Below the pieces are notes generated by a model. It did no database searches, had not been told where the DNA came from, and saw nothing but the letters and a program-made list of their open reading frames with translations. Source: an uncultured Arcobacteraceae bacterium (lineage in GTDB: Bacteria > Campylobacterota > Campylobacteria > Campylobacterales > Arcobacteraceae). Taken from it: a stretch of DNA of 64,000 nucleotides. This document shows positions 1 to 64,000 of the stretch, piece after piece; positions within the stretch are counted from its first letter, which is position 1, and every line of letters starts with the position of its first letter. The position numbers and the translations under genes were made by a program. The stretch covers positions 16,203-80,202 of the forward strand of contig CAXHZO010000009.1 in the NCBI GenBank assembly GCA_964022095.1, read 5' to 3'.

Positions 1-1088
1 GTAAGACTATTGGAGTTACAAGAGCTCACTTAGAAAATGATGCAGGTAAAAATATCCATGCAGGTTCTGTTTCACATGTTGATTTAAATAGAGCTGGAAC
101 GCCTTTACTTGAAATCGTATCTGAACCAGATATGAGAAACGCAACAGAGGCAATCTTATACCTTAAAAAGCTTCACTCTATTGTAAGATATCTTGGAATT
201 AGTGATGCTAATATGCAAGAAGGTTCATTTAGATGTGATGTAAATGTTTCTATTAGACCAAAAGGTGATGATAAACTTTACACAAGATGTGAAATCAAAA
301 ACATGAACTCTTTTAAATTTATTGAAAGAGCTATCAAATATGAAGTAAGTAGACATATTGAAGCTTGGGAAGATGGTATACATTCAACTGAGATTGTTCA
401 AGAAACAAGACTATTTGATCCAGATTCTGGTGAAACTAGATCTATGAGAGGGAAAGAAGACGCAGCTGATTATAGATACTTCCCAGATCCTGACCTTTTA
501 CCTTTAGTAATCACTGATGAAATGATGGAAAAATATTCACAAATTCCAGAATTACCAGATGAGAAGAAACAAAGATTTGTAAAAGAGTTTGGATTAAAAG
601 AGTATGATGCATCTGTAATTACAGCTTCACTAGAAACTGCGAACTTCTTTGATGAAATGATGAAAGAAGGAATTAGTGGTAAAAATGCTGCTACTTGGTT
701 AACAGTAGAATTACCAGGAAGATTTGCAGAGGGTGTATCAATTGAAAACTCACCTGTAAATACTAAAACTTTAGCAACTGTTGTAAAAAGAATTGAAGAT
801 GGAACAATTTCTGGAAAAGCAGCTAAAGAAGTACTTGATTACTTAATTGAAAATGATGAAGAAGTTGATAGTGTTATTGAAAAGCTTGGATTAAAGCAAG
901 TAAGTGATGATGGTGCTATTTTAGATATCATTGATGGTATTCTTGCAGCTAATGAAGATAAAGTTGCTGAATATAAAGGCGGTAAAGAAAAACTATTTGG
1001 ATTCTTTGTAGGTCAAACTATGAAAGCATCTAAAGGTAGTGCAAACCCAGCTAAAGTAAATGAGCTATTAAAAGAAAGACTTTCATAA
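1..1088 (+). CDS. gatB: Asp-tRNA(Asn)/Glu-tRNA(Gln) amidotransferase subunit B, 5'-truncated by the window edge
   Basis: Frame is open from position 3 ([16 protein letters not shown]). Motifs [26 protein letters not shown] and a C-terminal [13 protein letters not shown] (YqeY-like) domain. Confidence 0.97.
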
Positions 1089-1984
1089 TGAATAAAAACA
1101 CAATCGCAGTTATTGGAGCAGGTAAATGGGGTCAAGCACTTCACTTTGCTCTTAATCAAAAACAAAAATGTCTAATCACTTCAAGAACAAAAAGAGATAT
1201 AGAGAATTTTGTTGATTTAGAAACTGCAATGGATTGTGAGTATTTAGTAATTGCTATTCCAGCACAAGAAATTAGAGCTTGGTTAAACAAAAATTTCAAG
1301 TTTAAAGGTCAAAAAGTACTTGTTGCTTCAAAAGGAATTGAAGCAAGTACTGGTGAGTTTTTAAATGAAATTTATGCTGATTTTGTACCTGAAAAAAACA
1401 TAGGATTTATTTCAGGACCTTCTTTTGCAGCTGAAGTTATTCAAGGTTTACCTTGTGCCTTAGTGATTAATTCTCAATCAAAAAAAATATATAAGCAATT
1501 TAGTCCATTTTTCCCTGATTTTATAAAAACTTACTATAGTTCTGATGTTATTGGAGCTGAAGTTGCAGGAGCATATAAAAATGTTTTAGCAATAGCAAGT
1601 GGAATTTGTGAAGGATTAAACCTAGGTAAAAATGCACAAGCTTCATTAATATCAAGGGGCTTAGTAGAAATGCAAAGATTTGGTAAGTTCTTTGGAGCTA
1701 AAAAATCATCATTTATAGGTCTTAGTGGTGCGGGAGATTTATTTTTAACTGCTAATTCAACTATGAGTAGAAATTTTAGAGTTGGACTAGGACTTGCACA
1801 AAATAAAAGCTTAGAAACTATATTAGAAGAACTAGGGGAAGTAGCAGAAGGTGTTAAAACTGCAATTGCTATAAAATCTTTATCTGAAGAACACTCAATT
1901 TATACACCAATTGCAAATGAAGTTTATGAAGTATTAAACGGAAAAACAACTCAAGAGAGTTTAAAAGATTTATTAAAAGACTAA
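1088..1984 (+). CDS. gpsA: NAD(P)H-dependent glycerol-3-phosphate dehydrogenase
   Basis: GAGKWG Rossmann motif, SKGIE, SGPSFA, GAYKNVLAIA, GLSGAGDLFLT..SRN. Confidence 0.96.
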   Translation: MNKNTIAVIGAGKWGQALHFALNQKQKCLITSRTKRDIENFVDLETAMDCEYLVIAIPAQEIRAWLNKNFKFKGQKVLVASKGIEASTGEFLNEIYADFVPEKNIGFISGPSFAAEVIQGLPCALVINSQSKKIYKQFSPFFPDFIKTYYSSDVIGAEVAGAYKNVLAIASGICEGLNLGKNAQASLISRGLVEMQRFGKFFGAKKSSFIGLSGAGDLFLTANSTMSRNFRVGLGLAQNKSLETILEELGEVAEGVKTAIAIKSLSEEHSIYTPIANEVYEVLNGKTTQESLKDLLKD

Positions 1985-2016
1985 TAAAAATCTAAAAACT
2001 AAGCTAAAATAGTTTT

Positions 2017-2712
2017 ATGAAAACAATACCTTTAATCAACTTACTATATTGTCTTATTCCTTTAGCTATTGTTTGGTTTTATTATAAGAAATGGACCAAT
2101 AACTCAACAGAAATTATCTATGCTACAATTAGAATGGTATTACAACTACTAATCATTGGCTACTTGCTTATTTACATATTTGAACAGAGAAATTCAATAG
2201 TAGAATCATTTATATTACTATTTATGATATGTATTTCAACACTAATTACAATCAGAAATGTAAAAGATAAAAGTTTCAATACCTATCTAATTATTTTTAG
2301 TTCAATTCTTCTATCAGGTCTATTTCACCTTATATTAGCAATTATATTTGTATTAGAAATCGAATTATTTTACAAACCACAGTATGTAATACCAATTGCA
2401 GGTATGATATTTGCAAACTGCATGAATGTGTTATCAATAGGTATAGAAAGATTTGAAAAAGAGCTATCTAGAAATGAAAGTTTTGAAGAAGCAAGAAGTA
2501 TTGCATTTAAAGCAGCATTAATACCCCAAATAAACTCTTTTTTAGCTGTAGGACTTGTATCTTTACCTGGAATGATGACAGGACAAATACTATCTGGTGT
2601 TGATCCATTAATAGCAGTTAGATACCAAATAATGATCATGGCGATTATACTTTCAACAGCAGGGATTACAAATATATTGTACTTCACATTAAAGAAGAAA
2701 TTTAGCTTCTAA
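2017..2712 (+). CDS. UPF0014 / FetB(YbbM)-like ABC transporter permease
   Basis: Hydrophobic protein with RMVLQLLIIGY, IPIAGMI and GLVSLPGMMTGQILSGVDPLIAVRYQI signatures. No ATPase gene is adjacent. Confidence 0.88.
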   Translation: MKTIPLINLLYCLIPLAIVWFYYKKWTNNSTEIIYATIRMVLQLLIIGYLLIYIFEQRNSIVESFILLFMICISTLITIRNVKDKSFNTYLIIFSSILLSGLFHLILAIIFVLEIELFYKPQYVIPIAGMIFANCMNVLSIGIERFEKELSRNESFEEARSIAFKAALIPQINSFLAVGLVSLPGMMTGQILSGVDPLIAVRYQIMIMAIILSTAGITNILYFTLKKKFSF

Positions 2713-2765
2713 TTGAGTTTTTCACAGATTTTAGATAAAGTAAGCAAAAAACCTAAAGGATTATA

Positions 2766-3752
2766 ATGAAAGCATTTCTTGTAGAAAAAAAAGATGATGA
2801 ATTTATCTCAGATGTAAAAGAAGTTATTACACCTAAATGTGAAAATGAAAATGAGATAGTAATAAAAGTAAGTTATTCATCACTTAACTATAAAGATGCT
2901 CTAAGTTCAATAGGTAATCCAGGTGTTACAAAAAAATTTCCTCATATTACAGGAATTGATGTTGCAGGAACAGTTTCTGAATCAACATCAAATATATTTA
3001 AAGTAGGTGAAAGAGTACTAGTTACAGGTTATGACCTAGGAATGAACTGTGATGGTGGCCATGCACAATATGTTAAAGTACCTGCTTCTTGGGTAGCAAG
3101 AATACCTGATGCAATAAGTGAAAAAGATATTATGACATTAGGAACTGCAGGATTGACTGCTGCGTTAAGTGTTAATGAACTAAGAGAAAATGGCATTAAA
3201 TCAGAAACAGGAGAAATTCTTGTTACTGGAGCAACTGGGGGAGTTGGTTCTATTGCAGTATCAATCTTAAGAAAAATGGGATACACAGTTACAGCAATAA
3301 CTGGGAAAAAAGAGAGAATAGATTTTTTAAAAAGAATTGGTGCAAATGAAGTAATTCATAGAGATGAATTTGATATAGAAACAAATAGACCATTAATGAG
3401 CGAAAAATATGCAGGTGTAATTGATACAGTTGGTGGCTCTATATTAGCAACAGCGCTTAAACAAGTAAAATATGATGGTGTAGTTACATGTTGTGGTTTA
3501 ACATCATCTCATGAGCTTAATACAAATGTATTCCCTTTTATTTTAAGAGGTATAAGATTAATTGGTATTGATTCTGTTGAATGCAAGTTAGAAAAAAAAC
3601 AAGCTGCTTGGGAAAAGTTAGCTAGTAAGTGGAGAATTGACAGTTTAAGTAACATAACAACAGAAATCACACTAGATGAAATAAAAGCTACTTATGAAAA
3701 AATACTTTCTGGAAAAATTGTAGGAAGATATGTAGTTAAAATAGATGAATAA
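2766..3752 (+). CDS. YhdH/AcuI-family quinone oxidoreductase (MDR superfamily)
   Basis: YSSLNYKDAL, GTAGLTAAL, VTGATGGVGS, PFILRGIRLIGIDSV. Confidence 0.92.
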   Translation: MKAFLVEKKDDEFISDVKEVITPKCENENEIVIKVSYSSLNYKDALSSIGNPGVTKKFPHITGIDVAGTVSESTSNIFKVGERVLVTGYDLGMNCDGGHAQYVKVPASWVARIPDAISEKDIMTLGTAGLTAALSVNELRENGIKSETGEILVTGATGGVGSIAVSILRKMGYTVTAITGKKERIDFLKRIGANEVIHRDEFDIETNRPLMSEKYAGVIDTVGGSILATALKQVKYDGVVTCCGLTSSHELNTNVFPFILRGIRLIGIDSVECKLEKKQAAWEKLASKWRIDSLSNITTEITLDEIKATYEKILSGKIVGRYVVKIDE

Positions 3753-3770
3753 CTAAGTTATACTTAGTTA
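3750..3770. terminator. Probable bidirectional terminator hairpin
   Basis: TAACTAAGT-TAT-ACTTAGTTA inverted repeat between convergent genes. Confidence 0.55.
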
Positions 3771-4250
3771 TCCAACGTTTACTTCGCCAGTTTCAACTTT
3801 TTGGCTATATATAGTCTCTTTACCAGTTTTTAGAATTTTAGCTTGCTCTACCCATTGATTGTTTTTAGCACAACCTGGTTCTAATAAGAATGATTCAATC
3901 CAATCACAATTTTTACTTGACCAGCTAGCAATTTGATCAAAATGATATATACCAAGTGTGTTTAAATCTGTTTCTATTTTAGCAGTTACACCTTTGATTT
4001 TTTTCAAATTATCTTTACCTGAAGTTTTAGGCGAACTTGTAACTAATGGCTTATTATCTAAGTTAGAATTCTTTTTAAAGATAGGATTAACACCTGATTT
4101 AGATTTTCTATCATTTAAATCTTTTATCTTTTTATCATTTTTAGTAGTTATTTGTTTCAAAGAACCTTTACCTAAAAAGTATCCTAAAGCACCTCCAATA
4201 GCAAATGCTATTAAAAGATTTATAACTATTAATGAAGCAATCTCTAACAT
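3768..4250 (-). CDS. Membrane-anchored protein with C-terminal helix-hairpin-helix (COG3743 / NuoE C-terminal-like) domain
   Basis: N-terminal TM helix; DNLKKIKGV..KIE..LN.LGIYHFDQIASW...WVEQAK motif. Confidence 0.75.
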   Translation of the reverse strand: MLEIASLIVINLLIAFAIGGALGYFLGKGSLKQITTKNDKKIKDLNDRKSKSGVNPIFKKNSNLDNKPLVTSSPKTSGKDNLKKIKGVTAKIETDLNTLGIYHFDQIASWSSKNCDWIESFLLEPGCAKNNQWVEQAKILKTGKETIYSQKVETGEVNVG

Positions 4251-5309
4251 TTATTCTCCTAAAACTTTTATTTCAACTCTTCTATTTATTTCAGATAAAC
4301 CATCTTTATCATCTTCAGCTATAGGAAAATCTTCACCATAACCAATAGCTTTAAGTCTTGATTTATCAATACCTAAATCTACTAATGCATTCATAACACT
4401 ATTTGCTCTATCTTGTGAGATTCTTTTATTTAAAGAAGCTGCACCTCTTGAATCAGTATGTCCACCAATCTCAATATTTAAGCTCTCATTACTTTTTAAA
4501 ATTTCAGCAACTTGTTTTACAGATGAAAATGAATCATTTGTAATTTTAGTACTTCTTCTTTCAAAAGTAATTTTATTTTCTTCTAATACTTTGTTAATAC
4601 TAGACTGAACTTCTTGTGTTTTTTCAGTATTAACTTTTTTAGCAATTTTAACAATATCTTCATTTTTTGCTAGATCTTTTATATTATTAATCTTTTTATC
4701 TTTAATAGTATCTATAATCTCTTCAGTTTTTGATTTATTGTTAAGTGTTAAACTTGAAAGATCAATATCTAAACCAACTCTATTTACAATTGATTTTAAT
4801 AGTTCACTATAACTTGGATCTTTTAATTCACCAGTTAATGTAACTTCATCACCGTTAATAGCTAATTTTGAACCATCTGATAAAAAATCTTTAAATGGAG
4901 TAACTAGTTCAGAAATTTTTTGTAAAAGTTCATTATCTAAAGTTATTGCAGGATTGTATTTATAACTACCTTCTCTGTTAATATTTAAAAGATTTTCTAC
5001 TTCGGCTGCCTGAGCTTCGTCTTTTAAAATACCATTCATAGATACATTTCCATTGTCTTTTACTAACTCTAAATTCATTGGATTAGTATTTTGTTCTACA
5101 ACAGGTTCTTCTTCACCTAAAGTACTAGAAACTTTTTGTTTAATATCATTAAATTTATTCATAATTGAATCAACAAATTCATTTTTTTGTGGTTCAACAA
5201 CATCATTAGAGTTTGAATTACTTAAAATAGTTTTATACTCAAAACTAGTTATAGTATACACTATTAGTGCAACTAATAACAAAAGTAAAATGATTACTTT
5301 TTTTCCCAT
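4251..5309 (-). CDS. OmpA/MotB-family peptidoglycan-binding protein with N-terminal anchor and BON-like middle region
   Basis: C-terminal IEIGGHTDSRG...NKRISQDRANSV...GYGE..P...NRRVEI OmpA_C motif; hydrophobic N-terminus. Confidence 0.88.
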   Translation of the reverse strand: MGKKVIILLLLLVALIVYTITSFEYKTILSNSNSNDVVEPQKNEFVDSIMNKFNDIKQKVSSTLGEEEPVVEQNTNPMNLELVKDNGNVSMNGILKDEAQAAEVENLLNINREGSYKYNPAITLDNELLQKISELVTPFKDFLSDGSKLAINGDEVTLTGELKDPSYSELLKSIVNRVGLDIDLSSLTLNNKSKTEEIIDTIKDKKINNIKDLAKNEDIVKIAKKVNTEKTQEVQSSINKVLEENKITFERRSTKITNDSFSSVKQVAEILKSNESLNIEIGGHTDSRGAASLNKRISQDRANSVMNALVDLGIDKSRLKAIGYGEDFPIAEDDKDGLSEINRRVEIKVLGE

Positions 5310-5451
5310 TTAAATTTCCTTATTGAAATATATAATTTTTGTGATTATATCTAAAATATACAAATTTTCAATTAATTTTACAATATTTATTAGTAAAAGA
5401 TGAATATCTTTTCATAAAATAACTATTCAAAATAGGATGATTCATAAATAA

Positions 5452-5465
5452 TTGATTAGTATCAA
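5452..5465 (+). promoter_or_regulatory. Crp/Fnr-family (Fnr/Dnr/Nss/HcpR-type) binding site upstream of hcp
   Basis: Perfect TTGAT-TAGT-ATCAA palindrome ending 57 nt before the hcp ATG. Confidence 0.8.
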
Positions 5466-5522
5466 TGCTTTTAAGAACTCATAAAAATATAATTCCAATA
5501 AAAAACAAAAAAGGAATTTTTT

Positions 5523-6848
5523 ATGAGTATGTTTTGTTATCAATGTGAGATGAGTCAAAATGGTGGTTGTGGTAGTACTGGTGCAGTAGTTGGAACGTGT
5601 GGAAAAGATGAGAACCTAGCAAGACTACAAGATATAATGATATTTGGATTAAAAGGTCTTAGTGCATATAGAGAGCATTTAAATACTTTTAAGCCAGAAC
5701 TTACAAAAGAAGTTGATGATGTTATGTCTGAGACATTGTACTTCACTCTTACAAATGTAAATTTTAATTTTCAAGATCATATTAATCAACTTATGAAAGT
5801 AGGAAATGCAGGTGTAAAAGTTATGAGTTATTTAGGTGAAGCGCATATGAATAAATTTGGTATTCCAACTCCAGTTAAAGTTACTCAAAACAAAGTTGAG
5901 GGAAAAGCTATTTTAGTTTCTGGACATGACTTAGAGTTCTTTGAGAAACTTCTTATTGCAACACAAGATAAAGGTATCAATATCTATACTCACTCAGAAA
6001 TGCTTCCAGCTCATGGGTATCCTGAATTAAGAAAATTCAAGCATTTAAAAGGAAATGTAGGAAAAGCATGGTTTGACCAAGCAAAACTTATGGAAAAATT
6101 TCCTGGAACTTTTGTGGTAAACACTAACTGTATCGTTCCTCCAAAAAAGAATTGTGATTATATTGATAGAGTATTTACTCACAAAATCGTAGGAATAGAA
6201 GGTTCCACGCCAATTATTGACTATAATTTTGATGAATTAATTGAAAAAACACTATCTTGCCCAGATGCAAATGGAGTTGATTTAAATGAAGATAAATTCT
6301 TAACAACAGGACATAACTACAAAACTGTTTTAACACTAGCCCCATAAATATTAAAGGCATTAGAAGAAGGAAAAATCAAACAATTCTTTGTAGTAGCAGG
6401 TTGTGATGCACCTGGTCGTGGTGGAGAATACTATAGAGAATTAACACAAAATCTTCCAAAAGATACAGTAATCTTAACTTCATCTTGTGGTAAATTTAGA
6501 TTCAATGATATTGATTTTGGTGAAATAGAAGGAACAGGTATTCCTAGATACCTAGACTTAGGACAATGTAATGACTCTTATGGAGCAGTTGAAATTGCAA
6601 AAGCCTTAAGTGATGCACTTGATACTCCAATAAATGACTTACCAGTATCAATTATATTATCATGGATGGAACAAAAAGCAGTAATTATTTTATTAGCTCT
6701 ATTCTCACTTGGAGTTCAAAATATTTATTTAGGACCTAAACCTCCACAATTTGTTAACGAAGATATATTTAATTTCTTGGCTGAAAACTTTAACTTAACA
6801 CTTACAAGTGATGCAAAAACAGATTTAGAAAAACTATTAATCGCATAA
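5523..6848 (+). pseudogene. hcp: Hybrid cluster protein (hydroxylamine/NO reductase), short form, interrupted by an in-frame TAA at 6345-6347
   Basis: MFCYQC..C..CGK, SGHDL, YTHSEMLPAHGYP, TNC before the stop. The same frame continues after the TAA with VAGCD, SCGKFR, DLGQCNDS and SWMEQKA to the stop at 6848 (441 codons in total). Confidence 0.9.
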
Positions 6849-6875
6849 AAAATAGGAAGTTTAACTTCCTATTTT
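6849..6875. terminator. Bidirectional intrinsic terminator
   Basis: AAAATAGGAAGT-TTA-ACTTCCTATTTT between convergent genes. Confidence 0.7.
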
Positions 6876-7120
6876 AATACTTCTATCCAAAAAAATTTAT
6901 TCATATTTGGTTTTAAAACTGTTTTCCAACCAAAAGAAGTAGAATGTAAATATAAAACACCTCCTATATATTTAAAAGATACCTCTTTTTGACTCTCTTC
7001 TCCAAAAACCATAGAGAATACAGCATAGATATATTCTCCATCTTTTTCTAAAGAGTACTTGAAGTTATCAAAATCACTTAATTCTTTATCTAAAAACTCT
7101 TTTATTTCTTTCATAAACAC
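6869..7120 (-). CDS. Small hypothetical protein
   Basis: ~81-83 aa ORF with AAAGG RBS-like sequence and plausible composition; no motif recognised. Confidence 0.65.
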   Translation of the reverse strand: MFMKEIKEFLDKELSDFDNFKYSLEKDGEYIYAVFSMVFGEESQKEVSFKYIGGVLYLHSTSFGWKTVLKPNMNKFFWIEVLK

Positions 7121-7203
7121 CTTTCGATAATTTTTCTTATTTTAAATTTATTATCCTTTTCAATTGCTTTTTTTTGTGATAGAATTTAACAAAAGGAGTA
7201 ACT

Positions 7204-7692
7204 ATGAAAACGATTATTACTATATTTATGTTTTTAAGTACTGTTTTTGCTTCAGAGTTACCTGAAGAATTCGATAGAGAACTTTATAATGCAGGGGAAA
7301 AAGTTTTCGACAACAAATGTATGCAATGCCATGAAAAATCCATGGATATACAACTTCTTATGAGAAACTTCCTTGAAGAGGATAATAAACTACTAAATTT
7401 AAAAGCTCCAACAGGAAATGAGATATCATTTAGACTAAAACAACAAATTGGAAGTCGTGATGACATAGAGTTTCACTTAATCCAAACAAATGATTTTTTA
7501 GTTGATTATCTATTTAACCCAGACAAAGCTAAAACAATATGCCTAGAAGGAGTTATTAGACACTTTGATACTATGCCTAGCCAAAAAGGGAAAGTCACAG
7601 AAGAAGAAATAGAACAAGTAAATCACTTCTTGTATTTTTTAGAGGGATTTAATGGCGTAAATAAATACTATCACGATGAAACAAAGTTTTAA
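7204..7692 (+). CDS. Periplasmic monoheme c-type cytochrome
   Basis: Signal peptide, CMQCH heme motif, distal MPSQKG Met. Confidence 0.85.
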   Translation: MKTIITIFMFLSTVFASELPEEFDRELYNAGEKVFDNKCMQCHEKSMDIQLLMRNFLEEDNKLLNLKAPTGNEISFRLKQQIGSRDDIEFHLIQTNDFLVDYLFNPDKAKTICLEGVIRHFDTMPSQKGKVTEEEIEQVNHFLYFLEGFNGVNKYYHDETKF

Positions 7693-7705
7693 AAGGATTT
7701 TATAA

Positions 7706-8431
7706 ATGAAAAAAACAATATTATCGATTTTAGCAATAGCTACTTTAGGATTTGCAAATAATGTTACATATAAAATAGATGGAAAAGAGTACGAAGGCTA
7801 TTTTAAATCTCCAGCAAAAGATGCACCACTTGTTTATATGGTACATGATTGGGATGGAATAACTGATTATGAAAAGAAAAGAACACAAATGCTAAATGAC
7901 TTAGGTTATGCAGTATTTGCAGTGGATTTATATGGAAAAGGAATAAGACCAACAGCAGTTGCTGATAAAAAAGCTTTAACTAAATCTCTTTATTCAAATA
8001 GAGATGAAATGAGAAAAAGATTAAATGCAGGTTTAGAAGAAGCTAAGAAATTAGGAGCAAATACTTCAAATGCATTAGGTATTGGTTACTGTTTTGGTGG
8101 TAGTTCTATTTTAGAGTTTGCTAGAAGTGGGGCTGATTTAAAAGCATTTATTCCATTTCATGGAAACTTACTAACTCCTAATGGACAAGATTATAAAAAT
8201 ACAAAAGGTAAAGTTGTAGTGTTCCATGGAACTGCTGATAAAGTTGTACCATTTAATGAGTTTGCATCACTTGCAGTTGAACTAGAAAATACTGGTTTAG
8301 AGCATGAAATGATTACTTATAGTGGTGCACAACATGCATTTACAGTAATTGGTGGTGGAAAATATAATGAAACTGCTGATAAAAAATCTTGGCAAAGATT
8401 TACTGAGGTTTTAGAAGAGACTTTAAAATAA
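7706..8431 (+). CDS. Exported dienelactone hydrolase-family alpha/beta hydrolase
   Basis: Signal peptide; HDWDG, GYCFGG nucleophile, HGTAD, HAFT. Confidence 0.9.
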   Translation: MKKTILSILAIATLGFANNVTYKIDGKEYEGYFKSPAKDAPLVYMVHDWDGITDYEKKRTQMLNDLGYAVFAVDLYGKGIRPTAVADKKALTKSLYSNRDEMRKRLNAGLEEAKKLGANTSNALGIGYCFGGSSILEFARSGADLKAFIPFHGNLLTPNGQDYKNTKGKVVVFHGTADKVVPFNEFASLAVELENTGLEHEMITYSGAQHAFTVIGGGKYNETADKKSWQRFTEVLEETLK

Positions 8432-8453
8432 AAGTGAGTTAATACTCACTTTT
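8431..8453. terminator. Bidirectional terminator hairpin
   Basis: AAAAGTGAGT-TAAT-ACTCACTTTT. Confidence 0.65.
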
Positions 8454-8454
8454 A

Positions 8455-9666
8455 CTACTTTTGAGGAATAGGGTAGTGTTCAATTACGAAATCAATATCC
8501 TTATCACCTCTACCACTTAGGTTTACAAGTATAGTTTCATTTGGTTTTTCTTTTGCTAATTTCATAGCATATGCAACACCATGAGCTGACTCAAGTGCTG
8601 GAATAATACCTTCTAATTGAGATAACTTATAAAATGCATCAACAGCTTCAATATCATTTACAAGACCTATTTTTGTTCTTCCAACAGAGTGTAAATAAGC
8701 ATGTTCTGGCCCAACAGATGGATAATCAATCCCACTTCCAATACTATATACAGGTGCAGGTTCACCTTTTTCATCTTTTAACATGATAGAGTTAAATCCA
8801 TGCATAACACCCTCTTCACCATAAGAAATAGAAGCAGAGTGTTCACCAAGCTTTTCACCACGACCAAGTGGTTCAACACCATATAAATTTACATCATCAT
8901 CAATAAATCCTGCAAAAATACCCATAGCATTACTTCCACCACCTACACAAGCAGCTACATTTTGAGGAAGCTTTCCTGTCATCTCTAAGAACTGCTCTCT
9001 TGCTTCTATTCCCATAATTGATTGAAAATCTCTTACCATTTTAGGAAATGGATGAGGACCTACAACAGAACCAATACAATAAATAGTATTTATAGGATCT
9101 TTTAAGTAACTTTCAAAGGCGCTATCAACAGCTTCTTTTAATGTTTTTAATCCATGAGTAGCTGGAATTACTGTAGCACCTAGTATTTTCATTCTAACAA
9201 CATTTGGATGCTCTTTTGCAATATCAACTTCACCCATGTGAATTTCACACTCTAAACCAAAATAAGCAGCTGCAGTTGCAAGTGCAACACCATGTTGACC
9301 TGCACCTGTTTCTGCAATTAGTTTTTTCTTTCCTAAATGTTTAGCTAATAAGGCTTCTGCCATACAGTGATTTAATTTATGAGCACCAGTATGATTTAAA
9401 TCTTCTCTTTTTAAATAAATCTCAGCCCCTACATGATTACTAAGATTTTTACAATAGTAAACTGGTGTTGGTCTACCTTGATAGTGTTTTCTGATTTTGT
9501 TTAATTCGTGTAAAAACTCATGTGAGTTTGATAGTTTTTTATATGCTTCGTTTATCTCTTCAAAAGGTTTTTCAAGTTGTGGTGGTATAAATGAACCTCC
9601 AAACTTTCCAAAATAACCTTTCTCATCAGGCATTGATTCTAAATAAGGTTTTTTATTTACTTCCAT
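8455..9666 (-). CDS. trpB: Tryptophan synthase beta subunit (stand-alone copy); likely start is the ATG at 9666
   Basis: [15 protein letters not shown] lysine, [43 protein letters not shown] before the ATG at 9666. Confidence 0.95.
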
Positions 9667-9718
9667 ACTACTAATCCTTGTCAAAATAATATAGTATAGA
9701 TTATATCTATAAAAAAGT

Positions 9719-10192
9719 TTATTTTATATCAATAACATCTCTTTTTACTTTAATAAATGAAGTAGTATAATAAATCTCTCTAAGAAATAGTAAAAGTGAA
9801 GTAACCAAACAAACCATTGATAATATAAATAATACTGAAATTACTAAATGTGCATCAAAATCCAGTAAAGCACTAGCAAAAATACTTAAAATCACCATTG
9901 CAATCATAAATCCAGTTGCTGTACAAAAGAATATTGCTCTGTTTGTATTTTGCATACGCATCACTAAAAACCTTCTTCTTTTTAGTATCGCATCAGTTGG
10001 TTTATATGACTCCAATTTACTCTCTTGAGATGTAATATAATTATCTATTCTCTCAAGCTTATCTATAATCCTTGATAATCTTCCTGTAAAGACATTTAAA
10101 AGCCCTGCAACACCTGCTATTAAAAATACTGGTGCTACTGATACTTGAATAAGAGATGTTATACTAGAGATAGTATTTGTATCTGTTATCAT
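9719..10192 (-). CDS. DUF2721-like membrane protein
   Basis: [32 protein letters not shown]-terminus, three TM segments, C-terminal FLREI. Confidence 0.8.
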
Positions 10193-10314
10193 TTTTTGTC
10201 TATTGTTTTTTGAGTGTTTTGTTGCTCAACTGCAGCATCATATTTATCAAATAGAAGTGAAAACATATATCCCATTGATACTACTATTAAACCTATTATT
10301 AAAATGTTTCTCAT
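10189..10314 (-). CDS. 41-aa single-TM small protein (not in ORF track)
   Basis: Manual translation [48 protein letters not shown]; its TGA overlaps the ATG of the DUF2721 gene (ATGA). Confidence 0.65.
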   Translation of the reverse strand: MRNILIIGLIVVSMGYMFSLLFDKYDAAVEQQNTQKTIDKK

Positions 10315-10364
10315 GTTTTTCCTATATTTTTTTAATTAATGAAAATTATATCAAAAAGAGTTTA

Positions 10365-10485
10365 TATAATTGTTATTTTCTGATAGTTCAAGGCTAGAGT
10401 GGAAATTTTTGTAGGAGCTTACTGCTAGTAAGTGAGTATGAAAATTTCTGCGATAACGCAGAAATTTCAAAAAAGAACGGTTATA
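10365..10485. repeat. MITE/REP-like structured intergenic element (~121 bp)
   Basis: 19-bp imperfect terminal inverted repeats with TATA ends (15/19 identical). Internal hairpins CTTACT-GCT-AGTAAG and AAATTTCTGCG-ATAA-CGCAGAAATTT. Confidence 0.6.
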
Positions 10486-10494
10486 GAAACTTTT

Positions 10495-11526
10495 TTAGAA
10501 GTCGTCGAAGTCGATACTACCTTTTGAATAGTTAACAACATTACCTTCAAAGAAATTCGTTCTTTGATCATTAAATGATGCATATCCATCAACCCATGGA
10601 ATAGGGTGTTTTACACCATACTCTGGTTTATATCCTACTGCATCAAGTCTTTTATCTGCTAGGTATTCGATGTATTGTCTAATAATTCCATCTGTGAAAC
10701 CTAAGATTTGACCTTGAGTGATATATGCTCCCCATGAAGCTTCTAAGTCAACTGCTTTTCTAAACATTCCTCTTACAGTCTCTTCTAATTCTGGAGTGAA
10801 TAAATCTGGTCTTTCTTTTCTAGTAGAGTTAATCATGTTTTGGAATAATAGTAAGTGAGTAACTTCATCTCTTTGAATGAATCTAATCATTTGAGATGAA
10901 CCTAACATTTTTCCTGATTTTCCAAGTGCATACATGGCTGCAAATCCAGCATAGAAGTATAAACCTTCTAAGATTTGGTTAGCAAACATTGCTAATAAGA
11001 TTTTAGTATCAGAAATCTCACCATCATCATCACCAGTTAAGTTCTTGTAAGTATCAGCGATGTAAGTATTTTTTTCTCTTAATTTAGCATCTGTTTTCCA
11101 CATATCATAGATTCCATCAGTATTATCAGAGATTGATTCTACCATTACAGCATATGATTTTGAGTGGTTAGCTTCTTCATAAGATTGTCTTGATAAACAG
11201 GCATTAATCTCAGGTGCTGTGATGTATGGATTTATATTGTCCATTAAGTTATTTGTCTGTAATGAATCCATAAAAATAAGTTGAGAAAGTACTAAGTCAT
11301 ACATTCTTTTTTCTGCTGGAGATAAGTATTTGTACTCTTTTGCATCAGCAGTCATTTGTACTTCTTTAGGGAACCATGTATTTGCTTCCATTTGGTCCCA
11401 TAGTCTTAATGCCCATTCATACTTCATTTTAGTGAAGTTAATCATACCATCACTGTTTCCACCAAAAATTCTTCTGTCATTTAATGACTCTTTTGAATCT
11501 GGGTTATATATAAGCTTTCTATCCAT
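10495..11526 (-). CDS. nrdB: Class Ia ribonucleotide reductase beta subunit
   Basis: [44 protein letters not shown]. Confidence 0.96.
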
Positions 11527-11603
11527 TTTAGGAATCCTCTAAGTTTTTATCTAATTTTATAAAATATTTTACTTTTTTTGTATAAAAAAAGTGTTAGGTT
11601 ATC

Positions 11604-13988
11604 TTACTGACAACCACTACACTCCATACTTCTATCTTCAACATCGTTGCTTGCTTCAGGAGATTGACTTCTTAGGTAGTAAGTAGATTTTAAACCTAAC
11701 TTCCATGCTAATGTATAAATCTCATGTAGGTATTTACCACTTGCTTTATCTAAACTCATAAAGATATTTGTAGATTGACCTTGGTCTATCCATTTTTGTC
11801 TAACTGCTGCTGCTTTGATAACTTGTAATTGATCAATTTCAAATGCAGGAGTATAGTAAGACCATGTTTCTGGGCTTAGTTTTGGAACAACTACAGGAAT
11901 AAGTCCTGATAAGTTTTCTTCGAACCATTTTCTTTTATATACAGGCTCAATAGCTTGAGTAGTACCAACTAAAATAGAAATTGATGAAGTAGGAGCAACA
12001 GCCATTAGGTAACCATTTCTCATACCATTTTGTTTAACTTGTTCTCTTAGTGCATCCCAGTCATATCCAGTATCAAATAAGTCTTTATCTACAAGTGCAT
12101 TTACAGCTTGTGGTGCATGGTCATGAGGCATAATTCCTTGTGACCATTTTGAACCTTCAAATGTAGGATAAATTCCTTTTTCTACTGCAAGTTCTGATGA
12201 TGATTTAATTGCATTATATGAAACTGCTTCCATCACTGAATCAATTTTCTTGAAGTGTTCAGTTGATCCCCATGAAAGTTTATAAGATGCTAACATCTCA
12301 GCTTCACCCATAACACCAAGACCAATAGATCTTGATTTTAAGTTTGTAGCTTTTACTTTTCTAAGTGGGTAGAAGTTAAGATCAATAACATTATCTAGCA
12401 TTCTAATAGCTGTTGGTGTAACTCTTTCAATATCTTGTATTGTATGAATTCTTGAAAGGTTAATTGATGCTAAGTTACAAACTGCTGTATCTCCATCAAT
12501 TTTTTGTTTTTCTACAATAAATACTTTTTTTCCACCAATAGAATCAAGTGCAGTTACTTTATTTGCTTTTTTCTCAATCCCACCATCAACTAAGATAATA
12601 TCTTGTTCTTCGTGAGTTGTAATAGAACCATCTTCAAACTCTAATTTGATTAAGTAGTGGTTTGGATTTGTATTTTGGAAAATCTCTGTACATAAGTTTG
12701 AACTTCTAATATGTCCTACATGTGAGTTTGGATTTGCTCTGTTTGCATTATCTTTGAAACATAAGAAAGGACTTCCTGATTCAAAATATGATGTTAAGAT
12801 TTTTTTCCATAAATCTTTTGCTTTGATTCTATCTTTTGTTACATCTGGGTCATGCTCATACTCTTCATATCTAGCTCTAAATGCATCACCATGTAGTTCT
12901 GATAAATCTTTTACTTCAGCAGGATCAAATAGTGTCCAAACACCATCTTCTAGAACTCTTTCCATAAATAAATCAGTAATCCAAAGTGCAGGGAATAAAT
13001 CGTGTGCTCTTCTTCGCTCTTCACCAGAGTTTTTCTTTAAATCAATAAAGTCATTGATATCCATGTGCCATGGCTCTAAATAAACTGCGATTGCACCTTT
13101 TCTTGTACCTAATTGATCAACTGCAATTGCAACATCATTTGCGATTTTAAGAAACGGTACTGTACCACCAGCTGCACTTTTATGGCCATCAATAGATCCA
13201 CCCATAGCTCTAACTTGGTTCCAATCCCAACCAATACCACCACCATACTTAGATAGTAATGACATTTCGTGATAAGTATCGAAAATACCTTCAATATTAT
13301 CAGGAGTTGAACCAATATAACAAGATGATAATTGGTGTCTATTTGTTCTTGCATTTGATAGTGTTGGAGTTGCAAGCATAACTTCAAATTTAGAAACTAC
13401 ATCATAGAACTCTTTTGCTCTTTGTTGTTTATTATCTTCATTTTGAGCTAAGAACATTGCAATAGCCATGAACATTTGTTGTGGTAACTCTATTGGGTTA
13501 CCTTCACTATTTTTGATTAAATATCTATCATATAAAGTTTTAATCCCTAAGTAGTTAAAAAGATAATCTCTGCTTGGATCAATATAATCATTTAAATCAT
13601 CTAAATCAAACCCTTCACCAAGAGCAGGAAGTAATCTTCCAGCTTCTTTTCCGTATCTTAGATAATCTCTTAAATGGCAATATGGCTCACCTTTTATACC
13701 ATGAGTAGCTTTCCCTACTTTGTGATATAAATCATAAACAAATAGTCTTGCTGCAACAAAAGTCCAGTTTGGAACATCGATATCAATTTTTTCAACTGCA
13801 GTTTTTATTAATGCATCTTGAATATCTGAAGAGCTCATCCCATCAATGAATTTAATTTGAGCATCAAGCTCTAATTCACTTTGAGAGACCCCCTCTAAAT
13901 CAGCAGTAGATGCTACTGTCATTTTTTGAATTTTTGTGATATCTAAAAGTTCTTTTCGACCATTTCTTTTTTGAATCATAATTGCCAT
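11604..13988 (-). CDS. nrdA: Class Ia ribonucleotide reductase alpha subunit with N-terminal ATP cone
   Basis: KRNGRKE ATP cone, ATPTLSN, LSSCY, SNLCTEI, CNLASINL, APTSSIS, KSTYYLR, C-terminal CSGC. Confidence 0.97.
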   Translation of the reverse strand: MAIMIQKRNGRKELLDITKIQKMTVASTADLEGVSQSELELDAQIKFIDGMSSSDIQDALIKTAVEKIDIDVPNWTFVAARLFVYDLYHKVGKATHGIKGEPYCHLRDYLRYGKEAGRLLPALGEGFDLDDLNDYIDPSRDYLFNYLGIKTLYDRYLIKNSEGNPIELPQQMFMAIAMFLAQNEDNKQQRAKEFYDVVSKFEVMLATPTLSNARTNRHQLSSCYIGSTPDNIEGIFDTYHEMSLLSKYGGGIGWDWNQVRAMGGSIDGHKSAAGGTVPFLKIANDVAIAVDQLGTRKGAIAVYLEPWHMDINDFIDLKKNSGEERRRAHDLFPALWITDLFMERVLEDGVWTLFDPAEVKDLSELHGDAFRARYEEYEHDPDVTKDRIKAKDLWKKILTSYFESGSPFLCFKDNANRANPNSHVGHIRSSNLCTEIFQNTNPNHYLIKLEFEDGSITTHEEQDIILVDGGIEKKANKVTALDSIGGKKVFIVEKQKIDGDTAVCNLASINLSRIHTIQDIERVTPTAIRMLDNVIDLNFYPLRKVKATNLKSRSIGLGVMGEAEMLASYKLSWGSTEHFKKIDSVMEAVSYNAIKSSSELAVEKGIYPTFEGSKWSQGIMPHDHAPQAVNALVDKDLFDTGYDWDALREQVKQNGMRNGYLMAVAPTSSISILVGTTQAIEPVYKRKWFEENLSGLIPVVVPKLSPETWSYYTPAFEIDQLQVIKAAAVRQKWIDQGQSTNIFMSLDKASGKYLHEIYTLAWKLGLKSTYYLRSQSPEASNDVEDRSMECSGCQ

Positions 13989-14035
13989 TTTATTGCCTTA
14001 TATTTGTTAATATTTTTAAAATCTAATTATTTTAA

Positions 14036-15367
14036 CTATTTGTTAAAAACTCTATTGAAGATTGCATCAACATTTTTAGTGTAATAATCAAAGTTAAAAC
14101 ACTCTCTGATTTGATCTTCACTTAATTTTGCTCTTAAATCTTCATCTGCTAATAGATGTCCTAAATATAAAGACTCTCCATTTTCATTTGTAGTTGGTTT
14201 TCCTTGTTGGATTTCTTCCCAAACTTTCATAGCATTTCTTTGAACGATTTTATATGCATCTTCTCTTGAAACACCAGCTTTTGGAAGTTCTAGTAGTACT
14301 CTTTGAGAGAATACTAAACCACCAGTTTGGTTAAGGTTTTTCATCATGTTTTCTGGCATAACTGTTAAGTTTGCGATTACATTGTTCATTCTATGTAACA
14401 TAAAGTCAGTTGTGATAAATGCATCTGGTAACCAAAATCTCTCAGTTGAAGAATGAGAAATATCTCTTTCGTGCCATAATGCAATATTTTCCATTGCAGG
14501 AGTTGCATATGCTCTGATCATTCTTGCAAGTCCTGTGATATTTTCTGTTAAGATTGGGTTTCTTTTATGAGGCATTGCTGAAGATCCTTTTTGACCTTTT
14601 GCAAAAAACTCTTCTGCTTCATAAACTTCTGTTCTTTGTAAGTGTCTTACTTGAACAGCGAATTTTTCAATTGAAGATGCCATACTTGCTAATGCAGTTG
14701 CAAGTCTTGCATATCTATCTCTATGAACTACTTGGTTTGAACAAGGTTCTGGTTTAAGTCCAAGTTCTGCCATTGCTAATTCTTCAAGTTCTAATGGTGC
14801 GTGAGCAAAATTACCCATAGCTCCAGAGATTTGACCAACAGCGATAACATCCATTGTTTGCTCTAAGTTTAATAAATGTCTAGCCATTTCATCATACCAA
14901 ACTGCTAAAGTTAAACCAAAAGTAATAGGCTCCCCATGAATACCATGTGATCTTCCTACCATTAGAGTTAGTTTATGTTCCTCAGCTCTTTTTTTGATAG
15001 ACTCCATTAGCATTTTTACATCTTCAATTACGATTTCTAAAGAGTCTCTCATTTGTAGTGCAACACCAGTATCAACAGCATCTGATGAAGTCATTCCATA
15101 GTGGAACCATCTTGATTCTTCCCCTAATGACTCTGAAACACTTGTATTAAATGCGATTAAGTCATGTTTTGTAACAGCTTCGATTTCTTCGATTCTTTCA
15201 ACAGAGAAAGTCGCATTTTTTACAATCTTTTCACAATCATCATCAGGAATTAATCCTAATTTATTCCATGCTTTTACAGCTGCTTTTTCTACTTCAAGCC
15301 ATGCTGCATATCTTGCATGTTGTGTCCAATGTTTTGTCATCTCAGGTCTTGCATATCTTTCAACCAT
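14036..15367 (-). CDS. purB: Adenylosuccinate lyase
   Basis: MVERYAR, TKHD, GRSHGIHGEP, GSSAMPHKRNP, WHERDISHSS. Confidence 0.97.
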   Translation of the reverse strand: MVERYARPEMTKHWTQHARYAAWLEVEKAAVKAWNKLGLIPDDDCEKIVKNATFSVERIEEIEAVTKHDLIAFNTSVSESLGEESRWFHYGMTSSDAVDTGVALQMRDSLEIVIEDVKMLMESIKKRAEEHKLTLMVGRSHGIHGEPITFGLTLAVWYDEMARHLLNLEQTMDVIAVGQISGAMGNFAHAPLELEELAMAELGLKPEPCSNQVVHRDRYARLATALASMASSIEKFAVQVRHLQRTEVYEAEEFFAKGQKGSSAMPHKRNPILTENITGLARMIRAYATPAMENIALWHERDISHSSTERFWLPDAFITTDFMLHRMNNVIANLTVMPENMMKNLNQTGGLVFSQRVLLELPKAGVSREDAYKIVQRNAMKVWEEIQQGKPTTNENGESLYLGHLLADEDLRAKLSEDQIRECFNFDYYTKNVDAIFNRVFNK

Positions 15368-15482
15368 TCTTCTAGTCCCTTGTTTTCGTTTTTATCTATA
15401 ATTTTTCATTTTTTAAGTATGATATAGTATCTAAACAAGATAAAAATCTAGATAAAAATAATACTATTTTTTAAACGATTTT

Positions 15483-16409
15483 TTGAAAAAAACTCAGGAT
15501 ACCAATTTGCCGTTCGTTCTAAAGAAATTTAAAGTAATAAAAAATAAAACAATACAGATAAGTCTACTCCAAGATTTAGACCTTGACCGCCGTCAATCCA
15601 GTCGTTTACTTAGTCGTGGAAGAATTTTCAGAAGCGATAATAGTGCTTATAAAATATCAGATATTATTAAAGAAGATTATATTTATATTGCCATATTTGA
15701 AGGGCATACTAGAGGTTTAAAACCACTATTTACAACACCTAATTTTGCTATATTTGACAAGCCTTCAAATTTAGTAATTCATCCAAACTCAAAAAAGACA
15801 AAATATTCACTTTTAGATGAGATAAGATACCACTTTGGAGATAAGGCAAATCAAGCACATAGAATTGATGCTGAAACTTCAGGACTAGTATTAATAGGAA
15901 GAAATGAGAAAGTTACAAACTCACTTGCTACAATGTTTGAAGAAAAAGAGTACAAAAAATCTTATCTTGCAATAGTAAGAGGAGAAATAACACAAGATAT
16001 AACAATTGATAAGAACTTAAAAAAAGAGGGGAAATCAATTGGAGTTAAGATGGCTACATGTGAAAAAGAAGAGGGAAAAAGTTCGATTACAATTATAAAA
16101 CCTCTTAAATATAACCATATAAATAACTTAACTTTAGTAGAAGCTATTCCAATTACAGGAAGACAACATCAAATTAGAATTCATCTTCACTCAATTGGAC
16201 ATACAATATTTGGAGATCCAATTTATGGAGTAAGTGAAGATATAGCACAAAGTTATCTAAACAAAGATTTAAGTGATGAAAATAGATTTGAAGCTAGCGG
16301 ATCTTATAGATTATGGCTTCAAGCAAACTATTTAGAGTTTACATATAAAGGTGTGATTTATAAGATATTTTCAAAAAACAAAGATATATTAGCTCAATTT
16401 GAATCTTGA
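15483..16409 (+). CDS. RluA-family pseudouridine synthase (start may be the TTG at 15507)
   Basis: DKPSNLVIHP, HRIDAETSG catalytic Asp, TGRQHQIRIH, GDPIYG. Confidence 0.92.
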   Translation: MKKTQDTNLPFVLKKFKVIKNKTIQISLLQDLDLDRRQSSRLLSRGRIFRSDNSAYKISDIIKEDYIYIAIFEGHTRGLKPLFTTPNFAIFDKPSNLVIHPNSKKTKYSLLDEIRYHFGDKANQAHRIDAETSGLVLIGRNEKVTNSLATMFEEKEYKKSYLAIVRGEITQDITIDKNLKKEGKSIGVKMATCEKEEGKSSITIIKPLKYNHINNLTLVEAIPITGRQHQIRIHLHSIGHTIFGDPIYGVSEDIAQSYLNKDLSDENRFEASGSYRLWLQANYLEFTYKGVIYKIFSKNKDILAQFES

Positions 16410-18050
16410 TAAATCTTTGCCTTTTGTATCTATAATATGTACCGCACAAGCTAAACAAGGGTCAAAAGAGTGAATAACTTTTAAAACCTCAAGTGGCTTT
16501 GATAAATCTTCAATTTTTAGACCTATTAAAGCTTCTTCATATGCACCTCTTATTCCATCATAGTTTTTAGGAGTTGCGTTCCATGTTGTTGGGGCTATTA
16601 CTTGATAGTTTTTTACTTTTGAGTCTTTTATATTAACACTATGCAGTAAAACACCCCTTGGAACTTCTAAAAAACAACTATCATTTACATCTTTTTTTAA
16701 AGACTCAAACTTATAGCTATTAAAAGTTTGTGTGTCATCATATTTTATATTTTGAATTAAATTTGACATTAGTTTAAAGATATATTCACAAATATATTGG
16801 CTTTCAATTGCCCTTGCTATATTTCTTCCAATAGTACAATTCAAATCTTCTAGTTTTAAATCAACGCTTTGTAAAAACTCATCTACAAAACTATTTATTG
16901 CTGTATCATTATTCTTATAACTAATAAGAATCCTTGCTATTGGACCTGTTTCCATAGTCATATTTTCATATCTAGGTGCTTTTATCCAAGAGTATTTATC
17001 ATTTTCCTTACTTGTCTTTAGGGTTCCATCATCATTTAAATCTGTATAAAATGGCTCTTGAGGATTTTCATCATCATACCAAGCTCTTTGGACTAACTCT
17101 GTGATTTTGGAACTGTCAAACTCTTTTATCACATCTAAATTATCATCAAAAACTACACCACTTGAAAATAGTTTTTTTTCACTAGATATTTCATATCCAC
17201 CAACACACAAATAGTTTCCTAAAGTTTTTCCAACTTTTTCTTTTATCTCATCTTTATAGGCTATTGTTAAAAGCTTCATATCAGGGATATAAGCTCTATT
17301 TATAAACTCACTTGCTTCTTTTATAACAAATAAAAAATCATTTAATCTTTGTGGATTTATCATATCAGCAACACTTGTAACTCCACCAACAACTATTGAT
17401 TGAGGGTGGGGCGTTTTTCCACCAAAAATAGCTATAGCTTTTGATATTTTTGTTTGAAAAGTTAATGCTTCAAAATAATGAGATAGTAAAATCAAGTTTT
17501 CTTCACTACTTAGCTTATAATCACTATGACCAAAATAGTTACTATTAAAAGGTCCTAATTTTCCTGCATCAATAAAGTTTTTTAACTTTTGTAAAATAGT
17601 TTCATAGTGGGAGTGCGAATTTCTAAAAGGATGAGAACTATACTTATGTGCTTCTTTTGAAGTTTGTTTTACATCAGCTTCTAAAGCTTTAGTAACATCT
17701 ATAAAATCAAGTAAATGCAACTGATAAAAGTGTACAACATGGTCTTGAATAAACAAAGCCATACTCATCAAGTCTCTAATTATTTGGGCATTTTTAGGAA
17801 CTTTAATATCATAGGCATTTTCAACTGCACTTACACTTGCTCTAAAATGTGAATTTGTACAAACACCACAAATACGACCAGCAATTAGTCCAATATCCCT
17901 TGGATCTCTATCTTGTAAGATGATTTCAAGTCCACGAAACAACTGCCCACTAGCATATGCTTCTTTAACAATGTTTTGTTCATCTACTTCAACTTCAACT
18001 CTTAAATGACCTTCAATTCTTGTAATTGGATCAATAACTAGCTTTTTCAT
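16389..18050 (-). CDS. [NiFe]-hydrogenase large subunit, group-1-like
   Basis: IDPITRIEGHL, L1 RICGVC, L2 SFDPCLACAVH plus a 15-aa cleavable tail; GAGGA RBS before the ATG at 18050. Confidence 0.95.
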   Translation of the reverse strand: MKKLVIDPITRIEGHLRVEVEVDEQNIVKEAYASGQLFRGLEIILQDRDPRDIGLIAGRICGVCTNSHFRASVSAVENAYDIKVPKNAQIIRDLMSMALFIQDHVVHFYQLHLLDFIDVTKALEADVKQTSKEAHKYSSHPFRNSHSHYETILQKLKNFIDAGKLGPFNSNYFGHSDYKLSSEENLILLSHYFEALTFQTKISKAIAIFGGKTPHPQSIVVGGVTSVADMINPQRLNDFLFVIKEASEFINRAYIPDMKLLTIAYKDEIKEKVGKTLGNYLCVGGYEISSEKKLFSSGVVFDDNLDVIKEFDSSKITELVQRAWYDDENPQEPFYTDLNDDGTLKTSKENDKYSWIKAPRYENMTMETGPIARILISYKNNDTAINSFVDEFLQSVDLKLEDLNCTIGRNIARAIESQYICEYIFKLMSNLIQNIKYDDTQTFNSYKFESLKKDVNDSCFLEVPRGVLLHSVNIKDSKVKNYQVIAPTTWNATPKNYDGIRGAYEEALIGLKIEDLSKPLEVLKVIHSFDPCLACAVHIIDTKGKDLSRFKLS

Positions 18051-18054
18051 TTTA

Positions 18055-20478
18055 TTAATCCTCATCTTCTTTTATATAAACTCTTTCGTTTGCAAACTTA
18101 TCTATAAAGTTCATCTCTGTACAAGCCATACATCCATGACCAGCTTGAACTGGCCAAGAAGTGCCTTCATTAAATTTTGCTAAAGGACAGTTTACATTTG
18201 CATAAGGACCTTTACATCCCATTTGAAATAAACACCATCCATTCTTAGCTCCTTCATCTCCCCATTGCTCTACAAACTCTCCAAGTTCATAATGTCCACG
18301 TCTCTCACAATTATCATGAACTCTTTGAGAATACGCCCATAATGGACGATTTTGTTTATCAAGTGCTGGTAATTCTTCAAACATCATATAAGATAGTAGT
18401 GTTCCAACTATATTTATAGGATTAGTGGGACATCCTGGAAGATTAATAATATCATCTCTATTAAGTGCTTGAGAAACTCCAACTGCACCTGTTGGATTTG
18501 GCTTAGCAGCAACCACTCCACCATCATAAGCGCAACTTCCAACTGCTAAAACTAGTGCTGCATCTTTAGCACAGTTTTGTAAAAGTTCAAGTCCAGTTTG
18601 ACCTTTTGGGCCTATTCTTAAAAACTTGCCATCAAGTCCAAGGGGAATTGCTCCTTCTACTATTAAAATATATTCACCTTTTGAATTTTCTATAATATCT
18701 TCTAAAATTGATTCACTAAAATCTCCACTAGAACTCATAAGTAATTCATGATAATCAAGTGAAATATAATCAAATATTAAATCTTCAATTGCTGGATTTG
18801 CTGATTTGATAAAGGCTTCACTATTTCCACTACAATCTGCAAGCTCTAACCATATAATAGGAATTTTATTTAAGTTTTTCACCCCATCTTCTACTACACT
18901 TTCAAAAGAGGGATGAAGTTTCATACTAGCAGTTACCATAGAAATCCAACTATTTACCTCATCTTTTGCAAGATCTATCATTTTTAAAGCTGCTTCTAGG
19001 TTATTCTCATCAAGTTTATTTTTTGGATGTAGTCTTTTGAACTTCTCTACTCTTTTTTTAGCTTGATCTAACTCTTTTTCTCTTTGTATATCTTCAGGTG
19101 TCTTTCTTTTGATTGTAGGACAAGTTAAACTTTGAGAAGATTCAATAAGCTTTACAACATCATTTTTACATCTACCACAAACGCGTCCTGCTTGAGAATA
19201 CTCTTTTAAAGAAGAAAAAGAATCAATACCACACCTTGCAACTAAATCCTCTAAATCTTTTTCATAAGTATGTTCACAAGCACAAATAAGTCTACCTCTT
19301 TGACCTAATTGTCTATTTTCATATAGATAATTTACATCTATATTTTCACCTTTTTTTATAAGCTCTTCTATATACCCTGTATCAATATTTGAGTTAACTC
19401 CTAAAAATTTAACTAACTTGTCATCTTTTATAAAATATTCATCAACTCTATTATTAGAAGGTGATTCAATTAAAAGTTTTTCAAACTCTTTTGTAAAACT
19501 TGGGGAAGATATTTCAACTAATTCAAAACCTTTTGATTTGAGCATATCTACTGTTACTTCAAGTTCATAAGGGACATCATCTTCATTTAGTATATGTGAT
19601 ATTGCAATATTAGCTTGATTTGTACACTCTTTTACATGACCTGCTGTGAAATTGTATTTTTCAACTTGTGCACACTCTCCAATAGCATATATATCACTCT
19701 CATTAGTTTGCATATACTCATTTACTAAAATTCCTCTATCTATATTTACAAACTCTTTAAAAGCTTTAGCATTTGGTTTTATACCTATACCAAATATCAC
19801 AAAAGGATTTCGAATTGTTAGTTTCTTTGTTTTTAAAACTTTTATCTCGCTATCTTCAATAAGTGAGTTTTTTACATCTATTTCATCATTATATGAGATA
19901 GTTAAATTTTTATTCTCTTTTAAAATATTTTCAATAATCTTTACAGAGTTTGAAGATAAGTATTTACTATATAAATAATTACTTCTAATAAGTAGTGTAA
20001 TACTTTGTTTTAAAGCTAAAGTATTTAAGGTCTCTAATAACTCTAGTGATATTGGACCACTTCCTACTATTACTATATTATTTGTGTTGTAGTATTTCTT
20101 TATCTTTTCACAATCATCAATACTTCTAAACACTGCACTATTTTTAATATTAGAATCAAGTAAAGTTATTGGTGTAGAGCCAGTTGCTATTACTAACTTA
20201 TCATAACTATATACTTCATTATTAGATGTAATAGTTTTATTTTGTTTATCAATTGATTTTATATTTTGATTTAATTTTAGTTGAACTTTATTGTTAAGTT
20301 CTAATTGTATTGAATCTGTATTATCATTTCCATCTATTAAATTACATAAATAGACTCTATCATAAGGAGCTTTTTTTTCATTACTTAGCATAACTATATT
20401 ACAAGAACTATCTCTTGATAAAATAGTATTTGCAAAGTAAGTAGCGGCTATTCCACCACCTATTATTACTATATTCAT
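18055..20478 (-). CDS. Fusion of NirB-like FAD/NAD(P)H oxidoreductase, BFD-like [2Fe-2S] domain and [NiFe]-hydrogenase small subunit
   Basis: N-terminal IIGGGIAA, PYDRV.L, YDKLVIATGS, IYAIGECA. Middle ICACEH...AGRVCGRC. C-terminal WLELADCSGNSE, VGSCAYDGG, LPGCP, HDNCERR, WCLFQMGCKGP..NCP, GHGCMAC. Confidence 0.9.
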   Translation of the reverse strand: MNIVIIGGGIAATYFANTILSRDSSCNIVMLSNEKKAPYDRVYLCNLIDGNDNTDSIQLELNNKVQLKLNQNIKSIDKQNKTITSNNEVYSYDKLVIATGSTPITLLDSNIKNSAVFRSIDDCEKIKKYYNTNNIVIVGSGPISLELLETLNTLALKQSITLLIRSNYLYSKYLSSNSVKIIENILKENKNLTISYNDEIDVKNSLIEDSEIKVLKTKKLTIRNPFVIFGIGIKPNAKAFKEFVNIDRGILVNEYMQTNESDIYAIGECAQVEKYNFTAGHVKECTNQANIAISHILNEDDVPYELEVTVDMLKSKGFELVEISSPSFTKEFEKLLIESPSNNRVDEYFIKDDKLVKFLGVNSNIDTGYIEELIKKGENIDVNYLYENRQLGQRGRLICACEHTYEKDLEDLVARCGIDSFSSLKEYSQAGRVCGRCKNDVVKLIESSQSLTCPTIKRKTPEDIQREKELDQAKKRVEKFKRLHPKNKLDENNLEAALKMIDLAKDEVNSWISMVTASMKLHPSFESVVEDGVKNLNKIPIIWLELADCSGNSEAFIKSANPAIEDLIFDYISLDYHELLMSSSGDFSESILEDIIENSKGEYILIVEGAIPLGLDGKFLRIGPKGQTGLELLQNCAKDAALVLAVGSCAYDGGVVAAKPNPTGAVGVSQALNRDDIINLPGCPTNPINIVGTLLSYMMFEELPALDKQNRPLWAYSQRVHDNCERRGHYELGEFVEQWGDEGAKNGWCLFQMGCKGPYANVNCPLAKFNEGTSWPVQAGHGCMACTEMNFIDKFANERVYIKEDED

Positions 20479-20554
20479 CTTATCTCTTTTTAACTCTTAA
20501 ACCTTATGATTATTATATTACATTCAGGTCTAATATGCAAGATGGTATTATTTA

Positions 20555-21736
20555 TTATAGGCTTTTATCTGTTTGAAATCTTTTACCAAAAAGTAATAAT
20601 ACAATACCACCTAAAACAATAAATGCAGTTAAATATAATGCATAGTCATAGTTTCCAAATCTATCAATTAAATATACACTATAAAGAGGAGCTATCACTT
20701 GACCAATTCCATATGAAGTTGTAAGTGCACCCATTAGTACTACTGGATTATGTTTTGCAAGCTGACCTCCAAGGTTCATAAATAAAGCAACTAATCCAAC
20801 AAATGTTCCTCCATAAAAAATCCCACTTAAAAAGTTTAGATACAAATTATTTGAAAACGTTGGAATCAAAATACCTATTGTTTGTAAAAAAAGTGCAATG
20901 ATGATTATGTTTACACTTCCATACCTATGTGCTAACCTCATCCATATAATACAAGAAGGAATTCCAGCAAGTCCAACTAATGTCCATGTTAAGTTACCAT
21001 ATCCTTCAAGTCCTGGTAGATTATTAATAATATCAGGTAAAAATGTAGCTTGAACAACAAAGCCTACACCTTCTGCAAAATAAGCCATAATTAAAATTAT
21101 TACAAAAGGTGTGAAAATCTTAGCATCAATTTTATGTTGAGTTACATTTTGATTTACTTTTTTGTCAAAAGATAAAATATACATTGAATAAAAAGATAAT
21201 ACTATTGCAAAAATAGATAAAACTAACCATGAGTTTTCCCAAGTTCCACCATTACTTAATATATATCTACTTATTAAATCTGTTGTTAAAATAGAAAAAC
21301 CAATACCACTAAAGTGTATACCCATAGCTTTTGTTTTACTCTCTAATTTTAACTTCATCATTACAATAGCAGATCCAACTACAAAAGCCATTGCTCCAGC
21401 AAAACCTGCGATTATTCTTGCTATTACCCATACAGTATCATTTGTAGAGATACTTAAAACAACTGTTGAAATTATGGCTAAAAAAATACCAACTCTAAAA
21501 AGTATTACTTTTTGATTTATATCTTTTATAAAAATTGAAAGAATAGAACCACTTAAATAACCTGCAAAATTAAGTGAAGCCAAAATTCCTGCAAATGTAA
21601 TAGTAAGATAGTCCTCAAGCATTGCAGGAAGAAGTGAAGTAAAAGCAAACCTTGAAACACCAAGTCCTATAATTACTGCAAAAATTCCTGCAATTATAAT
21701 TGCTAGGTTATCATCTTTGTTTAATAATCTATTCAT
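20555..21736 (-). CDS. YbfB/YjiJ-family MFS transporter
   Basis: About 12 TM segments; GVSRFAFTSLLPAM, LASLNFAGYLSG, YGIGQVIAP. Confidence 0.88.
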   Translation of the reverse strand: MNRLLNKDDNLAIIIAGIFAVIIGLGVSRFAFTSLLPAMLEDYLTITFAGILASLNFAGYLSGSILSIFIKDINQKVILFRVGIFLAIISTVVLSISTNDTVWVIARIIAGFAGAMAFVVGSAIVMMKLKLESKTKAMGIHFSGIGFSILTTDLISRYILSNGGTWENSWLVLSIFAIVLSFYSMYILSFDKKVNQNVTQHKIDAKIFTPFVIILIMAYFAEGVGFVVQATFLPDIINNLPGLEGYGNLTWTLVGLAGIPSCIIWMRLAHRYGSVNIIIIALFLQTIGILIPTFSNNLYLNFLSGIFYGGTFVGLVALFMNLGGQLAKHNPVVLMGALTTSYGIGQVIAPLYSVYLIDRFGNYDYALYLTAFIVLGGIVLLLFGKRFQTDKSL

Positions 21737-21836
21737 GTTTTCTACCTTGAATAATCTATAATTTATGTTATCATATCACTAAAAGTTATTGAGTGTCAAA
21801 TAATCAATAATGATATGTGATATAAGGATTAATGAT

Positions 21837-22667
21837 ATGGATTTAAATCTTCTAAAAGTTTTTATAACTGTAGCTAATAAAAACAGTATTTCTCTAGCAG
21901 CAAATGAATTAAAGTGTGCACAATCAAATGTAACTTCTAGAATAAAACAACTCGAAAAGACAATAGATCAGACTCTTTTTCATAGAGTTCCAAAGGGAGT
22001 TATCCTTACAAGTAGTGGAGAAAGACTCTATCCTAAAGCAATAGAAATAGTAAAAAAAATGGAAGATGCAATAAGTTCAATTTCTAATGACGATGAGGTA
22101 AAACATCTAAAAGTAGGTTCAACTGAGTGTAATGCGAATGTTAGGATTTCTCCTTTTTTGATAAAATTACATGAAGATTTCCCTAGCATGCAATTAGAGC
22201 TATTTACAGGAACTACTAAAAGTATTACAGAGTTAATTTTAGATTATCAAGTTGATATTGCATTTATTAGTGGGGAGCCAAAAAGTGATAAACTGATGGT
22301 TCTTAAAAAAATAGAAGAAGAAATAGCAATTTTAGAGCCAAAATGTGAAAATGTCCCAAATGTGACTTTGACTTTTAAAGAAGGCTGCGTTTATGATGAA
22401 TTTTTAAAAGATTACTATAAACAAAAAAATATTTATATTGAAAAAGCATTATCTTTTGGTAGTTTAGAAACAATTCTTTCGTGTGTAAAAGTAGGGATGG
22501 GGAAAACTTTACTTCCAACAAGTATTGTAAAATCAATTGGCTATGAAAAAGATATAAAGATTACTGTGTTACCAAAAGATGAAGCTAATATTCCGACTTG
22601 CTTAGTTTGTAGAAAAGATTCTATTCCAAGAATCTCACAATATTTAACTGATATGAAATTAAGTTAG
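21837..22667 (+). CDS. LysR-family transcriptional regulator, divergent from the MFS gene
   Basis: MDLNLLKVF...SISLAANEL...QSNVTSRIKQLE...LFHR HTH; AAGGA RBS before the ATG at 21837. Confidence 0.93.
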   Translation: MDLNLLKVFITVANKNSISLAANELKCAQSNVTSRIKQLEKTIDQTLFHRVPKGVILTSSGERLYPKAIEIVKKMEDAISSISNDDEVKHLKVGSTECNANVRISPFLIKLHEDFPSMQLELFTGTTKSITELILDYQVDIAFISGEPKSDKLMVLKKIEEEIAILEPKCENVPNVTLTFKEGCVYDEFLKDYYKQKNIYIEKALSFGSLETILSCVKVGMGKTLLPTSIVKSIGYEKDIKITVLPKDEANIPTCLVCRKDSIPRISQYLTDMKLS

Positions 22668-22672
22668 GAAAC

Positions 22673-22738
22673 AATAGGTGATGAGTATAAAGTGTTTTAG
22701 TTAAACTGTTACTGTAATGATTATACTCATCACTTATT
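22673..22738. repeat. 18-bp inverted repeat with 30-nt spacer
   Basis: AATAGGTGATGAGTATAA ... TTATACTCATCACTTATT (17/18 complementary). Confidence 0.75.
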
Positions 22739-22802
22739 AATTCATATCAATTTAATCATTTTAACATTTATTTTCTAAAGGCCTCATATAAAATAGTAAA
22801 TA

Positions 22803-23876
22803 CTACTTGCAAGGTGTAACATTAGTAACTTTTACTACATAATCTTCTGCTTTACAGCCAAGTTTTGGTGAAACTTGTTTTGTATCACCAAAACAACCAC
22901 CTGCATTACTAACCATAGTCTCCATTACACCCTTAGCTCTTTGAGTATAATCATTTTTACATGTAGCCATAAATGAAACATCAATACAAGAAACGGGCCT
23001 TGGTGAATATTTAGGAATTATCCCTCCAACATGATGCTCACCATAACAATTTTTTGCGGCTAATTTGATTGTATTTTTTAACTTTGTCAAATATTGCTGT
23101 TTTTCTCTTTCTTTTCTTCGTTTCTCTTCTTTTCTTTTTAGCTCTTTTTCTTTTTTTAATCTTTCTCTTTGAAGTTTCTTTTTCTTAATTTCTTCTTCTC
23201 TTTTTTTTAGTTTTAATTCTTTTTGCTTTTTGCTTTGCTCTTCAATCTTTTGCTTTTCTAATTCTCTTTTCTTTTGTTCATATTTTTTATTATAGTCATT
23301 TTGAGAATAAGTATTTTGTGATTTATAACTACTAGAATTAGAGTAGTTCTTTTTATTAGCACTATTAATTAAAGCATTTAATTGAGCTTGTGATTTTTGA
23401 TTTATTTGTTGCTGTTTTTTTATACTATTATTCATAGAAGTCATTAATAACTTGTAGTTTAGCTGATCTTGTTTTTGCTTAGCAATTCTTCTTTTTTTTG
23501 CTTCTTGTTCTCTTCTTACTTTCTCTCTTTGTTTTCTTTTATATTTTCTTTCATCATTTTTTATTTCATTTTTTATTTTAGAGACTTTATTATTATCAAA
23601 ATTCATAGAATAAGCATTATCTAAAATTTTATATGCACTTGTAAAGTAGTAATTATAAGACTTACTTTTGGCATCTTTTATTAATTTATCAAACTTTATT
23701 TTTTGTTTATTATGATTTTCGGCACTTTGCATACTGTCCATAAAATCATCACTTTGCATTTTTTGATTCTCTTTAATTTTAACACTTTTTGATTCTCCAA
23801 AAATATCATCAAATTCATTTGAAAATAAAAAACTAAATGAAAATACACAAAGAATTACAAATTTTTTAATAAACAT
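22803..23876 (-). CDS. Secreted hypothetical protein with K/E/Q-rich coiled coil and a six-Cys C-terminal domain
   Basis: Signal peptide; long charged helical region; six Cys in the last ~85 aa. Confidence 0.75.
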   Translation of the reverse strand: MFIKKFVILCVFSFSFLFSNEFDDIFGESKSVKIKENQKMQSDDFMDSMQSAENHNKQKIKFDKLIKDAKSKSYNYYFTSAYKILDNAYSMNFDNNKVSKIKNEIKNDERKYKRKQREKVRREQEAKKRRIAKQKQDQLNYKLLMTSMNNSIKKQQQINQKSQAQLNALINSANKKNYSNSSSYKSQNTYSQNDYNKKYEQKKRELEKQKIEEQSKKQKELKLKKREEEIKKKKLQRERLKKEKELKRKEEKRRKEREKQQYLTKLKNTIKLAAKNCYGEHHVGGIIPKYSPRPVSCIDVSFMATCKNDYTQRAKGVMETMVSNAGGCFGDTKQVSPKLGCKAEDYVVKVTNVTPCK

Positions 23877-23885
23877 AATTAACCT

Positions 23886-24395
23886 TTAATATAATACTTT
23901 TTCCTCTCCTCTAACACAAATTATTCTACTTAATTTAGACTTCTTAGTATTATAAGAGCTTATCGATCCGTATCTATATGATAAACCTAAATATTGACCT
24001 TTTGAATTTAATGTTGAAGACATAAAATTATCACTTTTCCCTGGCAATATTTGAAGACCTTTAAATTCATTTTTTATCATAGTTCTATAACTATTTTTAT
24101 ATCCTCTCAACCAACTATTTTTTTTACTATAATCTATTAGTGTTACTAACTCTTTTATACTTGGTATTCGCCAATCATCATATCCTGCTAAAACTAAATC
24201 ATTACAAAAAGGCTTACTTCCATTATAAGTACCTGAGTACCATGGTGGCCTTTTATCATCTCTCCACATTAGACCTGTATGTTTATCAAGAAAAACTTGC
24301 TTAGGGTTTTTTGAAGCTATATATAAACTTGGAGCTGAACTTCCACAACCTACAAAAAAAACAATTGTTGCTAATAATAAAATATAAACTCTCAT
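23886..24395 (-). CDS. DUF1566 (Lcl C-terminal / CLec-like) lipoprotein
   Basis: Lipobox FVGC; DKHTGLMW, CNDLVLAGYDDWRIPSIKEL, C-terminal ICVR. Confidence 0.85.
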   Translation of the reverse strand: MRVYILLLATIVFFVGCGSSAPSLYIASKNPKQVFLDKHTGLMWRDDKRPPWYSGTYNGSKPFCNDLVLAGYDDWRIPSIKELVTLIDYSKKNSWLRGYKNSYRTMIKNEFKGLQILPGKSDNFMSSTLNSKGQYLGLSYRYGSISSYNTKKSKLSRIICVRGEEKVLY

Positions 24396-24404
24396 TTTAA
24401 ACCT

Positions 24405-25130
24405 TTATTTAAATTTTCTTACACATCTAACATATGCTTTAGTTGATATTGAGGTACTAACTATATGGCCAGAAGAGTTTGAAAAGTAGTATTTATATTT
24501 AGAATTACCATCTTTAATAAACTGATAATTATATTTATAAAGTACATTCTTAAACTCTTTTTTAATAGCAGGTGTTTGTGAAAAGTCCATAATAGTCATA
24601 ACTTGATTTGCTGTTGGAAGTGTCCAATCACTATAAGCATTTAAATTTAACTTTTTACAATAATTAGCAGCGCCATAAGCAGTTGTTCTAAAAGATACAA
24701 CATCATAATCATCTTGCCACATTAAGCCTGTTGCTTTATCTTTTACAACTCTATTTTTAGACTCTTCTTTTTTTGCTTCTATTCTCTTCGCTTTTTTATA
24801 TTTTGGTTCAACCTCTAGATATAATTTTAATGCTTCTTGATAAAATCTTCCAGAATTACCTGCAACATCAATATAATACTCTAATGAATTAAATGATTTT
24901 ATGTAATCTTTTGTCTTATAATAAGCCTTACCTTCCCAAAAAACTAATGATATAGGAATATTATTATCTATTTTTTTCCACTCATTTATAGATGAAATTA
25001 TTTGTGCATAGTTACCTTTTTTTTGTTGTTCAACTAACTTTATCTTTAAAATATCAATCTTTGCTTGATTTGACAATGCAAATAAACTACTTCCCATAAA
25101 TAGGAAAATAATAAAAAATAATTTATTCAT
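24405..25130 (-). CDS. Secreted protein with TPR-like region and DUF1566 domain
   Basis: Signal peptide; FWEGKAYYK TPR-like helix; DKATGLMWQ, YCKKLNL..YSDWTLPT, YVRCVR. Confidence 0.82.
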   Translation of the reverse strand: MNKLFFIIFLFMGSSLFALSNQAKIDILKIKLVEQQKKGNYAQIISSINEWKKIDNNIPISLVFWEGKAYYKTKDYIKSFNSLEYYIDVAGNSGRFYQEALKLYLEVEPKYKKAKRIEAKKEESKNRVVKDKATGLMWQDDYDVVSFRTTAYGAANYCKKLNLNAYSDWTLPTANQVMTIMDFSQTPAIKKEFKNVLYKYNYQFIKDGNSKYKYYFSNSSGHIVSTSISTKAYVRCVRKFK

Positions 25131-25369
25131 AAGTACTCCTTATTTGTTTAATTATATAAAATTAATTTTAATAGAGATTAAAATTATGTATCTTTTTTAT
25201 TGTTTTTTTTAAAAAATTTTATATTAAATACAAATTAATTTCATGAATAAACAAATTTTAAGATATAATTTAAAAAAAATAGTGCTATAATAATTTTTAC
25301 TATTGTTAATTTATAGATATTTTACACATAAAATAATTATTAGTTACTTTATATACTTAGGAGTTTTAT

Positions 25370-26821
25370 ATGTTTAACTTTGGAAAAACACAAGAAGAGG
25401 AAGGAAGACTAATTGCAATGGATGAAAACTTTGCGATTATTTCATTTAAGCCAGATGGTACAATAATTCATGCAAATGAGAATTTTTTAAATGCTTTAGG
25501 ATACTCACTAAACGAAGTAGCTGGAAAGCATCATAGAATATTTTGTGATAAAACATATGCTGATTCCCAAGAGTATATAAATTTTTGGAAAGACTTAGCA
25601 GATGGAAAAGCTCAAATAGATGAATTTGAAAGATTTACAAAAGATGGAACTTCTGTTTGGATTCAAGCTTCATACACTACAGTAAAAGATAAAAGTGGAA
25701 AGGTAACTAGAGTTATTAAATTCGCTCAAGATATTACAAGTGCTAAAAAAGTTACAAACTCTGTAAGCAAAGCTATTGATTTAGCAAAAACAGGAGTTTT
25801 TAATCAACAAATAACTGAAACAACTGACAATGATGGAATTGAAGAGCTTAAAAATGGTGTTAATGAGCTATTTAAAATTGTATCTTCAAAAGTTGATGGG
25901 GACTTAAATAAAATTTCAACTGCATTAAACTCTTTTCAAAAGTTAAATTTTACACATAGAATTTCTGGAGACTTAGGTGAAGTATCTGTAGGATTAAATA
26001 ACTTAGCAGACATTATCAACCAAATGTTAGTTGAAAACAAAGAAAATGGTTTAACATTAGATGAAAGCTCAAATGTATTACTTTCAAATGTTGATAAACT
26101 AAACACTAGTTCAAATGAAGCTGCTTCATCACTAGAAGAGACAGCTGCTGCACTAGAAGAAATAACATCAAACATTAGAAACAATACTGAAAATATACAT
26201 AAAATGGCTTCATATTCTAGTAATGTTACTAAATCAGCTAATGAAGGTGAAAACCTTGCGAATCAAACAACAGTTGCTATGGATGAGATAAATACACAAG
26301 TTAACTCTATAAATGAAGCAATTAGTGTAATTGATCAAATTGCATTCCAAACAAATATATTATCACTAAATGCAGCAGTTGAAGCTGCAACTGCTGGTGA
26401 AGCTGGAAAAGGGTTTGCTGTAGTTGCTCAAGAGGTTAGAAATTTAGCTGCTCGTTCAGCTGAAGCTGCTAGTGAGATTAAAACTATTGTTGAAAATGCT
26501 ACAACAAAAGCTAATCAAGGTAAAACTATATCTAATAATATGATTGAAGGTTACAAACATCTAAATCAAAATATTACAAATACAATAGATCTTATCCAAG
26601 ATATTGAAATGTCAAGTAAAGAACAACTAAGTGGAATTGAGCAAATAAATGATGCCATTACAAACTTAGATAGACAAACTCAACAAAATGCAATGATTGC
26701 TTCTGAAACACATGATATAGCTGCATTAACTGATGAAATAGCTAAACTTGTTGTTTCAAATGCAAACTCAAAAGAGTTTATTGGCAAAGAAAATGTTAAA
26801 GCTAAACAAACAAATAAATAA
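25370..26821 (+). CDS. Cytoplasmic PAS-domain methyl-accepting chemotaxis protein
   Basis: PAS (ANENFL..LGYS, GKHHRIF, WIQASY); MCP hairpin [37 protein letters not shown]; no TM segment. Confidence 0.93.
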
Positions 26822-26828
26822 AAGATAG

Positions 26829-27578
26829 TTAGTTTAGTAGTAACTTTATTGATATTGCAAAACAAACTATAACAACAACTGGACGAATTAACTTTTGTCC
26901 TTTTGATATTACTAGTTTAGCCCCAACAACTGCTCCTAATACTTGACCAATTCCCATTAGTAAACCAACAATAATTACAACTTCTCCGTAAAATAAAAAA
27001 AACAATAATGCTGCAAAATTTGTAATAAAATTTAATACTTTTGTTTCAATTGTTGCTTTTGAAATGTTATATCCTAAAAAATAGATAAAACAAATAGTAA
27101 AAAATGAACCCGTACCAGGTCCAAAAAAACCATCATAAAATCCAATTGCAAGAACAAAAGTAAAAGCATATAAACTACTAGACATGAGTTTATGCTTTTC
27201 GACTTCACCTACATTTTTAGTTACTAAAAAATAAATACCAATAAATATTAATAATATAGGTATTGTTTTTTCTAGTATTGATGGGTCAATTTGTAAAAGG
27301 GCAACTCCACCTAAGATAGAACCTACAAATGCCATAAGTATCATTAATTTCATTTGTTTTATATCTACAAGTTTTTTTCTAATAAAATAAATTGATGCAG
27401 TGAATGTTCCAAAAACAGATTGAAGTTTATTTGTGCTTAGTGCTTGAATTGGACTCATGCCAACTGATAATAATGCTGGTAAAGTAAGTAATCCACCACC
27501 ACCTGCAATAGTATCTATAAGTCCTGCAAAAAATGCAGCTAAAAATAGTATTGAAACTATTTCAATAGTTAATTCCAT
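26829..27578 (-). CDS. TSUP/TauE (YfcA-like) membrane transporter
   Basis: AGLIDTIAGGGGLLTLP, TNKLQ, GFYDGFFGPGTGSF. Confidence 0.9.
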   Translation of the reverse strand: MELTIEIVSILFLAAFFAGLIDTIAGGGGLLTLPALLSVGMSPIQALSTNKLQSVFGTFTASIYFIRKKLVDIKQMKLMILMAFVGSILGGVALLQIDPSILEKTIPILLIFIGIYFLVTKNVGEVEKHKLMSSSLYAFTFVLAIGFYDGFFGPGTGSFFTICFIYFLGYNISKATIETKVLNFITNFAALLFFLFYGEVVIIVGLLMGIGQVLGAVVGAKLVISKGQKLIRPVVVIVCFAISIKLLLN

Positions 27579-27623
27579 AATAATAATCCAATTTTAAATT
27601 AGGCAATAGTATTACATTAATTA

Positions 27624-28940
27624 TTATAAAATAGAGTTTATAGGCTCCAAGGGAATAGAAATTTTGAAAACTGCTCCTTTATGACTCTGGTTTTCATACT
27701 CATAGTTTTCATTTCTAGCTTGTATTCTTCCGCACATACTATCTTCAATGATTTTTTTACTCATATATAAACCTATTCCTGTGCCCTTATCATCATCTTT
27801 TGTTGTAAAGTAGCTATCAAAGATTTTTGTTTTTATATTTTCAGGAATCCCACCTGCATTATCTTTTATTTCTAAATATAAGTACTTTTCATCTTTATAT
27901 GTCTTTATAAAAATCAATTTTTTTGGTTTATCTAAGCTTTTTAATTCATCATAGGCATTTTTTAAAATATTGATTATTACTTGTAGTAATTCATTTTCAT
28001 ATCCATATAAATCAATCTCTTTTATATCTTTTATTAGTTGAATATTACTATTTATTAATTGTGCATTTATAAGTTTGAATACTTTTTCTAAAGAGTTACT
28101 TATTTTAAAATAGTTTATAACCTTACTTGGTTTAAAAAAGTTTCTAAAATCATCTATTGTGTGAGCCAAGTTTTCAACTGAATAATCAATAACCTCAATT
28201 GATTCATCAACTTTTTCATCAAAGTCACCATATTGTCTATTTAGTTTTAATAAAGCATTTGAAGCTCTAATTGTAGAGAGAGGCTGCTTCCACTGATGAG
28301 CTATATTTGCAATCATTTCGCCCATAATTGCCATCTTTGATTGCTGTACTAATAGGTTTTCTTGTTTTCTAATTTGTGTTAGGTCTAAAGCTGTTGAAAT
28401 AAAAACTTTTTTACCATCAACAACTCCATATGGACTTATATAAATATACCAAGTTAATACTCTTTTATCTTTAGTATTAATTTTAAACTCACCTAATCCC
28501 ACTTTTTTATTTATGTTTTGATGTGATTTAAAAAGCTTTATAGTATCTTGAGCTTTATCTCCAAAAACTCTATATGACCATTTTTCTAAAGTAGATACTT
28601 CTTCATACTTGTATCCAGTTAACTTAAACCAAACATTATTTATTTTTAAAGGAATACCATCTTCGTTATATATTACTATTGGAACTCCAACATTGTTAAA
28701 TACATTTTCAAGACTTTGTCTTAAGTTTTCTTCTTCTTTAAAATATTTATTAAAAAGAAAATATATTAATATTGCTGTTACAAGTATGAAGAAAATTCCT
28801 TTTAAACTCTGCATTAAAGCTAGTGCTTCACTATCTTTTACAAATTCATGTAAAATACTATCTGAAAAAAGTATCCATAATATACTAAAGAATATATAAA
28901 AAAATGATACTTTTATTGCGGGGGATGTTGATTTGAACAT
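27624..28940 (-). CDS. PAS-domain sensor histidine kinase (no adjacent response regulator)
   Basis: Two N-terminal TM helices, PAS, H-box IAHQWKQPL, DNAGGI, GTGIGLYM. Confidence 0.92.
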   Translation of the reverse strand: MFKSTSPAIKVSFFYIFFSILWILFSDSILHEFVKDSEALALMQSLKGIFFILVTAILIYFLFNKYFKEEENLRQSLENVFNNVGVPIVIYNEDGIPLKINNVWFKLTGYKYEEVSTLEKWSYRVFGDKAQDTIKLFKSHQNINKKVGLGEFKINTKDKRVLTWYIYISPYGVVDGKKVFISTALDLTQIRKQENLLVQQSKMAIMGEMIANIAHQWKQPLSTIRASNALLKLNRQYGDFDEKVDESIEVIDYSVENLAHTIDDFRNFFKPSKVINYFKISNSLEKVFKLINAQLINSNIQLIKDIKEIDLYGYENELLQVIINILKNAYDELKSLDKPKKLIFIKTYKDEKYLYLEIKDNAGGIPENIKTKIFDSYFTTKDDDKGTGIGLYMSKKIIEDSMCGRIQARNENYEYENQSHKGAVFKISIPLEPINSIL

Positions 28941-29128
28941 ATACTTAAAACCTATTTTATTCTTTACATAATTTAATTATTAATTATAACAGAACAAGAT
29001 GAAATGAATATAATATTTTTTTAAAAAGATATATTTTTAATACTTATACTTCTTAAGCCTTATGTATTATATTTAATGATATAGTTTATTTATAAATAAT
29101 TAAACAAAATTCTCTATAGAAAAAACGT

Positions 29129-29875
29129 ATGATAAAAACAATATTAATTTTAACTCTTTTTTGTATTTCTTTATTTGCTCAAAAAATTAACATTGCAGTT
29201 GCAGCTAATGTTAGCTATGCAATCAATGATTTAATAAAACAGTTCAATAAATCAAATCCTAATACAAAAGTAATAGTAACACTAGGAAGTAGTGGAAAAC
29301 TAACAGCACAGATTAAAAATGGTGCACCATATGATATATTTATGTCTGCAAATATGAAATATCCAAACTCTTTATTTGAAGATAAAATTGCTATTACCAA
29401 ACCTATAGTTTATGCCCATGGAAGTTTAGCCCTTCTCACTGGAAAAAATCTTGATCTTTCAAAAGAACTAGAACTTTTAAAAGATAAAAAAATCAAGAAA
29501 ATAGCCATTGCAAATCCTAAAACTGCACCTTATGGAAAAGCAACAGTACAAGCACTAAAAAATGCAAATATATATGATTTGATATATAAAAAATTTGTGT
29601 ATGGAGAATCAATTTCTCAAACTGTAACCTATGCCACAAGAGCTACAGATATAGGATTTATTGCAAAATCTTCACTATATAGTTCAAAAATGAAAGCCTA
29701 CAAAAAAAATATCCATTGGATTGATATTGATTCATCTTTATATACTCCAATAAATCAAGGAATTGTAATACTAAAAAAAGCTTCAAAGATTCAAGAAGCA
29801 AAAGATTTTTATGAATTTATATTAAGCCAAAAAGCAAAAAATATATTTAAAGAATATGGATATTTAATTCCATGA
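29129..29875 (+). CDS. modA: Molybdate ABC transporter substrate-binding protein
   Basis: AVAAN, GSSGKL..QI..GAPYDIFMSA, IANPKTAPYG. Confidence 0.95.
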   Translation: MIKTILILTLFCISLFAQKINIAVAANVSYAINDLIKQFNKSNPNTKVIVTLGSSGKLTAQIKNGAPYDIFMSANMKYPNSLFEDKIAITKPIVYAHGSLALLTGKNLDLSKELELLKDKKIKKIAIANPKTAPYGKATVQALKNANIYDLIYKKFVYGESISQTVTYATRATDIGFIAKSSLYSSKMKAYKKNIHWIDIDSSLYTPINQGIVILKKASKIQEAKDFYEFILSQKAKNIFKEYGYLIP

Positions 29876-30273
29876 ATAGATTAAAAGCCCTTGTAACAAA
29901 TATTGATAGATTAGACAGTTTAAATATTGTTAGTTTTGATTTTAGTGGAATAACTCTAAAAATGATGAGCTTAGAACTCAATGAAAAAATCAATATTGGA
30001 ACAACTGTTATTCTTGCAGTGAAACCAACCCATGTAACTTTTGCTAAAAACTTTCAAGGTTATATTAGTGTAACAAATCAATTTAGAGCAAGAATAAAAG
30101 GGATAAATAACGGCAAACTACTAAGTAGTGCTATTTTTGAGACAAAAGGAACTTTAATAGAAAGTGTTTTTACAACTACTAGTTTAAGACAAATGAACCT
30201 ACAACTTCATGATGAGTTTACAATCATGGTAAAAGCTAGTGATATCTCTATAAAGGAGATTTGTGATGATTGA
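29872..30273 (+). CDS. TOBE/Mop-domain molybdate-binding protein
   Basis: Two TOBE-like repeats (MNRLKA..., SVTNQF.A.I..I..G.L, VKASDI) inside the mod operon. Confidence 0.8.
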   Translation: MNRLKALVTNIDRLDSLNIVSFDFSGITLKMMSLELNEKINIGTTVILAVKPTHVTFAKNFQGYISVTNQFRARIKGINNGKLLSSAIFETKGTLIESVFTTTSLRQMNLQLHDEFTIMVKASDISIKEICDD

Positions 30274-30958
30274 TACTTTTACAAACATTGATTTTCAACC
30301 GTTTTATATCTCTTTTAAATTAGCATTTGTCACAACTTTGATTTTGTTTATTATATCTTTACCACTATCTTGGTACTTATCTCAAACCAAGTCAAAAGCA
30401 AAACCATTTTTAGAAGCTATTACTGCACTTCCTTTAGTACTTCCTCCTTCTGTAATTGGATTTTATATTTTATGGGCATTGTCTTATAATTCACCTATTG
30501 GAGCTTTTTTTGAAGAGACTTTTGGAGTAAGTTTAGTATTTAATTTTACGGGACTTGTCATAGCAAGTTGTTTTTATAGCTTGCCTTTTATGGTACAACC
30601 ACTTCAAAATGGATTTGAAAGCTTAGATAAAAATATGCTAGAAGCAAGTTTTATTGCAGGTAAAGGGAAAATAAAGACTATATTTAAAATAGCCCTTCCA
30701 AATATCAAACCAGCTTTATTAACTGCACTAATAGTGACTTTTGCCCATACAGTTGGTGAGTTTGGAGTGGTTTTAATGGTGGGTGGAAGTATCCCAGGTG
30801 ATACAAAAGTAGCCTCTGTTGCAATATATGAATTTGTAGAAATAATGGATTATAGCTCTGCTCATGTGTATAGTATTATTATGATAATAATCAGTTTTTT
30901 AGTGCTACTTAGTGTTTATATTTTTAATCAAAAGAATAATAAAAAATTTGGGGTATAA
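30263..30958 (+). CDS. modB: Molybdate ABC transporter permease
   Basis: LPLVLPPSVIGF, YSLPFMVQP, FAHTVGEFGVVLMVGGSIPG. Confidence 0.95.
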   Translation: MMIDTFTNIDFQPFYISFKLAFVTTLILFIISLPLSWYLSQTKSKAKPFLEAITALPLVLPPSVIGFYILWALSYNSPIGAFFEETFGVSLVFNFTGLVIASCFYSLPFMVQPLQNGFESLDKNMLEASFIAGKGKIKTIFKIALPNIKPALLTALIVTFAHTVGEFGVVLMVGGSIPGDTKVASVAIYEFVEIMDYSSAHVYSIIMIIISFLVLLSVYIFNQKNNKKFGV

Positions 30959-31035
30959 AAATAACAAAATGAAATACTTTTTAATAAAATAATTTATTTT
31001 TGCTAGTATTAAAGTAAATAAGAGAGGTAAAATAA

Positions 31036-31938
31036 ATGAACAATTCAAATATTGAAAACCAAATTATTACAATAGATAATATCAAAACAAAAATATACAC
31101 CATTAGAGATCTTCAAGTTATGCTTGATAGTGATTTAGCTTTAATTTACGGTGTAACAACAAAAAGACTAAATGAACAAGTAAAAAGAAATATCGAAAGA
31201 TTCCCTGAAAGTTTTAGATTTCAACTAAATAAATTGGAAAAAAATGAGCTGGTCGCAAAATGCGACCACCTTGAAAATCTAAAATTCTCAACTTCATTAC
31301 CCTACGTTTTCACAGAACAAGGTGTATCTATGCTAAGTGCTGTACTTAAAAGTGAAACTGCTATAAAAACAAGTATAAAAATCATAGAATCATTTGTAAA
31401 TATGCGAAAATTCTTATCTTCAAACAATGAACTCTTTCAAAAAATAGAAACTTTAGAGAAAAGACAAATATCTTATGAAATAAAAAGTGATGAAAAATTT
31501 GAAGAAATATTTAAAGCAATAGAAGAAAAATCTATCAAACCAAAACAAGGAATATTTTTTGAGGGTCAAGTTTATGATGCCTATATATTTATTTCTGATT
31601 TAATCAAAAATGCTAAAAAAAGTATAATCTTGATGGATAATTATATAGATGATTCAGTTTTAACTCTTCTTTCAAAAAGAGATTCAAAAATAACTGCTAT
31701 AATCTATACTAATAATATAAATAAACAACTCCAATTAGATATCAAAAAATATAATCTACAATACCAAAAAATAGAGATAAAAAAATTTACTCTAAGTCAC
31801 GATAGATTTTTAATAATAGATGAAAATGAGATTTATCATATAGGAGCTAGTTTAAAAGACTTAGGCAAAAAATGGTTTGCCTTTTCAAAACTAGATATCA
31901 ATAGTTTTGAACTATTATCAAAGATAAAGGAAGTATAA
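31036..31938 (+). CDS. ORF6N DNA-binding domain protein with C-terminal PLD-like domain
   Basis: IRDLQVMLDSDLALIYGV.TKRLNEQVKRNIERFP..F.FQL, PYVFTEQGVSML (ORF6N); DNYIDD and HDRFLIID..YHIGASLKD (PLD-like). Confidence 0.85.
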   Translation: MNNSNIENQIITIDNIKTKIYTIRDLQVMLDSDLALIYGVTTKRLNEQVKRNIERFPESFRFQLNKLEKNELVAKCDHLENLKFSTSLPYVFTEQGVSMLSAVLKSETAIKTSIKIIESFVNMRKFLSSNNELFQKIETLEKRQISYEIKSDEKFEEIFKAIEEKSIKPKQGIFFEGQVYDAYIFISDLIKNAKKSIILMDNYIDDSVLTLLSKRDSKITAIIYTNNINKQLQLDIKKYNLQYQKIEIKKFTLSHDRFLIIDENEIYHIGASLKDLGKKWFAFSKLDINSFELLSKIKEV

Positions 31939-31939
31939 A

Positions 31940-34042
31940 TTGGAATTAGTTTATTTATGGGTTGAAAAGTATAAAAATATAGAAAATCAAGGCTTTAATT
32001 TCTCTCCTAGATTTGATTGTAATTTTGATAAAAGAACTAATGAAAATGAAAAACTTGATTTAAAAAATAGTATTTTATCAATAAAAGAAAAAAATGATTC
32101 AATAAATTTATATCCTAATAATATTAATGTAACAGCTATTGTTGGAGAAAATGGTAGTGCAAAAAGTACATTAGTTGAATTAATCACTTTCTTTAGAATT
32201 GAGAAAATAGGTAATATATTAGAAAATAAAATCTTAATTTTAGTATTTGAAGAAAATGATACACTATATATTCCTGATATGAATTTTATAGATTTGTCTC
32301 ACTCCTTTGAAAAAATCAATATACAAATTATTAATAAAACTAAATTTAATATTCAAGAAGGGTATACCCATGCAAGTGAACTTTTTGATATCAGTATATT
32401 TTTAAATGATTTAAGTAATTTTACAGACCAATCTAAAATACATGAATCTTTAAAAATTGATAAATATGAAAGTTTATATAATGGCTATCATATCTTGTAT
32501 GAAAATGATACAAAAGACTATTCTTTAATCCAAAAAGAGTTTGATGCAAAATATGCGTTTATAAATTCTAAAGATGATAAATTTTTTCACTTTCTAAACG
32601 AAAAATTCTTGTTTAGTAAAATGAGTATAAATATTGATGTTGAAAGTTTAGTCAATTTTAATTTTTTAAATGAAGAAGACAAAGATATTTTCAAAGAAAT
32701 AAAAAAATATTTTTATGATTTTTCAGGTTATACTCTGTCTGAAGAAGCTTTAATTTATAAAAAAGATTATGAAAATAGATATACATCAGAATATTCAAAA
32801 ATACAAAAAGAATATCTAATTTATAAAATGACATCTTTTTTACAAATAAAAAACTATTATCGTCTTATAAACAATTTTTCTAGAGATTTTAAAGAAGGAA
32901 TTCTAAAAGAAAAATATCTAAAAAATGTATTTAAAGAAATTGAAATTCAAATTACTCCTTTTTCTCCTTCACAAAATATAAAAAGTTCATATAATATATT
33001 AGAAAAAAAAAGATTAAGCATATCGTATTTCAATAACTTAATAATTAATTTAAATAAAGCTTTTAATTACATTGATAAATCATTTATTGATTTATTTAAA
33101 GATAAAAAGGGCTTATTAAAAGACTACAAAAGCTTTAGAAAGGAATTAATAAAATTCAATCACTATAAAACTTTTATAAAAATAGTTAGTAAAAACTTTA
33201 AGCTTGTTCAAGACCGACCAAAAGATATTTTATCAATTAAATTTGATAAAATTTCATCCTCAATTATAAACAATTTTAATAAGAAATTAAATAAAAATAT
33301 AAATTTTGCAACTTTATATAATTCTGGTCAACTCTATATGAATTTTCTACATGAAACTAATGATAACTACACATATCAGAATTTAAGCACTGGAGAAAAA
33401 TCATTATTAAAATTCTTAGTAAACTTTGTCTTCACTATAAATAATTTAGATTATTCAAAAAGATCAGTAATTTTCTTTGATGAAATTGAATGTAGTCTTC
33501 ATCCAATTTGGCAAAAAAAGATATTTAATATTATTTTGAAACTAATATCAAAAAAGATGTTTATAGAAAATAAAACTAAATGGCACTTTATATTTTTAAC
33601 TCATTCCCCTTTTATATTATCAGATATACCTAAAGAGAATGTAGTTTTTCTTAAAAATGGTAAACAAGAATATCCATTTAAAGAAAATGAACAAACTTTT
33701 GGAGCAAATATTCATACTCTTTTATCTCATGGTTTCTTTATGGAAGATGGTCTTATGGGAGAGTTTGCAAAAAGCAAAATTGAAGCTATAAAAAACTTTT
33801 ATGACGATGTTAAAAAATCTGAAAATCCAAAAGATGAATTTTTAGAAAAATATATAAGCAATATTGAAGAATTTAAAAATATTCAAAAAATTATTGGTGA
33901 ACCATTTTTGAAAACAATTATAGGTAATTATCTTGAAGAATTAGAGTTGATTCTTTCTGATGAAGATTTAATCAATAAAGAACTAAAAGAACTAAAATCT
34001 AGAATAACACATTTAAAGAAGTTACGAAATGACAAAAATTAA
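31940..34042 (+). CDS. ABC/AAA_21-type ATPase, PtuA-like (TTG start)
   Basis: Walker A GENGSAKST, signature LSTGEK, Walker B FFDEIECSLHP, H-loop THSPF, TFGANIH. Confidence 0.85.
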   Translation: MELVYLWVEKYKNIENQGFNFSPRFDCNFDKRTNENEKLDLKNSILSIKEKNDSINLYPNNINVTAIVGENGSAKSTLVELITFFRIEKIGNILENKILILVFEENDTLYIPDMNFIDLSHSFEKINIQIINKTKFNIQEGYTHASELFDISIFLNDLSNFTDQSKIHESLKIDKYESLYNGYHILYENDTKDYSLIQKEFDAKYAFINSKDDKFFHFLNEKFLFSKMSINIDVESLVNFNFLNEEDKDIFKEIKKYFYDFSGYTLSEEALIYKKDYENRYTSEYSKIQKEYLIYKMTSFLQIKNYYRLINNFSRDFKEGILKEKYLKNVFKEIEIQITPFSPSQNIKSSYNILEKKRLSISYFNNLIINLNKAFNYIDKSFIDLFKDKKGLLKDYKSFRKELIKFNHYKTFIKIVSKNFKLVQDRPKDILSIKFDKISSSIINNFNKKLNKNINFATLYNSGQLYMNFLHETNDNYTYQNLSTGEKSLLKFLVNFVFTINNLDYSKRSVIFFDEIECSLHPIWQKKIFNIILKLISKKMFIENKTKWHFIFLTHSPFILSDIPKENVVFLKNGKQEYPFKENEQTFGANIHTLLSHGFFMEDGLMGEFAKSKIEAIKNFYDDVKKSENPKDEFLEKYISNIEEFKNIQKIIGEPFLKTIIGNYLEELELILSDEDLINKELKELKSRITHLKKLRNDKN

Positions 34043-34976
34043 CTATCCAAAAGATTTTGATAGAAATAAATATTATGAGAAGATATCAAAAAAATATTTC
34101 TATATTAGTAAAAATGAATATTTAAAATTTAAAATTAAATCTCATTCAACTGATAAAATTACACTTGAAGAGATTTTCAATTATTTTAAAACAAATAAAA
34201 TAGAAAATTTTCACACTATTTTCAAAGATATCAGTTTTAAATATTTGCTGATTGGAAACTTTCTTATATTAAAAAAAATAAAAAAATATCTTAAATCAAT
34301 AAAAGGAAATAAAGGCATTGATTTCCTGTTTAATTATACTTCTTTACAAAGTAAAAAAATCAAACCTTTTTTTGAAGATAATCTCTTAATTTCAACTTGT
34401 TATTACTGTAATATTGACTTTATAAATGTTTACTCTAAGAAAAAAAGAAAAAAAAATAAATTTACACTAGACCATTATTTTGATAAATTTACTTACTCTT
34501 ATTTAGCGTTATCTCTTTATAATTTTGTTCCTAGTTGTTATACATGTAATAGTAAACTAAAAGGTACTATTGAGTTTAATAATTTATCTCCAACTTCTAA
34601 AAAATACAACTTCAATGAAAAAGTAAGATTCAAAATAAAGTTATCGAGTAATTGTAAACATTTAGATATTAAAGATAAAACAGATATTGATTTAGAATTA
34701 AAAGAAAGCTATTCAAAAGACTATAAAGACTTTATTGAAAAAATGTTTTTAAATGAAAGGTATGAAGTTCATAAAGACTTAGTCTTTGATATGATTAAAA
34801 AAGCAGAACTATATCCAGAAAGCAGATTAAAAGAGTTACAAAACCTAACTGGAATGCCATTTCAACAAATAAAAAAAGATATTTTTAATTTAATTGACGA
34901 AAATGAAGATTTATCAAAAAAACCTTTTAGTAAACTAATCAAAGATATTAGTGAAGAATTAGGATTAATAAAATGA
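34029..34976 (+). CDS. HNH endonuclease, PtuB-like
   Basis: CYYCN...LDHYFDK...YNFVPSCYTCN zinc-bound HNH motif; overlaps the ATPase stop. Confidence 0.83.
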   Translation: MTKINYPKDFDRNKYYEKISKKYFYISKNEYLKFKIKSHSTDKITLEEIFNYFKTNKIENFHTIFKDISFKYLLIGNFLILKKIKKYLKSIKGNKGIDFLFNYTSLQSKKIKPFFEDNLLISTCYYCNIDFINVYSKKKRKKNKFTLDHYFDKFTYSYLALSLYNFVPSCYTCNSKLKGTIEFNNLSPTSKKYNFNEKVRFKIKLSSNCKHLDIKDKTDIDLELKESYSKDYKDFIEKMFLNERYEVHKDLVFDMIKKAELYPESRLKELQNLTGMPFQQIKKDIFNLIDENEDLSKKPFSKLIKDISEELGLIK

Positions 34977-35821
34977 TTGAAATAAACATAGAAAAACAAT
35001 TGCATGGTTCACAAGGACAAATGAACTTAGATATAGATTTACAAATACAAAATGGTGATTTTATAGCTCTAAGTGGTCTTAGTGGTAGTGGTAAAACTAC
35101 ACTTTTAAGAATCATTGCAGGTCTAGAAGAAGCAAGTGGAACTATAAAAATAGATGATGAAATTTGGCTAGATGAAAGACACAATCTTGCAGTTCAAAAA
35201 AGAAAAATCGGTTTTGTATTTCAAGATTATGCACTATTTACTAATATGTCAGTAATGCAAAATCTTCTTTATGTTTCAAATGATAAAAAATTAGCAAGTG
35301 ACTTACTAGAAATCACAGAACTAAGTGAACTAAAAAATAGAATGCCAAATACTTTAAGTGGTGGACAAAAACAGCGAGTTAGTTTATGTAGAGCCATGAT
35401 GAATAAACCAAAACTACTACTTATGGATGAACCCCTTTCAGCACTTGATCCAGCTATGAGAACAAAACTACAAAGTGAAATTTTGCAACTTCACAAAGAG
35501 TTTAATACAACTACAATAATGGTAAGCCACGATCCAAGTGAGATTTATAGACTTAGCAATAGAGTTATAGTTTTACAACAAGGTAAAATCATAGATGATG
35601 GAGATGCTAGAAAAGTACTACTTAAAACAAATGGTAGTGCAAAATTCTCTTTTGAAGGAGAATTACTAGAAATCATAAAAGTTGATGTAATCTCAATTGC
35701 TATTGTATCAATAGGTCAACAAATAGTTGAAATTGTAATTAGTCACGAAGAAGCTTCAAATCTAAGTTTAGGACAAAAAGTAAATGTAAGCACAAAAGCA
35801 TTTGCACCACTAATTGATTAA
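34973..35821 (+). CDS. modC: Molybdate ABC transporter ATP-binding protein
   Basis: GLSGSGKTT, FQDYALF, LSGGQKQRV, LLMDEP, C-terminal TOBE-like domain. Confidence 0.92.
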   Translation: MIEINIEKQLHGSQGQMNLDIDLQIQNGDFIALSGLSGSGKTTLLRIIAGLEEASGTIKIDDEIWLDERHNLAVQKRKIGFVFQDYALFTNMSVMQNLLYVSNDKKLASDLLEITELSELKNRMPNTLSGGQKQRVSLCRAMMNKPKLLLMDEPLSALDPAMRTKLQSEILQLHKEFNTTTIMVSHDPSEIYRLSNRVIVLQQGKIIDDGDARKVLLKTNGSAKFSFEGELLEIIKVDVISIAIVSIGQQIVEIVISHEEASNLSLGQKVNVSTKAFAPLID

Positions 35822-35835
35822 AAAAGTCTTTATAT

Positions 35836-36252
35836 CTATATCACCAAATAAGCTAAAAAAAGATATCTTAAAAATTTGGCAATTACTACAAGTACAATAA
35901 ATTTTTTAATATCATATTTTAAAACTCCAGCAATAAATGTAATAGGATCTCCAATTATTGGAAGCCATGAAAACAAAAGTGTAAAAGCTCCATATTTATC
36001 GAAAAACTTTTTAGAGACTTTTATATATTTCTCTTTAATATAGTTTTTTTGCACTAAGTACTCTTCACCTTTTAATCCTATAAAGTAATTTACAAGTGAA
36101 CCCAAGCTATTTCCAAGTGTTGCAAAAAATAAAAGTAAATAAATATTATAGCCTTGAGTAATATCATAAATAAGTAAAGCTTCACTTCCAAGTGGAAATA
36201 AAGTAGCTGAAATAAAGGCTGTAAAAAAGAGTGTTATATATATCATTAACAT
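35836..36252 (-). CDS. YqaA/DedA-family membrane protein
   Basis: FISATLFPLGSE, LFSWLPIIGDP, AKFLRY. Confidence 0.88.
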   Translation of the reverse strand: MLMIYITLFFTAFISATLFPLGSEALLIYDITQGYNIYLLLFFATLGNSLGSLVNYFIGLKGEEYLVQKNYIKEKYIKVSKKFFDKYGAFTLLFSWLPIIGDPITFIAGVLKYDIKKFIVLVVIAKFLRYLFLAYLVI

Positions 36253-36343
36253 AAATTATAACTGTTTTATGCTAAATTAAAGTTTGTTTAAATATAATAG
36301 CGAACTCAAAAGAGGAACACTGAGAATATATTGGTATTTTCAA

Positions 36344-36450
36344 TGCTCTTCTTTAGCCCCTTACAAGCATTACTAGAGACAACGCCCCAGGATGGGAACA
36401 TAGCAAGGCACCTCTTTTATTGTTGTGTTTGGGTACCTGGAGAAGAGTGC
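36344..36450 (+). ncRNA. ffs: SRP (4.5S) RNA
   Basis: Helix-8 motif CCAGG-ATG-GGAA-CAT-AGCA. The 5' GCTCTTCT pairs with the 3' AGAAGAGT in a long rod. TATAAT at 36293-36298 and an AGTGC..GCACTTTTTT terminator. Ends are approximate. Confidence 0.85.
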
Positions 36451-36569
36451 TATCAAAAAGCACTTTTTTCAAACTACTTAAATTTAATCAATCAATAACA
36501 AAATTTCAAAATAAAAACTTCATAAACCACATAAAAATTAGTATAATTAATTCAAAAAAGGAAACTTTT

Positions 36570-37454
36570 ATGAAAGTAGGATTTATTGGATTAGGAATCA
36601 TGGGTAAACCTATGGCTAAAAACCTAATAAAAGCAGGATATGAACTAATCGTTACAAATAGAAGTAAAGCCTCTGTAAAAGAATTAGAAGCTTCTGGTGC
36701 CATTGCCGTTAGCTTGCCAAAAGAAGTTGCTCAACAATGTGATGTGATTATTACTATGCTTCCAAATTCACCACAAGTAAAAGAGGTGATTTTAGGGAAT
36801 AATGGAGTTATTGAAGGAGCTAAGGAAGGTACAACAATTATTGATATGAGTTCAATTGCTCCATTAGCTTCTCAGGAAATTTCAAAAGAACTAGCTAAAA
36901 AAGGTATTGAGTTATTAGATTCTCCTGTAAGTGGTGGTGAACCAAAAGCAATTGAGGGGACACTATCAGTTATGGTTGGTGGGAAAAAAGAAGTATTTGA
37001 TAAATACTATGATTTAATGATGGCAATGGCTGGATCTGTAGTTTATACAGGAAAAGTTGGTGCAGGTAATACTACAAAATTAGCAAATCAAATAATTGTA
37101 GCACTAAATATCGCCGCTATGTGTGAAGCTTTAGTATTAGCTACAAAAGCAGGAGTTGAACCTGAACTTGTATATCAAGCAATAAAAGGTGGATTAGCTG
37201 GAAGTACTGTTTTAGATGCAAAAGCTCCATTAGCCATGGATAGAAAATTTGATCCTGGATTTAAAATTAATTTACATATAAAAGACTTGCAAAATGCACT
37301 AGATACTGCACATGAAATAGGTGCTCCTGTTCAAATGACAGCTGCTGTTATGGAAATCATGCAAGCGATGAAAGCCCAAGGTGAAGATCATTTAGACCAT
37401 GGTGCAATAATAAAATACTATGAGAGATTAGCAAAAGTCGAAGTTAAAAGATAA
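36570..37454 (+). CDS. garR: 2-hydroxy-3-oxopropionate (tartronate semialdehyde) reductase; real start is the ATG at 36570
   Basis: MKVGFIGLGIMGKPMAKNL, MLPNSPQV, SGGEPKAI.GTL, GGLAGSTVLDAKAP, LHIKDL.NALDT; AAGGA RBS. Confidence 0.88.
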   Translation: MKVGFIGLGIMGKPMAKNLIKAGYELIVTNRSKASVKELEASGAIAVSLPKEVAQQCDVIITMLPNSPQVKEVILGNNGVIEGAKEGTTIIDMSSIAPLASQEISKELAKKGIELLDSPVSGGEPKAIEGTLSVMVGGKKEVFDKYYDLMMAMAGSVVYTGKVGAGNTTKLANQIIVALNIAAMCEALVLATKAGVEPELVYQAIKGGLAGSTVLDAKAPLAMDRKFDPGFKINLHIKDLQNALDTAHEIGAPVQMTAAVMEIMQAMKAQGEDHLDHGAIIKYYERLAKVEVKR

Positions 37455-37481
37455 ATATACCTTTTTAGGTATATTTTAAAA

Positions 37482-38111
37482 CTATACTAAATCCGCAAAA
37501 TCCGCATTTAAAATCAGTAATTTCTTTTCACTTTTATTATAAATAAATCTATAATCACTATTTTTGATAGCTCTAAATATAATATATTTTATCTCTTGTT
37601 CACTTTTATTGTTTCTTTTCATAAATGCAAAAAACTCTTTTAGTGTGATAAATGTTGTTTTCTCTTTGTTTTGTTCTTTATTTATTGGTTGCTGCTGTAT
37701 TTGAGGTTTATATATAGCTCTCATTTCATTAAAAGCACTTTGTAAAAGTTTTATTTCTGAATCAAATACTTCGATTATTTTATTTTGATTCTTCTCTAAT
37801 CTATTAATCTCAGATGTATACTGTTTTTTCATCCATTTTATAGATTTTTTTAATAAAACTATTTGTTCATTTTTTACTTCAATGATTGATTCTATTTCTT
37901 TATATTTCACGTCATTTGTATTGTTTACAACAGTTTGTGTAGCATGAGTTTGTGGAGGTACTTTTGAGTGAATTTGTTCATCTATATAAACGTATGTTTT
38001 ACCAGATTGTTTTATAGATTTTAATTGATTTTTTTTAATTCTATAGTGAATACCTTGTAAAGATAAGCCCAGTATTTCTGCAGCTTGAGAAGTAGTAACT
38101 AATCTTTCCAA
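37482..38111 (-). CDS. DNA-binding protein with N-terminal MerR/excisionase-like HTH and coiled coil (TTG start)
   Basis: TTSQAAEILGLSLQGIHYRIKKNQL HTH; heptad-rich central region. Confidence 0.75.
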   Translation of the reverse strand: MERLVTTSQAAEILGLSLQGIHYRIKKNQLKSIKQSGKTYVYIDEQIHSKVPPQTHATQTVVNNTNDVKYKEIESIIEVKNEQIVLLKKSIKWMKKQYTSEINRLEKNQNKIIEVFDSEIKLLQSAFNEMRAIYKPQIQQQPINKEQNKEKTTFITLKEFFAFMKRNNKSEQEIKYIIFRAIKNSDYRFIYNKSEKKLLILNADFADLV

Positions 38112-38121
38112 GGTTTATTCC

Positions 38122-38505
38122 TTACATTTTTGCACTATCTATTTCAATAACAGTATGTACATTTCCTCTTGGTTTAAAGTCAGCAATAACTTTCATCCAT
38201 TTTGGTTGAAGTTTATTATATAAAGTATCAAAAATTTCATTAGCTGAGTTTTCATGAGAAACTTCTCTAAACATAAACGTATTAATATAGATTTTTAATG
38301 CTTTTAACTCAATTACTAATTTATTAGGAGTATACTCTAAATAAATCGTTGCAAAGTCTGGATAACCACTTCTTGGACATTTTGCCATGAATTCTGGTAA
38401 TTCAATTTTTATTACATAATTTTTTTCATTTTGATTTGGCCAAAAATTCTCGTCACTATTGATATCAAAGTCTCGAATCTCTTTTTCACCATATTTAATT
38501 TCCAT
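38122..38505 (-). CDS. queF: NADPH-dependent preQ0 reductase
   Basis: PEFMAKCPRSGYPDFA, ELKALK.Y, SHE, PRGN. Confidence 0.95.
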   Translation of the reverse strand: MEIKYGEKEIRDFDINSDENFWPNQNEKNYVIKIELPEFMAKCPRSGYPDFATIYLEYTPNKLVIELKALKIYINTFMFREVSHENSANEIFDTLYNKLQPKWMKVIADFKPRGNVHTVIEIDSAKM

Positions 38506-38611
38506 ATTTTTTATAACCTTTTATATCTTTAATTTTAGGCCATTTTATCTAAAAATCCCTTACAAATATAGCACAAATAAAAAATGAAGTATTTATACAT
38601 TAAAATTAAAT

Positions 38612-39466
38612 ATGAAAGAATTACTAGAAGTTGAATTTTTAGATAGTTTAAAAGATTATGGCTTTGAGATTGCAAGCTTTAATGAGTTGTTTAAAAATAT
38701 AGATTTAAATACTCATTTTATGACAAAACCTCATAGAATAAAATTTTATCATATCTTGTACTTTACAAAATCAAATGACTATCACTATATTGATTTTAAA
38801 AACTATAAAATAGAAGATAATACCTTACTTTTTTTATCAAAAGATCAAGTTCATAGTTTTAGTAAAACAGCAAATTATGAAGGTTTTGTAATACTTCTTA
38901 CTGATGAATTTTTAAAAAGAAACCTGTTAAACTTAGAAAAATCAATGTTTAATATTCTCCTTAAACCTTCAATTATAGAAGATGCCTCTTCAATATATAA
39001 ATTTTTATTTGAACAACTATATAATGATTATAAAAACAACTCTTCATATAAAGAGAAATTAAATGGTACCTTATTTAACTATATAATTTTAAAAGCTCAA
39101 GAAGATATCTCAAAACAAAACCTATCAAATATAAATGAAAAATATACACTAATATATAATAAATTCAAAAACCTTCTTTATAGTAATTACTATAAAAACA
39201 GAAGTGTGAACTTTTATAGTGATTTACTAAAAATCACACCAAAACACCTAAATGTAATATGTAAAGAGCATTCAAAACTAAATACAAAACAGATAATTGA
39301 CAACTACATAATCTTAGAATCAAAAAGAAGACTTATAAGTACAAACAAAGCTATAAAAGAGATTTCATATGAATTAGGTTTTATAGAAACTACAAATTTT
39401 ATAAAATATTTTAAAAAACACACTAATATATCGCCTAGTTCTTTTAGGCAAAGTCATAGTATCTAG
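38612..39466 (+). CDS. AraC-family transcriptional regulator
   Basis: PHR..FY cupin N-terminus; IKEISYELGF.ETTNFIKYFKKHT..SPSSFR HTH. Confidence 0.92.
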   Translation: MKELLEVEFLDSLKDYGFEIASFNELFKNIDLNTHFMTKPHRIKFYHILYFTKSNDYHYIDFKNYKIEDNTLLFLSKDQVHSFSKTANYEGFVILLTDEFLKRNLLNLEKSMFNILLKPSIIEDASSIYKFLFEQLYNDYKNNSSYKEKLNGTLFNYIILKAQEDISKQNLSNINEKYTLIYNKFKNLLYSNYYKNRSVNFYSDLLKITPKHLNVICKEHSKLNTKQIIDNYIILESKRRLISTNKAIKEISYELGFIETTNFIKYFKKHTNISPSSFRQSHSI

Positions 39467-39556
39467 TTCGATTTTTACCATTTTTAAATCATTTTTAACC
39501 TTTATTATCAATTCTAATGGGTATATAATTACTTAAAATTACCATAGGAGTAGAAA

Positions 39557-40240
39557 ATGAAATTAAAAAATTTATTAACAGTTTTCCTTTTAATTATAGG
39601 AATAAACACTTTAGCAAGTGAATTATCAAACAAAGAAAAAACAGTTTTAGTTTTGGAAAAAGCTTTCAATAAAAATCAAGATAGAAGTGTATTAAAATAT
39701 GTGAGTGATAAAAAGTATATTCAACATAATTTACAAGCAGCAAATGGGAAAAATGGATTAGTAGGATATTTAGATTACCTAAAAGGTAAAGATATCGAAA
39801 CTAAAGTTATAAGAGCATTTGAGGACAATAATTATGTAGTAGCTCAAACTTTATCAAAATATGAAAATAGTTATTCTCACATAATCGATATTTTTAGATT
39901 TGAAAATGGCTTAATGGTAGAACACTGGGATAATATTGAGACTATAAAAAACAAAGATTTAGTAAATAATTTTCCTACAAGTATAAAAGATATTGAAAAA
40001 ACAAAATCAAATAAAGATATTGTAAAAAAACATATCAATAACAAAGAGTATGGGAAAAATCATCTATTATTAGGTAAAGGTGAGTTTGTTTTAGCAGTAA
40101 ATAAAACAAAATCAAACGCTAAAGAGATTGCACTTTATGAACTATTTTTTGTAGAAAATAGTAAAATAAAGAAAAGTTGGAAAATCCAAGAAGAGATTTT
40201 ACCAAAAGATAAATGGCAAAATAATAATGGTAAATTTTAA
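39557..40240 (+). CDS. Exported SnoaL/NTF2-like protein
   Basis: Signal peptide; YIQHN...G, DIFRFENGLMVEHWD; degenerate second repeat ending NNNGKF. Confidence 0.8.
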   Translation: MKLKNLLTVFLLIIGINTLASELSNKEKTVLVLEKAFNKNQDRSVLKYVSDKKYIQHNLQAANGKNGLVGYLDYLKGKDIETKVIRAFEDNNYVVAQTLSKYENSYSHIIDIFRFENGLMVEHWDNIETIKNKDLVNNFPTSIKDIEKTKSNKDIVKKHINNKEYGKNHLLLGKGEFVLAVNKTKSNAKEIALYELFFVENSKIKKSWKIQEEILPKDKWQNNNGKF

Positions 40241-40355
40241 ATAATAATTTTCTTATAGTTAATATATTAAGTTATTTATTGAATAATAATTGGTATTTAA
40301 GTATAATCGCTATACTTATGCTATAAAACTAATATAAAAACTATAAGAAGGTAAC

Positions 40356-41351
40356 ATGGAACAAAAAATATATGATATTGTAATTATTGGTGGAGGGCCT
40401 GGAGGAATTGGTTCTGCTATTGAAGCATCAGCTCATAACATCGGTAAAATACTATTAATAGAAAAAACTGACAATCACTCAAATACTATTAGAAAATTTT
40501 ATAAAGATAGTAAAAGAGTTGATAAAGACTATAAAGGTCAAGTTACAACACTTCAAGGTAATGTTGAGTTCTTTGACGGAACAAAAGAGACAACATTAGA
40601 CTACTTTAATGACCTATTAGATAATGAAAAAATCGATGCAATGTTTAATACTGAAGTTGAAAAAATTGAAAAAAATGGCGATATGCTTGAAATTCATACT
40701 TCAAGAGGTATTATTCATACAGAAAATGCAGTAGTTGCCATTGGTAAAATGGGAAAACCAAATAAACCATCATATAAAATTCCTCCATCAATTAGACCTC
40801 AAGTAAATTTTAACCTTGATAAATGCGGAACAAATGAAAAGATATTAGTTGTAGGTGGTGGGAATAGTGCAGCAGAGTATGCATATGAACTAGCAGACCA
40901 AGGTAATACTATAACTTTAGTATATAGAAAACCTGAATTTTCAAGACTTAATGAAACAAATGAATCAATTTTAAAAAAATGTGATGGTGAAGAGAAATTA
41001 AGACTTAGAATGAATACAGATATAGAAGCTTTAGAAAATGATGAAGGAAAAGTAAAAGTTAGTTTTAATGATGGTTTTGATGTTCTATACGACAGAGTAA
41101 TCTATGCTATTGGAGGAACAACTCCTGTTGATTTCTTAAAATCATGTGGAATAACAGTTGATAAGAACAAAAAACCAATATTTGATGAACATCAAGAAAC
41201 AACAACACCAAACGTTTATGTAGCTGGAGATATTGCATTTGCAAGTGGTGGAAGTATTGCTATTGCTTTAAATCACGGATATCATATTGTAAATAATATT
41301 CAAAGAAAAAGAGGAAGAATTTTTGCTCATACTGAGAAGTTCGAGCATTAA
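40356..41351 (+). CDS. fqrB: Thioredoxin-reductase-like flavodoxin:NADPH/quinone oxidoreductase (FqrB-type)
   Basis: GGGPGG, FYKDSKRVDKDYKG..DGTKE (recalled from Campylobacterales FqrB), GGGNSA, GD; no CxxC. Confidence 0.75.
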   Translation: MEQKIYDIVIIGGGPGGIGSAIEASAHNIGKILLIEKTDNHSNTIRKFYKDSKRVDKDYKGQVTTLQGNVEFFDGTKETTLDYFNDLLDNEKIDAMFNTEVEKIEKNGDMLEIHTSRGIIHTENAVVAIGKMGKPNKPSYKIPPSIRPQVNFNLDKCGTNEKILVVGGGNSAAEYAYELADQGNTITLVYRKPEFSRLNETNESILKKCDGEEKLRLRMNTDIEALENDEGKVKVSFNDGFDVLYDRVIYAIGGTTPVDFLKSCGITVDKNKKPIFDEHQETTTPNVYVAGDIAFASGGSIAIALNHGYHIVNNIQRKRGRIFAHTEKFEH

Positions 41352-41389
41352 TAAAACTAAAAAGATTACAACTAAAAATTGTAATCTTC

Positions 41390-42835
41390 TTACTTCTCAT
41401 TAAAGATTTTTTCTATATTTATAATAAACTTCACACCATTTTTTGTATTTTGAGGTGTAATTTTACCATTTAATGAATTTTTTACAATATCATAAGTTAA
41501 ATATAATCCCATACCTGTTCCTGTAGAATTATGGTTAGTTGTGAAGTATGGTTCAAATATTTTATCAATAATATTATCATCAATTCCACCTGCATTATCT
41601 TCAAAAACAATTTCTATATTTTCTTGTTTTTCTTCAAAATAAATTTTTATAAATCTATCTTTTATTTCATTTTTCTCAAATGCTTCACAAGAATTAAGTA
41701 TTAAGTTCATAAAGGTATAAGATAATAGTGAAGGAAAAGAAAGTATATTTATCTTTGTTTTTGTAAATTTTATTTCAATTTTTACAAAGTTCTTATTTAA
41801 TAAATCATTATTTAATTTTTTAATATCTTTAAAAAATTCATTCATTTCAATATCTTCTTTTAAAACATCAGTTTGAAAATATTTGCTAAAAGTATTAATT
41901 GTTTCACTAAGATAATTAGTATTATTCATTATTGCTTCATATGATTTATTAAAAATTTCATCAGTCAATAAACCTAAATCTCTGTTAATTTTTATACCAC
42001 TTAATCCTACTGTTATTACAGATAATGGTTGTCTCCATTGATGCGAAATATTATTTAAAAGCTCACCTAATTGAGCCATTTTTGATTGTTGAAATAAAAA
42101 TTCTTCTTGTTTTTTACTATGAATTAAATAGTCTATCATAATATTAAAGTCGTTTTTTAATTGATCTATTTCATCATTGATTTGATTAACTTCGATCTTC
42201 TTTTTCTCACCCTTAATTACGCTATTTACACTATTTTTTAATTCAACAATTGGAATTGTTATCCATCTTACAAATATAAATACAATTAAAGTTGCCAATA
42301 AAATTGATAATATCATAACAATCAAAAAGTTTCTAAAAAGTTTCTCATATTGTTTATTATACACATCTACTGAAATACCTATAAAAAAATTACCCCAATG
42401 ATGATTTGATAATTTTATTTTTTCAGAATAATGAAATAATTCTTTAGGATATACTTCAAATTTTTTAATAAAATATTTTTTTTCACTATTGATTAAATCT
42501 ATATGATTTTTATCTAAAGTATCATTAACAATAAATTTTTCTTTTTTTACTGTGATTTTGTAATCATCTTTTTTATCATAAATTACATACTTAATAAGTG
42601 AATTATCTTTTAACATAGCCAAAGTGTCAGATATTAATTGAGCTTTATCATTTGATAGCATATATTCAGTGTTACGTTTTAAATTTGATTTTACTATAGA
42701 TTGTAATTGGACTTTCATAATTTCAAGATATGATTGTTTTTGTTGTACTAAATTTGTATAACCAAAAAATAAAAGTATAAATACAATTAAAATCAATACT
42801 GGAATATATATTTTAAAAAATAGATTAAATTTCAT
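41390..42835 (-). CDS. HAMP-domain sensor histidine kinase
   Basis: Two TM helices, HAMP (P...L...DEI..L...FN.M), ISHQWRQPL, DNAGGI, GTGMGL. Confidence 0.92.
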   Translation of the reverse strand: MKFNLFFKIYIPVLILIVFILLFFGYTNLVQQKQSYLEIMKVQLQSIVKSNLKRNTEYMLSNDKAQLISDTLAMLKDNSLIKYVIYDKKDDYKITVKKEKFIVNDTLDKNHIDLINSEKKYFIKKFEVYPKELFHYSEKIKLSNHHWGNFFIGISVDVYNKQYEKLFRNFLIVMILSILLATLIVFIFVRWITIPIVELKNSVNSVIKGEKKKIEVNQINDEIDQLKNDFNIMIDYLIHSKKQEEFLFQQSKMAQLGELLNNISHQWRQPLSVITVGLSGIKINRDLGLLTDEIFNKSYEAIMNNTNYLSETINTFSKYFQTDVLKEDIEMNEFFKDIKKLNNDLLNKNFVKIEIKFTKTKINILSFPSLLSYTFMNLILNSCEAFEKNEIKDRFIKIYFEEKQENIEIVFEDNAGGIDDNIIDKIFEPYFTTNHNSTGTGMGLYLTYDIVKNSLNGKITPQNTKNGVKFIINIEKIFNEK

Positions 42836-42841
42836 AAATAT

Positions 42842-43672
42842 TTACTTTAGACTCTTTAAATAAAATTGTTTGATTTTTTCAACTTCATAATCTTCTAATA
42901 TAAAAATATCTGTAATACTCAATAGTGAAAATAACTCTTCTTTTTTTTCATTATTTTTAATTTTTTGAACCATATTTATAGTATTGTTTTTCTCTTTTTC
43001 ATTAGAAAGCATAATATTTGGAATATATATATTTTCTGTTTTATCTAATATTATAAGTTTTGTTTTAATTGTTGGACTTAATTCTTTTATAGTTTCATAA
43101 ATACCCGAAGGTACTATACAAGCATCAAAATTGTTAAAAAATGTTTTTAAAACTATTGTATTATAGTTATCAAAATACTTAACATTTTTATATTTTAATT
43201 TATTGTCTTTCTTTATAATATTCATATATGCTTGAGATAATATTTCACCATTTCTTAAAGCAAGACTTTTATTTTTTAAATCTTTTAATGAATTGATATT
43301 ACTATCTTTATTTACAAGTAAATAAAGTTTATCTAATCTTCTATTCTCCATATCAGGAAGTGTTACATAAATAGAAGTATTATCATCAACTTTTTTAAAA
43401 CCTTTTAAATACTCTCTTAAATCTAAAGTAATTACATCTATTTCACCATTATTATAGACTTTTGATATAGAATCAAAATCACTATAATCTTTGATATTAA
43501 AGTCCACTCCAATTTCATTTAAAATATCATTAGCAACTATATTTAAAGCTTTTAAAGAATTGTCATATTTAGTAACTGTAGATAATCTTTCTAAATATCC
43601 TAAAGTAGGCTTTTCATTAGCAGATGTATATGAAAATAATATTGTTAAAATGATAAATAATTTTTTTAACAT
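42842..43672 (-). CDS. PhnD/SsuA-like periplasmic substrate-binding protein
   Basis: Signal peptide; LLVNKDSNINSLKDLKNKSL motif; TFFNNFDACIV. Confidence 0.75.
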   Translation of the reverse strand: MLKKLFIILTILFSYTSANEKPTLGYLERLSTVTKYDNSLKALNIVANDILNEIGVDFNIKDYSDFDSISKVYNNGEIDVITLDLREYLKGFKKVDDNTSIYVTLPDMENRRLDKLYLLVNKDSNINSLKDLKNKSLALRNGEILSQAYMNIIKKDNKLKYKNVKYFDNYNTIVLKTFFNNFDACIVPSGIYETIKELSPTIKTKLIILDKTENIYIPNIMLSNEKEKNNTINMVQKIKNNEKKEELFSLLSITDIFILEDYEVEKIKQFYLKSLK

Positions 43673-43796
43673 CTCTTTAGACTCCCAAAATAGACTTTAT
43701 TAATATATAAAACTTATTATATAATAAAAAAGTATAAATGCCTAATATCTGAAAATGTGAGAATGAAAAAGTGTGTATAAAAGAGAATTAACTCTT

Positions 43797-46145
<2,349 letters not shown>

Positions 46146-47216
46146 CTATTTTTCTAAAACAATTGGCATAACGATTGTTCTAAATTTTTCATCTTGTAAG
46201 TAGAATGGTAAATTTGATTCATTAAATCCTACTGCAATTTTTTCATTGTCAGTCATACTTAAAAAGTCTAATAAATATTTTGCATTTACTGCTAAGAAAA
46301 ACTCTTCTTGGATATTTAAATCTATGTCTACTTGTGTTTTTGATTCTGTATCTTCATCTAAAGATTCAAACATAATACTATTAGGAGAGAATGTAATTTT
46401 AATGTTTGAAAATAAAGAAGTTACTAATTTAATTGATTCAACTAAAATATTTTTTGGTAATTCAAAATTATGTTTTAAAGTATTTGGAATAATTCTTTCA
46501 TAATCAGGGAACTTACCATTAATTAGTTTTGTAAAGAATTTTGTATTATCATTTGAAATTACTAAATTAGTATCATCATATGAAATTTTAGCATCATCTA
46601 AAAACAGTTTTTGAATTTCAATAATTGCTTTTTTAGGAATAATAAATTGTGTTTCTTCATTAGATATATTTTGTAATTGAGATACTGCTAATCTTCTAGT
46701 ATCAGTTGCAACAAAATTTATTTTAGAAGTTTTAATATCTAATAATGCACCATTTAATTCAAATTTAGGATTATTGTTATCAATAGCTGGTGTTATTCTT
46801 CTAATAGAAGTAATAAAATTTAAAGTAGAAATTGATAAATCTTTTAAATCAGTAGTTTTACTAATATTTGGATATTCATTAGCATCATACATTGGTAATT
46901 TAAAAGTAGATTTTTTCTGTTTAATGATTAAATTACTACCAGAAGTTTCTATTAGTATTTCTTCATTTTTTAATCTTTTAATAATACCTAGTAAGTTAGA
47001 ACCATTTACTGTTGCTTTTCCATCTGCACAATCTGTTATGCTATCTATTTTAGATTCTAAACCAATTTCATAGTCTGTTGCTTTTAAGTTAAGACTATCA
47101 TTAGTTGTTTCTAAATAGATATGTGATGTAATTGAACTTGCATCTTTTTTTTCTAAAAAAGGTTGCATATGCGCTACTACATTTTCAAAAACATTTTTTG
47201 TAATTACGAACCTCAT
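46146..47216 (-). CDS. dnaN: DNA polymerase III beta sliding clamp
   Basis: ATDYEI, ATDTRRLA, GKFPDYERIIP, VMPI; located between dnaA and gyrB. Confidence 0.97.
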   Translation of the reverse strand: MRFVITKNVFENVVAHMQPFLEKKDASSITSHIYLETTNDSLNLKATDYEIGLESKIDSITDCADGKATVNGSNLLGIIKRLKNEEILIETSGSNLIIKQKKSTFKLPMYDANEYPNISKTTDLKDLSISTLNFITSIRRITPAIDNNNPKFELNGALLDIKTSKINFVATDTRRLAVSQLQNISNEETQFIIPKKAIIEIQKLFLDDAKISYDDTNLVISNDNTKFFTKLINGKFPDYERIIPNTLKHNFELPKNILVESIKLVTSLFSNIKITFSPNSIMFESLDEDTESKTQVDIDLNIQEEFFLAVNAKYLLDFLSMTDNEKIAVGFNESNLPFYLQDEKFRTIVMPIVLEK

Positions 47217-47385
47217 TTTATCTCCTAATATATTTTATTAATCTAGTAGAAATAGTAGACCATGTGAAAAGATGAAAACACATCTTAAACTACTTGGTAG
47301 TAGTACTTTGTCATAGTGAATAGAATTGACTTTATATTCACACCTTTTCACATTTACTTTTAAAACTTTTTTTTAAAAGCTTTTT
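47217..47385. other. oriC2 subregion (DUE, DnaA-trios, DnaA boxes)
   Basis: AT tract 47226-47242; TAG-TAG-AAA-TAG-TAG 47244-47258; boxes TGTGAAAAG 47263, AGTGAATAG 47315, ATATTCACA 47334, CTTTTCACA 47344. Confidence 0.8.
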
Positions 47386-48702
47386 CTACCACTCCTTATT
47401 TATGATTTTATTCTTTAAATTTTCAATGATTAATTTAAAGTTTTCATCTTTTTCAATTAGTTCATTTGCTTTTTTAATATTATGCGAAATTGAACTGTGA
47501 TCTTTCATTCCTAAGAATTTTGCAATATCTGGCATTGAGTTATGTGTTAACTCACGAGCTAGATAGATAACAACTCTTCTAGCATTAGCTACAGTTGCTG
47601 TTCTTTTCTTAGATTTGATATCACTTGGCTTGATATTTAATTCATTTGCGACAATATTAATTACATCTGGTAATTTAATATTCTCTTTGTTCTCTTTTAT
47701 TTGCTCTTTTAATAAGCCATGTACCATTTCTATGGTAATTTCTTGGTTTAAAAGAGAAGCACTTGCATTAATTCTAATTAATACACCTTCAATTTCTCTA
47801 ATTGAGCTATCAAGGTTTGTTGCAATAAAATTGATAATTTCTCTTGTTAAATCAATTCCATTTAACTCAGATTTTTTTTCAATAATAGCAATTTTTGTTT
47901 CAAGCCCAGGAATTTGAATATCAGCTGTTAAACCCCATTCAAATCTAGATTTTAATCTATCAACAAGCCCAGCAATCTGTGATGGTAGTCTATCACTAGT
48001 CATCACAATTTGTTTTTTTGCATTATGCAATTCATTAAAAGTATGGAAAAACTCTTCTTGAGTTTGTTCTTTACCACTTAAAAATTGAATATCATCGATT
48101 AAAAGAACATCACACTTTCTATATTTACTTCTAAAGTGCTCCATATTTTTATTTTTAATTGAGAAAGTAAAATCATTCATAAACTGTTCAATTGTTACAT
48201 AAATTACAGTTTTACCCTGTTCAATTGCATTATTTCCAACTGCTTGAAGTAAGTGTGTTTTTCCAAGACCCGTTCCCCCATAAATAAATAGTGGGTTATA
48301 CTGGATTCCTGGTTTACTTGACACTGCAAGTGAAGCATTGTATGCCATTTGATTTGAAGGACCTACTACAAATGAATCAAATGTATATGAAGGATTTAGT
48401 ATCGTACTCTCTGCTGTTTCATTTTGAAGTTGCTCTTTTTTAATCTCTTTTTTCGATTTTTTTTCACCAGCAACTTTTATTTCTACTTTTGGTTTAGTTC
48501 CATCATAGATTTCAAAACAGTTTTGAATCAAATTTGTGAATTTACTTTTTATCCATGAAGCTATGTACTTATTCGATACTTCAAATACAGCTAATTCATT
48601 GTCAGATGAAATCTTTTTATATGTTAGTTGCTTTAAATATCTATCGTAATCAGTTTGTGTTGCTTCTTTTTGAATAATTGTCAAAAAATCTTTACTTGTC
48701 AT
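47386..48702 (-). CDS. dnaA: Chromosomal replication initiator DnaA
   Basis: YNPLFIYGGTGLGKTHL, LLIDDIQF, QEEFFHTFN, RLKSRF, KDHSS. Confidence 0.99.
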   Translation of the reverse strand: MTSKDFLTIIQKEATQTDYDRYLKQLTYKKISSDNELAVFEVSNKYIASWIKSKFTNLIQNCFEIYDGTKPKVEIKVAGEKKSKKEIKKEQLQNETAESTILNPSYTFDSFVVGPSNQMAYNASLAVSSKPGIQYNPLFIYGGTGLGKTHLLQAVGNNAIEQGKTVIYVTIEQFMNDFTFSIKNKNMEHFRSKYRKCDVLLIDDIQFLSGKEQTQEEFFHTFNELHNAKKQIVMTSDRLPSQIAGLVDRLKSRFEWGLTADIQIPGLETKIAIIEKKSELNGIDLTREIINFIATNLDSSIREIEGVLIRINASASLLNQEITIEMVHGLLKEQIKENKENIKLPDVINIVANELNIKPSDIKSKKRTATVANARRVVIYLARELTHNSMPDIAKFLGMKDHSSISHNIKKANELIEKDENFKLIIENLKNKIINKEW

Positions 48703-48950
48703 CTATAATAAACTCTTTATAATTCTAAATAGTAGATATTATATCTAATTTTTTATAAAATCTCTTCACACATGTGAATAGATGTGAATAATATGTGAAA
48801 AAAATTAAAAATAACAAAATTTTTCTTTTAAAAAAAGTTATGCACATAGTGAATAAGATGTGAATAGATTTAGGACTTTAAGTAAGAATTTATTAAAAAA
48901 ATACCATTATATAGTACTTCCAAGATGTGAATAAATAAAATTAAAAAAGA
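48703..48950. other. oriC1 subregion / dnaA promoter with DnaA-box cluster
   Basis: TGTGAATA(A/G) at 48773, 48783, 48859, 48926; TGTGAAAAA 48794; TTATGCACA 48838; AGTGAATAA 48848. Confidence 0.85.
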
Positions 48951-49424
48951 GTGAAAAGAGTGAAAATATTAGGAATTGATCCAGGAACTAGAAATTGTGG
49001 TTATGCAATAATAGAGAAAAATGCAGGAAAATTACAGTTGATTGAAGCTGGATTAATAAAAATTAAAACAAAAATTTTACAAGAACAAATTGTAGAAATG
49101 ACAGAAGGTTTTGATATGCTTTTTAAAAAACATAAAATTGATGAAGTATCAATTGAAGATATGTTTTATGCATTTAATCCAAAAACAGTTATAAAACTTG
49201 CACAATTTAGAGGTGCTATTAGTTTAAAAGTTCTTCAAGAGTTTGGTAACTTTGCAGAATATACTCCTCTTCAAGTAAAACAAGCAGTGACGGGAAATGG
49301 TAAGTCTACAAAAGAGCAAGTTGCATTTATGGTTAAAAGATTACTAGGAATTAAAAAAGAGATCAAACCTTTAGATATCACTGATGCAATTGCAATTGCA
49401 TTAACTCATGCACAAAGATTGTAA
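48951..49424 (+). CDS. ruvC: Holliday junction resolvase (start may be the GTG at 48960)
   Basis: [31 protein letters not shown]. Confidence 0.96.
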
Positions 49425-49472
49425 ACTAATTTTAAAATAGCTATAATCACGGCTTTAAAAATAGGATAGATA

Positions 49473-50057
49473 ATGATTAAAATTGGAATTTTAGCTTCTC
49501 ATAATGGTAGTGGTTTTGAAACTTTACAAAAAGCAATATTAGATAATAAATTAGATGCAAAAATACTTGTAGTAATTTCTAATAATACAAATGCAGGGGT
49601 TTTATCAAAAGCAGAACAATACAATATTCCAAACTTTATTATAAATGAAAAAAGATATCCAGGTCAAGATATTGATGATAAAATTACAAGACTACTTTTA
49701 GAGTTTGGTTGTGATTATATTTTCTTATCTGGATACATGAAAAAAATAGAATCAAAACTAATTGAAGCTTATCCTGAAAAAATTGTAAATACTCATCCAG
49801 CACTTTTACCTTCAAAATATGGCGGAAAAGGAATGTATGGAAGAAATGTTCATGAAGCTATTATTAATAATGGTGAAGCCAAATCAGGGGTAACAATACA
49901 TTTCGTAAATGAAGTTTATGATGAAGGTGAAATAGTTCTAACAAAAGAGCTTGAACTTGATAAGAATGAAACAGTTGATTCTTTAGAAAGTAAAATTAAA
50001 AATTTAGAAAGTGTAGCGATTATTGAGGCATTTGAAAAGATTTTAAGTAACAACTAG
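49473..50057 (+). CDS. purN: Phosphoribosylglycinamide formyltransferase
   Basis: ASHNGSG, LSGYMK, NTHPALLP, SGVTIHFV...D.G. Confidence 0.93.
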   Translation: MIKIGILASHNGSGFETLQKAILDNKLDAKILVVISNNTNAGVLSKAEQYNIPNFIINEKRYPGQDIDDKITRLLLEFGCDYIFLSGYMKKIESKLIEAYPEKIVNTHPALLPSKYGGKGMYGRNVHEAIINNGEAKSGVTIHFVNEVYDEGEIVLTKELELDKNETVDSLESKIKNLESVAIIEAFEKILSNN

Positions 50058-50077
50058 CTAAAAGCTAGTTGCTTGTC

Positions 50078-50533
50078 TTAAAACTGTGCGCTTAACTCTT
50101 CAGCTGTTTTTACATAGCTAATAGAAGTAACTTTTCCATCTTCTACTTTAATAACAGAAGTCATATCTTCTTTTACAGGGAAAATATCTTTATTTTCTTC
50201 GTCAATAAATAAAATTGGGAATTCATATTTTTTCATTTTTGGCATAGCAAAAAACTTAGTAATTAAACTTGGCATTGCAGTAATATCAGCTACATAAGCG
50301 ATATTATTTGTACTTAAGAACTCTGCTTTACCTTTAGAATCAATAAAGTTTCTAATTATTTCACTTTGATCTTTAGTTGCACTAAAAATGATTGTTTTTA
50401 CATTAGCATCTAATGTATGAACTTTTTCAAATTGGTCTTCTATTTTTAAAGTTGGTACTTCACTACCAGTTGTTAATGTGTTAGCAAATAAGCCAACAGC
50501 TAAAAAAGCAGTTAAAATTAATTTTTTTAACAT
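50078..50533 (-). CDS. Exported hypothetical protein, possible thioredoxin-like fold
   Basis: Signal peptide; DQFEK, YVADITAMPSLITKFFAMPKMK. Confidence 0.7.
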   Translation of the reverse strand: MLKKLILTAFLAVGLFANTLTTGSEVPTLKIEDQFEKVHTLDANVKTIIFSATKDQSEIIRNFIDSKGKAEFLSTNNIAYVADITAMPSLITKFFAMPKMKKYEFPILFIDEENKDIFPVKEDMTSVIKVEDGKVTSISYVKTAEELSAQF

Positions 50534-50606
50534 ATAATCTCCTATAATTTTTTTAAAGTGGAGAAATTTTATCCTAAAAAAGTAAATGAAAGGTTAAGAG
50601 AAAAAA

Positions 50607-51221
50607 TTAATCTTTTGATAGTGTTGGTAAGTGCCAGTTTTTATAGTATGCAAGTAGTCTTAAAACTACACCAAAAACAAACACTAAAATTAAAGAGCCT
50701 AAACTTTTCAATTCTAATAAATGTAAAGCATAAACAATTAAACCTACTATTATTGCAACTGTTGCATAAAACTCTGATACTAAAATAGCTGGAACTCTGT
50801 TTATAAGAATATCTCTAATAGTTCCACCACCAACTGCTGTTAAAAATGCAAGTATTAAAACTCCTAAAAAGTTAAAATCATTTTGAATAGCAATTAGTGA
50901 GCCTGTAATTGCAAAGGATACTAATCCAACTGCATCAGAGATAATAAAAGCAGTTTTACCTTCTAAATCATCTATTTTATGAAGCTTAAATAGTAAAGAT
51001 ATAAGTACTGTTGCGATTACTAAAATTACAGGTAGAGTATCTGTGAATACATAAGGTGTTTTATCTGCAAGTACATCTCTAATCATTCCGCCACCAAGGG
51101 CTGTTAAAAATGATGAAATAAATACACCTAATATGTCAAGGTTATAGTGAACGGAGATTAGAAAACCACTAAGTGCAAAACAAATTATTCCAATAATATC
51201 TGCGATTTCTAATGCACTCAT
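50607..51221 (-). CDS. TRIC/UPF0126 (YadS-like) membrane protein
   Basis: Duplicated TALGGGMIRDVL / TAVGGGTIRDIL repeats. Confidence 0.9.
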   Translation of the reverse strand: MSALEIADIIGIICFALSGFLISVHYNLDILGVFISSFLTALGGGMIRDVLADKTPYVFTDTLPVILVIATVLISLLFKLHKIDDLEGKTAFIISDAVGLVSFAITGSLIAIQNDFNFLGVLILAFLTAVGGGTIRDILINRVPAILVSEFYATVAIIVGLIVYALHLLELKSLGSLILVFVFGVVLRLLAYYKNWHLPTLSKD

Positions 51222-51286
51222 TTTTTTTAATCCTTAATTAGTAGTCATACAAACCTTGTATATGCCGGAATTATACTACAAGTTTA

Positions 51287-52204
51287 TTAAAAAATAGACA
51301 ATCCAGTTTTTGTTGTAAAAAGTTCTAAGGCTTTTGTTCCAATTAGTGAATTACCTTTTTCATTTAATCTTGGAGAATGAACACAAATAGCCATTTTTTG
51401 AGGAACAATAGCAACAATTCCACCACCAACACCACTTTTTCCAGGAAGTCCTACTTTATATGCAAAATCTCCAGATGCATCATAATGTCCACAAGTTAAC
51501 ATAACAGAGTTAATTCTTTTTGCTTTTGAGTTAGTTATTACTTGTTTATTGTTTAATGGATTTACTCCATGATTTGCTAAAAATAGCATAGATTTTGCTA
51601 ACTCTTCGCTATTCATCATAATAGAGCATTGTTTAAAATATGCTGCAATTACATCATCTATATTATTGTGAATATTGTTATAGCTTTTTATCATATTAAT
51701 AAGTGCAAAATTCCTAAATCCATGTTTTAGTTCAGAATTAAAAATATTTTCATCATAATTTATTGTTTGATCATTTGATACATCTCTAATAAAATTAAGA
51801 ATTTCACTAAAGGTATTATCTTTATAAATTGACACTAAACTATCTGTTGTAACAATAGCACCTGCGTTTATAAATGGATTTCTTGGAATGCCATTTTCAT
51901 ACTCTAATTGAACTAATGAATTAAATGGATCTCCAGAAGGTTCATGGCCAACTCTTTTATATAGTTTTTTTCCATAATAATTTAAAGCAAGAACAAAAGA
52001 GAAAACTTTTGAAATACTTTGAATGGAAAATTTGTAAGAAGTATCTCCAATATTATAAGTTGTTCCATCAAATAAAACTACGCTCATTGCAAATTTTTTG
52101 TCATCTACATTTGCAAGTGCAGGTATATAAGAGGCTACGTCTCCCTTTGAAAATAAAGGTTGAATCTCTTTTTCTATTTGATTTAAGATATTTTGATAAT
52201 TCAT
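51287..52204 (-). CDS. glsA: Glutaminase
   Basis: YIPALA, FSIQSISK, EPSGDPFNS, NPFINAGA, PGKSGVGGG. Confidence 0.95.
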   Translation of the reverse strand: MNYQNILNQIEKEIQPLFSKGDVASYIPALANVDDKKFAMSVVLFDGTTYNIGDTSYKFSIQSISKVFSFVLALNYYGKKLYKRVGHEPSGDPFNSLVQLEYENGIPRNPFINAGAIVTTDSLVSIYKDNTFSEILNFIRDVSNDQTINYDENIFNSELKHGFRNFALINMIKSYNNIHNNIDDVIAAYFKQCSIMMNSEELAKSMLFLANHGVNPLNNKQVITNSKAKRINSVMLTCGHYDASGDFAYKVGLPGKSGVGGGIVAIVPQKMAICVHSPRLNEKGNSLIGTKALELFTTKTGLSIF

Positions 52205-52314
52205 TTATGCTCCGGTAACTTTTTTAAAATTCTAGAATTTCAAAGTGTGTTAAAAATGGATTATACTAAAAAAGATAAAGTATTTAGATTTAGTTATATT
52301 TTTTATATAAAAAC

Positions 52315-53511
52315 TTAACTTTTAAATTCAATTGTGAAAATATTAAATTCATTTTCATAAGAGTAATTCATATTAAATCCATGCTTATCTATTACTTTTT
52401 TTACTATTGATAAACCTAATCCAAACCCATTTCTACTACTTGATTCTTGGGTAAATGGTTTTAAATAGTATTCAAGTTCTTGTGAGAGTTTCTCCCCTTG
52501 GTTTTTTATACAAATATAGTTTTTATCAGCTTGTATACTTATGGGAAATGATGTTGAGTATTTTAAAGCATTATCAAGTAGATTTTTTACTGCTTTTGTA
52601 AGATAATATAAATCACCATTGATTTTAAAGTTCTCTTGTATTTTTAAATCAATTTTTGATTCATCATCTAAATATAGTTTATCTAAAGCTTCAATTATAA
52701 GCGTTTCACTTTCAAATGAAGTTATTTCCAATGCATTTGTATTTAGTTTTTCAAGCTCAATTAGTTCATTTGTAAGATTATCTAAGTCATTAAATATTTT
52801 TTTGAAAAGTTCTTTTTGTTCACTATTTTCTATTTTTTCTATTGCAAATTTACCTTTTGTAATTGGAGTTCTAAGTTCATGTCCAATATCTCTTAATAAC
52901 TCCTCTTTTGTTTTTATTTGCTCTTCTAAATTATCTGCCATATCATCAAATGTTTTTGATAGTAAACCTATTTCATCATTTGTTTTGATATTTGTTCTTG
53001 ACGTAAAATTGCCATTAGAAAATTCAGTAATTTTTTTACTTATAGTTTTTAGGGGAGATAATAGTTTCATAAGATATAAAAAGATTAAAATCAATGCAAT
53101 AATATCTAAAGAGATTAATACATTTAAAATTGCTTTATCATTTATATCTTCTACATCTGGAGTTTTTAGAGTTAGGTTTTCATCTAAGTAATTAATACTT
53201 ATAATAAACTCATCATCAAATGCTTCTTTTAAAATCTCAACTTTTCCAAAAGTGTAGTTTTGCTCATAAATTATTTGGCTATTTAAAGTTTTTTTGTTTT
53301 GAACTTTTTTTAGACTATTTTTATTAATTATATTTTCTATTTCTTTTTGATTGTTTATATTTTTAATTATATTATCAATAATATTTACATATTTTTCTTT
53401 TGCAAAAGATTCTATTCTTTTTTCATTTATTTTATCAATCCATGAACCAATTACTATCATTAAAGCTAAACTAAATACAAATAAAATTGTTAATTTTTTA
53501 AATATTGACAT
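52315..53511 (-). CDS. ArsS/CpxA-like HAMP sensor histidine kinase
   Basis: Two TM helices, HAMP, GHELRTP, NLLDNALKY, GFGLGLSIV. Confidence 0.93.
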   Translation of the reverse strand: MSIFKKLTILFVFSLALMIVIGSWIDKINEKRIESFAKEKYVNIIDNIIKNINNQKEIENIINKNSLKKVQNKKTLNSQIIYEQNYTFGKVEILKEAFDDEFIISINYLDENLTLKTPDVEDINDKAILNVLISLDIIALILIFLYLMKLLSPLKTISKKITEFSNGNFTSRTNIKTNDEIGLLSKTFDDMADNLEEQIKTKEELLRDIGHELRTPITKGKFAIEKIENSEQKELFKKIFNDLDNLTNELIELEKLNTNALEITSFESETLIIEALDKLYLDDESKIDLKIQENFKINGDLYYLTKAVKNLLDNALKYSTSFPISIQADKNYICIKNQGEKLSQELEYYLKPFTQESSSRNGFGLGLSIVKKVIDKHGFNMNYSYENEFNIFTIEFKS

Positions 53512-53514
53512 CTA

Positions 53515-54177
53515 TTATCCTACAAACTTATAACCCACACCCCAAACAGATTTTATGTATTTAGGGTTTTTAGAGTCATCACCAATTTTATGTCTAATAT
53601 TTGATATATGCATATCTATAGTTCTATTTTTGGTATTTATATCTAAAGATGTTGCATGAAGTATTTGTTCCCTTGAAGATATTTTATTTAGGTTTTTTGT
53701 TAAAAATTCAAAGATTTCAAACTCTATTTTTGTCAAATCAATGGGAAAATCATCCAATACTACGGTTTTATTATCTAGATCAATCTCAAATTCACCAATT
53801 TTAATTTTATGGCTTGAAACTCTTTTTAATATAAGTTCAATTCTTAAAACTAACTCCCTTGGTTCATAGGGTTTTGATAAGTAATCATCAGCACCTAATT
53901 CAAATCCATGAATTTTATTTCCAATATCACCACGAGCTGAGGAGATTATAATAGGGATGTCTTTTATTGCTTTAATCTTTTTAAATAGATCAAAACCATC
54001 CATTTGTGGTAACATCAAATCTAAAATCACTAAATCAAAATCCTCTTTTTTTAAAGCATCAAGTGCATCAAGAGGTTGAGTAAATGCTGTACATTCGAAG
54101 TTATAATCTTTTATGTAATCAACAATAAATGATTGTATTTGTAAATCATCTTCAATTAATAAAATCTTTTTAGTCAT
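53515..54177 (-). CDS. OmpR-family response regulator
   Basis: LLIEDD, LDLMLPQMDG, GADDYLSKPY, RTIDMHISNIRHK, VWGVGYK. Confidence 0.95.
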   Translation of the reverse strand: MTKKILLIEDDLQIQSFIVDYIKDYNFECTAFTQPLDALDALKKEDFDLVILDLMLPQMDGFDLFKKIKAIKDIPIIISSARGDIGNKIHGFELGADDYLSKPYEPRELVLRIELILKRVSSHKIKIGEFEIDLDNKTVVLDDFPIDLTKIEFEIFEFLTKNLNKISSREQILHATSLDINTKNRTIDMHISNIRHKIGDDSKNPKYIKSVWGVGYKFVG

Positions 54178-54559
54178 TGTCCCATTCCTCTAAATGTTTA
54201 GCAAATCTTTTTCTTTGTTTATTATTCAAAATTGCATGTATTTTTTCAAGTTTCTCAGCCTCTAATGAAATAGACTTTTGGTGATGATTTTGCAATATTT
54301 CTATATATTTTTCTTTATCAAATTTTTTAGCTTTGAATATATCTTCTATTTTATCTTCTATTTCATCTTCATCTTTATAGAAGTTATGATATTTCTTTTT
54401 AAATTCAATTAAAATGTTTCTTATATCTTTTATTTGAGTTGAATTTAAATCTAAGTATCTAAGATCTTTATATCTATGTTTATGCTTATATTCATTATTA
54501 TCAGCATATACAAAAGAGTATAGACTAATTAAAACTAGAAAGATTTTTAATGTTTTCAT
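54170..54559 (-). CDS. Spy/CpxP-like periplasmic protein
   Basis: Signal peptide; LDLNSTQ and ILNNKQR LTxxQ-like motifs; lies upstream of the two-component pair. Confidence 0.72.
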   Translation of the reverse strand: MKTLKIFLVLISLYSFVYADNNEYKHKHRYKDLRYLDLNSTQIKDIRNILIEFKKKYHNFYKDEDEIEDKIEDIFKAKKFDKEKYIEILQNHHQKSISLEAEKLEKIHAILNNKQRKRFAKHLEEWDND

Positions 54560-55644
54560 TTTCTATTAATCCTTTTTCAATATCACTATGACAAGCTTTA
54601 CAATTAGCCTTACTATTTATATCTTTATGATTATATAACTCTTTTGGTATTTCTTTGTGTTTTCTTTTCCAAAAAGAGCTTTGAGTTATTGCTATTATAT
54701 CTTTATCGCCAATTGAATTCAAAAAGCTAAGGCTTACTTGCATTGTTGAGGTTTCAGCACTATTTTTTAAAAGATAGTCAAGTATATTTTGTGTATCTTC
54801 TTCATCTAAACTTGCATCATCTCCAAAATGATTTTCTAAATCACCCATTAATGTTACCCATGACTTTTTAGGCAGTAGTGTGGGAGGGATAAAGAGTATG
54901 ACATGATGCACACTCACTTACAAACAAAGAATTTTCTTGTTCATAATTTATTGGTTTAAATATTGAGGCTGTTAGTACATTTTTTGGTGTTGATAGATTA
55001 AATATTAAAAAACTTACAAATAAAACAGCCATAATCAAAGCAAATGTTTTTTGATAAATATTAAGAGATACTATCTCTTTTTCATCAGTCATTTTATGTC
55101 CGTTTGCAATTGAGTTCAATGTTTTATTTTTACCATGTAGTAACTTATCAACTAAAACTCCACCTAAATGAGCAGCAATAAGAGCTAATAAAATACCTGT
55201 AAAAAACTCATGTAGTTCTTCAAAAAGTTCCATTTCTTTAAAATATGTACTATTTAAAGATGAAGCTATTCCTTTACCTTCTTGTATTCCATAAGTTAAA
55301 ACTCCAGTAACAATAATCAAAAAAACAGTTACTAACATACCAATCATTACATAAGATGCTATTGGGTTATGTCCTACATATTTTGATTTATCAGTAAGAA
55401 GTTCTGGTAAAAATTCTTTTGCTTGTTTCTTTCTTAGGGGAAAGTCTTTAAACTTTGAATATTTTGGTCCAAAAACTCCCCACCCAACTCTAAAAAATAG
55501 TAAGATAAATACACTATAACCAACTATTGCATGGTATAAAAGTAAATTATCATCATCAGTTAAAAATGCGATTACAATAAATACTGCAAAAAAAGCATGA
55601 AAAACTCTTGTTGGTAAAGTCCAAATATATGATTTTTGCATCAT
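54525..55644 (-). pseudogene. Cytochrome b - diheme cytochrome c (DHC) fusion with +1 frameshift at ~54886-54888
   Basis: Cyt b motifs W..PTRVFH, GHNP, HLGGV, then ECASCHTLYP. Removing one C restores YPPTLLPKKSW...HFG...NCKACH in the 54525-54917 frame. Confidence 0.85.
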
Positions 55645-55653
55645 TAAATCCTT

Positions 55654-56184
55654 TTAATCATCCCATCTTCCATAGCCTGGAATTTTTATAGCTCTTTCAC
55701 TATATATTCCTTTTTGTGCTGTTGTATGACAAGCAGTACAGTTTGAAAGTGTTTTTACTTTATCTTGAACTATTAGTCTTTTAGGAATTTCTCTGTGTTT
55801 TTTTATAAAATAAGGAACTTTAGTAATAGCAATAATATCTTCTGATGCGTAACCAGCTAGGCTATTTACCATTCTTCTACTTCTTTTATATTCCATTGCT
55901 TTTTCAGCACTATTCTCCATAATATAATTATATATTTTATCATAGTCTTCTTTTTCTAAACTAGCATCAGTACCAAAGTGATCTGATAAATTTGTCATAA
56001 GTTTATGCCATGACTTTTTTGGTAATAATCCTGGTTGATATCCAAAATGACATGAAGCACACTCATTCATATATAGTTCATTATTTACAGGTTTAACACC
56101 TGGCTTATTTTTTGAAAAGTATCCATAATCATCATCTGCAAATATAAAACTGCAAAGTGTCAGTAAAATTAGTATAGATTTCAT
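55654..56184 (-). CDS. Diheme cytochrome c (DHC)
   Basis: Signal peptide; ECASCH.GYQPGLLPKKSW, HFG.DASL, NCTACH. Confidence 0.9.
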   Translation of the reverse strand: MKSILILLTLCSFIFADDDYGYFSKNKPGVKPVNNELYMNECASCHFGYQPGLLPKKSWHKLMTNLSDHFGTDASLEKEDYDKIYNYIMENSAEKAMEYKRSRRMVNSLAGYASEDIIAITKVPYFIKKHREIPKRLIVQDKVKTLSNCTACHTTAQKGIYSERAIKIPGYGRWDD

Positions 56185-56194
56185 TTTTAATCCT

Positions 56195-56596
56195 TTATTG
56201 ATTTATGATGTACATTACTACATCACCTTTTTCTTTTGCAGTACCTTCACGATTATAAACATCATTAAAATTTCTTCTTAGCCATTTTTTGATGTTTTTT
56301 AGTTTTGTAAATCTTTTTGGATTTACCTTTGGTGATAGTGGTTTGATTTCTTTTCCTGTGAAAAAGTTTTTCCCAGTATCTTTTAAATTGATACTATGAC
56401 ATGATGTACAAGATATCTCTTTACCTTTTTTACTTATATGTTTTGAAGTAAAGATTTGCTCACCTCTTTTTGCATCAAAGCTTGCAAAATCAGGTTCACT
56501 TTTTAAAACTTCTTGTTTTAAAGTATTTAGATAATCATCTACTACAGCACTAAATGATAGTGTAGATAAAATTAATACAAAAAATATTGATTTCAT
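56195..56596 (-). CDS. DUF1924 / SHP-like monoheme cytochrome c
   Basis: Signal peptide; SCTSCH, TGKEIKPL.P..NPKRFT, KWLRRN, EKGD. Confidence 0.85.
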   Translation of the reverse strand: MKSIFFVLILSTLSFSAVVDDYLNTLKQEVLKSEPDFASFDAKRGEQIFTSKHISKKGKEISCTSCHSINLKDTGKNFFTGKEIKPLSPKVNPKRFTKLKNIKKWLRRNFNDVYNREGTAKEKGDVVMYIINQ

Positions 56597-56656
56597 TTAT
56601 TCTCCTTTTTATTTTTTAAGTTTAAAAGAACAAATTAAATTATTACTGTTAAGTCC

Positions 56657-56678
56657 CTTGACAATTTCTTTACAATTT
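56657..56678 (-). promoter_or_regulatory. 11-bp tandem direct repeat, candidate OmpR-family operator
   Basis: CTTGACAATTT-CTTTACAATTT (10/11 identical), ~60 nt upstream of the SHP/DHC operon. Confidence 0.5.
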
Positions 56679-56787
56679 TAATTGAACTTTAGTAACTAAT
56701 TTGAAACTTAGATTAAAATATTTAAGACTTTAAGCAAAGTTTTAGTATAATCCGCGAAATTAAAAGAAATTATCACAAAGAGAATAA

Positions 56788-58605
56788 ATGAGAGACATTA
56801 GAAATATTGCCGTTATCGCACACGTTGACCACGGTAAAACAACATTAGTTGACGAATTACTTAAGCAATCAGGAACTTTTTCTGCTCACCAAGAAGTTGA
56901 TGAAAGAGTTATGGATAGTAATGATATTGAAAAAGAAAGAGGAATTACAATTCTTTCTAAAAATACTGCTATTGACTACGAAGGTGTAAGAATTAACATC
57001 ATCGACACTCCAGGCCATGCTGACTTTGGTGGAGAAGTTGAGAGGGTTCTTAAAATGGTTGACTCGGTTTTATTACTAGTTGATGCTCAAGAGGGAACTA
57101 TGCCTCAAACAAAATTTGTTGTTAAAAAAGCACTTCAATTAGGTCATAGACCAATTGTTGTTATTAACAAAATTGATAAACCAGGTGGAGATCCAGATAG
57201 AGTTGTAGATGAAGTATTTGACCTATTTGATCAAATGGGTGCTACTGAAGAGCAATTAGAATTCCCAGTTATTTATGCAGCAGCTAGAGATGGTTATGCA
57301 ATGACTGCTTTAGAAGATCCAAAAGAGAACTTAACACCATTATTTGAAACTATTTTAAAAGAAGTTCCAAAACCAAAAGGTGATGATGAAAATGGTCTTC
57401 AACTTCAAGTATTTACACTTGATTACGATAACTTTATCGGTAAAATTGGTATTGCTAGAATCTTTAATGGTACTATTTCTATGGGTGAGACTGTAGTTTT
57501 AGTTAAAGCTGATGGTGAAAAAGTTAAAGGTAGAGTAACAAAACTTATTGGATTTAAAGGTGTTGATAGATTTGACATTGATAAAGCTGGTACTGGTGAT
57601 ATTGTTGCTGTTGCAGGTTTTGAAACTATTGATGTTGGAGATTCACTTTGTGATCCAGCAAACCCAATGCCACTTGATCCTATGCATATTGAAGAGCCAA
57701 CATTATCTGTAACATTTGCAGTAAATGATTCTCCATTAGCAGGAACTGAAGGTAAGTTTGTAACATCAAATAAAATTGATGAAAGATTAAATGCTGAGAT
57801 GAACACTAATATTGCTATGAATTATGAGCAAACTGGTGAGGGTAAATTTAAAGTTAACGGAAGAGGTGAACTTCAAATTTGTATCTTAGCTGAAAATATG
57901 AGAAGAGAAGGTTTTGAGTTCTCTATTGGTAGACCAGAAGTAATTACTAAAGAAGAAAATGGTGTAACTATGGAGCCATTTGAGCATCTAGTAATTGATA
58001 CTCCTGATGAGTTTTCTGGTTCTATTATTGAAAAATTAGGAAAAAGAAAAGCTAATATGACAAATATGGTACCAATGGGTGCTGGTTATACAAGATTAGA
58101 GTTTGAAATTCCTGCACGTGGTTTAATTGGTATTAGAACTGAGTTCTTAACTGAAACAAAAGGTGAGGGTGTTATGAACCACTCATTCTTAGAATTCAGA
58201 CCACACTCAGGTACAGTTGAATCTAGAAAACATGGGGCATTAGTTTCTATGGAAAATGGTGAAGCTGTTGGTTATTCTATCTTTAACTTACAAGATAGAG
58301 GAATCATGTACATTAAAGCACAAGATAAAGTATATAACGGAATGGTAATTGGACAACATGCTAAGTCAAATGACTTAGATGTTAACCCAGTAAAAGCAAA
58401 ACAGCAGTCAAACGTTAGATCTTCTGGTGCTGATGAAGCTATTAAAATTGTTCCACCAAAAATTATGTCACTTGAAAATGCATTAGAGTGGATAGAAGAA
58501 GATGAATTAGTTGAAGTTACTCCTCAATCTATTAGAGTTAGAAAAAGAGAACTTGATCCAACAGCTAGAAAAAGAACAGCTAAAAAGGCTAAATTCGCTG
58601 ATTAG
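56788..58605 (+). CDS. typA: Translational GTPase TypA/BipA
   Basis: [39 protein letters not shown]. Confidence 0.98.
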
Positions 58606-58628
58606 AATTTAATTTATTTAAATTTTAT

Positions 58629-58667
58629 AAAGGGAGAAGAGCTTTTTAGTTCTTCTCCCTTTTTTTA
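58629..58667 (+). terminator. Intrinsic terminator of typA
   Basis: AAAGGGAGAAGAGCT-TTTT-AGTTCTTCTCCCTTT followed by a T run. Confidence 0.85.
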
Positions 58668-58781
58668 TGTCTTAATTTTAAAAAAGGAGTGAAAATGAGG
58701 ATGTATATATGTTAGATGATTGGTTAATTAAAATAAAAATATAATAGGAGAATAAAGATCCTCCTATAAAAAGGAGAAAAA

Positions 58782-58880
58782 ATGAATAAAAATATCAATA
58801 CAAATAAAAAAGATTATATTATATTAATTGCTATATATTTTTTAACTATTAGTAGTGGTTTTTTATTAATTAGCAATTAA
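58782..58880 (+). CDS. 32-aa small hydrophobic peptide (not in ORF track)
   Basis: MNKNINTNKKDYIILIAIYFLTISSGFLLISN; strong AAGGAG Shine-Dalgarno 5 nt upstream. Confidence 0.55.
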   Translation: MNKNINTNKKDYIILIAIYFLTISSGFLLISN

Positions 58881-58895
58881 TTAGAATAAGGAGTT

Positions 58896-60014
58896 TTATG
58901 CGAGTTTTAAAAGTGTAATCTCACTACTAGCACCTAATCTCATAGGTGGGCCCCAAAATCCAGTTCCTTTATTTACATAAACTTGAGTTTTTTGTGTATG
59001 TTGATGTAATCCCCTCACATAAGGTTGTTGTAGTTTTACTAGGTAATTAAATGGGAAAATTTGACCACCATGAGTATGCCCACACAAAATCAAGTCTAAT
59101 TGATTTGTATCTGGAATCTCTTCAATATATTTTGGTTGGTGAGCTAAAAGAACAGTTGGGGAATTAGCTTTGTTTTTTAAGGCTTTTTCTAAATCTGGTT
59201 TGTAAGCTCCATATCTCTGTCCAAATCTATCATAAACTCCTGCTAAGTTAAAGCCTTCATTTTTATTTCCTATATAAATATTTTCATTTTCTAAAGTTTT
59301 AATTCCTAAATAATTTACATAATCAATAATAGGTTTTACCCCATGAAAGTATTCATGATTTCCAACAATAAAATATGTGCCGTATTTAGATTTTAAATTT
59401 TTAAGCTCATTTAGTGCTGGTTTTGCAAAATCTAGTTTTGTATCTACTAAATCACCTGTTATTACCACTGTATCAGGATTTAAGTCATTTACTCTATTAA
59501 CTAAGTTTTTTATAAAATCTTTATCAATTAATCCACCAATATGTATATCACTTAGTTGAATAATAGAGTAGGGTTTTTTAAGTTTATCAAGTTTTACATC
59601 AACAATTTCTAGTTCTATATTTTTTGCATTGTTCATTGCTTTTGCATTAGTTGCCACTACAACTGACAGAACACCTATATCTAAGGATCTTTTAAAAAAA
59701 TCTCTTCTTTGAGATGTAAATTTAGTTTTGTTAACACCATAAGAGATGATTTCATGAATAATTGTTATGATAAATGTAATGAAAATCACCCCTACAGGTA
59801 GAGAGAGTAAAAAGTAGAGCCAATTTGGCACTACTGGGTTATACCTTACAACAGGATAGAAAACTACCCCTAAAAAAGTAATATATAAAAATATAGTAAG
59901 GTATTTCTTCGTCTTATCTCTAAACTCAAGTTTATTAATAAGACGTTTTTTGATTATAAAAGTTTGGAAAGCAAAAACTATTATAAAAACTGAAATAAAT
60001 ATTATAAAATTCAT
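58896..60014 (-). CDS. Membrane-anchored metallophosphoesterase (YkuE/YaeI-like)
   Basis: DIH, GDLVD, GNHE, LAHQP, GHTHGGQ; N-terminal TM helices. Confidence 0.92.
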   Translation of the reverse strand: MNFIIFISVFIIVFAFQTFIIKKRLINKLEFRDKTKKYLTIFLYITFLGVVFYPVVRYNPVVPNWLYFLLSLPVGVIFITFIITIIHEIISYGVNKTKFTSQRRDFFKRSLDIGVLSVVVATNAKAMNNAKNIELEIVDVKLDKLKKPYSIIQLSDIHIGGLIDKDFIKNLVNRVNDLNPDTVVITGDLVDTKLDFAKPALNELKNLKSKYGTYFIVGNHEYFHGVKPIIDYVNYLGIKTLENENIYIGNKNEGFNLAGVYDRFGQRYGAYKPDLEKALKNKANSPTVLLAHQPKYIEEIPDTNQLDLILCGHTHGGQIFPFNYLVKLQQPYVRGLHQHTQKTQVYVNKGTGFWGPPMRLGASSEITLLKLA

Positions 60015-60070
60015 TAAAAATTATACACACGAAATGTAAATGAATATTTAACAACTTGTGTAGAGTTTGT

Positions 60071-61375
60071 TTAGTTGATAGCTTTTTTTATACTTTCAAC
60101 TAAATTTAGTATCTCTTCTTTAGTTTGAGAATAGTGAATTGAAATTCTAAGCCAACCTGGCTTTTCTTGAACTTCTTCTTTTGTATTAAAGCCTAGTAAA
60201 TCATGTCCATAAGGTCCTGCACATGAACATCCAGCTCTTGTTTGTATACCTTCTTCTTGAGACAATCTTTCACAAATATGATAAGGATTGATATTTTCAA
60301 TATTAAAAGAGATAATACCTATATTTTCACATTGCGTATTCCCATAAATAGTCATATCAGATATTTTTTCAATTTCATTTAAAAATAGATTTAAAAGCAT
60401 CTTTTTTTGCTCTTTTATAAACTCAAAACCTATTTCATTCCTAAGTTGATAAGCTAAGGCTGCTCTTATTAGTTGTAATATTCCTGGTGTTCCAGCTGTT
60501 TCTCTAACACTTATCTCTTTTTCATACTCTTGTATTTGAGAATTTACATAAGATACTGTACCTCCACCTGCAAAAGTAGGTGCTATTTCATCATCAATTA
60601 AACTATCCCTAATAGCTAGTAATCCACAACTTCCAGGACCTCCTAGAAGTTTGTGTGGTGAGATCACTAAAGCATCATATAATTCACAAGGTACATTCAT
60701 ATATGGGCTACTTGCTGCTCCATCAAATAAAACTTTTGCCCCATAATGTCTAAGAAGTCTTGAAATTTCTTCATATGGAGTAATTATTCCAGTTACGTTT
60801 GAAGCAATACAAAAACATCCAATGATTTCTCTATGTGCATTTTCTTGTAAGACTTCTTTTAGTTGTCTAAGGTCTATTAAACCTTCAGCATTTAATTTAA
60901 TTCTTTTTACTTCACAAAATGCTTCTCTATAGCTTACTTCATTTGAGTGATGTTCATAAGGTCCTACTATGATTAGTGGAAGTTTCTTTTTAGCAACTGT
61001 TATTCCAAATCTTTTGATAGTAGCAGGTGGTACATATATCCCTAATAGTTCTTGAAATCTTTTGATCGCAGCAGTTGCTCCACAACCACTTGGGATTATT
61101 GAGAAATCATCACTAAGTTCTAAGGAGTTTTTTAAAGACTCTAATGCTTGATTATAGTATTGGTTTGTAACACTTGCATTTGAAGCTTCTTTTGAGTGAG
61201 TGTTTGCATAGGTTTCTAATACATCATGAATTCTATTCTCAATTGCTCTAAAAGCTAGACCAGATGCTGTATAGTCAAAATACTCTTTTTTATTTTTTCC
61301 TATAGTGTTGTATCTGATATTTTCTAAGATGTTAGTATGTTCATTGAAAAAAGGTTTAAATATATCTCTGTTCAT
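60071..61375 (-). CDS. Aminotransferase class V / cysteine desulfurase-like PLP enzyme
   Basis: DYTASG, YANTH, EHHSN, ASNVTG, SPHKLLGGPG, RAGCSCAGPYGH. Confidence 0.9.
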   Translation of the reverse strand: MNRDIFKPFFNEHTNILENIRYNTIGKNKKEYFDYTASGLAFRAIENRIHDVLETYANTHSKEASNASVTNQYYNQALESLKNSLELSDDFSIIPSGCGATAAIKRFQELLGIYVPPATIKRFGITVAKKKLPLIIVGPYEHHSNEVSYREAFCEVKRIKLNAEGLIDLRQLKEVLQENAHREIIGCFCIASNVTGIITPYEEISRLLRHYGAKVLFDGAASSPYMNVPCELYDALVISPHKLLGGPGSCGLLAIRDSLIDDEIAPTFAGGGTVSYVNSQIQEYEKEISVRETAGTPGILQLIRAALAYQLRNEIGFEFIKEQKKMLLNLFLNEIEKISDMTIYGNTQCENIGIISFNIENINPYHICERLSQEEGIQTRAGCSCAGPYGHDLLGFNTKEEVQEKPGWLRISIHYSQTKEEILNLVESIKKAIN

Positions 61376-61461
61376 TTTAGTTTTGATTAGTCCTAGTTAT
61401 TTATTGCATAATTTTAAGTTATTTAAGATAAGAAACGGCTTTTAATTTTAAAATCCTTTTG

Positions 61462-62556
61462 TTAAACAAAAGGATTAAAGTTTATTTTTGCTAATTCTTC
61501 TGCAAAATTAGAAGCTTTTGCTGTTGGAGCATCTAAGATTATGATATTACCTTTGTGGGTAATTTTTACTTTTGATGCATTATATTTTTCAAGTAAAGTT
61601 GTGAATTTTTTAATATTATCACTTTTTTGTTCTGAACTTTTTAAAACACATCCTATGAAGCTTTGACCTTCTATTGAACTTTGGTTTATTCCCATTCTAG
61701 GTTTTTTCATTGTTGATGAGTTTGATGAAATAGATTTATCTTTTAGATTAAAAGGAAGTGTTGAATTTAATAAATCAAAGAACTTATCAAATCCCCAAGT
61801 GTTTATAAATGCTTCAAATGAACTTTCTTCTATACTTTCTCTATTTCCAAAATCTCTATATATTTTTGCAATACTTTTAGCAGTATTTATAAGTTGTGAT
61901 GGATAAACATATCCAAACTCTTTTCCTATTACTTTTATAGAAAATATGATTTTATCTTTTTCATCTTTTGTTGCATTAAAACTAACATCAGGAGTATAAA
62001 GTAAGTTACAACCCTCTTTATATCCACTAATCGCAAATTGTAATTTATTGGGCATATTAGAGTATTTTTTACTACCAATAAATGTGTTATTTAGTTTATC
62101 AACTAATGAACTTACATCCATTAGTTGTTCACTATCAATACCATTTAATGGACAAGTTGCAACTCTTCTAACTGTATGTCCTGATTCAAAAAATGTCGTA
62201 AGGTTTATCTCTTGTAGAAGATTAAAAACCTTTGGAAGATTGTATAGTTTTATATTTTGTAAATTTACTTTTTGTTCACTATCAAAAGTCAAACTATTAT
62301 TTGCAAATTCACTTGAGATATCTGTTAGAACTTTTAATTGCTTTAAATTTAATTCTCCCATATCTAATGGAATTCTTAATTCAAAAGAGCTTTGATTTTC
62401 ATCAGTTGGATAGATTCCATACCATTGAAGTCTAATAAGATCTGCTGCTGGTATTCTCTCTCCTAAAACAGAGTGGATATAGATGTCACCAAGTACATCT
62501 AATCCATCTTTTTGTTTTTTTATCTCTTCTATATTTAATGCTAAGTTATTAGACAC
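61462..62556 (-). CDS. Truncated or degenerate nitrite/sulfite reductase (NirA/SirA)-like protein (GTG start)
   Basis: LQWYGIY, FELRIP..G.L..KQL, RRVATCPL.G, NMPNKLQFAISG. No C-terminal siroheme/[4Fe-4S] Cys motifs. Start overlaps the cysN stop. Confidence 0.75.
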   Translation of the reverse strand: MSNNLALNIEEIKKQKDGLDVLGDIYIHSVLGERIPAADLIRLQWYGIYPTDENQSSFELRIPLDMGELNLKQLKVLTDISSEFANNSLTFDSEQKVNLQNIKLYNLPKVFNLLQEINLTTFFESGHTVRRVATCPLNGIDSEQLMDVSSLVDKLNNTFIGSKKYSNMPNKLQFAISGYKEGCNLLYTPDVSFNATKDEKDKIIFSIKVIGKEFGYVYPSQLINTAKSIAKIYRDFGNRESIEESSFEAFINTWGFDKFFDLLNSTLPFNLKDKSISSNSSTMKKPRMGINQSSIEGQSFIGCVLKSSEQKSDNIKKFTTLLEKYNASKVKITHKGNIIILDAPTAKASNFAEELAKINFNPFV

Positions 62557-64000
62557 TATATAGCCTTACAATTCCACTCAGGGTAGTTTCTTCTAATGAA
62601 TTCATTTAACTCAATTTCAGCTTTAGAATACTGTTTTTTCTCTTCTTCTAAATGAGCAAATCCTTCAATAGAATTTACAATCATACCAGCACCAACTGTT
62701 GAGTTAGTATATTTGTCAATAATTATAAAACTACCTGTATATCTATTCTCATGATATGGATCAACTGCTATGTCTCTATCTAGTGATACTGTAACTTTTG
62801 CAATGTCATTTAACTCTAATGTCTCACTATTTATCTCTTCAAATGTATTAATGTTCTTTTTAAACTCTATTGAATTAAATGCCCCATTTAATACACTTGT
62901 TGCTCTTTTGATAATGTAGTTCTGATTTAACTTTAATGGTGACTCATCCATCCATACTACCATTGCAGATAAGTGATTTGATACTTTTGGTATATCTGTT
63001 GATTTTACAATCATATCACCTCTTGAGATATCAATTTCATCTTCAAGTGTTATTGTTGTTGCCATTGGAGCAAAGGCTTTTTGTATAGTCTCAACTTGCT
63101 CATCTTTTCCAACTGGTCTTAAATCTTTAATATCATTTGATACTATTGATTTAACTTTAGATGTTTTAAGTGATGGTAATACTGTAATCTCATCTCCAAC
63201 ACTAATACTTCCACTTGTGATAGTTCCAGAAAAACCTCTAAAGTTTAAATGTGGTCTTAATACATACTGTACTGGTAATCTAAAACTATTGTTCTCTTTT
63301 TCATGTATCTCAATAGTATCAAGTAGTTCCATTAATGGCTTTTGCTTATACCAAGAACATTTAGGTGAATTAGTTAATATATTATCCCCATCAAGTGCAG
63401 AGATTGGAATAAACTTAAAATTAATATCTTCATTATGTGGAAGATTTGGAATAATTTCTTCATAATCTTTTTTGATTGAATTAAAAGTCTCTTCACTAAA
63501 GTCAACTAAGTCCATTTTATTAATAGCAACAATAAGGTTTTTAATACCTAATAAACTTGCAATATATGAATGTCTTTTAGTCTGAGTTAAAATACCAGCT
63601 CTTGCATCAATTAAAATAATAGCTACATCTGCTGTACTAGCCCCTGTTGCCATATTTCTTGTATATTGTTCGTGACCAGGAGTATCTGCAATAATAAACT
63701 TTCTTTTATCAGTTGAGAAGAATCTATAAGCAACATCAATAGTAATACCTTGTTCTCTCTCAGATGCAAGTCCATCAACTAAAAGTGCTAAATCTATTTT
63801 ATCACCAGTAGTACCAACTTTTTTACTATCTTTTTCAATTGCTGCTAATTGGTCTTCAAAGATCATCTTTGAATCGTATAATAATCTACCAATTAAAGTT
63901 GATTTACCATCATCAACTGATCCACAAGTAATAAATCTAAGAATCTCTTTATTCTCATGCTCTTTTAAATATGCTTCTATATTATCTTTAATTAAATCTG
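62556..64000 (-). CDS. cysN: Sulfate adenylyltransferase subunit 1, 5'-truncated by the window edge
   Basis: Frame is open to the window end (LRFITCGSVDDGKSTLIGRL); EREQGITIDVAY, DTPGHEQYTRNM, NKMD, FRLPVQYV.RP. Confidence 0.96.
   Translation of the reverse strand, partial: DLIKDNIEAYLKEHENKEILRFITCGSVDDGKSTLIGRLLYDSKMIFEDQLAAIEKDSKKVGTTGDKIDLALLVDGLASEREQGITIDVAYRFFSTDKRKFIIADTPGHEQYTRNMATGASTADVAIILIDARAGILTQTKRHSYIASLLGIKNLIVAINKMDLVDFSEETFNSIKKDYEEIIPNLPHNEDINFKFIPISALDGDNILTNSPKCSWYKQKPLMELLDTIEIHEKENNSFRLPVQYVLRPHLNFRGFSGTITSGSISVGDEITVLPSLKTSKVKSIVSNDIKDLRPVGKDEQVETIQKAFAPMATTITLEDEIDISRGDMIVKSTDIPKVSNHLSAMVVWMDESPLKLNQNYIIKRATSVLNGAFNSIEFKKNINTFEEINSETLELNDIAKVTVSLDRDIAVDPYHENRYTGSFIIIDKYTNSTVGAGMIVNSIEGFAHLEEEKKQYSKAEIELNEFIRRNYPEWNCKAI

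What the first reader, a model, noticed from the sequence alone, without database searches (positions are those of the whole stretch)
16389..20478. Two-gene [NiFe]-hydrogenase whose small subunit is fused to a NirB-type flavoprotein and BFD [2Fe-2S] module: candidate new soluble NAD(P)-linked hydrogenase
Seen: one uninterrupted 807-aa ORF joins three parts. These are a pyridine nucleotide-disulfide oxidoreductase domain with NirB/NasB/rubredoxin-reductase motifs (GGGIAA, PYDRV.L, YDKLVIATGS, IYAIGECA), a BFD-like C-x-C...C-x2-C module, and, after a charged helical linker, a complete hydrogenase small subunit. A group-1-like large subunit (RICGVC / DPCLACAVH plus tail) starts 4 nt later. There is no Tat RRxFLK signal, no C-terminal TM anchor, and no cytochrome b or maturation protease in the locus, which ends head-on against rluA. 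Known: group 1 enzymes are Tat-exported and quinone-coupled via cytochrome b, while characterised NAD(P)-linked [NiFe] enzymes (groups 3b/3d) use unrelated HydB/G or HoxFU modules. Inference: a cytoplasmic H2:NAD(P)+ oxidoreductase, or an H2-to-ferredoxin/rubredoxin electron relay, assembled independently on a group-1 scaffold. I know of no characterised example but cannot exclude prior mention.
Basis: partly seen in the sequence, partly recalled or inferred. Interest (0 to 1): 0.88.

Follow-up and report, generated by a model that had tools for sequence, protein, structure and literature searches.

The report
Flavoprotein-fused cytoplasmic nickel-iron hydrogenase
A marine Arcobacter-like bacterium carries a two-gene nickel-iron hydrogenase whose small subunit is fused to an NAD(P)H-binding flavoprotein, a design that genome papers have noted since 2006 but that nobody has tested biochemically, so this is one more member of a known, uncharacterised enzyme type.

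Summary
Window 18055-20478 (-) is one 807-aa ORF joining a NirB/ferredoxin-reductase-type FAD/NAD(P)H module, a BFD [2Fe-2S] domain, a helical linker and a group-1 [NiFe] small subunit. The large subunit follows directly. It is not an assembly chimera. Independent contigs bridge the junction, and all 80 best relatives' loci span it, 70 of them full length.

The claim of novelty does not hold. Scott et al. 2006 described this architecture in Thiomicrospira crunogena XCL-2 and proposed the same H2:NAD(H) idea. Two later papers extend it to Campylobacterota. No biochemical characterisation turned up in my searches. This scan met the family before on three other genomes.

Details added here:
- The canonical proximal-cluster Cys is an invariant Asn, as reported for group 1f.
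- The linker is a conserved relic of the Tat signal peptide, with the twin arginines replaced by Lys-Asp.
- The dinucleotide site looks NADPH-type.
- This locus has no protease or hyp genes; they lie elsewhere in the genome.
- In the sister species, insertion sequences cut the flavoprotein module.

Best reading: a cytoplasmic, reversible H2:NAD(P)+ oxidoreductase (confidence about 0.55).

The parts
19291..20478 (-). Residues 1-396 of the fused small subunit: a ferredoxin-reductase/NirB-type flavoprotein with FAD, NAD(P)H and C-terminal subdomains.
   Evidence: Pfam Pyr_redox_2 covers residues 1-276 (E 4e-42). NirB TIGR02374 is colinear over 3-447. In the AF2 model, blocks 1-380 have pLDDT 74-97. 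Foldseek's best hits are putidaredoxin reductase, toluene dioxygenase reductase and BphA4, with TM by target 0.80-0.83 over about 400 columns. The FAD motif at residues 7-12 and the NAD(P) motif at 139-146 are conserved in 27 of 27 full-length relatives.
19984..19986 (-). Arg165, just after beta-2 of the dinucleotide fold. No acidic residue ends beta-2 (Ile164).
   Evidence: Arg165 is present in 27 of 27 full-length family members, and none has Asp or Glu at the beta-2 end. In the alignment to putidaredoxin reductase, its beta-2 Asp pairs with Ile164. The NADPH preference is inferred from the classical Rossmann-fold rule.
19141..19290 (-). BFD-like [2Fe-2S] domain (residues 397-446) with Cys399, Cys401, Cys434 and Cys437.
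   Evidence: Pfam Fer2_BFD, E 8e-8. The four Cys are invariant in 28 of 28 sequences.
18874..19140 (-). Charged helical linker (residues 447-535). Its second half is a relic of the Tat signal peptide; Lys505-Asp506 stand where the twin arginines were.
   Evidence: BLASTP aligns residues 468-793 with residues 4-326 of the same genome's canonical HydA precursor (48% identity, E 1e-112). That protein's RR pairs with K505-D506. N509, W511, S513, M514, M519, L521 and F525 are invariant. dN/dS against the sister species is 0.16. AF2 predicts helices at 461-483, 491-517 and 523-536 with low confidence.
18058..18873 (-). Group-1 [NiFe] small-subunit domain (residues 536-807). Proximal cluster site has 3 Cys plus Asn552, the medial site is [3Fe-4S]-type, and the distal site is His plus 3 Cys. 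There is no C-terminal anchor.
   Evidence: Best solved relatives are group-1 small subunits, led by the R. eutropha membrane-bound hydrogenase HoxK (E 2e-78). In that alignment Cys17 of HoxK pairs with Cys549 and Cys20 with Asn552. C549, N552, C649, C683, H721, C724, C749, C755, C783 and C786 are invariant; C764 and P776 are nearly invariant. dN/dS is 0.03.
16389..18050 (-). [NiFe] large subunit. It is 553 aa from the ATG at 18050; the longest ORF starts at 18065 and gives 558 aa. It carries a 15-residue C-terminal tail after the final His.
   Evidence: Pfam NiFeSe_Hases, E 5e-190. The two Cys-x2-Cys motifs that bind the metal site are present. Best solved relative is the D. vulgaris Miyazaki F group-1 enzyme (E 1e-131). 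It is 44% identical to the genome's own HydB, with a similar tail. The start choice follows.
20479..20554 (-). 76-nt spacer between the upstream MFS transporter gene (20555-21736, same strand) and the fused gene.
   Evidence: Sequence read. A TATAAT-like hexamer is visible, but the consensus scan listed no site there, so promoter use is not shown. The LysR and MFS genes upstream are shared only with locus L009.

Best explanation
The two genes encode a cytoplasmic heterodimeric [NiFe]-hydrogenase of the 'XCL-2 / cluster I' type.

Proposed mechanism: H2 is split at the Ni-Fe site of the large subunit. Electrons then pass through three clusters of the small-subunit domain: a proximal site with 3 Cys plus Asn, a medial [3Fe-4S], and a distal [4Fe-4S] with His plus 3 Cys. 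From there they reach the fused BFD [2Fe-2S] and then the FAD of the ferredoxin-reductase-type module, which reduces NAD(P)+, probably NADP+. The reaction should be reversible.

Origin: a Tat-exported group-1 small subunit was joined, signal peptide included, behind the N-terminal half of a NirB-like reductase. The signal peptide lost its twin arginines and became a conserved linker.

Maturation in this genome must rely on hyp genes and proteases encoded elsewhere.

Shown here: the domain architecture, the cofactor ligands, the absence of export and anchor signals, and conservation. Inferred: the electron path, the acceptor, the direction and the physiological role (reductant supply from H2 without reverse electron flow).
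For: Architecture and its integrity:
- Domain matches.
- All [2Fe-2S], [3Fe-4S] and [4Fe-4S] ligands and the FAD and NAD(P) motifs are invariant or nearly so in 28 relatives of 51-77% identity.
- Purifying selection on every part: dN/dS 0.03-0.18.

Flavoprotein module:
- Its fold matches NAD(P)H:[2Fe-2S]-ferredoxin reductases.
- It is colinear with the NirB N-terminal half, which in NirB carries electrons between NAD(P)H, FAD and the BFD cluster (the NirB role is established knowledge).
- No CoA-disulfide-reductase-type catalytic Cys. That Cys pairs with Val42, and Cys45 pairs with the Ser of ferredoxin reductases.

Cytoplasmic location:
- No Tat motif, no anchor, no cytochrome b in the locus.

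Fusion is real and old:
- All 80 best loci span the junction, 70 of them full length.
- The large subunit follows in 62 of 65 loci with room for it.
- Partner large subunits form one clade (62 tips, support 0.947).
- Contigs from other studies bridge the linker.

Literature:
- The homologue is transcribed in Hydrogenovibrio SP-41, most strongly with H2 as sole donor (PMC6501319, passages).
- The same mechanism was proposed in PMC1635747.
Against: - No activity has ever been shown. XCL-2, which has only this hydrogenase, did not consume H2 and had no activity in any fraction. SP-41 activity was in the membrane fraction, not the soluble one (PMC4744846 and PMC6501319). Which electron acceptor those fraction assays used was not in the passages I read.
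- The proximal cluster lacks a canonical Cys, so its type and potential are unknown.
- In the only other genome of the same genus, two insertion sequences cut the flavoprotein module, so the fused form is dispensable there.
- There is no dedicated protease in this locus.
- The AF2 model has pTM 0.56 and low confidence for the BFD domain, the linker and the small-subunit domain. It says nothing on cluster-to-flavin distances.
Confidence: 0.55

Rival explanations
1. It is the same enzyme, but physiologically it works as a redox valve. Under acceptor shortage it oxidises excess NAD(P)H and releases H2.
For: Scott et al. 2006 offered this as an alternative for XCL-2. It would fit the absence of H2 uptake in XCL-2. 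The chemistry is reversible in principle.
Against: Transcription in SP-41 is highest when H2 is the only electron donor. In 14 of 76 loci the genes lie beside an Ech-type cluster, and in 17 beside hyp genes, in H2-oxidising chemolithoautotrophs. H2 evolution from NAD(P)H is unfavourable except at very low H2.
Confidence: 0.15
2. It is not a free-standing NAD(P)-linked enzyme. Either it is a decaying or inactive hydrogenase, or it works only when attached to another hydrogenase's membrane components.
For: Hansen & Perner 2016 and Gonnella et al. 2019 raise both ideas. No soluble activity was found. A proximal-cluster Cys is missing. This locus has no protease or hyp genes. The sister species has an IS-disrupted copy.
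Against: Every cofactor ligand is invariant across relatives down to 51% identity. dN/dS is 0.03-0.18. The junction is present in 18 of 34 sampled genomes of one family. The Cys-to-Asn change is a regular feature of other lineages that keep Tat signals, reported for group 1f, and is not a sign of decay. The large-subunit tail resembles that of the genome's own HydB, so an existing protease could process it (inference).
Confidence: 0.12
3. It is an H2-fuelled protective enzyme. Electrons from H2 reach the flavin and are used, directly or through NAD(P)H, to remove O2 or peroxides in microaerophiles living at oxic-anoxic interfaces.
For: The proximal-cluster signature is shared with group 1f, which HydDB's table labels 'oxygen-protecting' with an unresolved role. 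The second-best solved sequence relative of the flavoprotein is a NirB-family protein, 3klj. From recall, that protein is an NADH:rubredoxin oxidoreductase of an O2-detoxifying chain.
Against: No rubredoxin, rubrerythrin or flavodiiron gene lies in this locus. The conserved neighbours found in relatives' loci were protease, Ech, hyp, cytochrome b and housekeeping genes. The NAD(P) site is intact and conserved, which points to a pyridine nucleotide as substrate.
Confidence: 0.1

Closest known systems
'Hydrogenase gene cluster I' of Hydrogenovibrio (Thiomicrospira) crunogenus XCL-2 and SP-41 (Tcr2037/2038) and its relatives in Sulfurimonas autotrophica, Sulfurovum, Sulfuricurvum and Arcobacter nitrofigilis
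   Same: A small subunit of about 810 aa with a pyridine-nucleotide-disulfide oxidoreductase module in front of a group-1 small subunit. No Tat motif, no cytochrome b, and the large subunit adjacent. The S. autotrophica protein (P0069) is 63% identical to the window's over 100% of its length.
   Different: In XCL-2 the hyp and maturation genes form one operon with the structural genes. Here the locus holds only the two structural genes, between an MFS transporter gene and a pseudouridine synthase gene. HypD and both proteases lie on another contig.
Canonical membrane-bound group-1 [NiFe]-hydrogenase HydABC of Campylobacterota, of which this genome has two copies on contig C7
   Same: Homologous large subunit (44% identity) and small subunit (48% identity, including the signal-peptide region). 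Same medial and distal cluster ligands. Similar large-subunit C-terminal tail.
   Different: The canonical enzymes have an RR Tat signal, a C-terminal membrane anchor, a cytochrome b gene and their own protease gene, plus four Cys at the proximal cluster. The fused enzyme has none of the first four and has Asn in place of one Cys.
NAD(P)-linked soluble [NiFe]-hydrogenases of groups 3d (HoxEFUYH) and 3b (sulfhydrogenase)
   Same: The proposed reaction, H2 + NAD(P)+ <-> NAD(P)H + H+, in the cytoplasm.
   Different: Group-3 models match the large subunit only weakly (ShyA E 6e-32, HydA E 2e-19), whereas group-1 models reach E 1e-134 to 1e-146. The NAD(P) module here is a NirB/ferredoxin-reductase-type FAD protein fused to the small subunit. 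In groups 3d and 3b the module is instead a set of separate NuoF-like FMN or GltD-like subunits (that statement rests on established knowledge).
NirB/NasB nitrite reductase large subunit (N-terminal half) and NAD(P)H:[2Fe-2S]-ferredoxin reductases (putidaredoxin reductase, BphA4)
   Same: FAD and NAD(P)H domains followed by a BFD [2Fe-2S] domain, colinear with NirB model positions 1-467. Fold match TM 0.80-0.83.
   Different: The siroheme/[4Fe-4S] catalytic half of NirB is replaced by a hydrogenase small subunit. The sister genome's own NirB-like gene is only 25% identical to this module.
Group 1f [NiFe]-hydrogenases (Roseiflexus, Geobacter, Frankia)
   Same: One proximal-cluster Cys is replaced by Asn or Asp (PMC5364354, passage read). 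The nearest unfused small-subunit representatives show the same change.
   Different: Those relatives keep the Tat signal and a C-terminal extension. The published classification of the fused enzyme's large subunit is group 1b. I could not run HydDB.

Membership tests
XCL-2-type flavoprotein-fused [NiFe]-hydrogenase ('cluster I') | One polypeptide of about 800 aa joining a pyridine-nucleotide-disulfide oxidoreductase module to a hydrogenase small subunit | tested here: met
   Pfam and NCBIfam domain order. The protein is 63% identical over its full length to the S. autotrophica protein that Hansen & Perner list as XCL-2-like.
XCL-2-type flavoprotein-fused [NiFe]-hydrogenase ('cluster I') | No Tat motif, no cytochrome b, large subunit adjacent | tested here: met
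XCL-2-type flavoprotein-fused [NiFe]-hydrogenase ('cluster I') | Direct sequence orthology to Tcr2037/Tcr2038 | not tested
   The gammaproteobacterial sequences were not among the 120 listed hits or the 80 kept loci, and I could not fetch them.
Group 1 respiratory uptake [NiFe]-hydrogenases | Large subunit with the two Cys-x2-Cys metal-binding motifs and a cleavable C-terminal tail, most similar to group-1 enzymes | tested here: met
Group 1 respiratory uptake [NiFe]-hydrogenases | Twin-arginine signal peptide on the small subunit (periplasmic location) | tested here: not met
   The region homologous to the signal peptide is internal, and K505-D506 stand in place of RR.
Group 1 respiratory uptake [NiFe]-hydrogenases | Membrane anchor and cytochrome b partner (quinone coupling) | tested here: not met
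   No C-terminal hydrophobic segment and no cytochrome b gene within the locus. The genome's own canonical enzymes have both.
Group 1 respiratory uptake [NiFe]-hydrogenases | Four Cys ligands at the proximal cluster | tested here: not met
   Asn552 pairs with Cys20 of HoxK and is invariant in 28 of 28 sequences.
HydDB subgroup 1b versus 1f | Subgroup assignment by the HydDB classifier or a reference tree | not testable with these tools
   The literature says 1b for the large subunit. The small subunit's proximal motif is 1f-like. No HydDB reference set was at hand.
Group 3b/3d NAD(P)-linked soluble [NiFe]-hydrogenases | Group-3 type catalytic subunits with HoxFU or HydBG-type diaphorase subunits | tested here: not met
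   Group-3 NCBIfam models score far below group-1 models. No such subunit genes lie in the locus.
NirB/NasB nitrite reductase | FAD/NAD(P)H module plus BFD [2Fe-2S] | tested here: met
NirB/NasB nitrite reductase | NIR_SIR siroheme/[4Fe-4S] catalytic domain | tested here: not met
   No NIR_SIR match in P0001. The NirB model scores 150 bits against a cut-off of 578.

The most novel reading that the evidence does not exclude
This family is a third, independently evolved class of NAD(P)+-reducing [NiFe]-hydrogenase and needs only two genes. It was made by bolting a NirB-type NADPH/FAD/[2Fe-2S] module onto a formerly periplasmic, Asn-ligated (1f-like) group-1 enzyme. The disarmed Tat signal peptide was kept as a conserved structural linker, or as a docking site for maturation chaperones. 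In chemolithoautotrophic Campylobacterota it would supply NADPH directly from H2. Where it lies beside an Ech-type cluster, the pair would supply both NADPH and reduced ferredoxin for CO2 fixation without reverse electron flow.
Probability: 0.45. Interest if true: 0.7.

Novelty: new member of a known kind. Interest (0 to 1): 0.38.

Why it matters
If the proposed reaction is real, this is the simplest known way to make NAD(P)H from H2. It would need one heterodimer and no diaphorase subunits.

The enzyme is also common in environmentally important sulfur and hydrogen oxidisers: the fusion junction was found in 18 of 34 sampled genomes of one Campylobacterota family. Published surveys classify its large subunit as group 1b, a class described as respiratory. 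So genome-based budgets of H2 use may misassign it.

For this window the finding is not new. The value added here lies in details that make the enzyme easier to test:
- the invariant Asn at the proximal cluster;
- the NADPH-type dinucleotide site;
- the relic Tat linker;
- the dependence on maturation genes encoded elsewhere.

Tried and rejected
- Structure prediction of the 807-aa protein worked only for the flavoprotein part. The BFD domain, the linker and the small-subunit domain had low pLDDT, and pTM was 0.56. I drew no inference on domain packing or cofactor distances.
- Expression: no RNA holder was listed for the stretch.
- A CoA-disulfide-reductase or NADH-oxidase-type mechanism using the conserved Cys45 was rejected. 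The catalytic Cys of B. anthracis CoADR pairs with Val42, not Cys45.
- Assembly chimera was rejected.
- A recent fusion with the host's own nirB was rejected. The sister genome's NirB-like gene is only 25% identical to the module.
- Subgroup placement: a quick FastTree of 104 small-subunit domains put the fused clade on a long stem, near unfused lineages without Tat motifs and lineages with Asn or Asp at the proximal site. It had no named references and a doubtful root, so I use it only as a hint.
- An Ech-type hydrogenase in this genome: the two Complex1_49kDa matches look like NuoD genes, so the Ech adjacency seen in relatives does not apply here.
- Greening et al. 2016 (ISME J) was not held in the library.
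- I did not open the supplements of Hansen & Perner 2016 (operon figure S5) or Han & Perner 2015 (Table S1). They may list further carriers.


Full report
**What is there**

On the minus strand of an AT-rich window (GC 0.27-0.34) lie two adjacent ORFs: 18055-20478 (807 aa, P0001) and 16389-18065 (558 aa, P0002).

Pfam finds four domains in P0001:
- Pyr_redox_2, residues 1-276, E 4e-42
- Fer2_BFD, residues 397-446
- Oxidored_q6, residues 549-696
- NiFe_hyd_SSU_C, residues 716-796

P0002 matches NiFeSe_Hases at E 5e-190. NCBIfam shows two colinear halves in P0001. The NirB model (positions 1-467 of 794) covers residues 3-447, and the hydA small-subunit model covers residues 490-796. For P0002, group-1 large-subunit models reach E 1e-134 to 1e-146, while group-3 models reach only 1e-19 to 1e-32.

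The likelier large-subunit start is the ATG at 18050. It lies 4 nt after the small-subunit stop and 8 nt downstream of a GAGGA.

Neighbours:
- upstream, an MFS transporter gene on the same strand, separated by 76 nt, and a divergent LysR gene;
- downstream, a convergent pseudouridine synthase gene, then purB and nrdAB.

No cytochrome b, protease or hyp gene lies in the locus.

**Is the fusion real?**

Yes, on four lines of evidence.
- All 120 listed homologues are 801-819 aa long, cover 99-100% of the query at 63-100% identity, and carry the same four Pfam families. They include proteins of complete Sulfurimonas genomes.
- A scan of one genome per species found 262 pattern matches, of which 211 encode a relative. 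Of the 80 kept loci, 70 match from residue 1 to at least residue 795. All 80 span residues 304-770, which includes the junction. By record title, 76 are Campylobacterota lineages and 4 are labelled only 'bacterium'. The best matches, at 77%, are an Arcobacter isolate and an Aliarcobacter MAG, so the window's organism is an Arcobacteraceae.
- Contigs of runs from other studies bridge the linker. X5 record 6 covers 18745-19450 with no differences, X7 records 21 and 22 cover it together, and X8 record 29 covers 18850-19156. X5 and X6 look like one data set.
- Against one representative per 50%-identity cluster of 1.84 billion proteins, only one full-length representative appears among the best 150. 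The fused family is therefore a compact clade.

**Prior description**

- Scott et al. 2006 (PMC1635747; passages read) reported that the XCL-2 small subunit has a hydrogenase domain and a pyridine nucleotide-disulphide oxidoreductase domain with FAD and NADH sites, and lacks the twin-arginine leader. [quoted passage not shown] They also suggested a reductant-sink role.
- Hansen & Perner 2016 (PMC4744846; section 13 and passages) give its length as 813 aa and note the missing cytochrome b. They find the same 'untypical large small subunit' in Thioalkalimicrobium, Sulfuricurvum kujiense, Sulfurovum sp. AR, S. autotrophica and Arcobacter nitrofigilis. They assign the large subunits to group 1b and remark that the subgroup-specific FeS motifs are not conserved. 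XCL-2 showed no hydrogenase activity in any fraction.
- Gonnella et al. 2019 (PMC6501319; passages) call it cluster I. They show by qRT-PCR that it is transcribed in SP-41, most strongly with H2 as the only donor, and leave its function open.
- The Sulfurimonas review (PMC4584964; section 11) does not mention the fusion. The 'cytoplasmic hydrogenase' discussed for S. denitrificans is a different, group-2 enzyme.
- Of my ten paper searches, those bore on this enzyme. None brought up a biochemical characterisation. The last was judged from titles and abstract starts only.
- This scan had met the family on three other genomes. Two follow-ups reached the same literature; one stated that no paper describes it, which my reading contradicts.

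**Anatomy in more detail**

*1. Flavoprotein module.* The AF2 model is confident for residues 1-385. Foldseek places that part with NAD(P)H:[2Fe-2S]-ferredoxin reductases such as putidaredoxin reductase, toluene dioxygenase reductase and BphA4 (TM by target 0.80-0.83).
- The FAD and dinucleotide glycine motifs are conserved in 27 of 27 full-length relatives.
- The residue ending beta-2 is never acidic and is followed by an Arg in 27 of 27 sequences. In the alignment to putidaredoxin reductase, that enzyme's Asp pairs with Ile164. By the classical Rossmann-fold rule this suggests NADPH, or dual specificity. This is an inference. From recall, engineered BphA4 variants at the matching three positions shift preference towards NADPH; their PDB titles appear.
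- The conserved Cys45 does not align with the catalytic Cys of CoA-disulfide reductase.

*2. BFD domain.* All four Cys are invariant.

*3. Linker.* BLASTP aligns residues 468-793 with residues 4-326 of the canonical HydA precursor of the same genome (48% identity, E 1e-112). That precursor's RR pairs with K505-D506, and its hydrophobic core pairs with a more polar stretch. The nearest unfused representatives align in the same way through their RR motifs. This relic is strongly conserved, with seven invariant positions and dN/dS 0.16. It has therefore taken on a new role, which is unknown.

*4. Small-subunit domain.*
- Against R. eutropha HoxK, Cys17 pairs with Cys549 and Cys20 with Asn552. The two extra Cys of O2-tolerant enzymes are Gly here.
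- Cys549 and Asn552 are invariant in 28 of 28 sequences, as are the remaining proximal, medial and distal ligands. Pro776 marks a [3Fe-4S] medial site; that last reading is an inference.
- I aligned 101 unfused representatives of at least 300 aa with 8 fused proteins. In 94 of these 109 rows the first Cys of the motif aligns. Among those 94, the second position is Cys in 65, Asn in 19 (8 fused, 11 unfused, 8 of the latter with an RR motif), Asp in 7, Glu in 2 and Leu in 1. The other 15 rows were gapped or misaligned.
- Mohammadi et al. 2017 (PMC5364354; passage) report this Cys-to-Asn/Asp change for group 1f and Asn coordination in group 2a. The 'non-conserved FeS motif' noted in 2016 is therefore a regular variant and not a sign of decay.

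*5. Large subunit.* Both metal-binding motifs are present. The protein is 44% identical to the genome's own HydB, and its 15-residue tail resembles HydB's.

**Genomic setting**

The genome (2.57 Mb, 31 contigs) also holds the following:
- two canonical small subunit - large subunit - cytochrome b - protease sets on contig C7, the first cut at the contig start so that its small-subunit gene is not seen;
- a group-2-like pair on C15;
- HypD on C7.

Maturation of the fused enzyme must therefore be provided in trans.

Across the 76 loci with a fused ORF (the window included):
- 65 have at least 1.6 kb downstream, and a large subunit follows in 62 of them; of the other three, L057 has its large subunit further downstream after an insertion, L052 has an unclustered 531-aa ORF after the fused gene, and L045 has only short ORFs;
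- a HycI-family protease gene directly follows the large subunit in 11 and lies somewhere in the locus in 25;
- an Ech-type group-4 cluster is adjacent in 14;
- hyp genes are present in 17;
- a cytochrome b gene, belonging to a neighbouring canonical hydrogenase where I looked, is present in 7.

The two closest relatives (L008, L009) share the window's two-gene layout and downstream synteny. Large subunits paired with fused small subunits form one clade of 62 tips, apart from only four canonical sequences (support 0.947).

**Distribution**

- The junction (residues 380-560, E <= 1e-30) occurs in 24 of 184 genomes of the window's family, in 10 of 22 genera.
- It occurs in 27 of 401 genomes sampled from the phylum. 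By coded family the counts are 18 of 34, 5 of 20, 2 of 23 and 1 of 4, and none in the two largest families (0 of 118 and 0 of 158).

**A disrupted copy next door**

The only other genome of the same genus (G156, complete) has the gene in two pieces:
- residues 1-226 at 84% identity, ending in a stop at the break;
- residues 261-807 at 94% identity.

The pieces are separated by about 2.85 kb that encode a DDE transposase and an IS3-type transposase pair. The large subunit there is intact. This is an insertion-sequence hit, not a natural split form. It shows that the fused form can be lost.

**Mechanism and verdict**

The best-supported reading is a cytoplasmic, reversible H2:NAD(P)+ oxidoreductase. 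Its internal relay would run from the Ni-Fe site through three FeS clusters to the [2Fe-2S] cluster, then to FAD and NAD(P)+. The domains, ligands, conservation and lack of export signals are shown. The path, the acceptor and the direction are inferred.

The main counter-evidence comes from the literature: no soluble activity has been found, and XCL-2 does not take up H2. The altered proximal cluster also leaves the enzyme's potentials unknown.

The finding is real and correctly read, but it is a further member of an enzyme type known from genomes since 2006.

Noticed in passing
L088 (G156:C1:29000-38000) and G156:C1:28841-29518: In the only other genome of the same genus, the fused gene is cut at about residue 226 by roughly 2.85 kb carrying a DDE transposase and an IS3-type (HTH_Tnp_1 + rve) pair. 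A 506-aa BFD + small-subunit ORF and an intact large subunit remain.
   Followed up: yes
Loci L018, L027, L030-L032, L034-L036, L041, L044, L047, L071, L077, L087: In 14 of 76 loci the fused hydrogenase genes lie directly beside an Ech-type group-4 hydrogenase cluster (Proton_antipo_M, NADHdh, Oxidored_q6, Complex1_30kDa, Complex1_49kDa, Fer4). The pair might supply NAD(P)H and reduced ferredoxin together from H2.
   Followed up: partly
window 18874-19075 (residues 468-535): The disarmed Tat signal peptide inside the protein is among the best conserved stretches of the linker. This suggests a new structural or chaperone-docking role.
   Followed up: partly
ESM Atlas cluster (structure row 2): A cluster of 60 proteins of about 442 aa, mostly Campylobacterota, carries Fer2_BFD (70% of members) plus small-subunit domains but no flavoprotein module. 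These could be fragments or a real shorter form.
   Followed up: no
own genome, contig C15 (L004: 208-1092 and 1096-2448): A group-2-like cytoplasmic or sensory hydrogenase pair (294 aa + 450 aa). Its small subunit also shows a Cys-x-Gly-Asn motif at the proximal site.
   Followed up: no
window 31036-34976: Three genes sit between the modA/TOBE/modB-like transporter genes (29129-30958) and the ABC ATPase gene (34973-35821): an ORF6N-domain protein, a 700-aa AAA_21/SMC_N ATPase and a 315-aa ORF with no Pfam match. This may be a mobile or defence insert in a transporter operon.
   Followed up: no
window 43797-48702: gyrB, dnaN and dnaA lie here, so the hydrogenase is about 23-28 kb from the probable replication origin.
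   Followed up: no
window 5523-6347: A 274-aa ORF matches only positions 139-338 of the 513-position Prismane/hybrid-cluster-protein profile. It may be a truncated gene.
   Followed up: no
window 54525-56596: A cluster of DUF1924, dihaem cytochrome c, cytochrome b561 (Ni_hydr_CYTB family) and a second dihaem cytochrome c lies next to a two-component system. It is 34 kb from the hydrogenase and not linked to it.
   Followed up: no

Follow-up and report, generated by a model that had tools for sequence, protein, structure and literature searches.

A Septu-like gene pair and an ORF6N/PLD gene as candidate anti-phage modules between modB and modC in an Arcobacteraceae bacterium

In an uncultured Arcobacteraceae bacterium, an insert of 4 kb with three foreign-looking genes separates the permease gene of a molybdate transporter from its ATPase gene. 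What are these genes, and how did they come to lie inside a housekeeping operon? The stretch analyzed here, called the window, comprises 64,000 nucleotides (GCA_964022095.1, contig CAXHZO010000009.1). We propose, with a probability of a little under 80%, that the insert consists of two stacked candidate anti-phage modules, placed in a recombination-swapped slot of the molybdate-transporter operon. An anti-phage function of the cassette is suggested by the families to which its genes are related.

Layout and boundaries of the insert

The operon begins with modA (29129-29875, + strand; TIGR01256, 6.5e-57, above cut-off), followed by a gene for a Mop/TOBE protein (29872-30273, +) and by modB (30263-30958, +; TIGR02141, 4.7e-67, above cut-off). 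The latter encodes the molybdate ABC permease and forms the conserved left flank, its protein being 93% identical to that of the same-genus genome G001. The conserved right flank is modC (34973-35821, +), which encodes the ABC ATPase of the transporter and whose product is 87-88% identical to that of G001. Its best NCBIfam match was TIGR02142 (7.2e-60), with a score of 203 bits that lies under the 285-bit cut-off because the C-terminal TOBE part is absent from this ModC. Between the two flanks, an AT-rich spacer of 77 nt (30959-31035, +) precedes gene 1 (31036-31938; 300 aa), gene 2 (31940-34042; 700 aa, TTG start) and gene 3 (34029-34976; 315 aa), all on the + strand and with intact reading frames. 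Genes 1 and 2 are separated by 1 nt, genes 2 and 3 overlap by 14 nt, and the stop of gene 3 overlaps the start of modC by 4 nt (ATGA). The GC content of 30959-34972 is 0.214, compared with 0.283 in modA-modB, 0.305 in modC and 0.278 in the window as a whole. Layout, spacings and base composition all agree with the preliminary description of modB and modC as split by three same-strand, AT-rich genes, and its spacings were reproduced exactly. It had also reported no integrase, transposase or flanking direct repeat at the cassette. In accordance with this, a domain search found no integrase or transposase family among the three genes, and a search around the cassette gave no direct or inverted repeats beyond AT-rich chance matches.

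Comparison with G001 showed that this is a variable site with precise boundaries. The flanks are 86% and 83% identical at the DNA level; homology ends at 30974, just past ATGAAA and 16 nt downstream of the modB stop codon, and resumes at 34968, 5 nt upstream of the ATG of modC. In the sister species, a DsrE-like gene of 115 aa occupies precisely this interval, and a mini-ORF of 7 codons in the spacer (30969-30992) may be the remnant start of that gene. The spacer possibly holds a putative promoter of gene 1, as it contains a promoter-like hexamer pair (30961-30990) of a kind that is not enriched over shuffles. No terminator-like site was seen on the + strand from 30958 to 35821.

Two catalogued candidate families in three genes

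Gene 1 matches the PADLOC model PDLC04869 of PDC-S05 over its full length (4.1e-123, residues 2-298). It begins with an ORF6N DNA-binding head (Pfam, 8e-30; residues ~19-103), continues with long helices (~107-163, coiled coil) and ends with a PLD-fold domain (~172-293). In the AF2 model (pLDDT 80.7), residues 172-293 gave Z scores of 11.2 to 9.0 against FAM83, NucT (10.2), Nuc (10.1), SauUSI (9.8), PLD3 and Zucchini, and Foldseek returned PLD-fold matches at E 1e-5 to 1e-3, so that its earlier naming as an ORF6N/PLD protein stands. The C-terminal motif is H255-x-R257...D262...H268-x-G-A-S-x-K274. In an alignment of 27 homologues (54-100% identity), H255, R257, D262, G270, A271 and K274 are invariant and S272 is nearly so. 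The pattern H-x-R-x4-D-x7-G-A-S-x-K departs from the canonical PLD motif, H-x-K-x4-D-x6-G-S-x-N, by an Arg for Lys, a Lys for Asn and a spacing longer by one residue, but it keeps the catalytic His and Asp. The fold is common to PLD nucleases (Nuc, NucT, Zucchini, and the nuclease domains of BfiI/SauUSI). Catalytically dead PLD folds (FAM83, TrmB/TrmBL2) are also among the best structural matches, with scores as good as those of the nucleases, and TrmBL2 resembles gene 1 in architecture, with a DNA-binding head, a long helix and a PLD-like tail. The domain is probably a dimeric nuclease or a phosphodiester-binding effector. Members of the gene 1 family can number as many as 10 in one genome and also form tandem arrays, a multi-copy habit that is unusual for a defence gene.

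A RhuM-type member of PDC-S05 has been tested. According to the accessible part of the source, it protected E. coli B against T7, T5 and T4, with a plating efficiency ~1000-fold lower for T7 and T5 (bioRxiv 10.1101/2024.09.26.614923). Gene 1 shares with PDC-S05 the ORF6N head and the full-length model match, but its tail has a PLD fold, whereas that of the tested member is RhuM/Fic-like. No experiment on a PLD-type PDC-S05 was found in the literature.

Gene 2 encodes an ABC/SMC-type ATPase (Pfam AAA_21 and SMC_N) and matches the PDC-M62A model PDLC04737 (7.1e-89), residues 1-694 covering model positions 1-595 of 601. The sequence contains a Walker A motif, GENGSAKS (residues 69-76, DNA 32144-32167), a signature LSTGEKS (482-488), a Walker B motif (510-517) and an H-loop (554-558). 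Its middle (~81-470) is hypervariable and a C-terminal block (585-611) is conserved; the protein is ~100 residues longer than the 601-position model, all of them in the variable middle. In Walker A, A74 (codon GCA at 32159) replaces the Gly before the Lys, which is present in 27/27 aligned family homologues and in 117 of the 120 database homologues listed. The remaining three of the 120, which carry GENGSAKS, are the window's own protein and homologues 83% and 77% identical to it. Since the motif is common to the two closest homologues among those listed, we regard it as the mark of a small clade and not as an error. The suggestion that this ATPase is a distinct variant is therefore correct as to the unusual Walker A and the extra length, but both define only a small sub-clade.

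Gene 3 matches the PDC-M62B model PDLC04743 over its full length (3e-43, residues 1-313). Despite the lack of any Pfam match, its earlier assignment as an HNH nuclease was confirmed by the signature CxxCN...DH...N...CxxCN, invariant in 25 homologues. This signature comprises a zinc site of four Cys (C124, C127, C170, C173) together with D148-H149, N165 and N174; the protein ends with a conserved tail, PFSKLIKDISEELGLIK (residues 299-315).

The similarity of both proteins to Septu is remote. Against the PADLOC PtuA models, gene 2 gave at best 8e-17, on residues 471-626 only, and it had weak PDB sequence matches to the PtuA of retron I-A (E ~3e-4). A profile built from the gene 3 alignment found the HNH protein of retron I-A (9n69_F, E 1.5e-5), and the match of gene 3 to PADLOC PtuB was 3e-3. 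In a fold search with the gene 3 model (pLDDT 71, moderate, with core loops below 50), the top 4 of 48,161 chains were PtuB-type at low Z scores of 5.6 to 3.8 (5.6 for 9n6b_F, 4.6 for 8ee7_C); Foldseek gave no match for this model at E ≤0.001. Septu PtuAB and the effector of retron type I-A (Ec78/Eco7) share with genes 2-3 the order of an ABC/SMC-type ATPase gene ahead of an HNH nuclease gene, but the proteins of genes 2-3 are larger. Because the curated thresholds for PtuA (NF041760, 37.1 bits for a cut-off of 500) and PtuB (TIGR02646, 16.5 bits for a cut-off of 52) were missed, the pair is best called Septu-like rather than Septu proper. Thus, the Septu/PtuAB-like pair of the preliminary description is retained as PDC-M62A/B, a Septu-related family, and is narrowed by the missed PtuA and PtuB cut-offs. 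Its link to retron I-A effectors does not extend to an actual retron: the three cassette genes contain no reverse transcriptase domain, and in 28000-36500 an Rfam search (E ≤1) revealed no msr/msd ncRNA but only the SRP RNA and one miRNA match due to chance.

Genes 2-3 have the gene order and the overlap of PDC-M62, and both proteins are full-length matches. All of the 29 further family loci in which the ATPase was found have a same-strand HNH homologue on its downstream side. PDC-M62 is present in 89 of 184 family genomes, mostly outside the mod junction; location inside a transporter operon and the GENGSAKS motif set the present pair apart. As far as the accessible text of a Bacillus cereus group survey goes, PDC-M62 calls duplicate Septu calls (203 cases; PMC11811056). 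Our literature search for PDC-M62 returned a single paper, a survey, and no experiment on the family. The source preprint, in its accessible part, presents PDCs as predicted by embedding, without testing. PDC-M62, itself a prediction, is a candidate family related to Septu.

Are the three genes one system, with the ORF6N-PLD protein as DNA-sensing or second-effector subunit of an ATPase-HNH complex? The 1-nt gap and the weak TTG start of gene 2 point in this direction, as translation of the ATPase would then depend on gene 1. A gene 1 homologue also lies directly upstream of M62A in three genomes (G090, G158, G165); with the window's own gene, these three make up all but one of the top five matches to the C-terminal domain of gene 1. 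A RhuM-type PDC-S05 gene flanks the M62 pair in two others (G015, G154). Against this, the closest known M62 pair (83%/81% identity, L170) stands in a different neighbourhood without a gene 1 homologue, only 4 of 150 listed gene-1-type family genes adjoin a listed M62A, and such a homologue lies upstream in only 3 of the 30 ATPase loci of the family, counting that of the window. PADLOC also models PDC-S05 as a single-gene candidate. We consider a three-component system unlikely. In the PADLOC comparison recommended earlier, all three genes were indeed catalogued defence candidates, but as PDC-S05 plus PDC-M62 and not as one new three-gene system.

The modB-modC junction as a cargo slot

modB and modC could be paired in 132 genomes of the family; the junction is empty (gap ≤60 nt) in 89 of these and contains cargo in 43, the occupied junctions being spread over 10 of 22 genera. 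The cargo includes PDC-M62 (9 genomes), PDC-S01, S02, S05, S22 and S26, GmrSD-like Orf5/HEC-06, SoFic and PemK, and represents at least 10 PADLOC families. These empty sites and alternative cargoes bear out the proposal of a hotspot between conserved flanks. Because the junction is empty or otherwise filled in relatives, the three genes are not invariant core genes; such invariance is what the preliminary description had named as contrary to its reading. About a third of the cargo is non-defence (HAD hydrolase, FAD oxidoreductase, TauE, NhaA, the DsrE-like gene, GGDEF-EAL, histidine kinase); as such genes plainly occur there, location alone is weak evidence for defence. Inspection of 29 occupied loci showed co-oriented cargo in 28, presumably because modC lies downstream and transcription must pass. 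The 63 cargo ORFs scanned gave no match to an integrase or transposase family, and visual comparison of 20 loci revealed no motif common to the junctions.

Defence hotspots flanked by core genes are known from Pseudomonas aeruginosa and E. coli. They resemble this site in their conserved flanks, empty state, varied defence cargoes and lack of a dedicated integrase. The modB-modC slot differs from them in its place within an operon, where it parts the permease gene of a transporter from its ATPase gene; moreover, nearly all of its cargo is co-oriented and one third has a non-defence character.

The family has 17 gaps that exceed 1.5 kb, and M62 fills 8 of them. When the 8 mod-gap rows were traced on a tree of the HNH proteins, 7 label changes were required, of which well-supported branches force at least 6; values as low were obtained in 293 of 500 shuffles. 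The mod-gap M62 inserts are polyphyletic, which fits repeated capture. A bolder and quite improbable view is that the junction is a true cargo slot on a molybdate-regulated operon promoter and that M62 arrivals are driven by the cassette, not by chance. The slot's defence gene and the modC behind it would then be expressed according to molybdate status. Otherwise divergent M62A genes average 82% DNA identity over their first 81 nt; this segment and the end of the HNH gene, which is likewise conserved and supplies the ribosome-binding site of modC, might serve as recombination handles. Alternatively, the HNH nuclease might cut the empty junction in a homing-like manner.

HNH enzymes include homing nucleases, and the pair could even be mainly selfish (addiction- or homing-like), kept or spread by its nuclease and landing repeatedly at this junction. 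The polyphyly of the inserts, their share of the large gaps, the conserved M62A beginnings and two orphan 5' M62A fragments (L083, L250) are consistent with this. Nevertheless, no such system is more common in the family than M62, many unrelated cargoes occupy the same junction, and no target motif or repeat was seen at empty sites. Moreover, relatives from Septu are experimentally defensive, according to the accessible part of PMC12819146. We judge a mainly selfish pair very unlikely.

It is still harder to believe that the cassette has decayed, its inactive proteins being retained only since deletion would disturb modC expression: A74 and the HxR...K in place of HxK...N would suit such decay, but the three frames and every other catalytic motif are intact, GENGSAKS is kept in the 83%- and 77%-identical homologues and has thus survived ~20% divergence, and the invariance of HxR...K in 27/27 aligned gene 1 homologues argues for selection.

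Proposed action and significance

Under the preferred reading of two stacked modules, genes 2-3 would form a Septu-like PDC-M62 module. Stand-alone PtuAB is described, in the accessible part of the source, as a hexamer with bound ATP that nicks DNA less in the presence of ATP (PMC12819146), and Septu, in a source likewise accessible in part, as cleaving tRNA-Tyr (PMC13096335). By analogy, the ATPase would oligomerise and keep the HNH nuclease inactive until a phage cue is sensed through its hypervariable middle domain; it would then free or activate the nuclease, and DNA nicks and/or tRNA loss would stop the infection. Gene 1, as a single PDC-S05-type protein, would form the second module with its ORF6N head, coiled coil and PLD-fold domain. 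Homologous recombination across the conserved 3' end of modB and 5' end of modC is the probable route by which the cassette arrived, probably in exchange for the DsrE-like gene; translation of modC is probably coupled to that of the HNH gene.

The cassette itself is one more, slightly unusual member of two catalogued and largely untested defence candidates. It does offer natural variants for the dissection of Septu-like systems, namely the Walker A Gly-to-Ala clade and the hypervariable middle domain. The intra-operon hotspot is more interesting and useful: one precisely bounded junction in a housekeeping transporter operon, occupied in about a third of the related genomes examined by cargo that includes at least 10 kinds of defence candidates. 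It is a case in which an essential downstream gene constrains the orientation and read-through of the cargo, and a test bed for the integrase-free movement of defence genes. Also, it provides a natural catalogue of swappable cargo for the discovery of new systems in Campylobacterota, among it unannotated 180-aa, 234-aa and ATPase_2-type genes.

Layout of the mod operon and replacement of a resident gene

All genes of the locus lie on the + strand, in the order modA (29129-29875), a Mop/TOBE gene (29872-30273), modB (30263-30958), gene 1 (31036-31938, ORF6N/PLD-like protein of 300 aa), gene 2 (31940-34042, ABC-type ATPase of 700 aa with a TTG start), gene 3 (34029-34976, HNH nuclease of 315 aa) and modC (34973-35821). 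modA and modB were above the NCBIfam cut-offs, and the modC model was the best NCBIfam match of the last gene. Gaps of 77 nt and 1 nt precede genes 1 and 2, respectively; gene 3 overlaps gene 2 by 14 nt and shares an ATGA with modC. The G+C content of the insert was 21.4%, vs 28.3% and 30.5% in the flanks. The domain search detected no integrase domain in genes 1-3, and the search for repeats flanking the insert returned AT-rich chance matches only, nothing meaningful. The ORF coordinates, NCBIfam matches, G+C content and repeat search thus show that the preliminary description was accurate in reporting three tightly coupled, very AT-rich genes with no visible integrase or flanking repeat. Promoter-like sites were not enriched at the locus (45 found vs 56 expected), therefore no promoter could be assigned. 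In the Rfam scan (E up to 1), neither a Moco riboswitch nor any further regulatory RNA was detected near modA. Downstream of the operon, we also detected a bacterial small SRP RNA (36350-36446, + strand; RF00169, 42 bits vs a gathering score of 40). As it overlaps the mechanical start of the dehydrogenase-like ORF 36420-37454, the real start of this gene is probably more 3′.

The boundaries of the insert were compared with G001, a sister species and the only other genome of the genus. The DNA of the two species was 86% identical up to 16 nt beyond the modB stop and 83% identical from 5 nt upstream of the modC start onward. Between these boundaries, G001 holds a DsrE-like gene ~75% identical to the copies of G007 and G012, while at the counterpart site of the window's genome (30959-31035) ATGAAA followed by a 7-codon mini-ORF is all that is kept of it. 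Therefore, the cassette took the place of a resident gene, with exact operon-internal boundaries. No DsrE-like orthologue was found elsewhere in the window's genome, only a paralogue with 33% identity. The DsrE-like gene encodes a Cys-rich protein of 115 aa, about 75% identical across three genera (L031:4437-4784, - strand; L038:5328-5675, - strand; L037:4615-4962, + strand), and is a frequent resident of the modB-modC gap. Gaps of about 360 nt were present in roughly 10 family genomes.

The ATPase-HNH pair and the ORF6N/PLD protein

PADLOC models divided the three genes into two catalogued phage-defence candidates (PDC), namely PDC-S05 for gene 1, matched over its full length (PDLC04869, 4e-123), and PDC-M62 for genes 2 and 3 (PDC-M62A, 7e-89, residues 1-694; PDC-M62B, 3e-43). 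The PADLOC scores of PtuA on gene 2 (8e-17, residues 471-626) and of PtuB on gene 3 (3e-3) were far weaker, and the curated NCBIfam cut-offs of PtuA and of the retron/Septu HNH family TIGR02646 were missed by a wide margin. As 203 PDC-M62 calls duplicate Septu calls in a survey of the Bacillus cereus group (PMC11811056), PDC-M62 is best regarded as a Septu-like sister family. The cassette had been described as Septu/PtuAB-like; its genes 2 and 3 do belong to a Septu-like family, but outside the curated PtuA and TIGR02646 thresholds. PDC candidates are themselves presented in their source as predictions made by "guilt by embedding" (bioRxiv 10.1101/2024.01.29.577857).

The alignment of gene 2 with 27 family homologues revealed conservation at both ends: over ~80 residues at the N-terminus, which include Walker A, and over ~230 residues at the C-terminus, which hold the signature LSTGEKS (482-488), the Walker B VIFFDEIE (510-517), an H-loop (554-558) and a family-specific block (585-611). 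Residues ~81-470 were hypervariable in sequence and length alike. The ATPase had been considered unusually long; its 700 aa are real, but they only stand at the top of the normal range of its homologues (473 to 700 aa). Likewise, the Walker A GENGSAKS proposed as the mark of a distinct variant is real, its distinctness being restricted to a small clade. The Lys is preceded by Gly in all 27 family homologues, and Ala occurs there in 3 of the 120 database homologues listed, which are the window's protein and its two closest relatives (83% and 77% identity). This motif is therefore a conserved trait of a small clade, neither an error nor a fresh lesion. The only solved relatives of the ATPase found by sequence were retron I-A PtuA chains (E about 3e-4). 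The ATPase gene of G090 was considered as a pseudogene and this was ruled out, the break corresponding to 10 consecutive N of the assembly.

At the DNA level, the first 81 nt of PDC-M62A genes (31940-32020 in gene 2) showed an average identity of 82% among 20 otherwise very divergent genes. Orphan N-terminal fragments of ~31 codons were also observed in a Sulfurimonas mod gap (L083:9076-9171) and upstream of a gene 1 homologue in G165 (L250:4734-4826). The conserved 5′ end may act as a recombination handle for exchanging the variable domain.

Gene 3 had no match in Pfam. In an alignment of 25 homologues, residues C124, C127, N128, H149, N165, C170, C173 and N174 were invariant and D148 nearly so, a pattern that constitutes the zinc-bound HNH signature. 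The C-terminal tail was strikingly conserved, with S301, K302, L303 and D306 invariant; the last ~17 residues (PFSKLIKDISEELGLI; 34923-34973) were kept even at 30-34% overall identity, and could form a docking peptide for the ATPase. In the window, the codons of this tail double as a putative modC ribosome-binding site, the AGGA upstream of the modC ATG sitting within the last codons of gene 3. The alignment profile matched 9n69_F, the HNH chain in a structure of retron I-A (E 1.5e-5). The AlphaFold model was of moderate quality (pLDDT 71, catalytic loops <50), and Foldseek returned no match to it at E of 0.001 or better. An exhaustive comparison of the model with 48,161 chains placed four PtuB-type chains at the top: 9n6b_F (Z 5.6), the Septu PtuB 8ee7_C (Z 4.6), 9kjx_F (Z 4.1) and 9e8z_E (Z 3.8). 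These model-based scores are low but congruent.

Gene 1 belongs to a very large family, with at least 8000 candidates at E of 0.001 or better; the 120 matches listed were 55-100% identical to the query and their source names cover several phyla. Its model (pLDDT 80.7) comprised an ORF6N head followed by two long helices, and a C-terminal α/β domain. Structure comparison matched the latter to the PLD fold of FAM83 (Z 11.2), NucT (Z 10.2), Nuc (Z 10.1), the SauUSI nuclease domain (Z 9.8) and PLD3/4 (about Z 9), and the modelled fold thus upholds the ORF6N/PLD label given previously. The best full-length Foldseek match was TrmBL2, which shares the head, helix and PLD-like tail. The invariant motif H255-D-R257-x4-D262-x5-H268-x-G-A-S-x-K274 retains the catalytic His and Asp of the HKD motif, but has Arg for the HKD Lys and Lys for the Asn. 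The fold does not settle the putative PLD activity, because dead PLD folds match equally well. According to one study, a PDC-S05 protein conferred protection from T7, T5 and T4 on E. coli B (bioRxiv 10.1101/2024.09.26.614923); this protein is of the RhuM type, whereas gene 1 is of the PLD type. Elsewhere, the gene 1-type tail was fused to RhuM or KilA-N heads or stood alone. Tandem arrays of 2-4 gene 1-type copies were observed (G046:C1:1028799-1032044; G069:C77:511-3117; G044:C22:59604-60957), and such a multi-copy, tandem arrangement is unusual for a defence gene. The window's own genome also carries a second, truncated gene 1 tail (G000:C12:19631-19837), an open frame of 74 aa with 74% identity over query residues 66-134.

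Since a same-strand HNH homologue lay on the downstream side of the ATPase in 29/29 further family ATPase loci, the ATPase-HNH pair is the unit. It is unlikely that all three genes form one three-component system. In G090, G158 and G165, the ATPase is indeed immediately preceded by a gene 1 homologue, and these three together with the window account for 4 of the best 5 matches to the gene 1 tail. However, this tail is widespread (110/184 family genomes, up to 10 copies per genome, including the tandem arrays), only 4 of the 150 gene 1-type copies listed adjoin a listed PDC-M62A, and the closest known M62 pair (L170; 83% and 81% identity) lies in a different neighbourhood without gene 1. Gene 1 is therefore read as a separate module, at times travelling with the M62 pair.

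We propose a mechanism by analogy with stand-alone Septu, for which published reports describe a PtuA hexamer that binds ATP without hydrolysis, DNA nicking lowered by ATP (PMC12819146), a phage protein as trigger and the loss of tRNA-Tyr (PMC12819146; PMC13096335). M62B would be caged by an M62A oligomer, perhaps via the conserved tail of the nuclease, and the variable middle domain of M62A would sense a phage cue. The A74 P-loop may alter ATP affinity and, in turn, the firing threshold. Gene 1 is predicted to bind DNA through its ORF6N head and to act via a dimeric PLD-type site. Transcription would most likely be initiated at the mod promoter, within the 77-nt spacer, or at both, and read through to modC. 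No terminator-like site was found on the + strand between 30958 and 35821.

The modB-modC interval as a cargo slot

Among 29 loci of relatives found via modB, modB and modC were adjacent in 20, separated by cargo in 8, and modC was missing nearby in one. Family-wide, among the matches listed, modB and modC could be paired on one contig in 132 genomes and could not in another 26. The gap was longer than 60 nt in 43/132 genomes, spread over 10/22 genera. We also compared 80 loci from other Campylobacterota and from outgroups, of which 73 contained both genes, at most 50 nt apart in 65; inserts were found in 5 Campylobacterota loci, and 3 outgroup loci (Bacteroidota by record title) had gaps of 89, 176 and 2875 nt. 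The preliminary description had inferred a hotspot of swapped content, and the comparison across Arcobacteraceae indeed revealed empty sites (≤60 nt, 89/132) and varied alternative cargo.

This cargo included PDC-M62 pairs, PDC-S05 (RhuM, PLD and mixed types), PDC-S02 (YhcG nuclease), PDC-S01 (AAA_14-DUF4143), PDC-S22 (KilA-N), PDC-S26 (PD-(D/E)xK), GmrSD-like Orf5/HEC-06, SoFic, PemK toxin genes, HhH-GPD glycosylase-like genes, an archaeal-type ATPase_2 and unannotated genes of 180 and 234 aa. Other cargo was plainly unrelated to defence: a HAD hydrolase with a FAD oxidoreductase, TauE, NhaA, GGDEF-EAL with rhodanese, a binding protein with a histidine kinase, and the widespread 115-aa DsrE-like gene. 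A scan of 63 cargo ORFs gave no match to integrase or transposase families. The cargo had the same orientation as the operon in 28/29 occupied loci, the exception being G149 (L155 = G149:C71:11356-14999), with an antisense GGDEF-EAL and rhodanese followed by a sense DsrE-like gene. The PDC-S01 cargo (L153:60-115, L160:70-130) comes with a promoter close to consensus (TTGACA, about 17 nt, TATAAT); on either side of this promoter, a GGACAAAA-like word is repeated, likely an operator.

PDC-M62 occupied the mod gap in 9/184 family genomes (G000, the window's own, and G003, G012, G015, G065, G090, G094, G154, G192) and in six metagenomic or MAG loci (L084, partial; L091, L173, L183, L184, L185), and M62A was found anywhere in the genome in 89/184. 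A maximum-likelihood tree was built with 30 HNH proteins, of which 8 came from mod gaps (L045, a duplicate of L037, L061, whose ORF is not intact, and L063 and L064, both truncated where the locus stops, were omitted). The 8 mod-gap proteins required 7 label changes, well-supported branches forced at least 6, and 293 of 500 label shuffles did as well as the real labels. G003 has two M62 pairs, and the pair outside the gap is much nearer to that of the window (61.6%) than the pair in the gap (36.8%). Because of these label changes and of the closer outside-gap pair of G003, a single ancestral insertion at the mod gap was rejected. Repeated capture of the commonest local system is the simplest reading. 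L173 appeared as a mosaic, in which the C-terminal 74 residues of the nuclease share 86% identity with those of the window, vs about 55% for the ATPase. M62 pairs were also observed at similar chromosomal coordinates in one genus, g11 (e.g. G049:C1:205002, G082:C1:205207, G041:C1:204972), and 7-17 kb downstream of modC in another, g12, which suggests further hotspots elsewhere in the genomes.

No mobile vehicle for the cassette was identified among phage and plasmid records. For gene 1, 7 unannotated metagenomic phage records gave partial matches, and for the ATPase, 48 plasmid records gave matches of less than 60% identity. In neither set did any match reach 80% coverage of the query. Draft contigs of several genomes end within ~120 nt of the gap-facing end of modB (G148:C71:4-690; G153:C217:3-692; G147:C27:93-782; G152:C125:120-809), as would be expected if the gap cargo were repeated, multi-copy and assembly-breaking. 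gyrB and dnaN (43797-47216, - strand) are 8-11 kb from modC, thus the mod operon and its cargo slot lie near the dnaN-gyrB region. Also, the mod operon is ~8-46 kb from coordinate 1 in many single-contig family genomes.

As judged by title or abstract, our literature search found no description in print of a modB-modC hotspot, and nothing on Arcobacter defense systems and Septu. The original observation is confirmed and its interpretation as an anti-phage system at a hotspot is supported. The cassette falls in already catalogued candidate families and its P-loop variant is clade-specific; the intra-operon cargo slot between modB and modC is the more noteworthy result.
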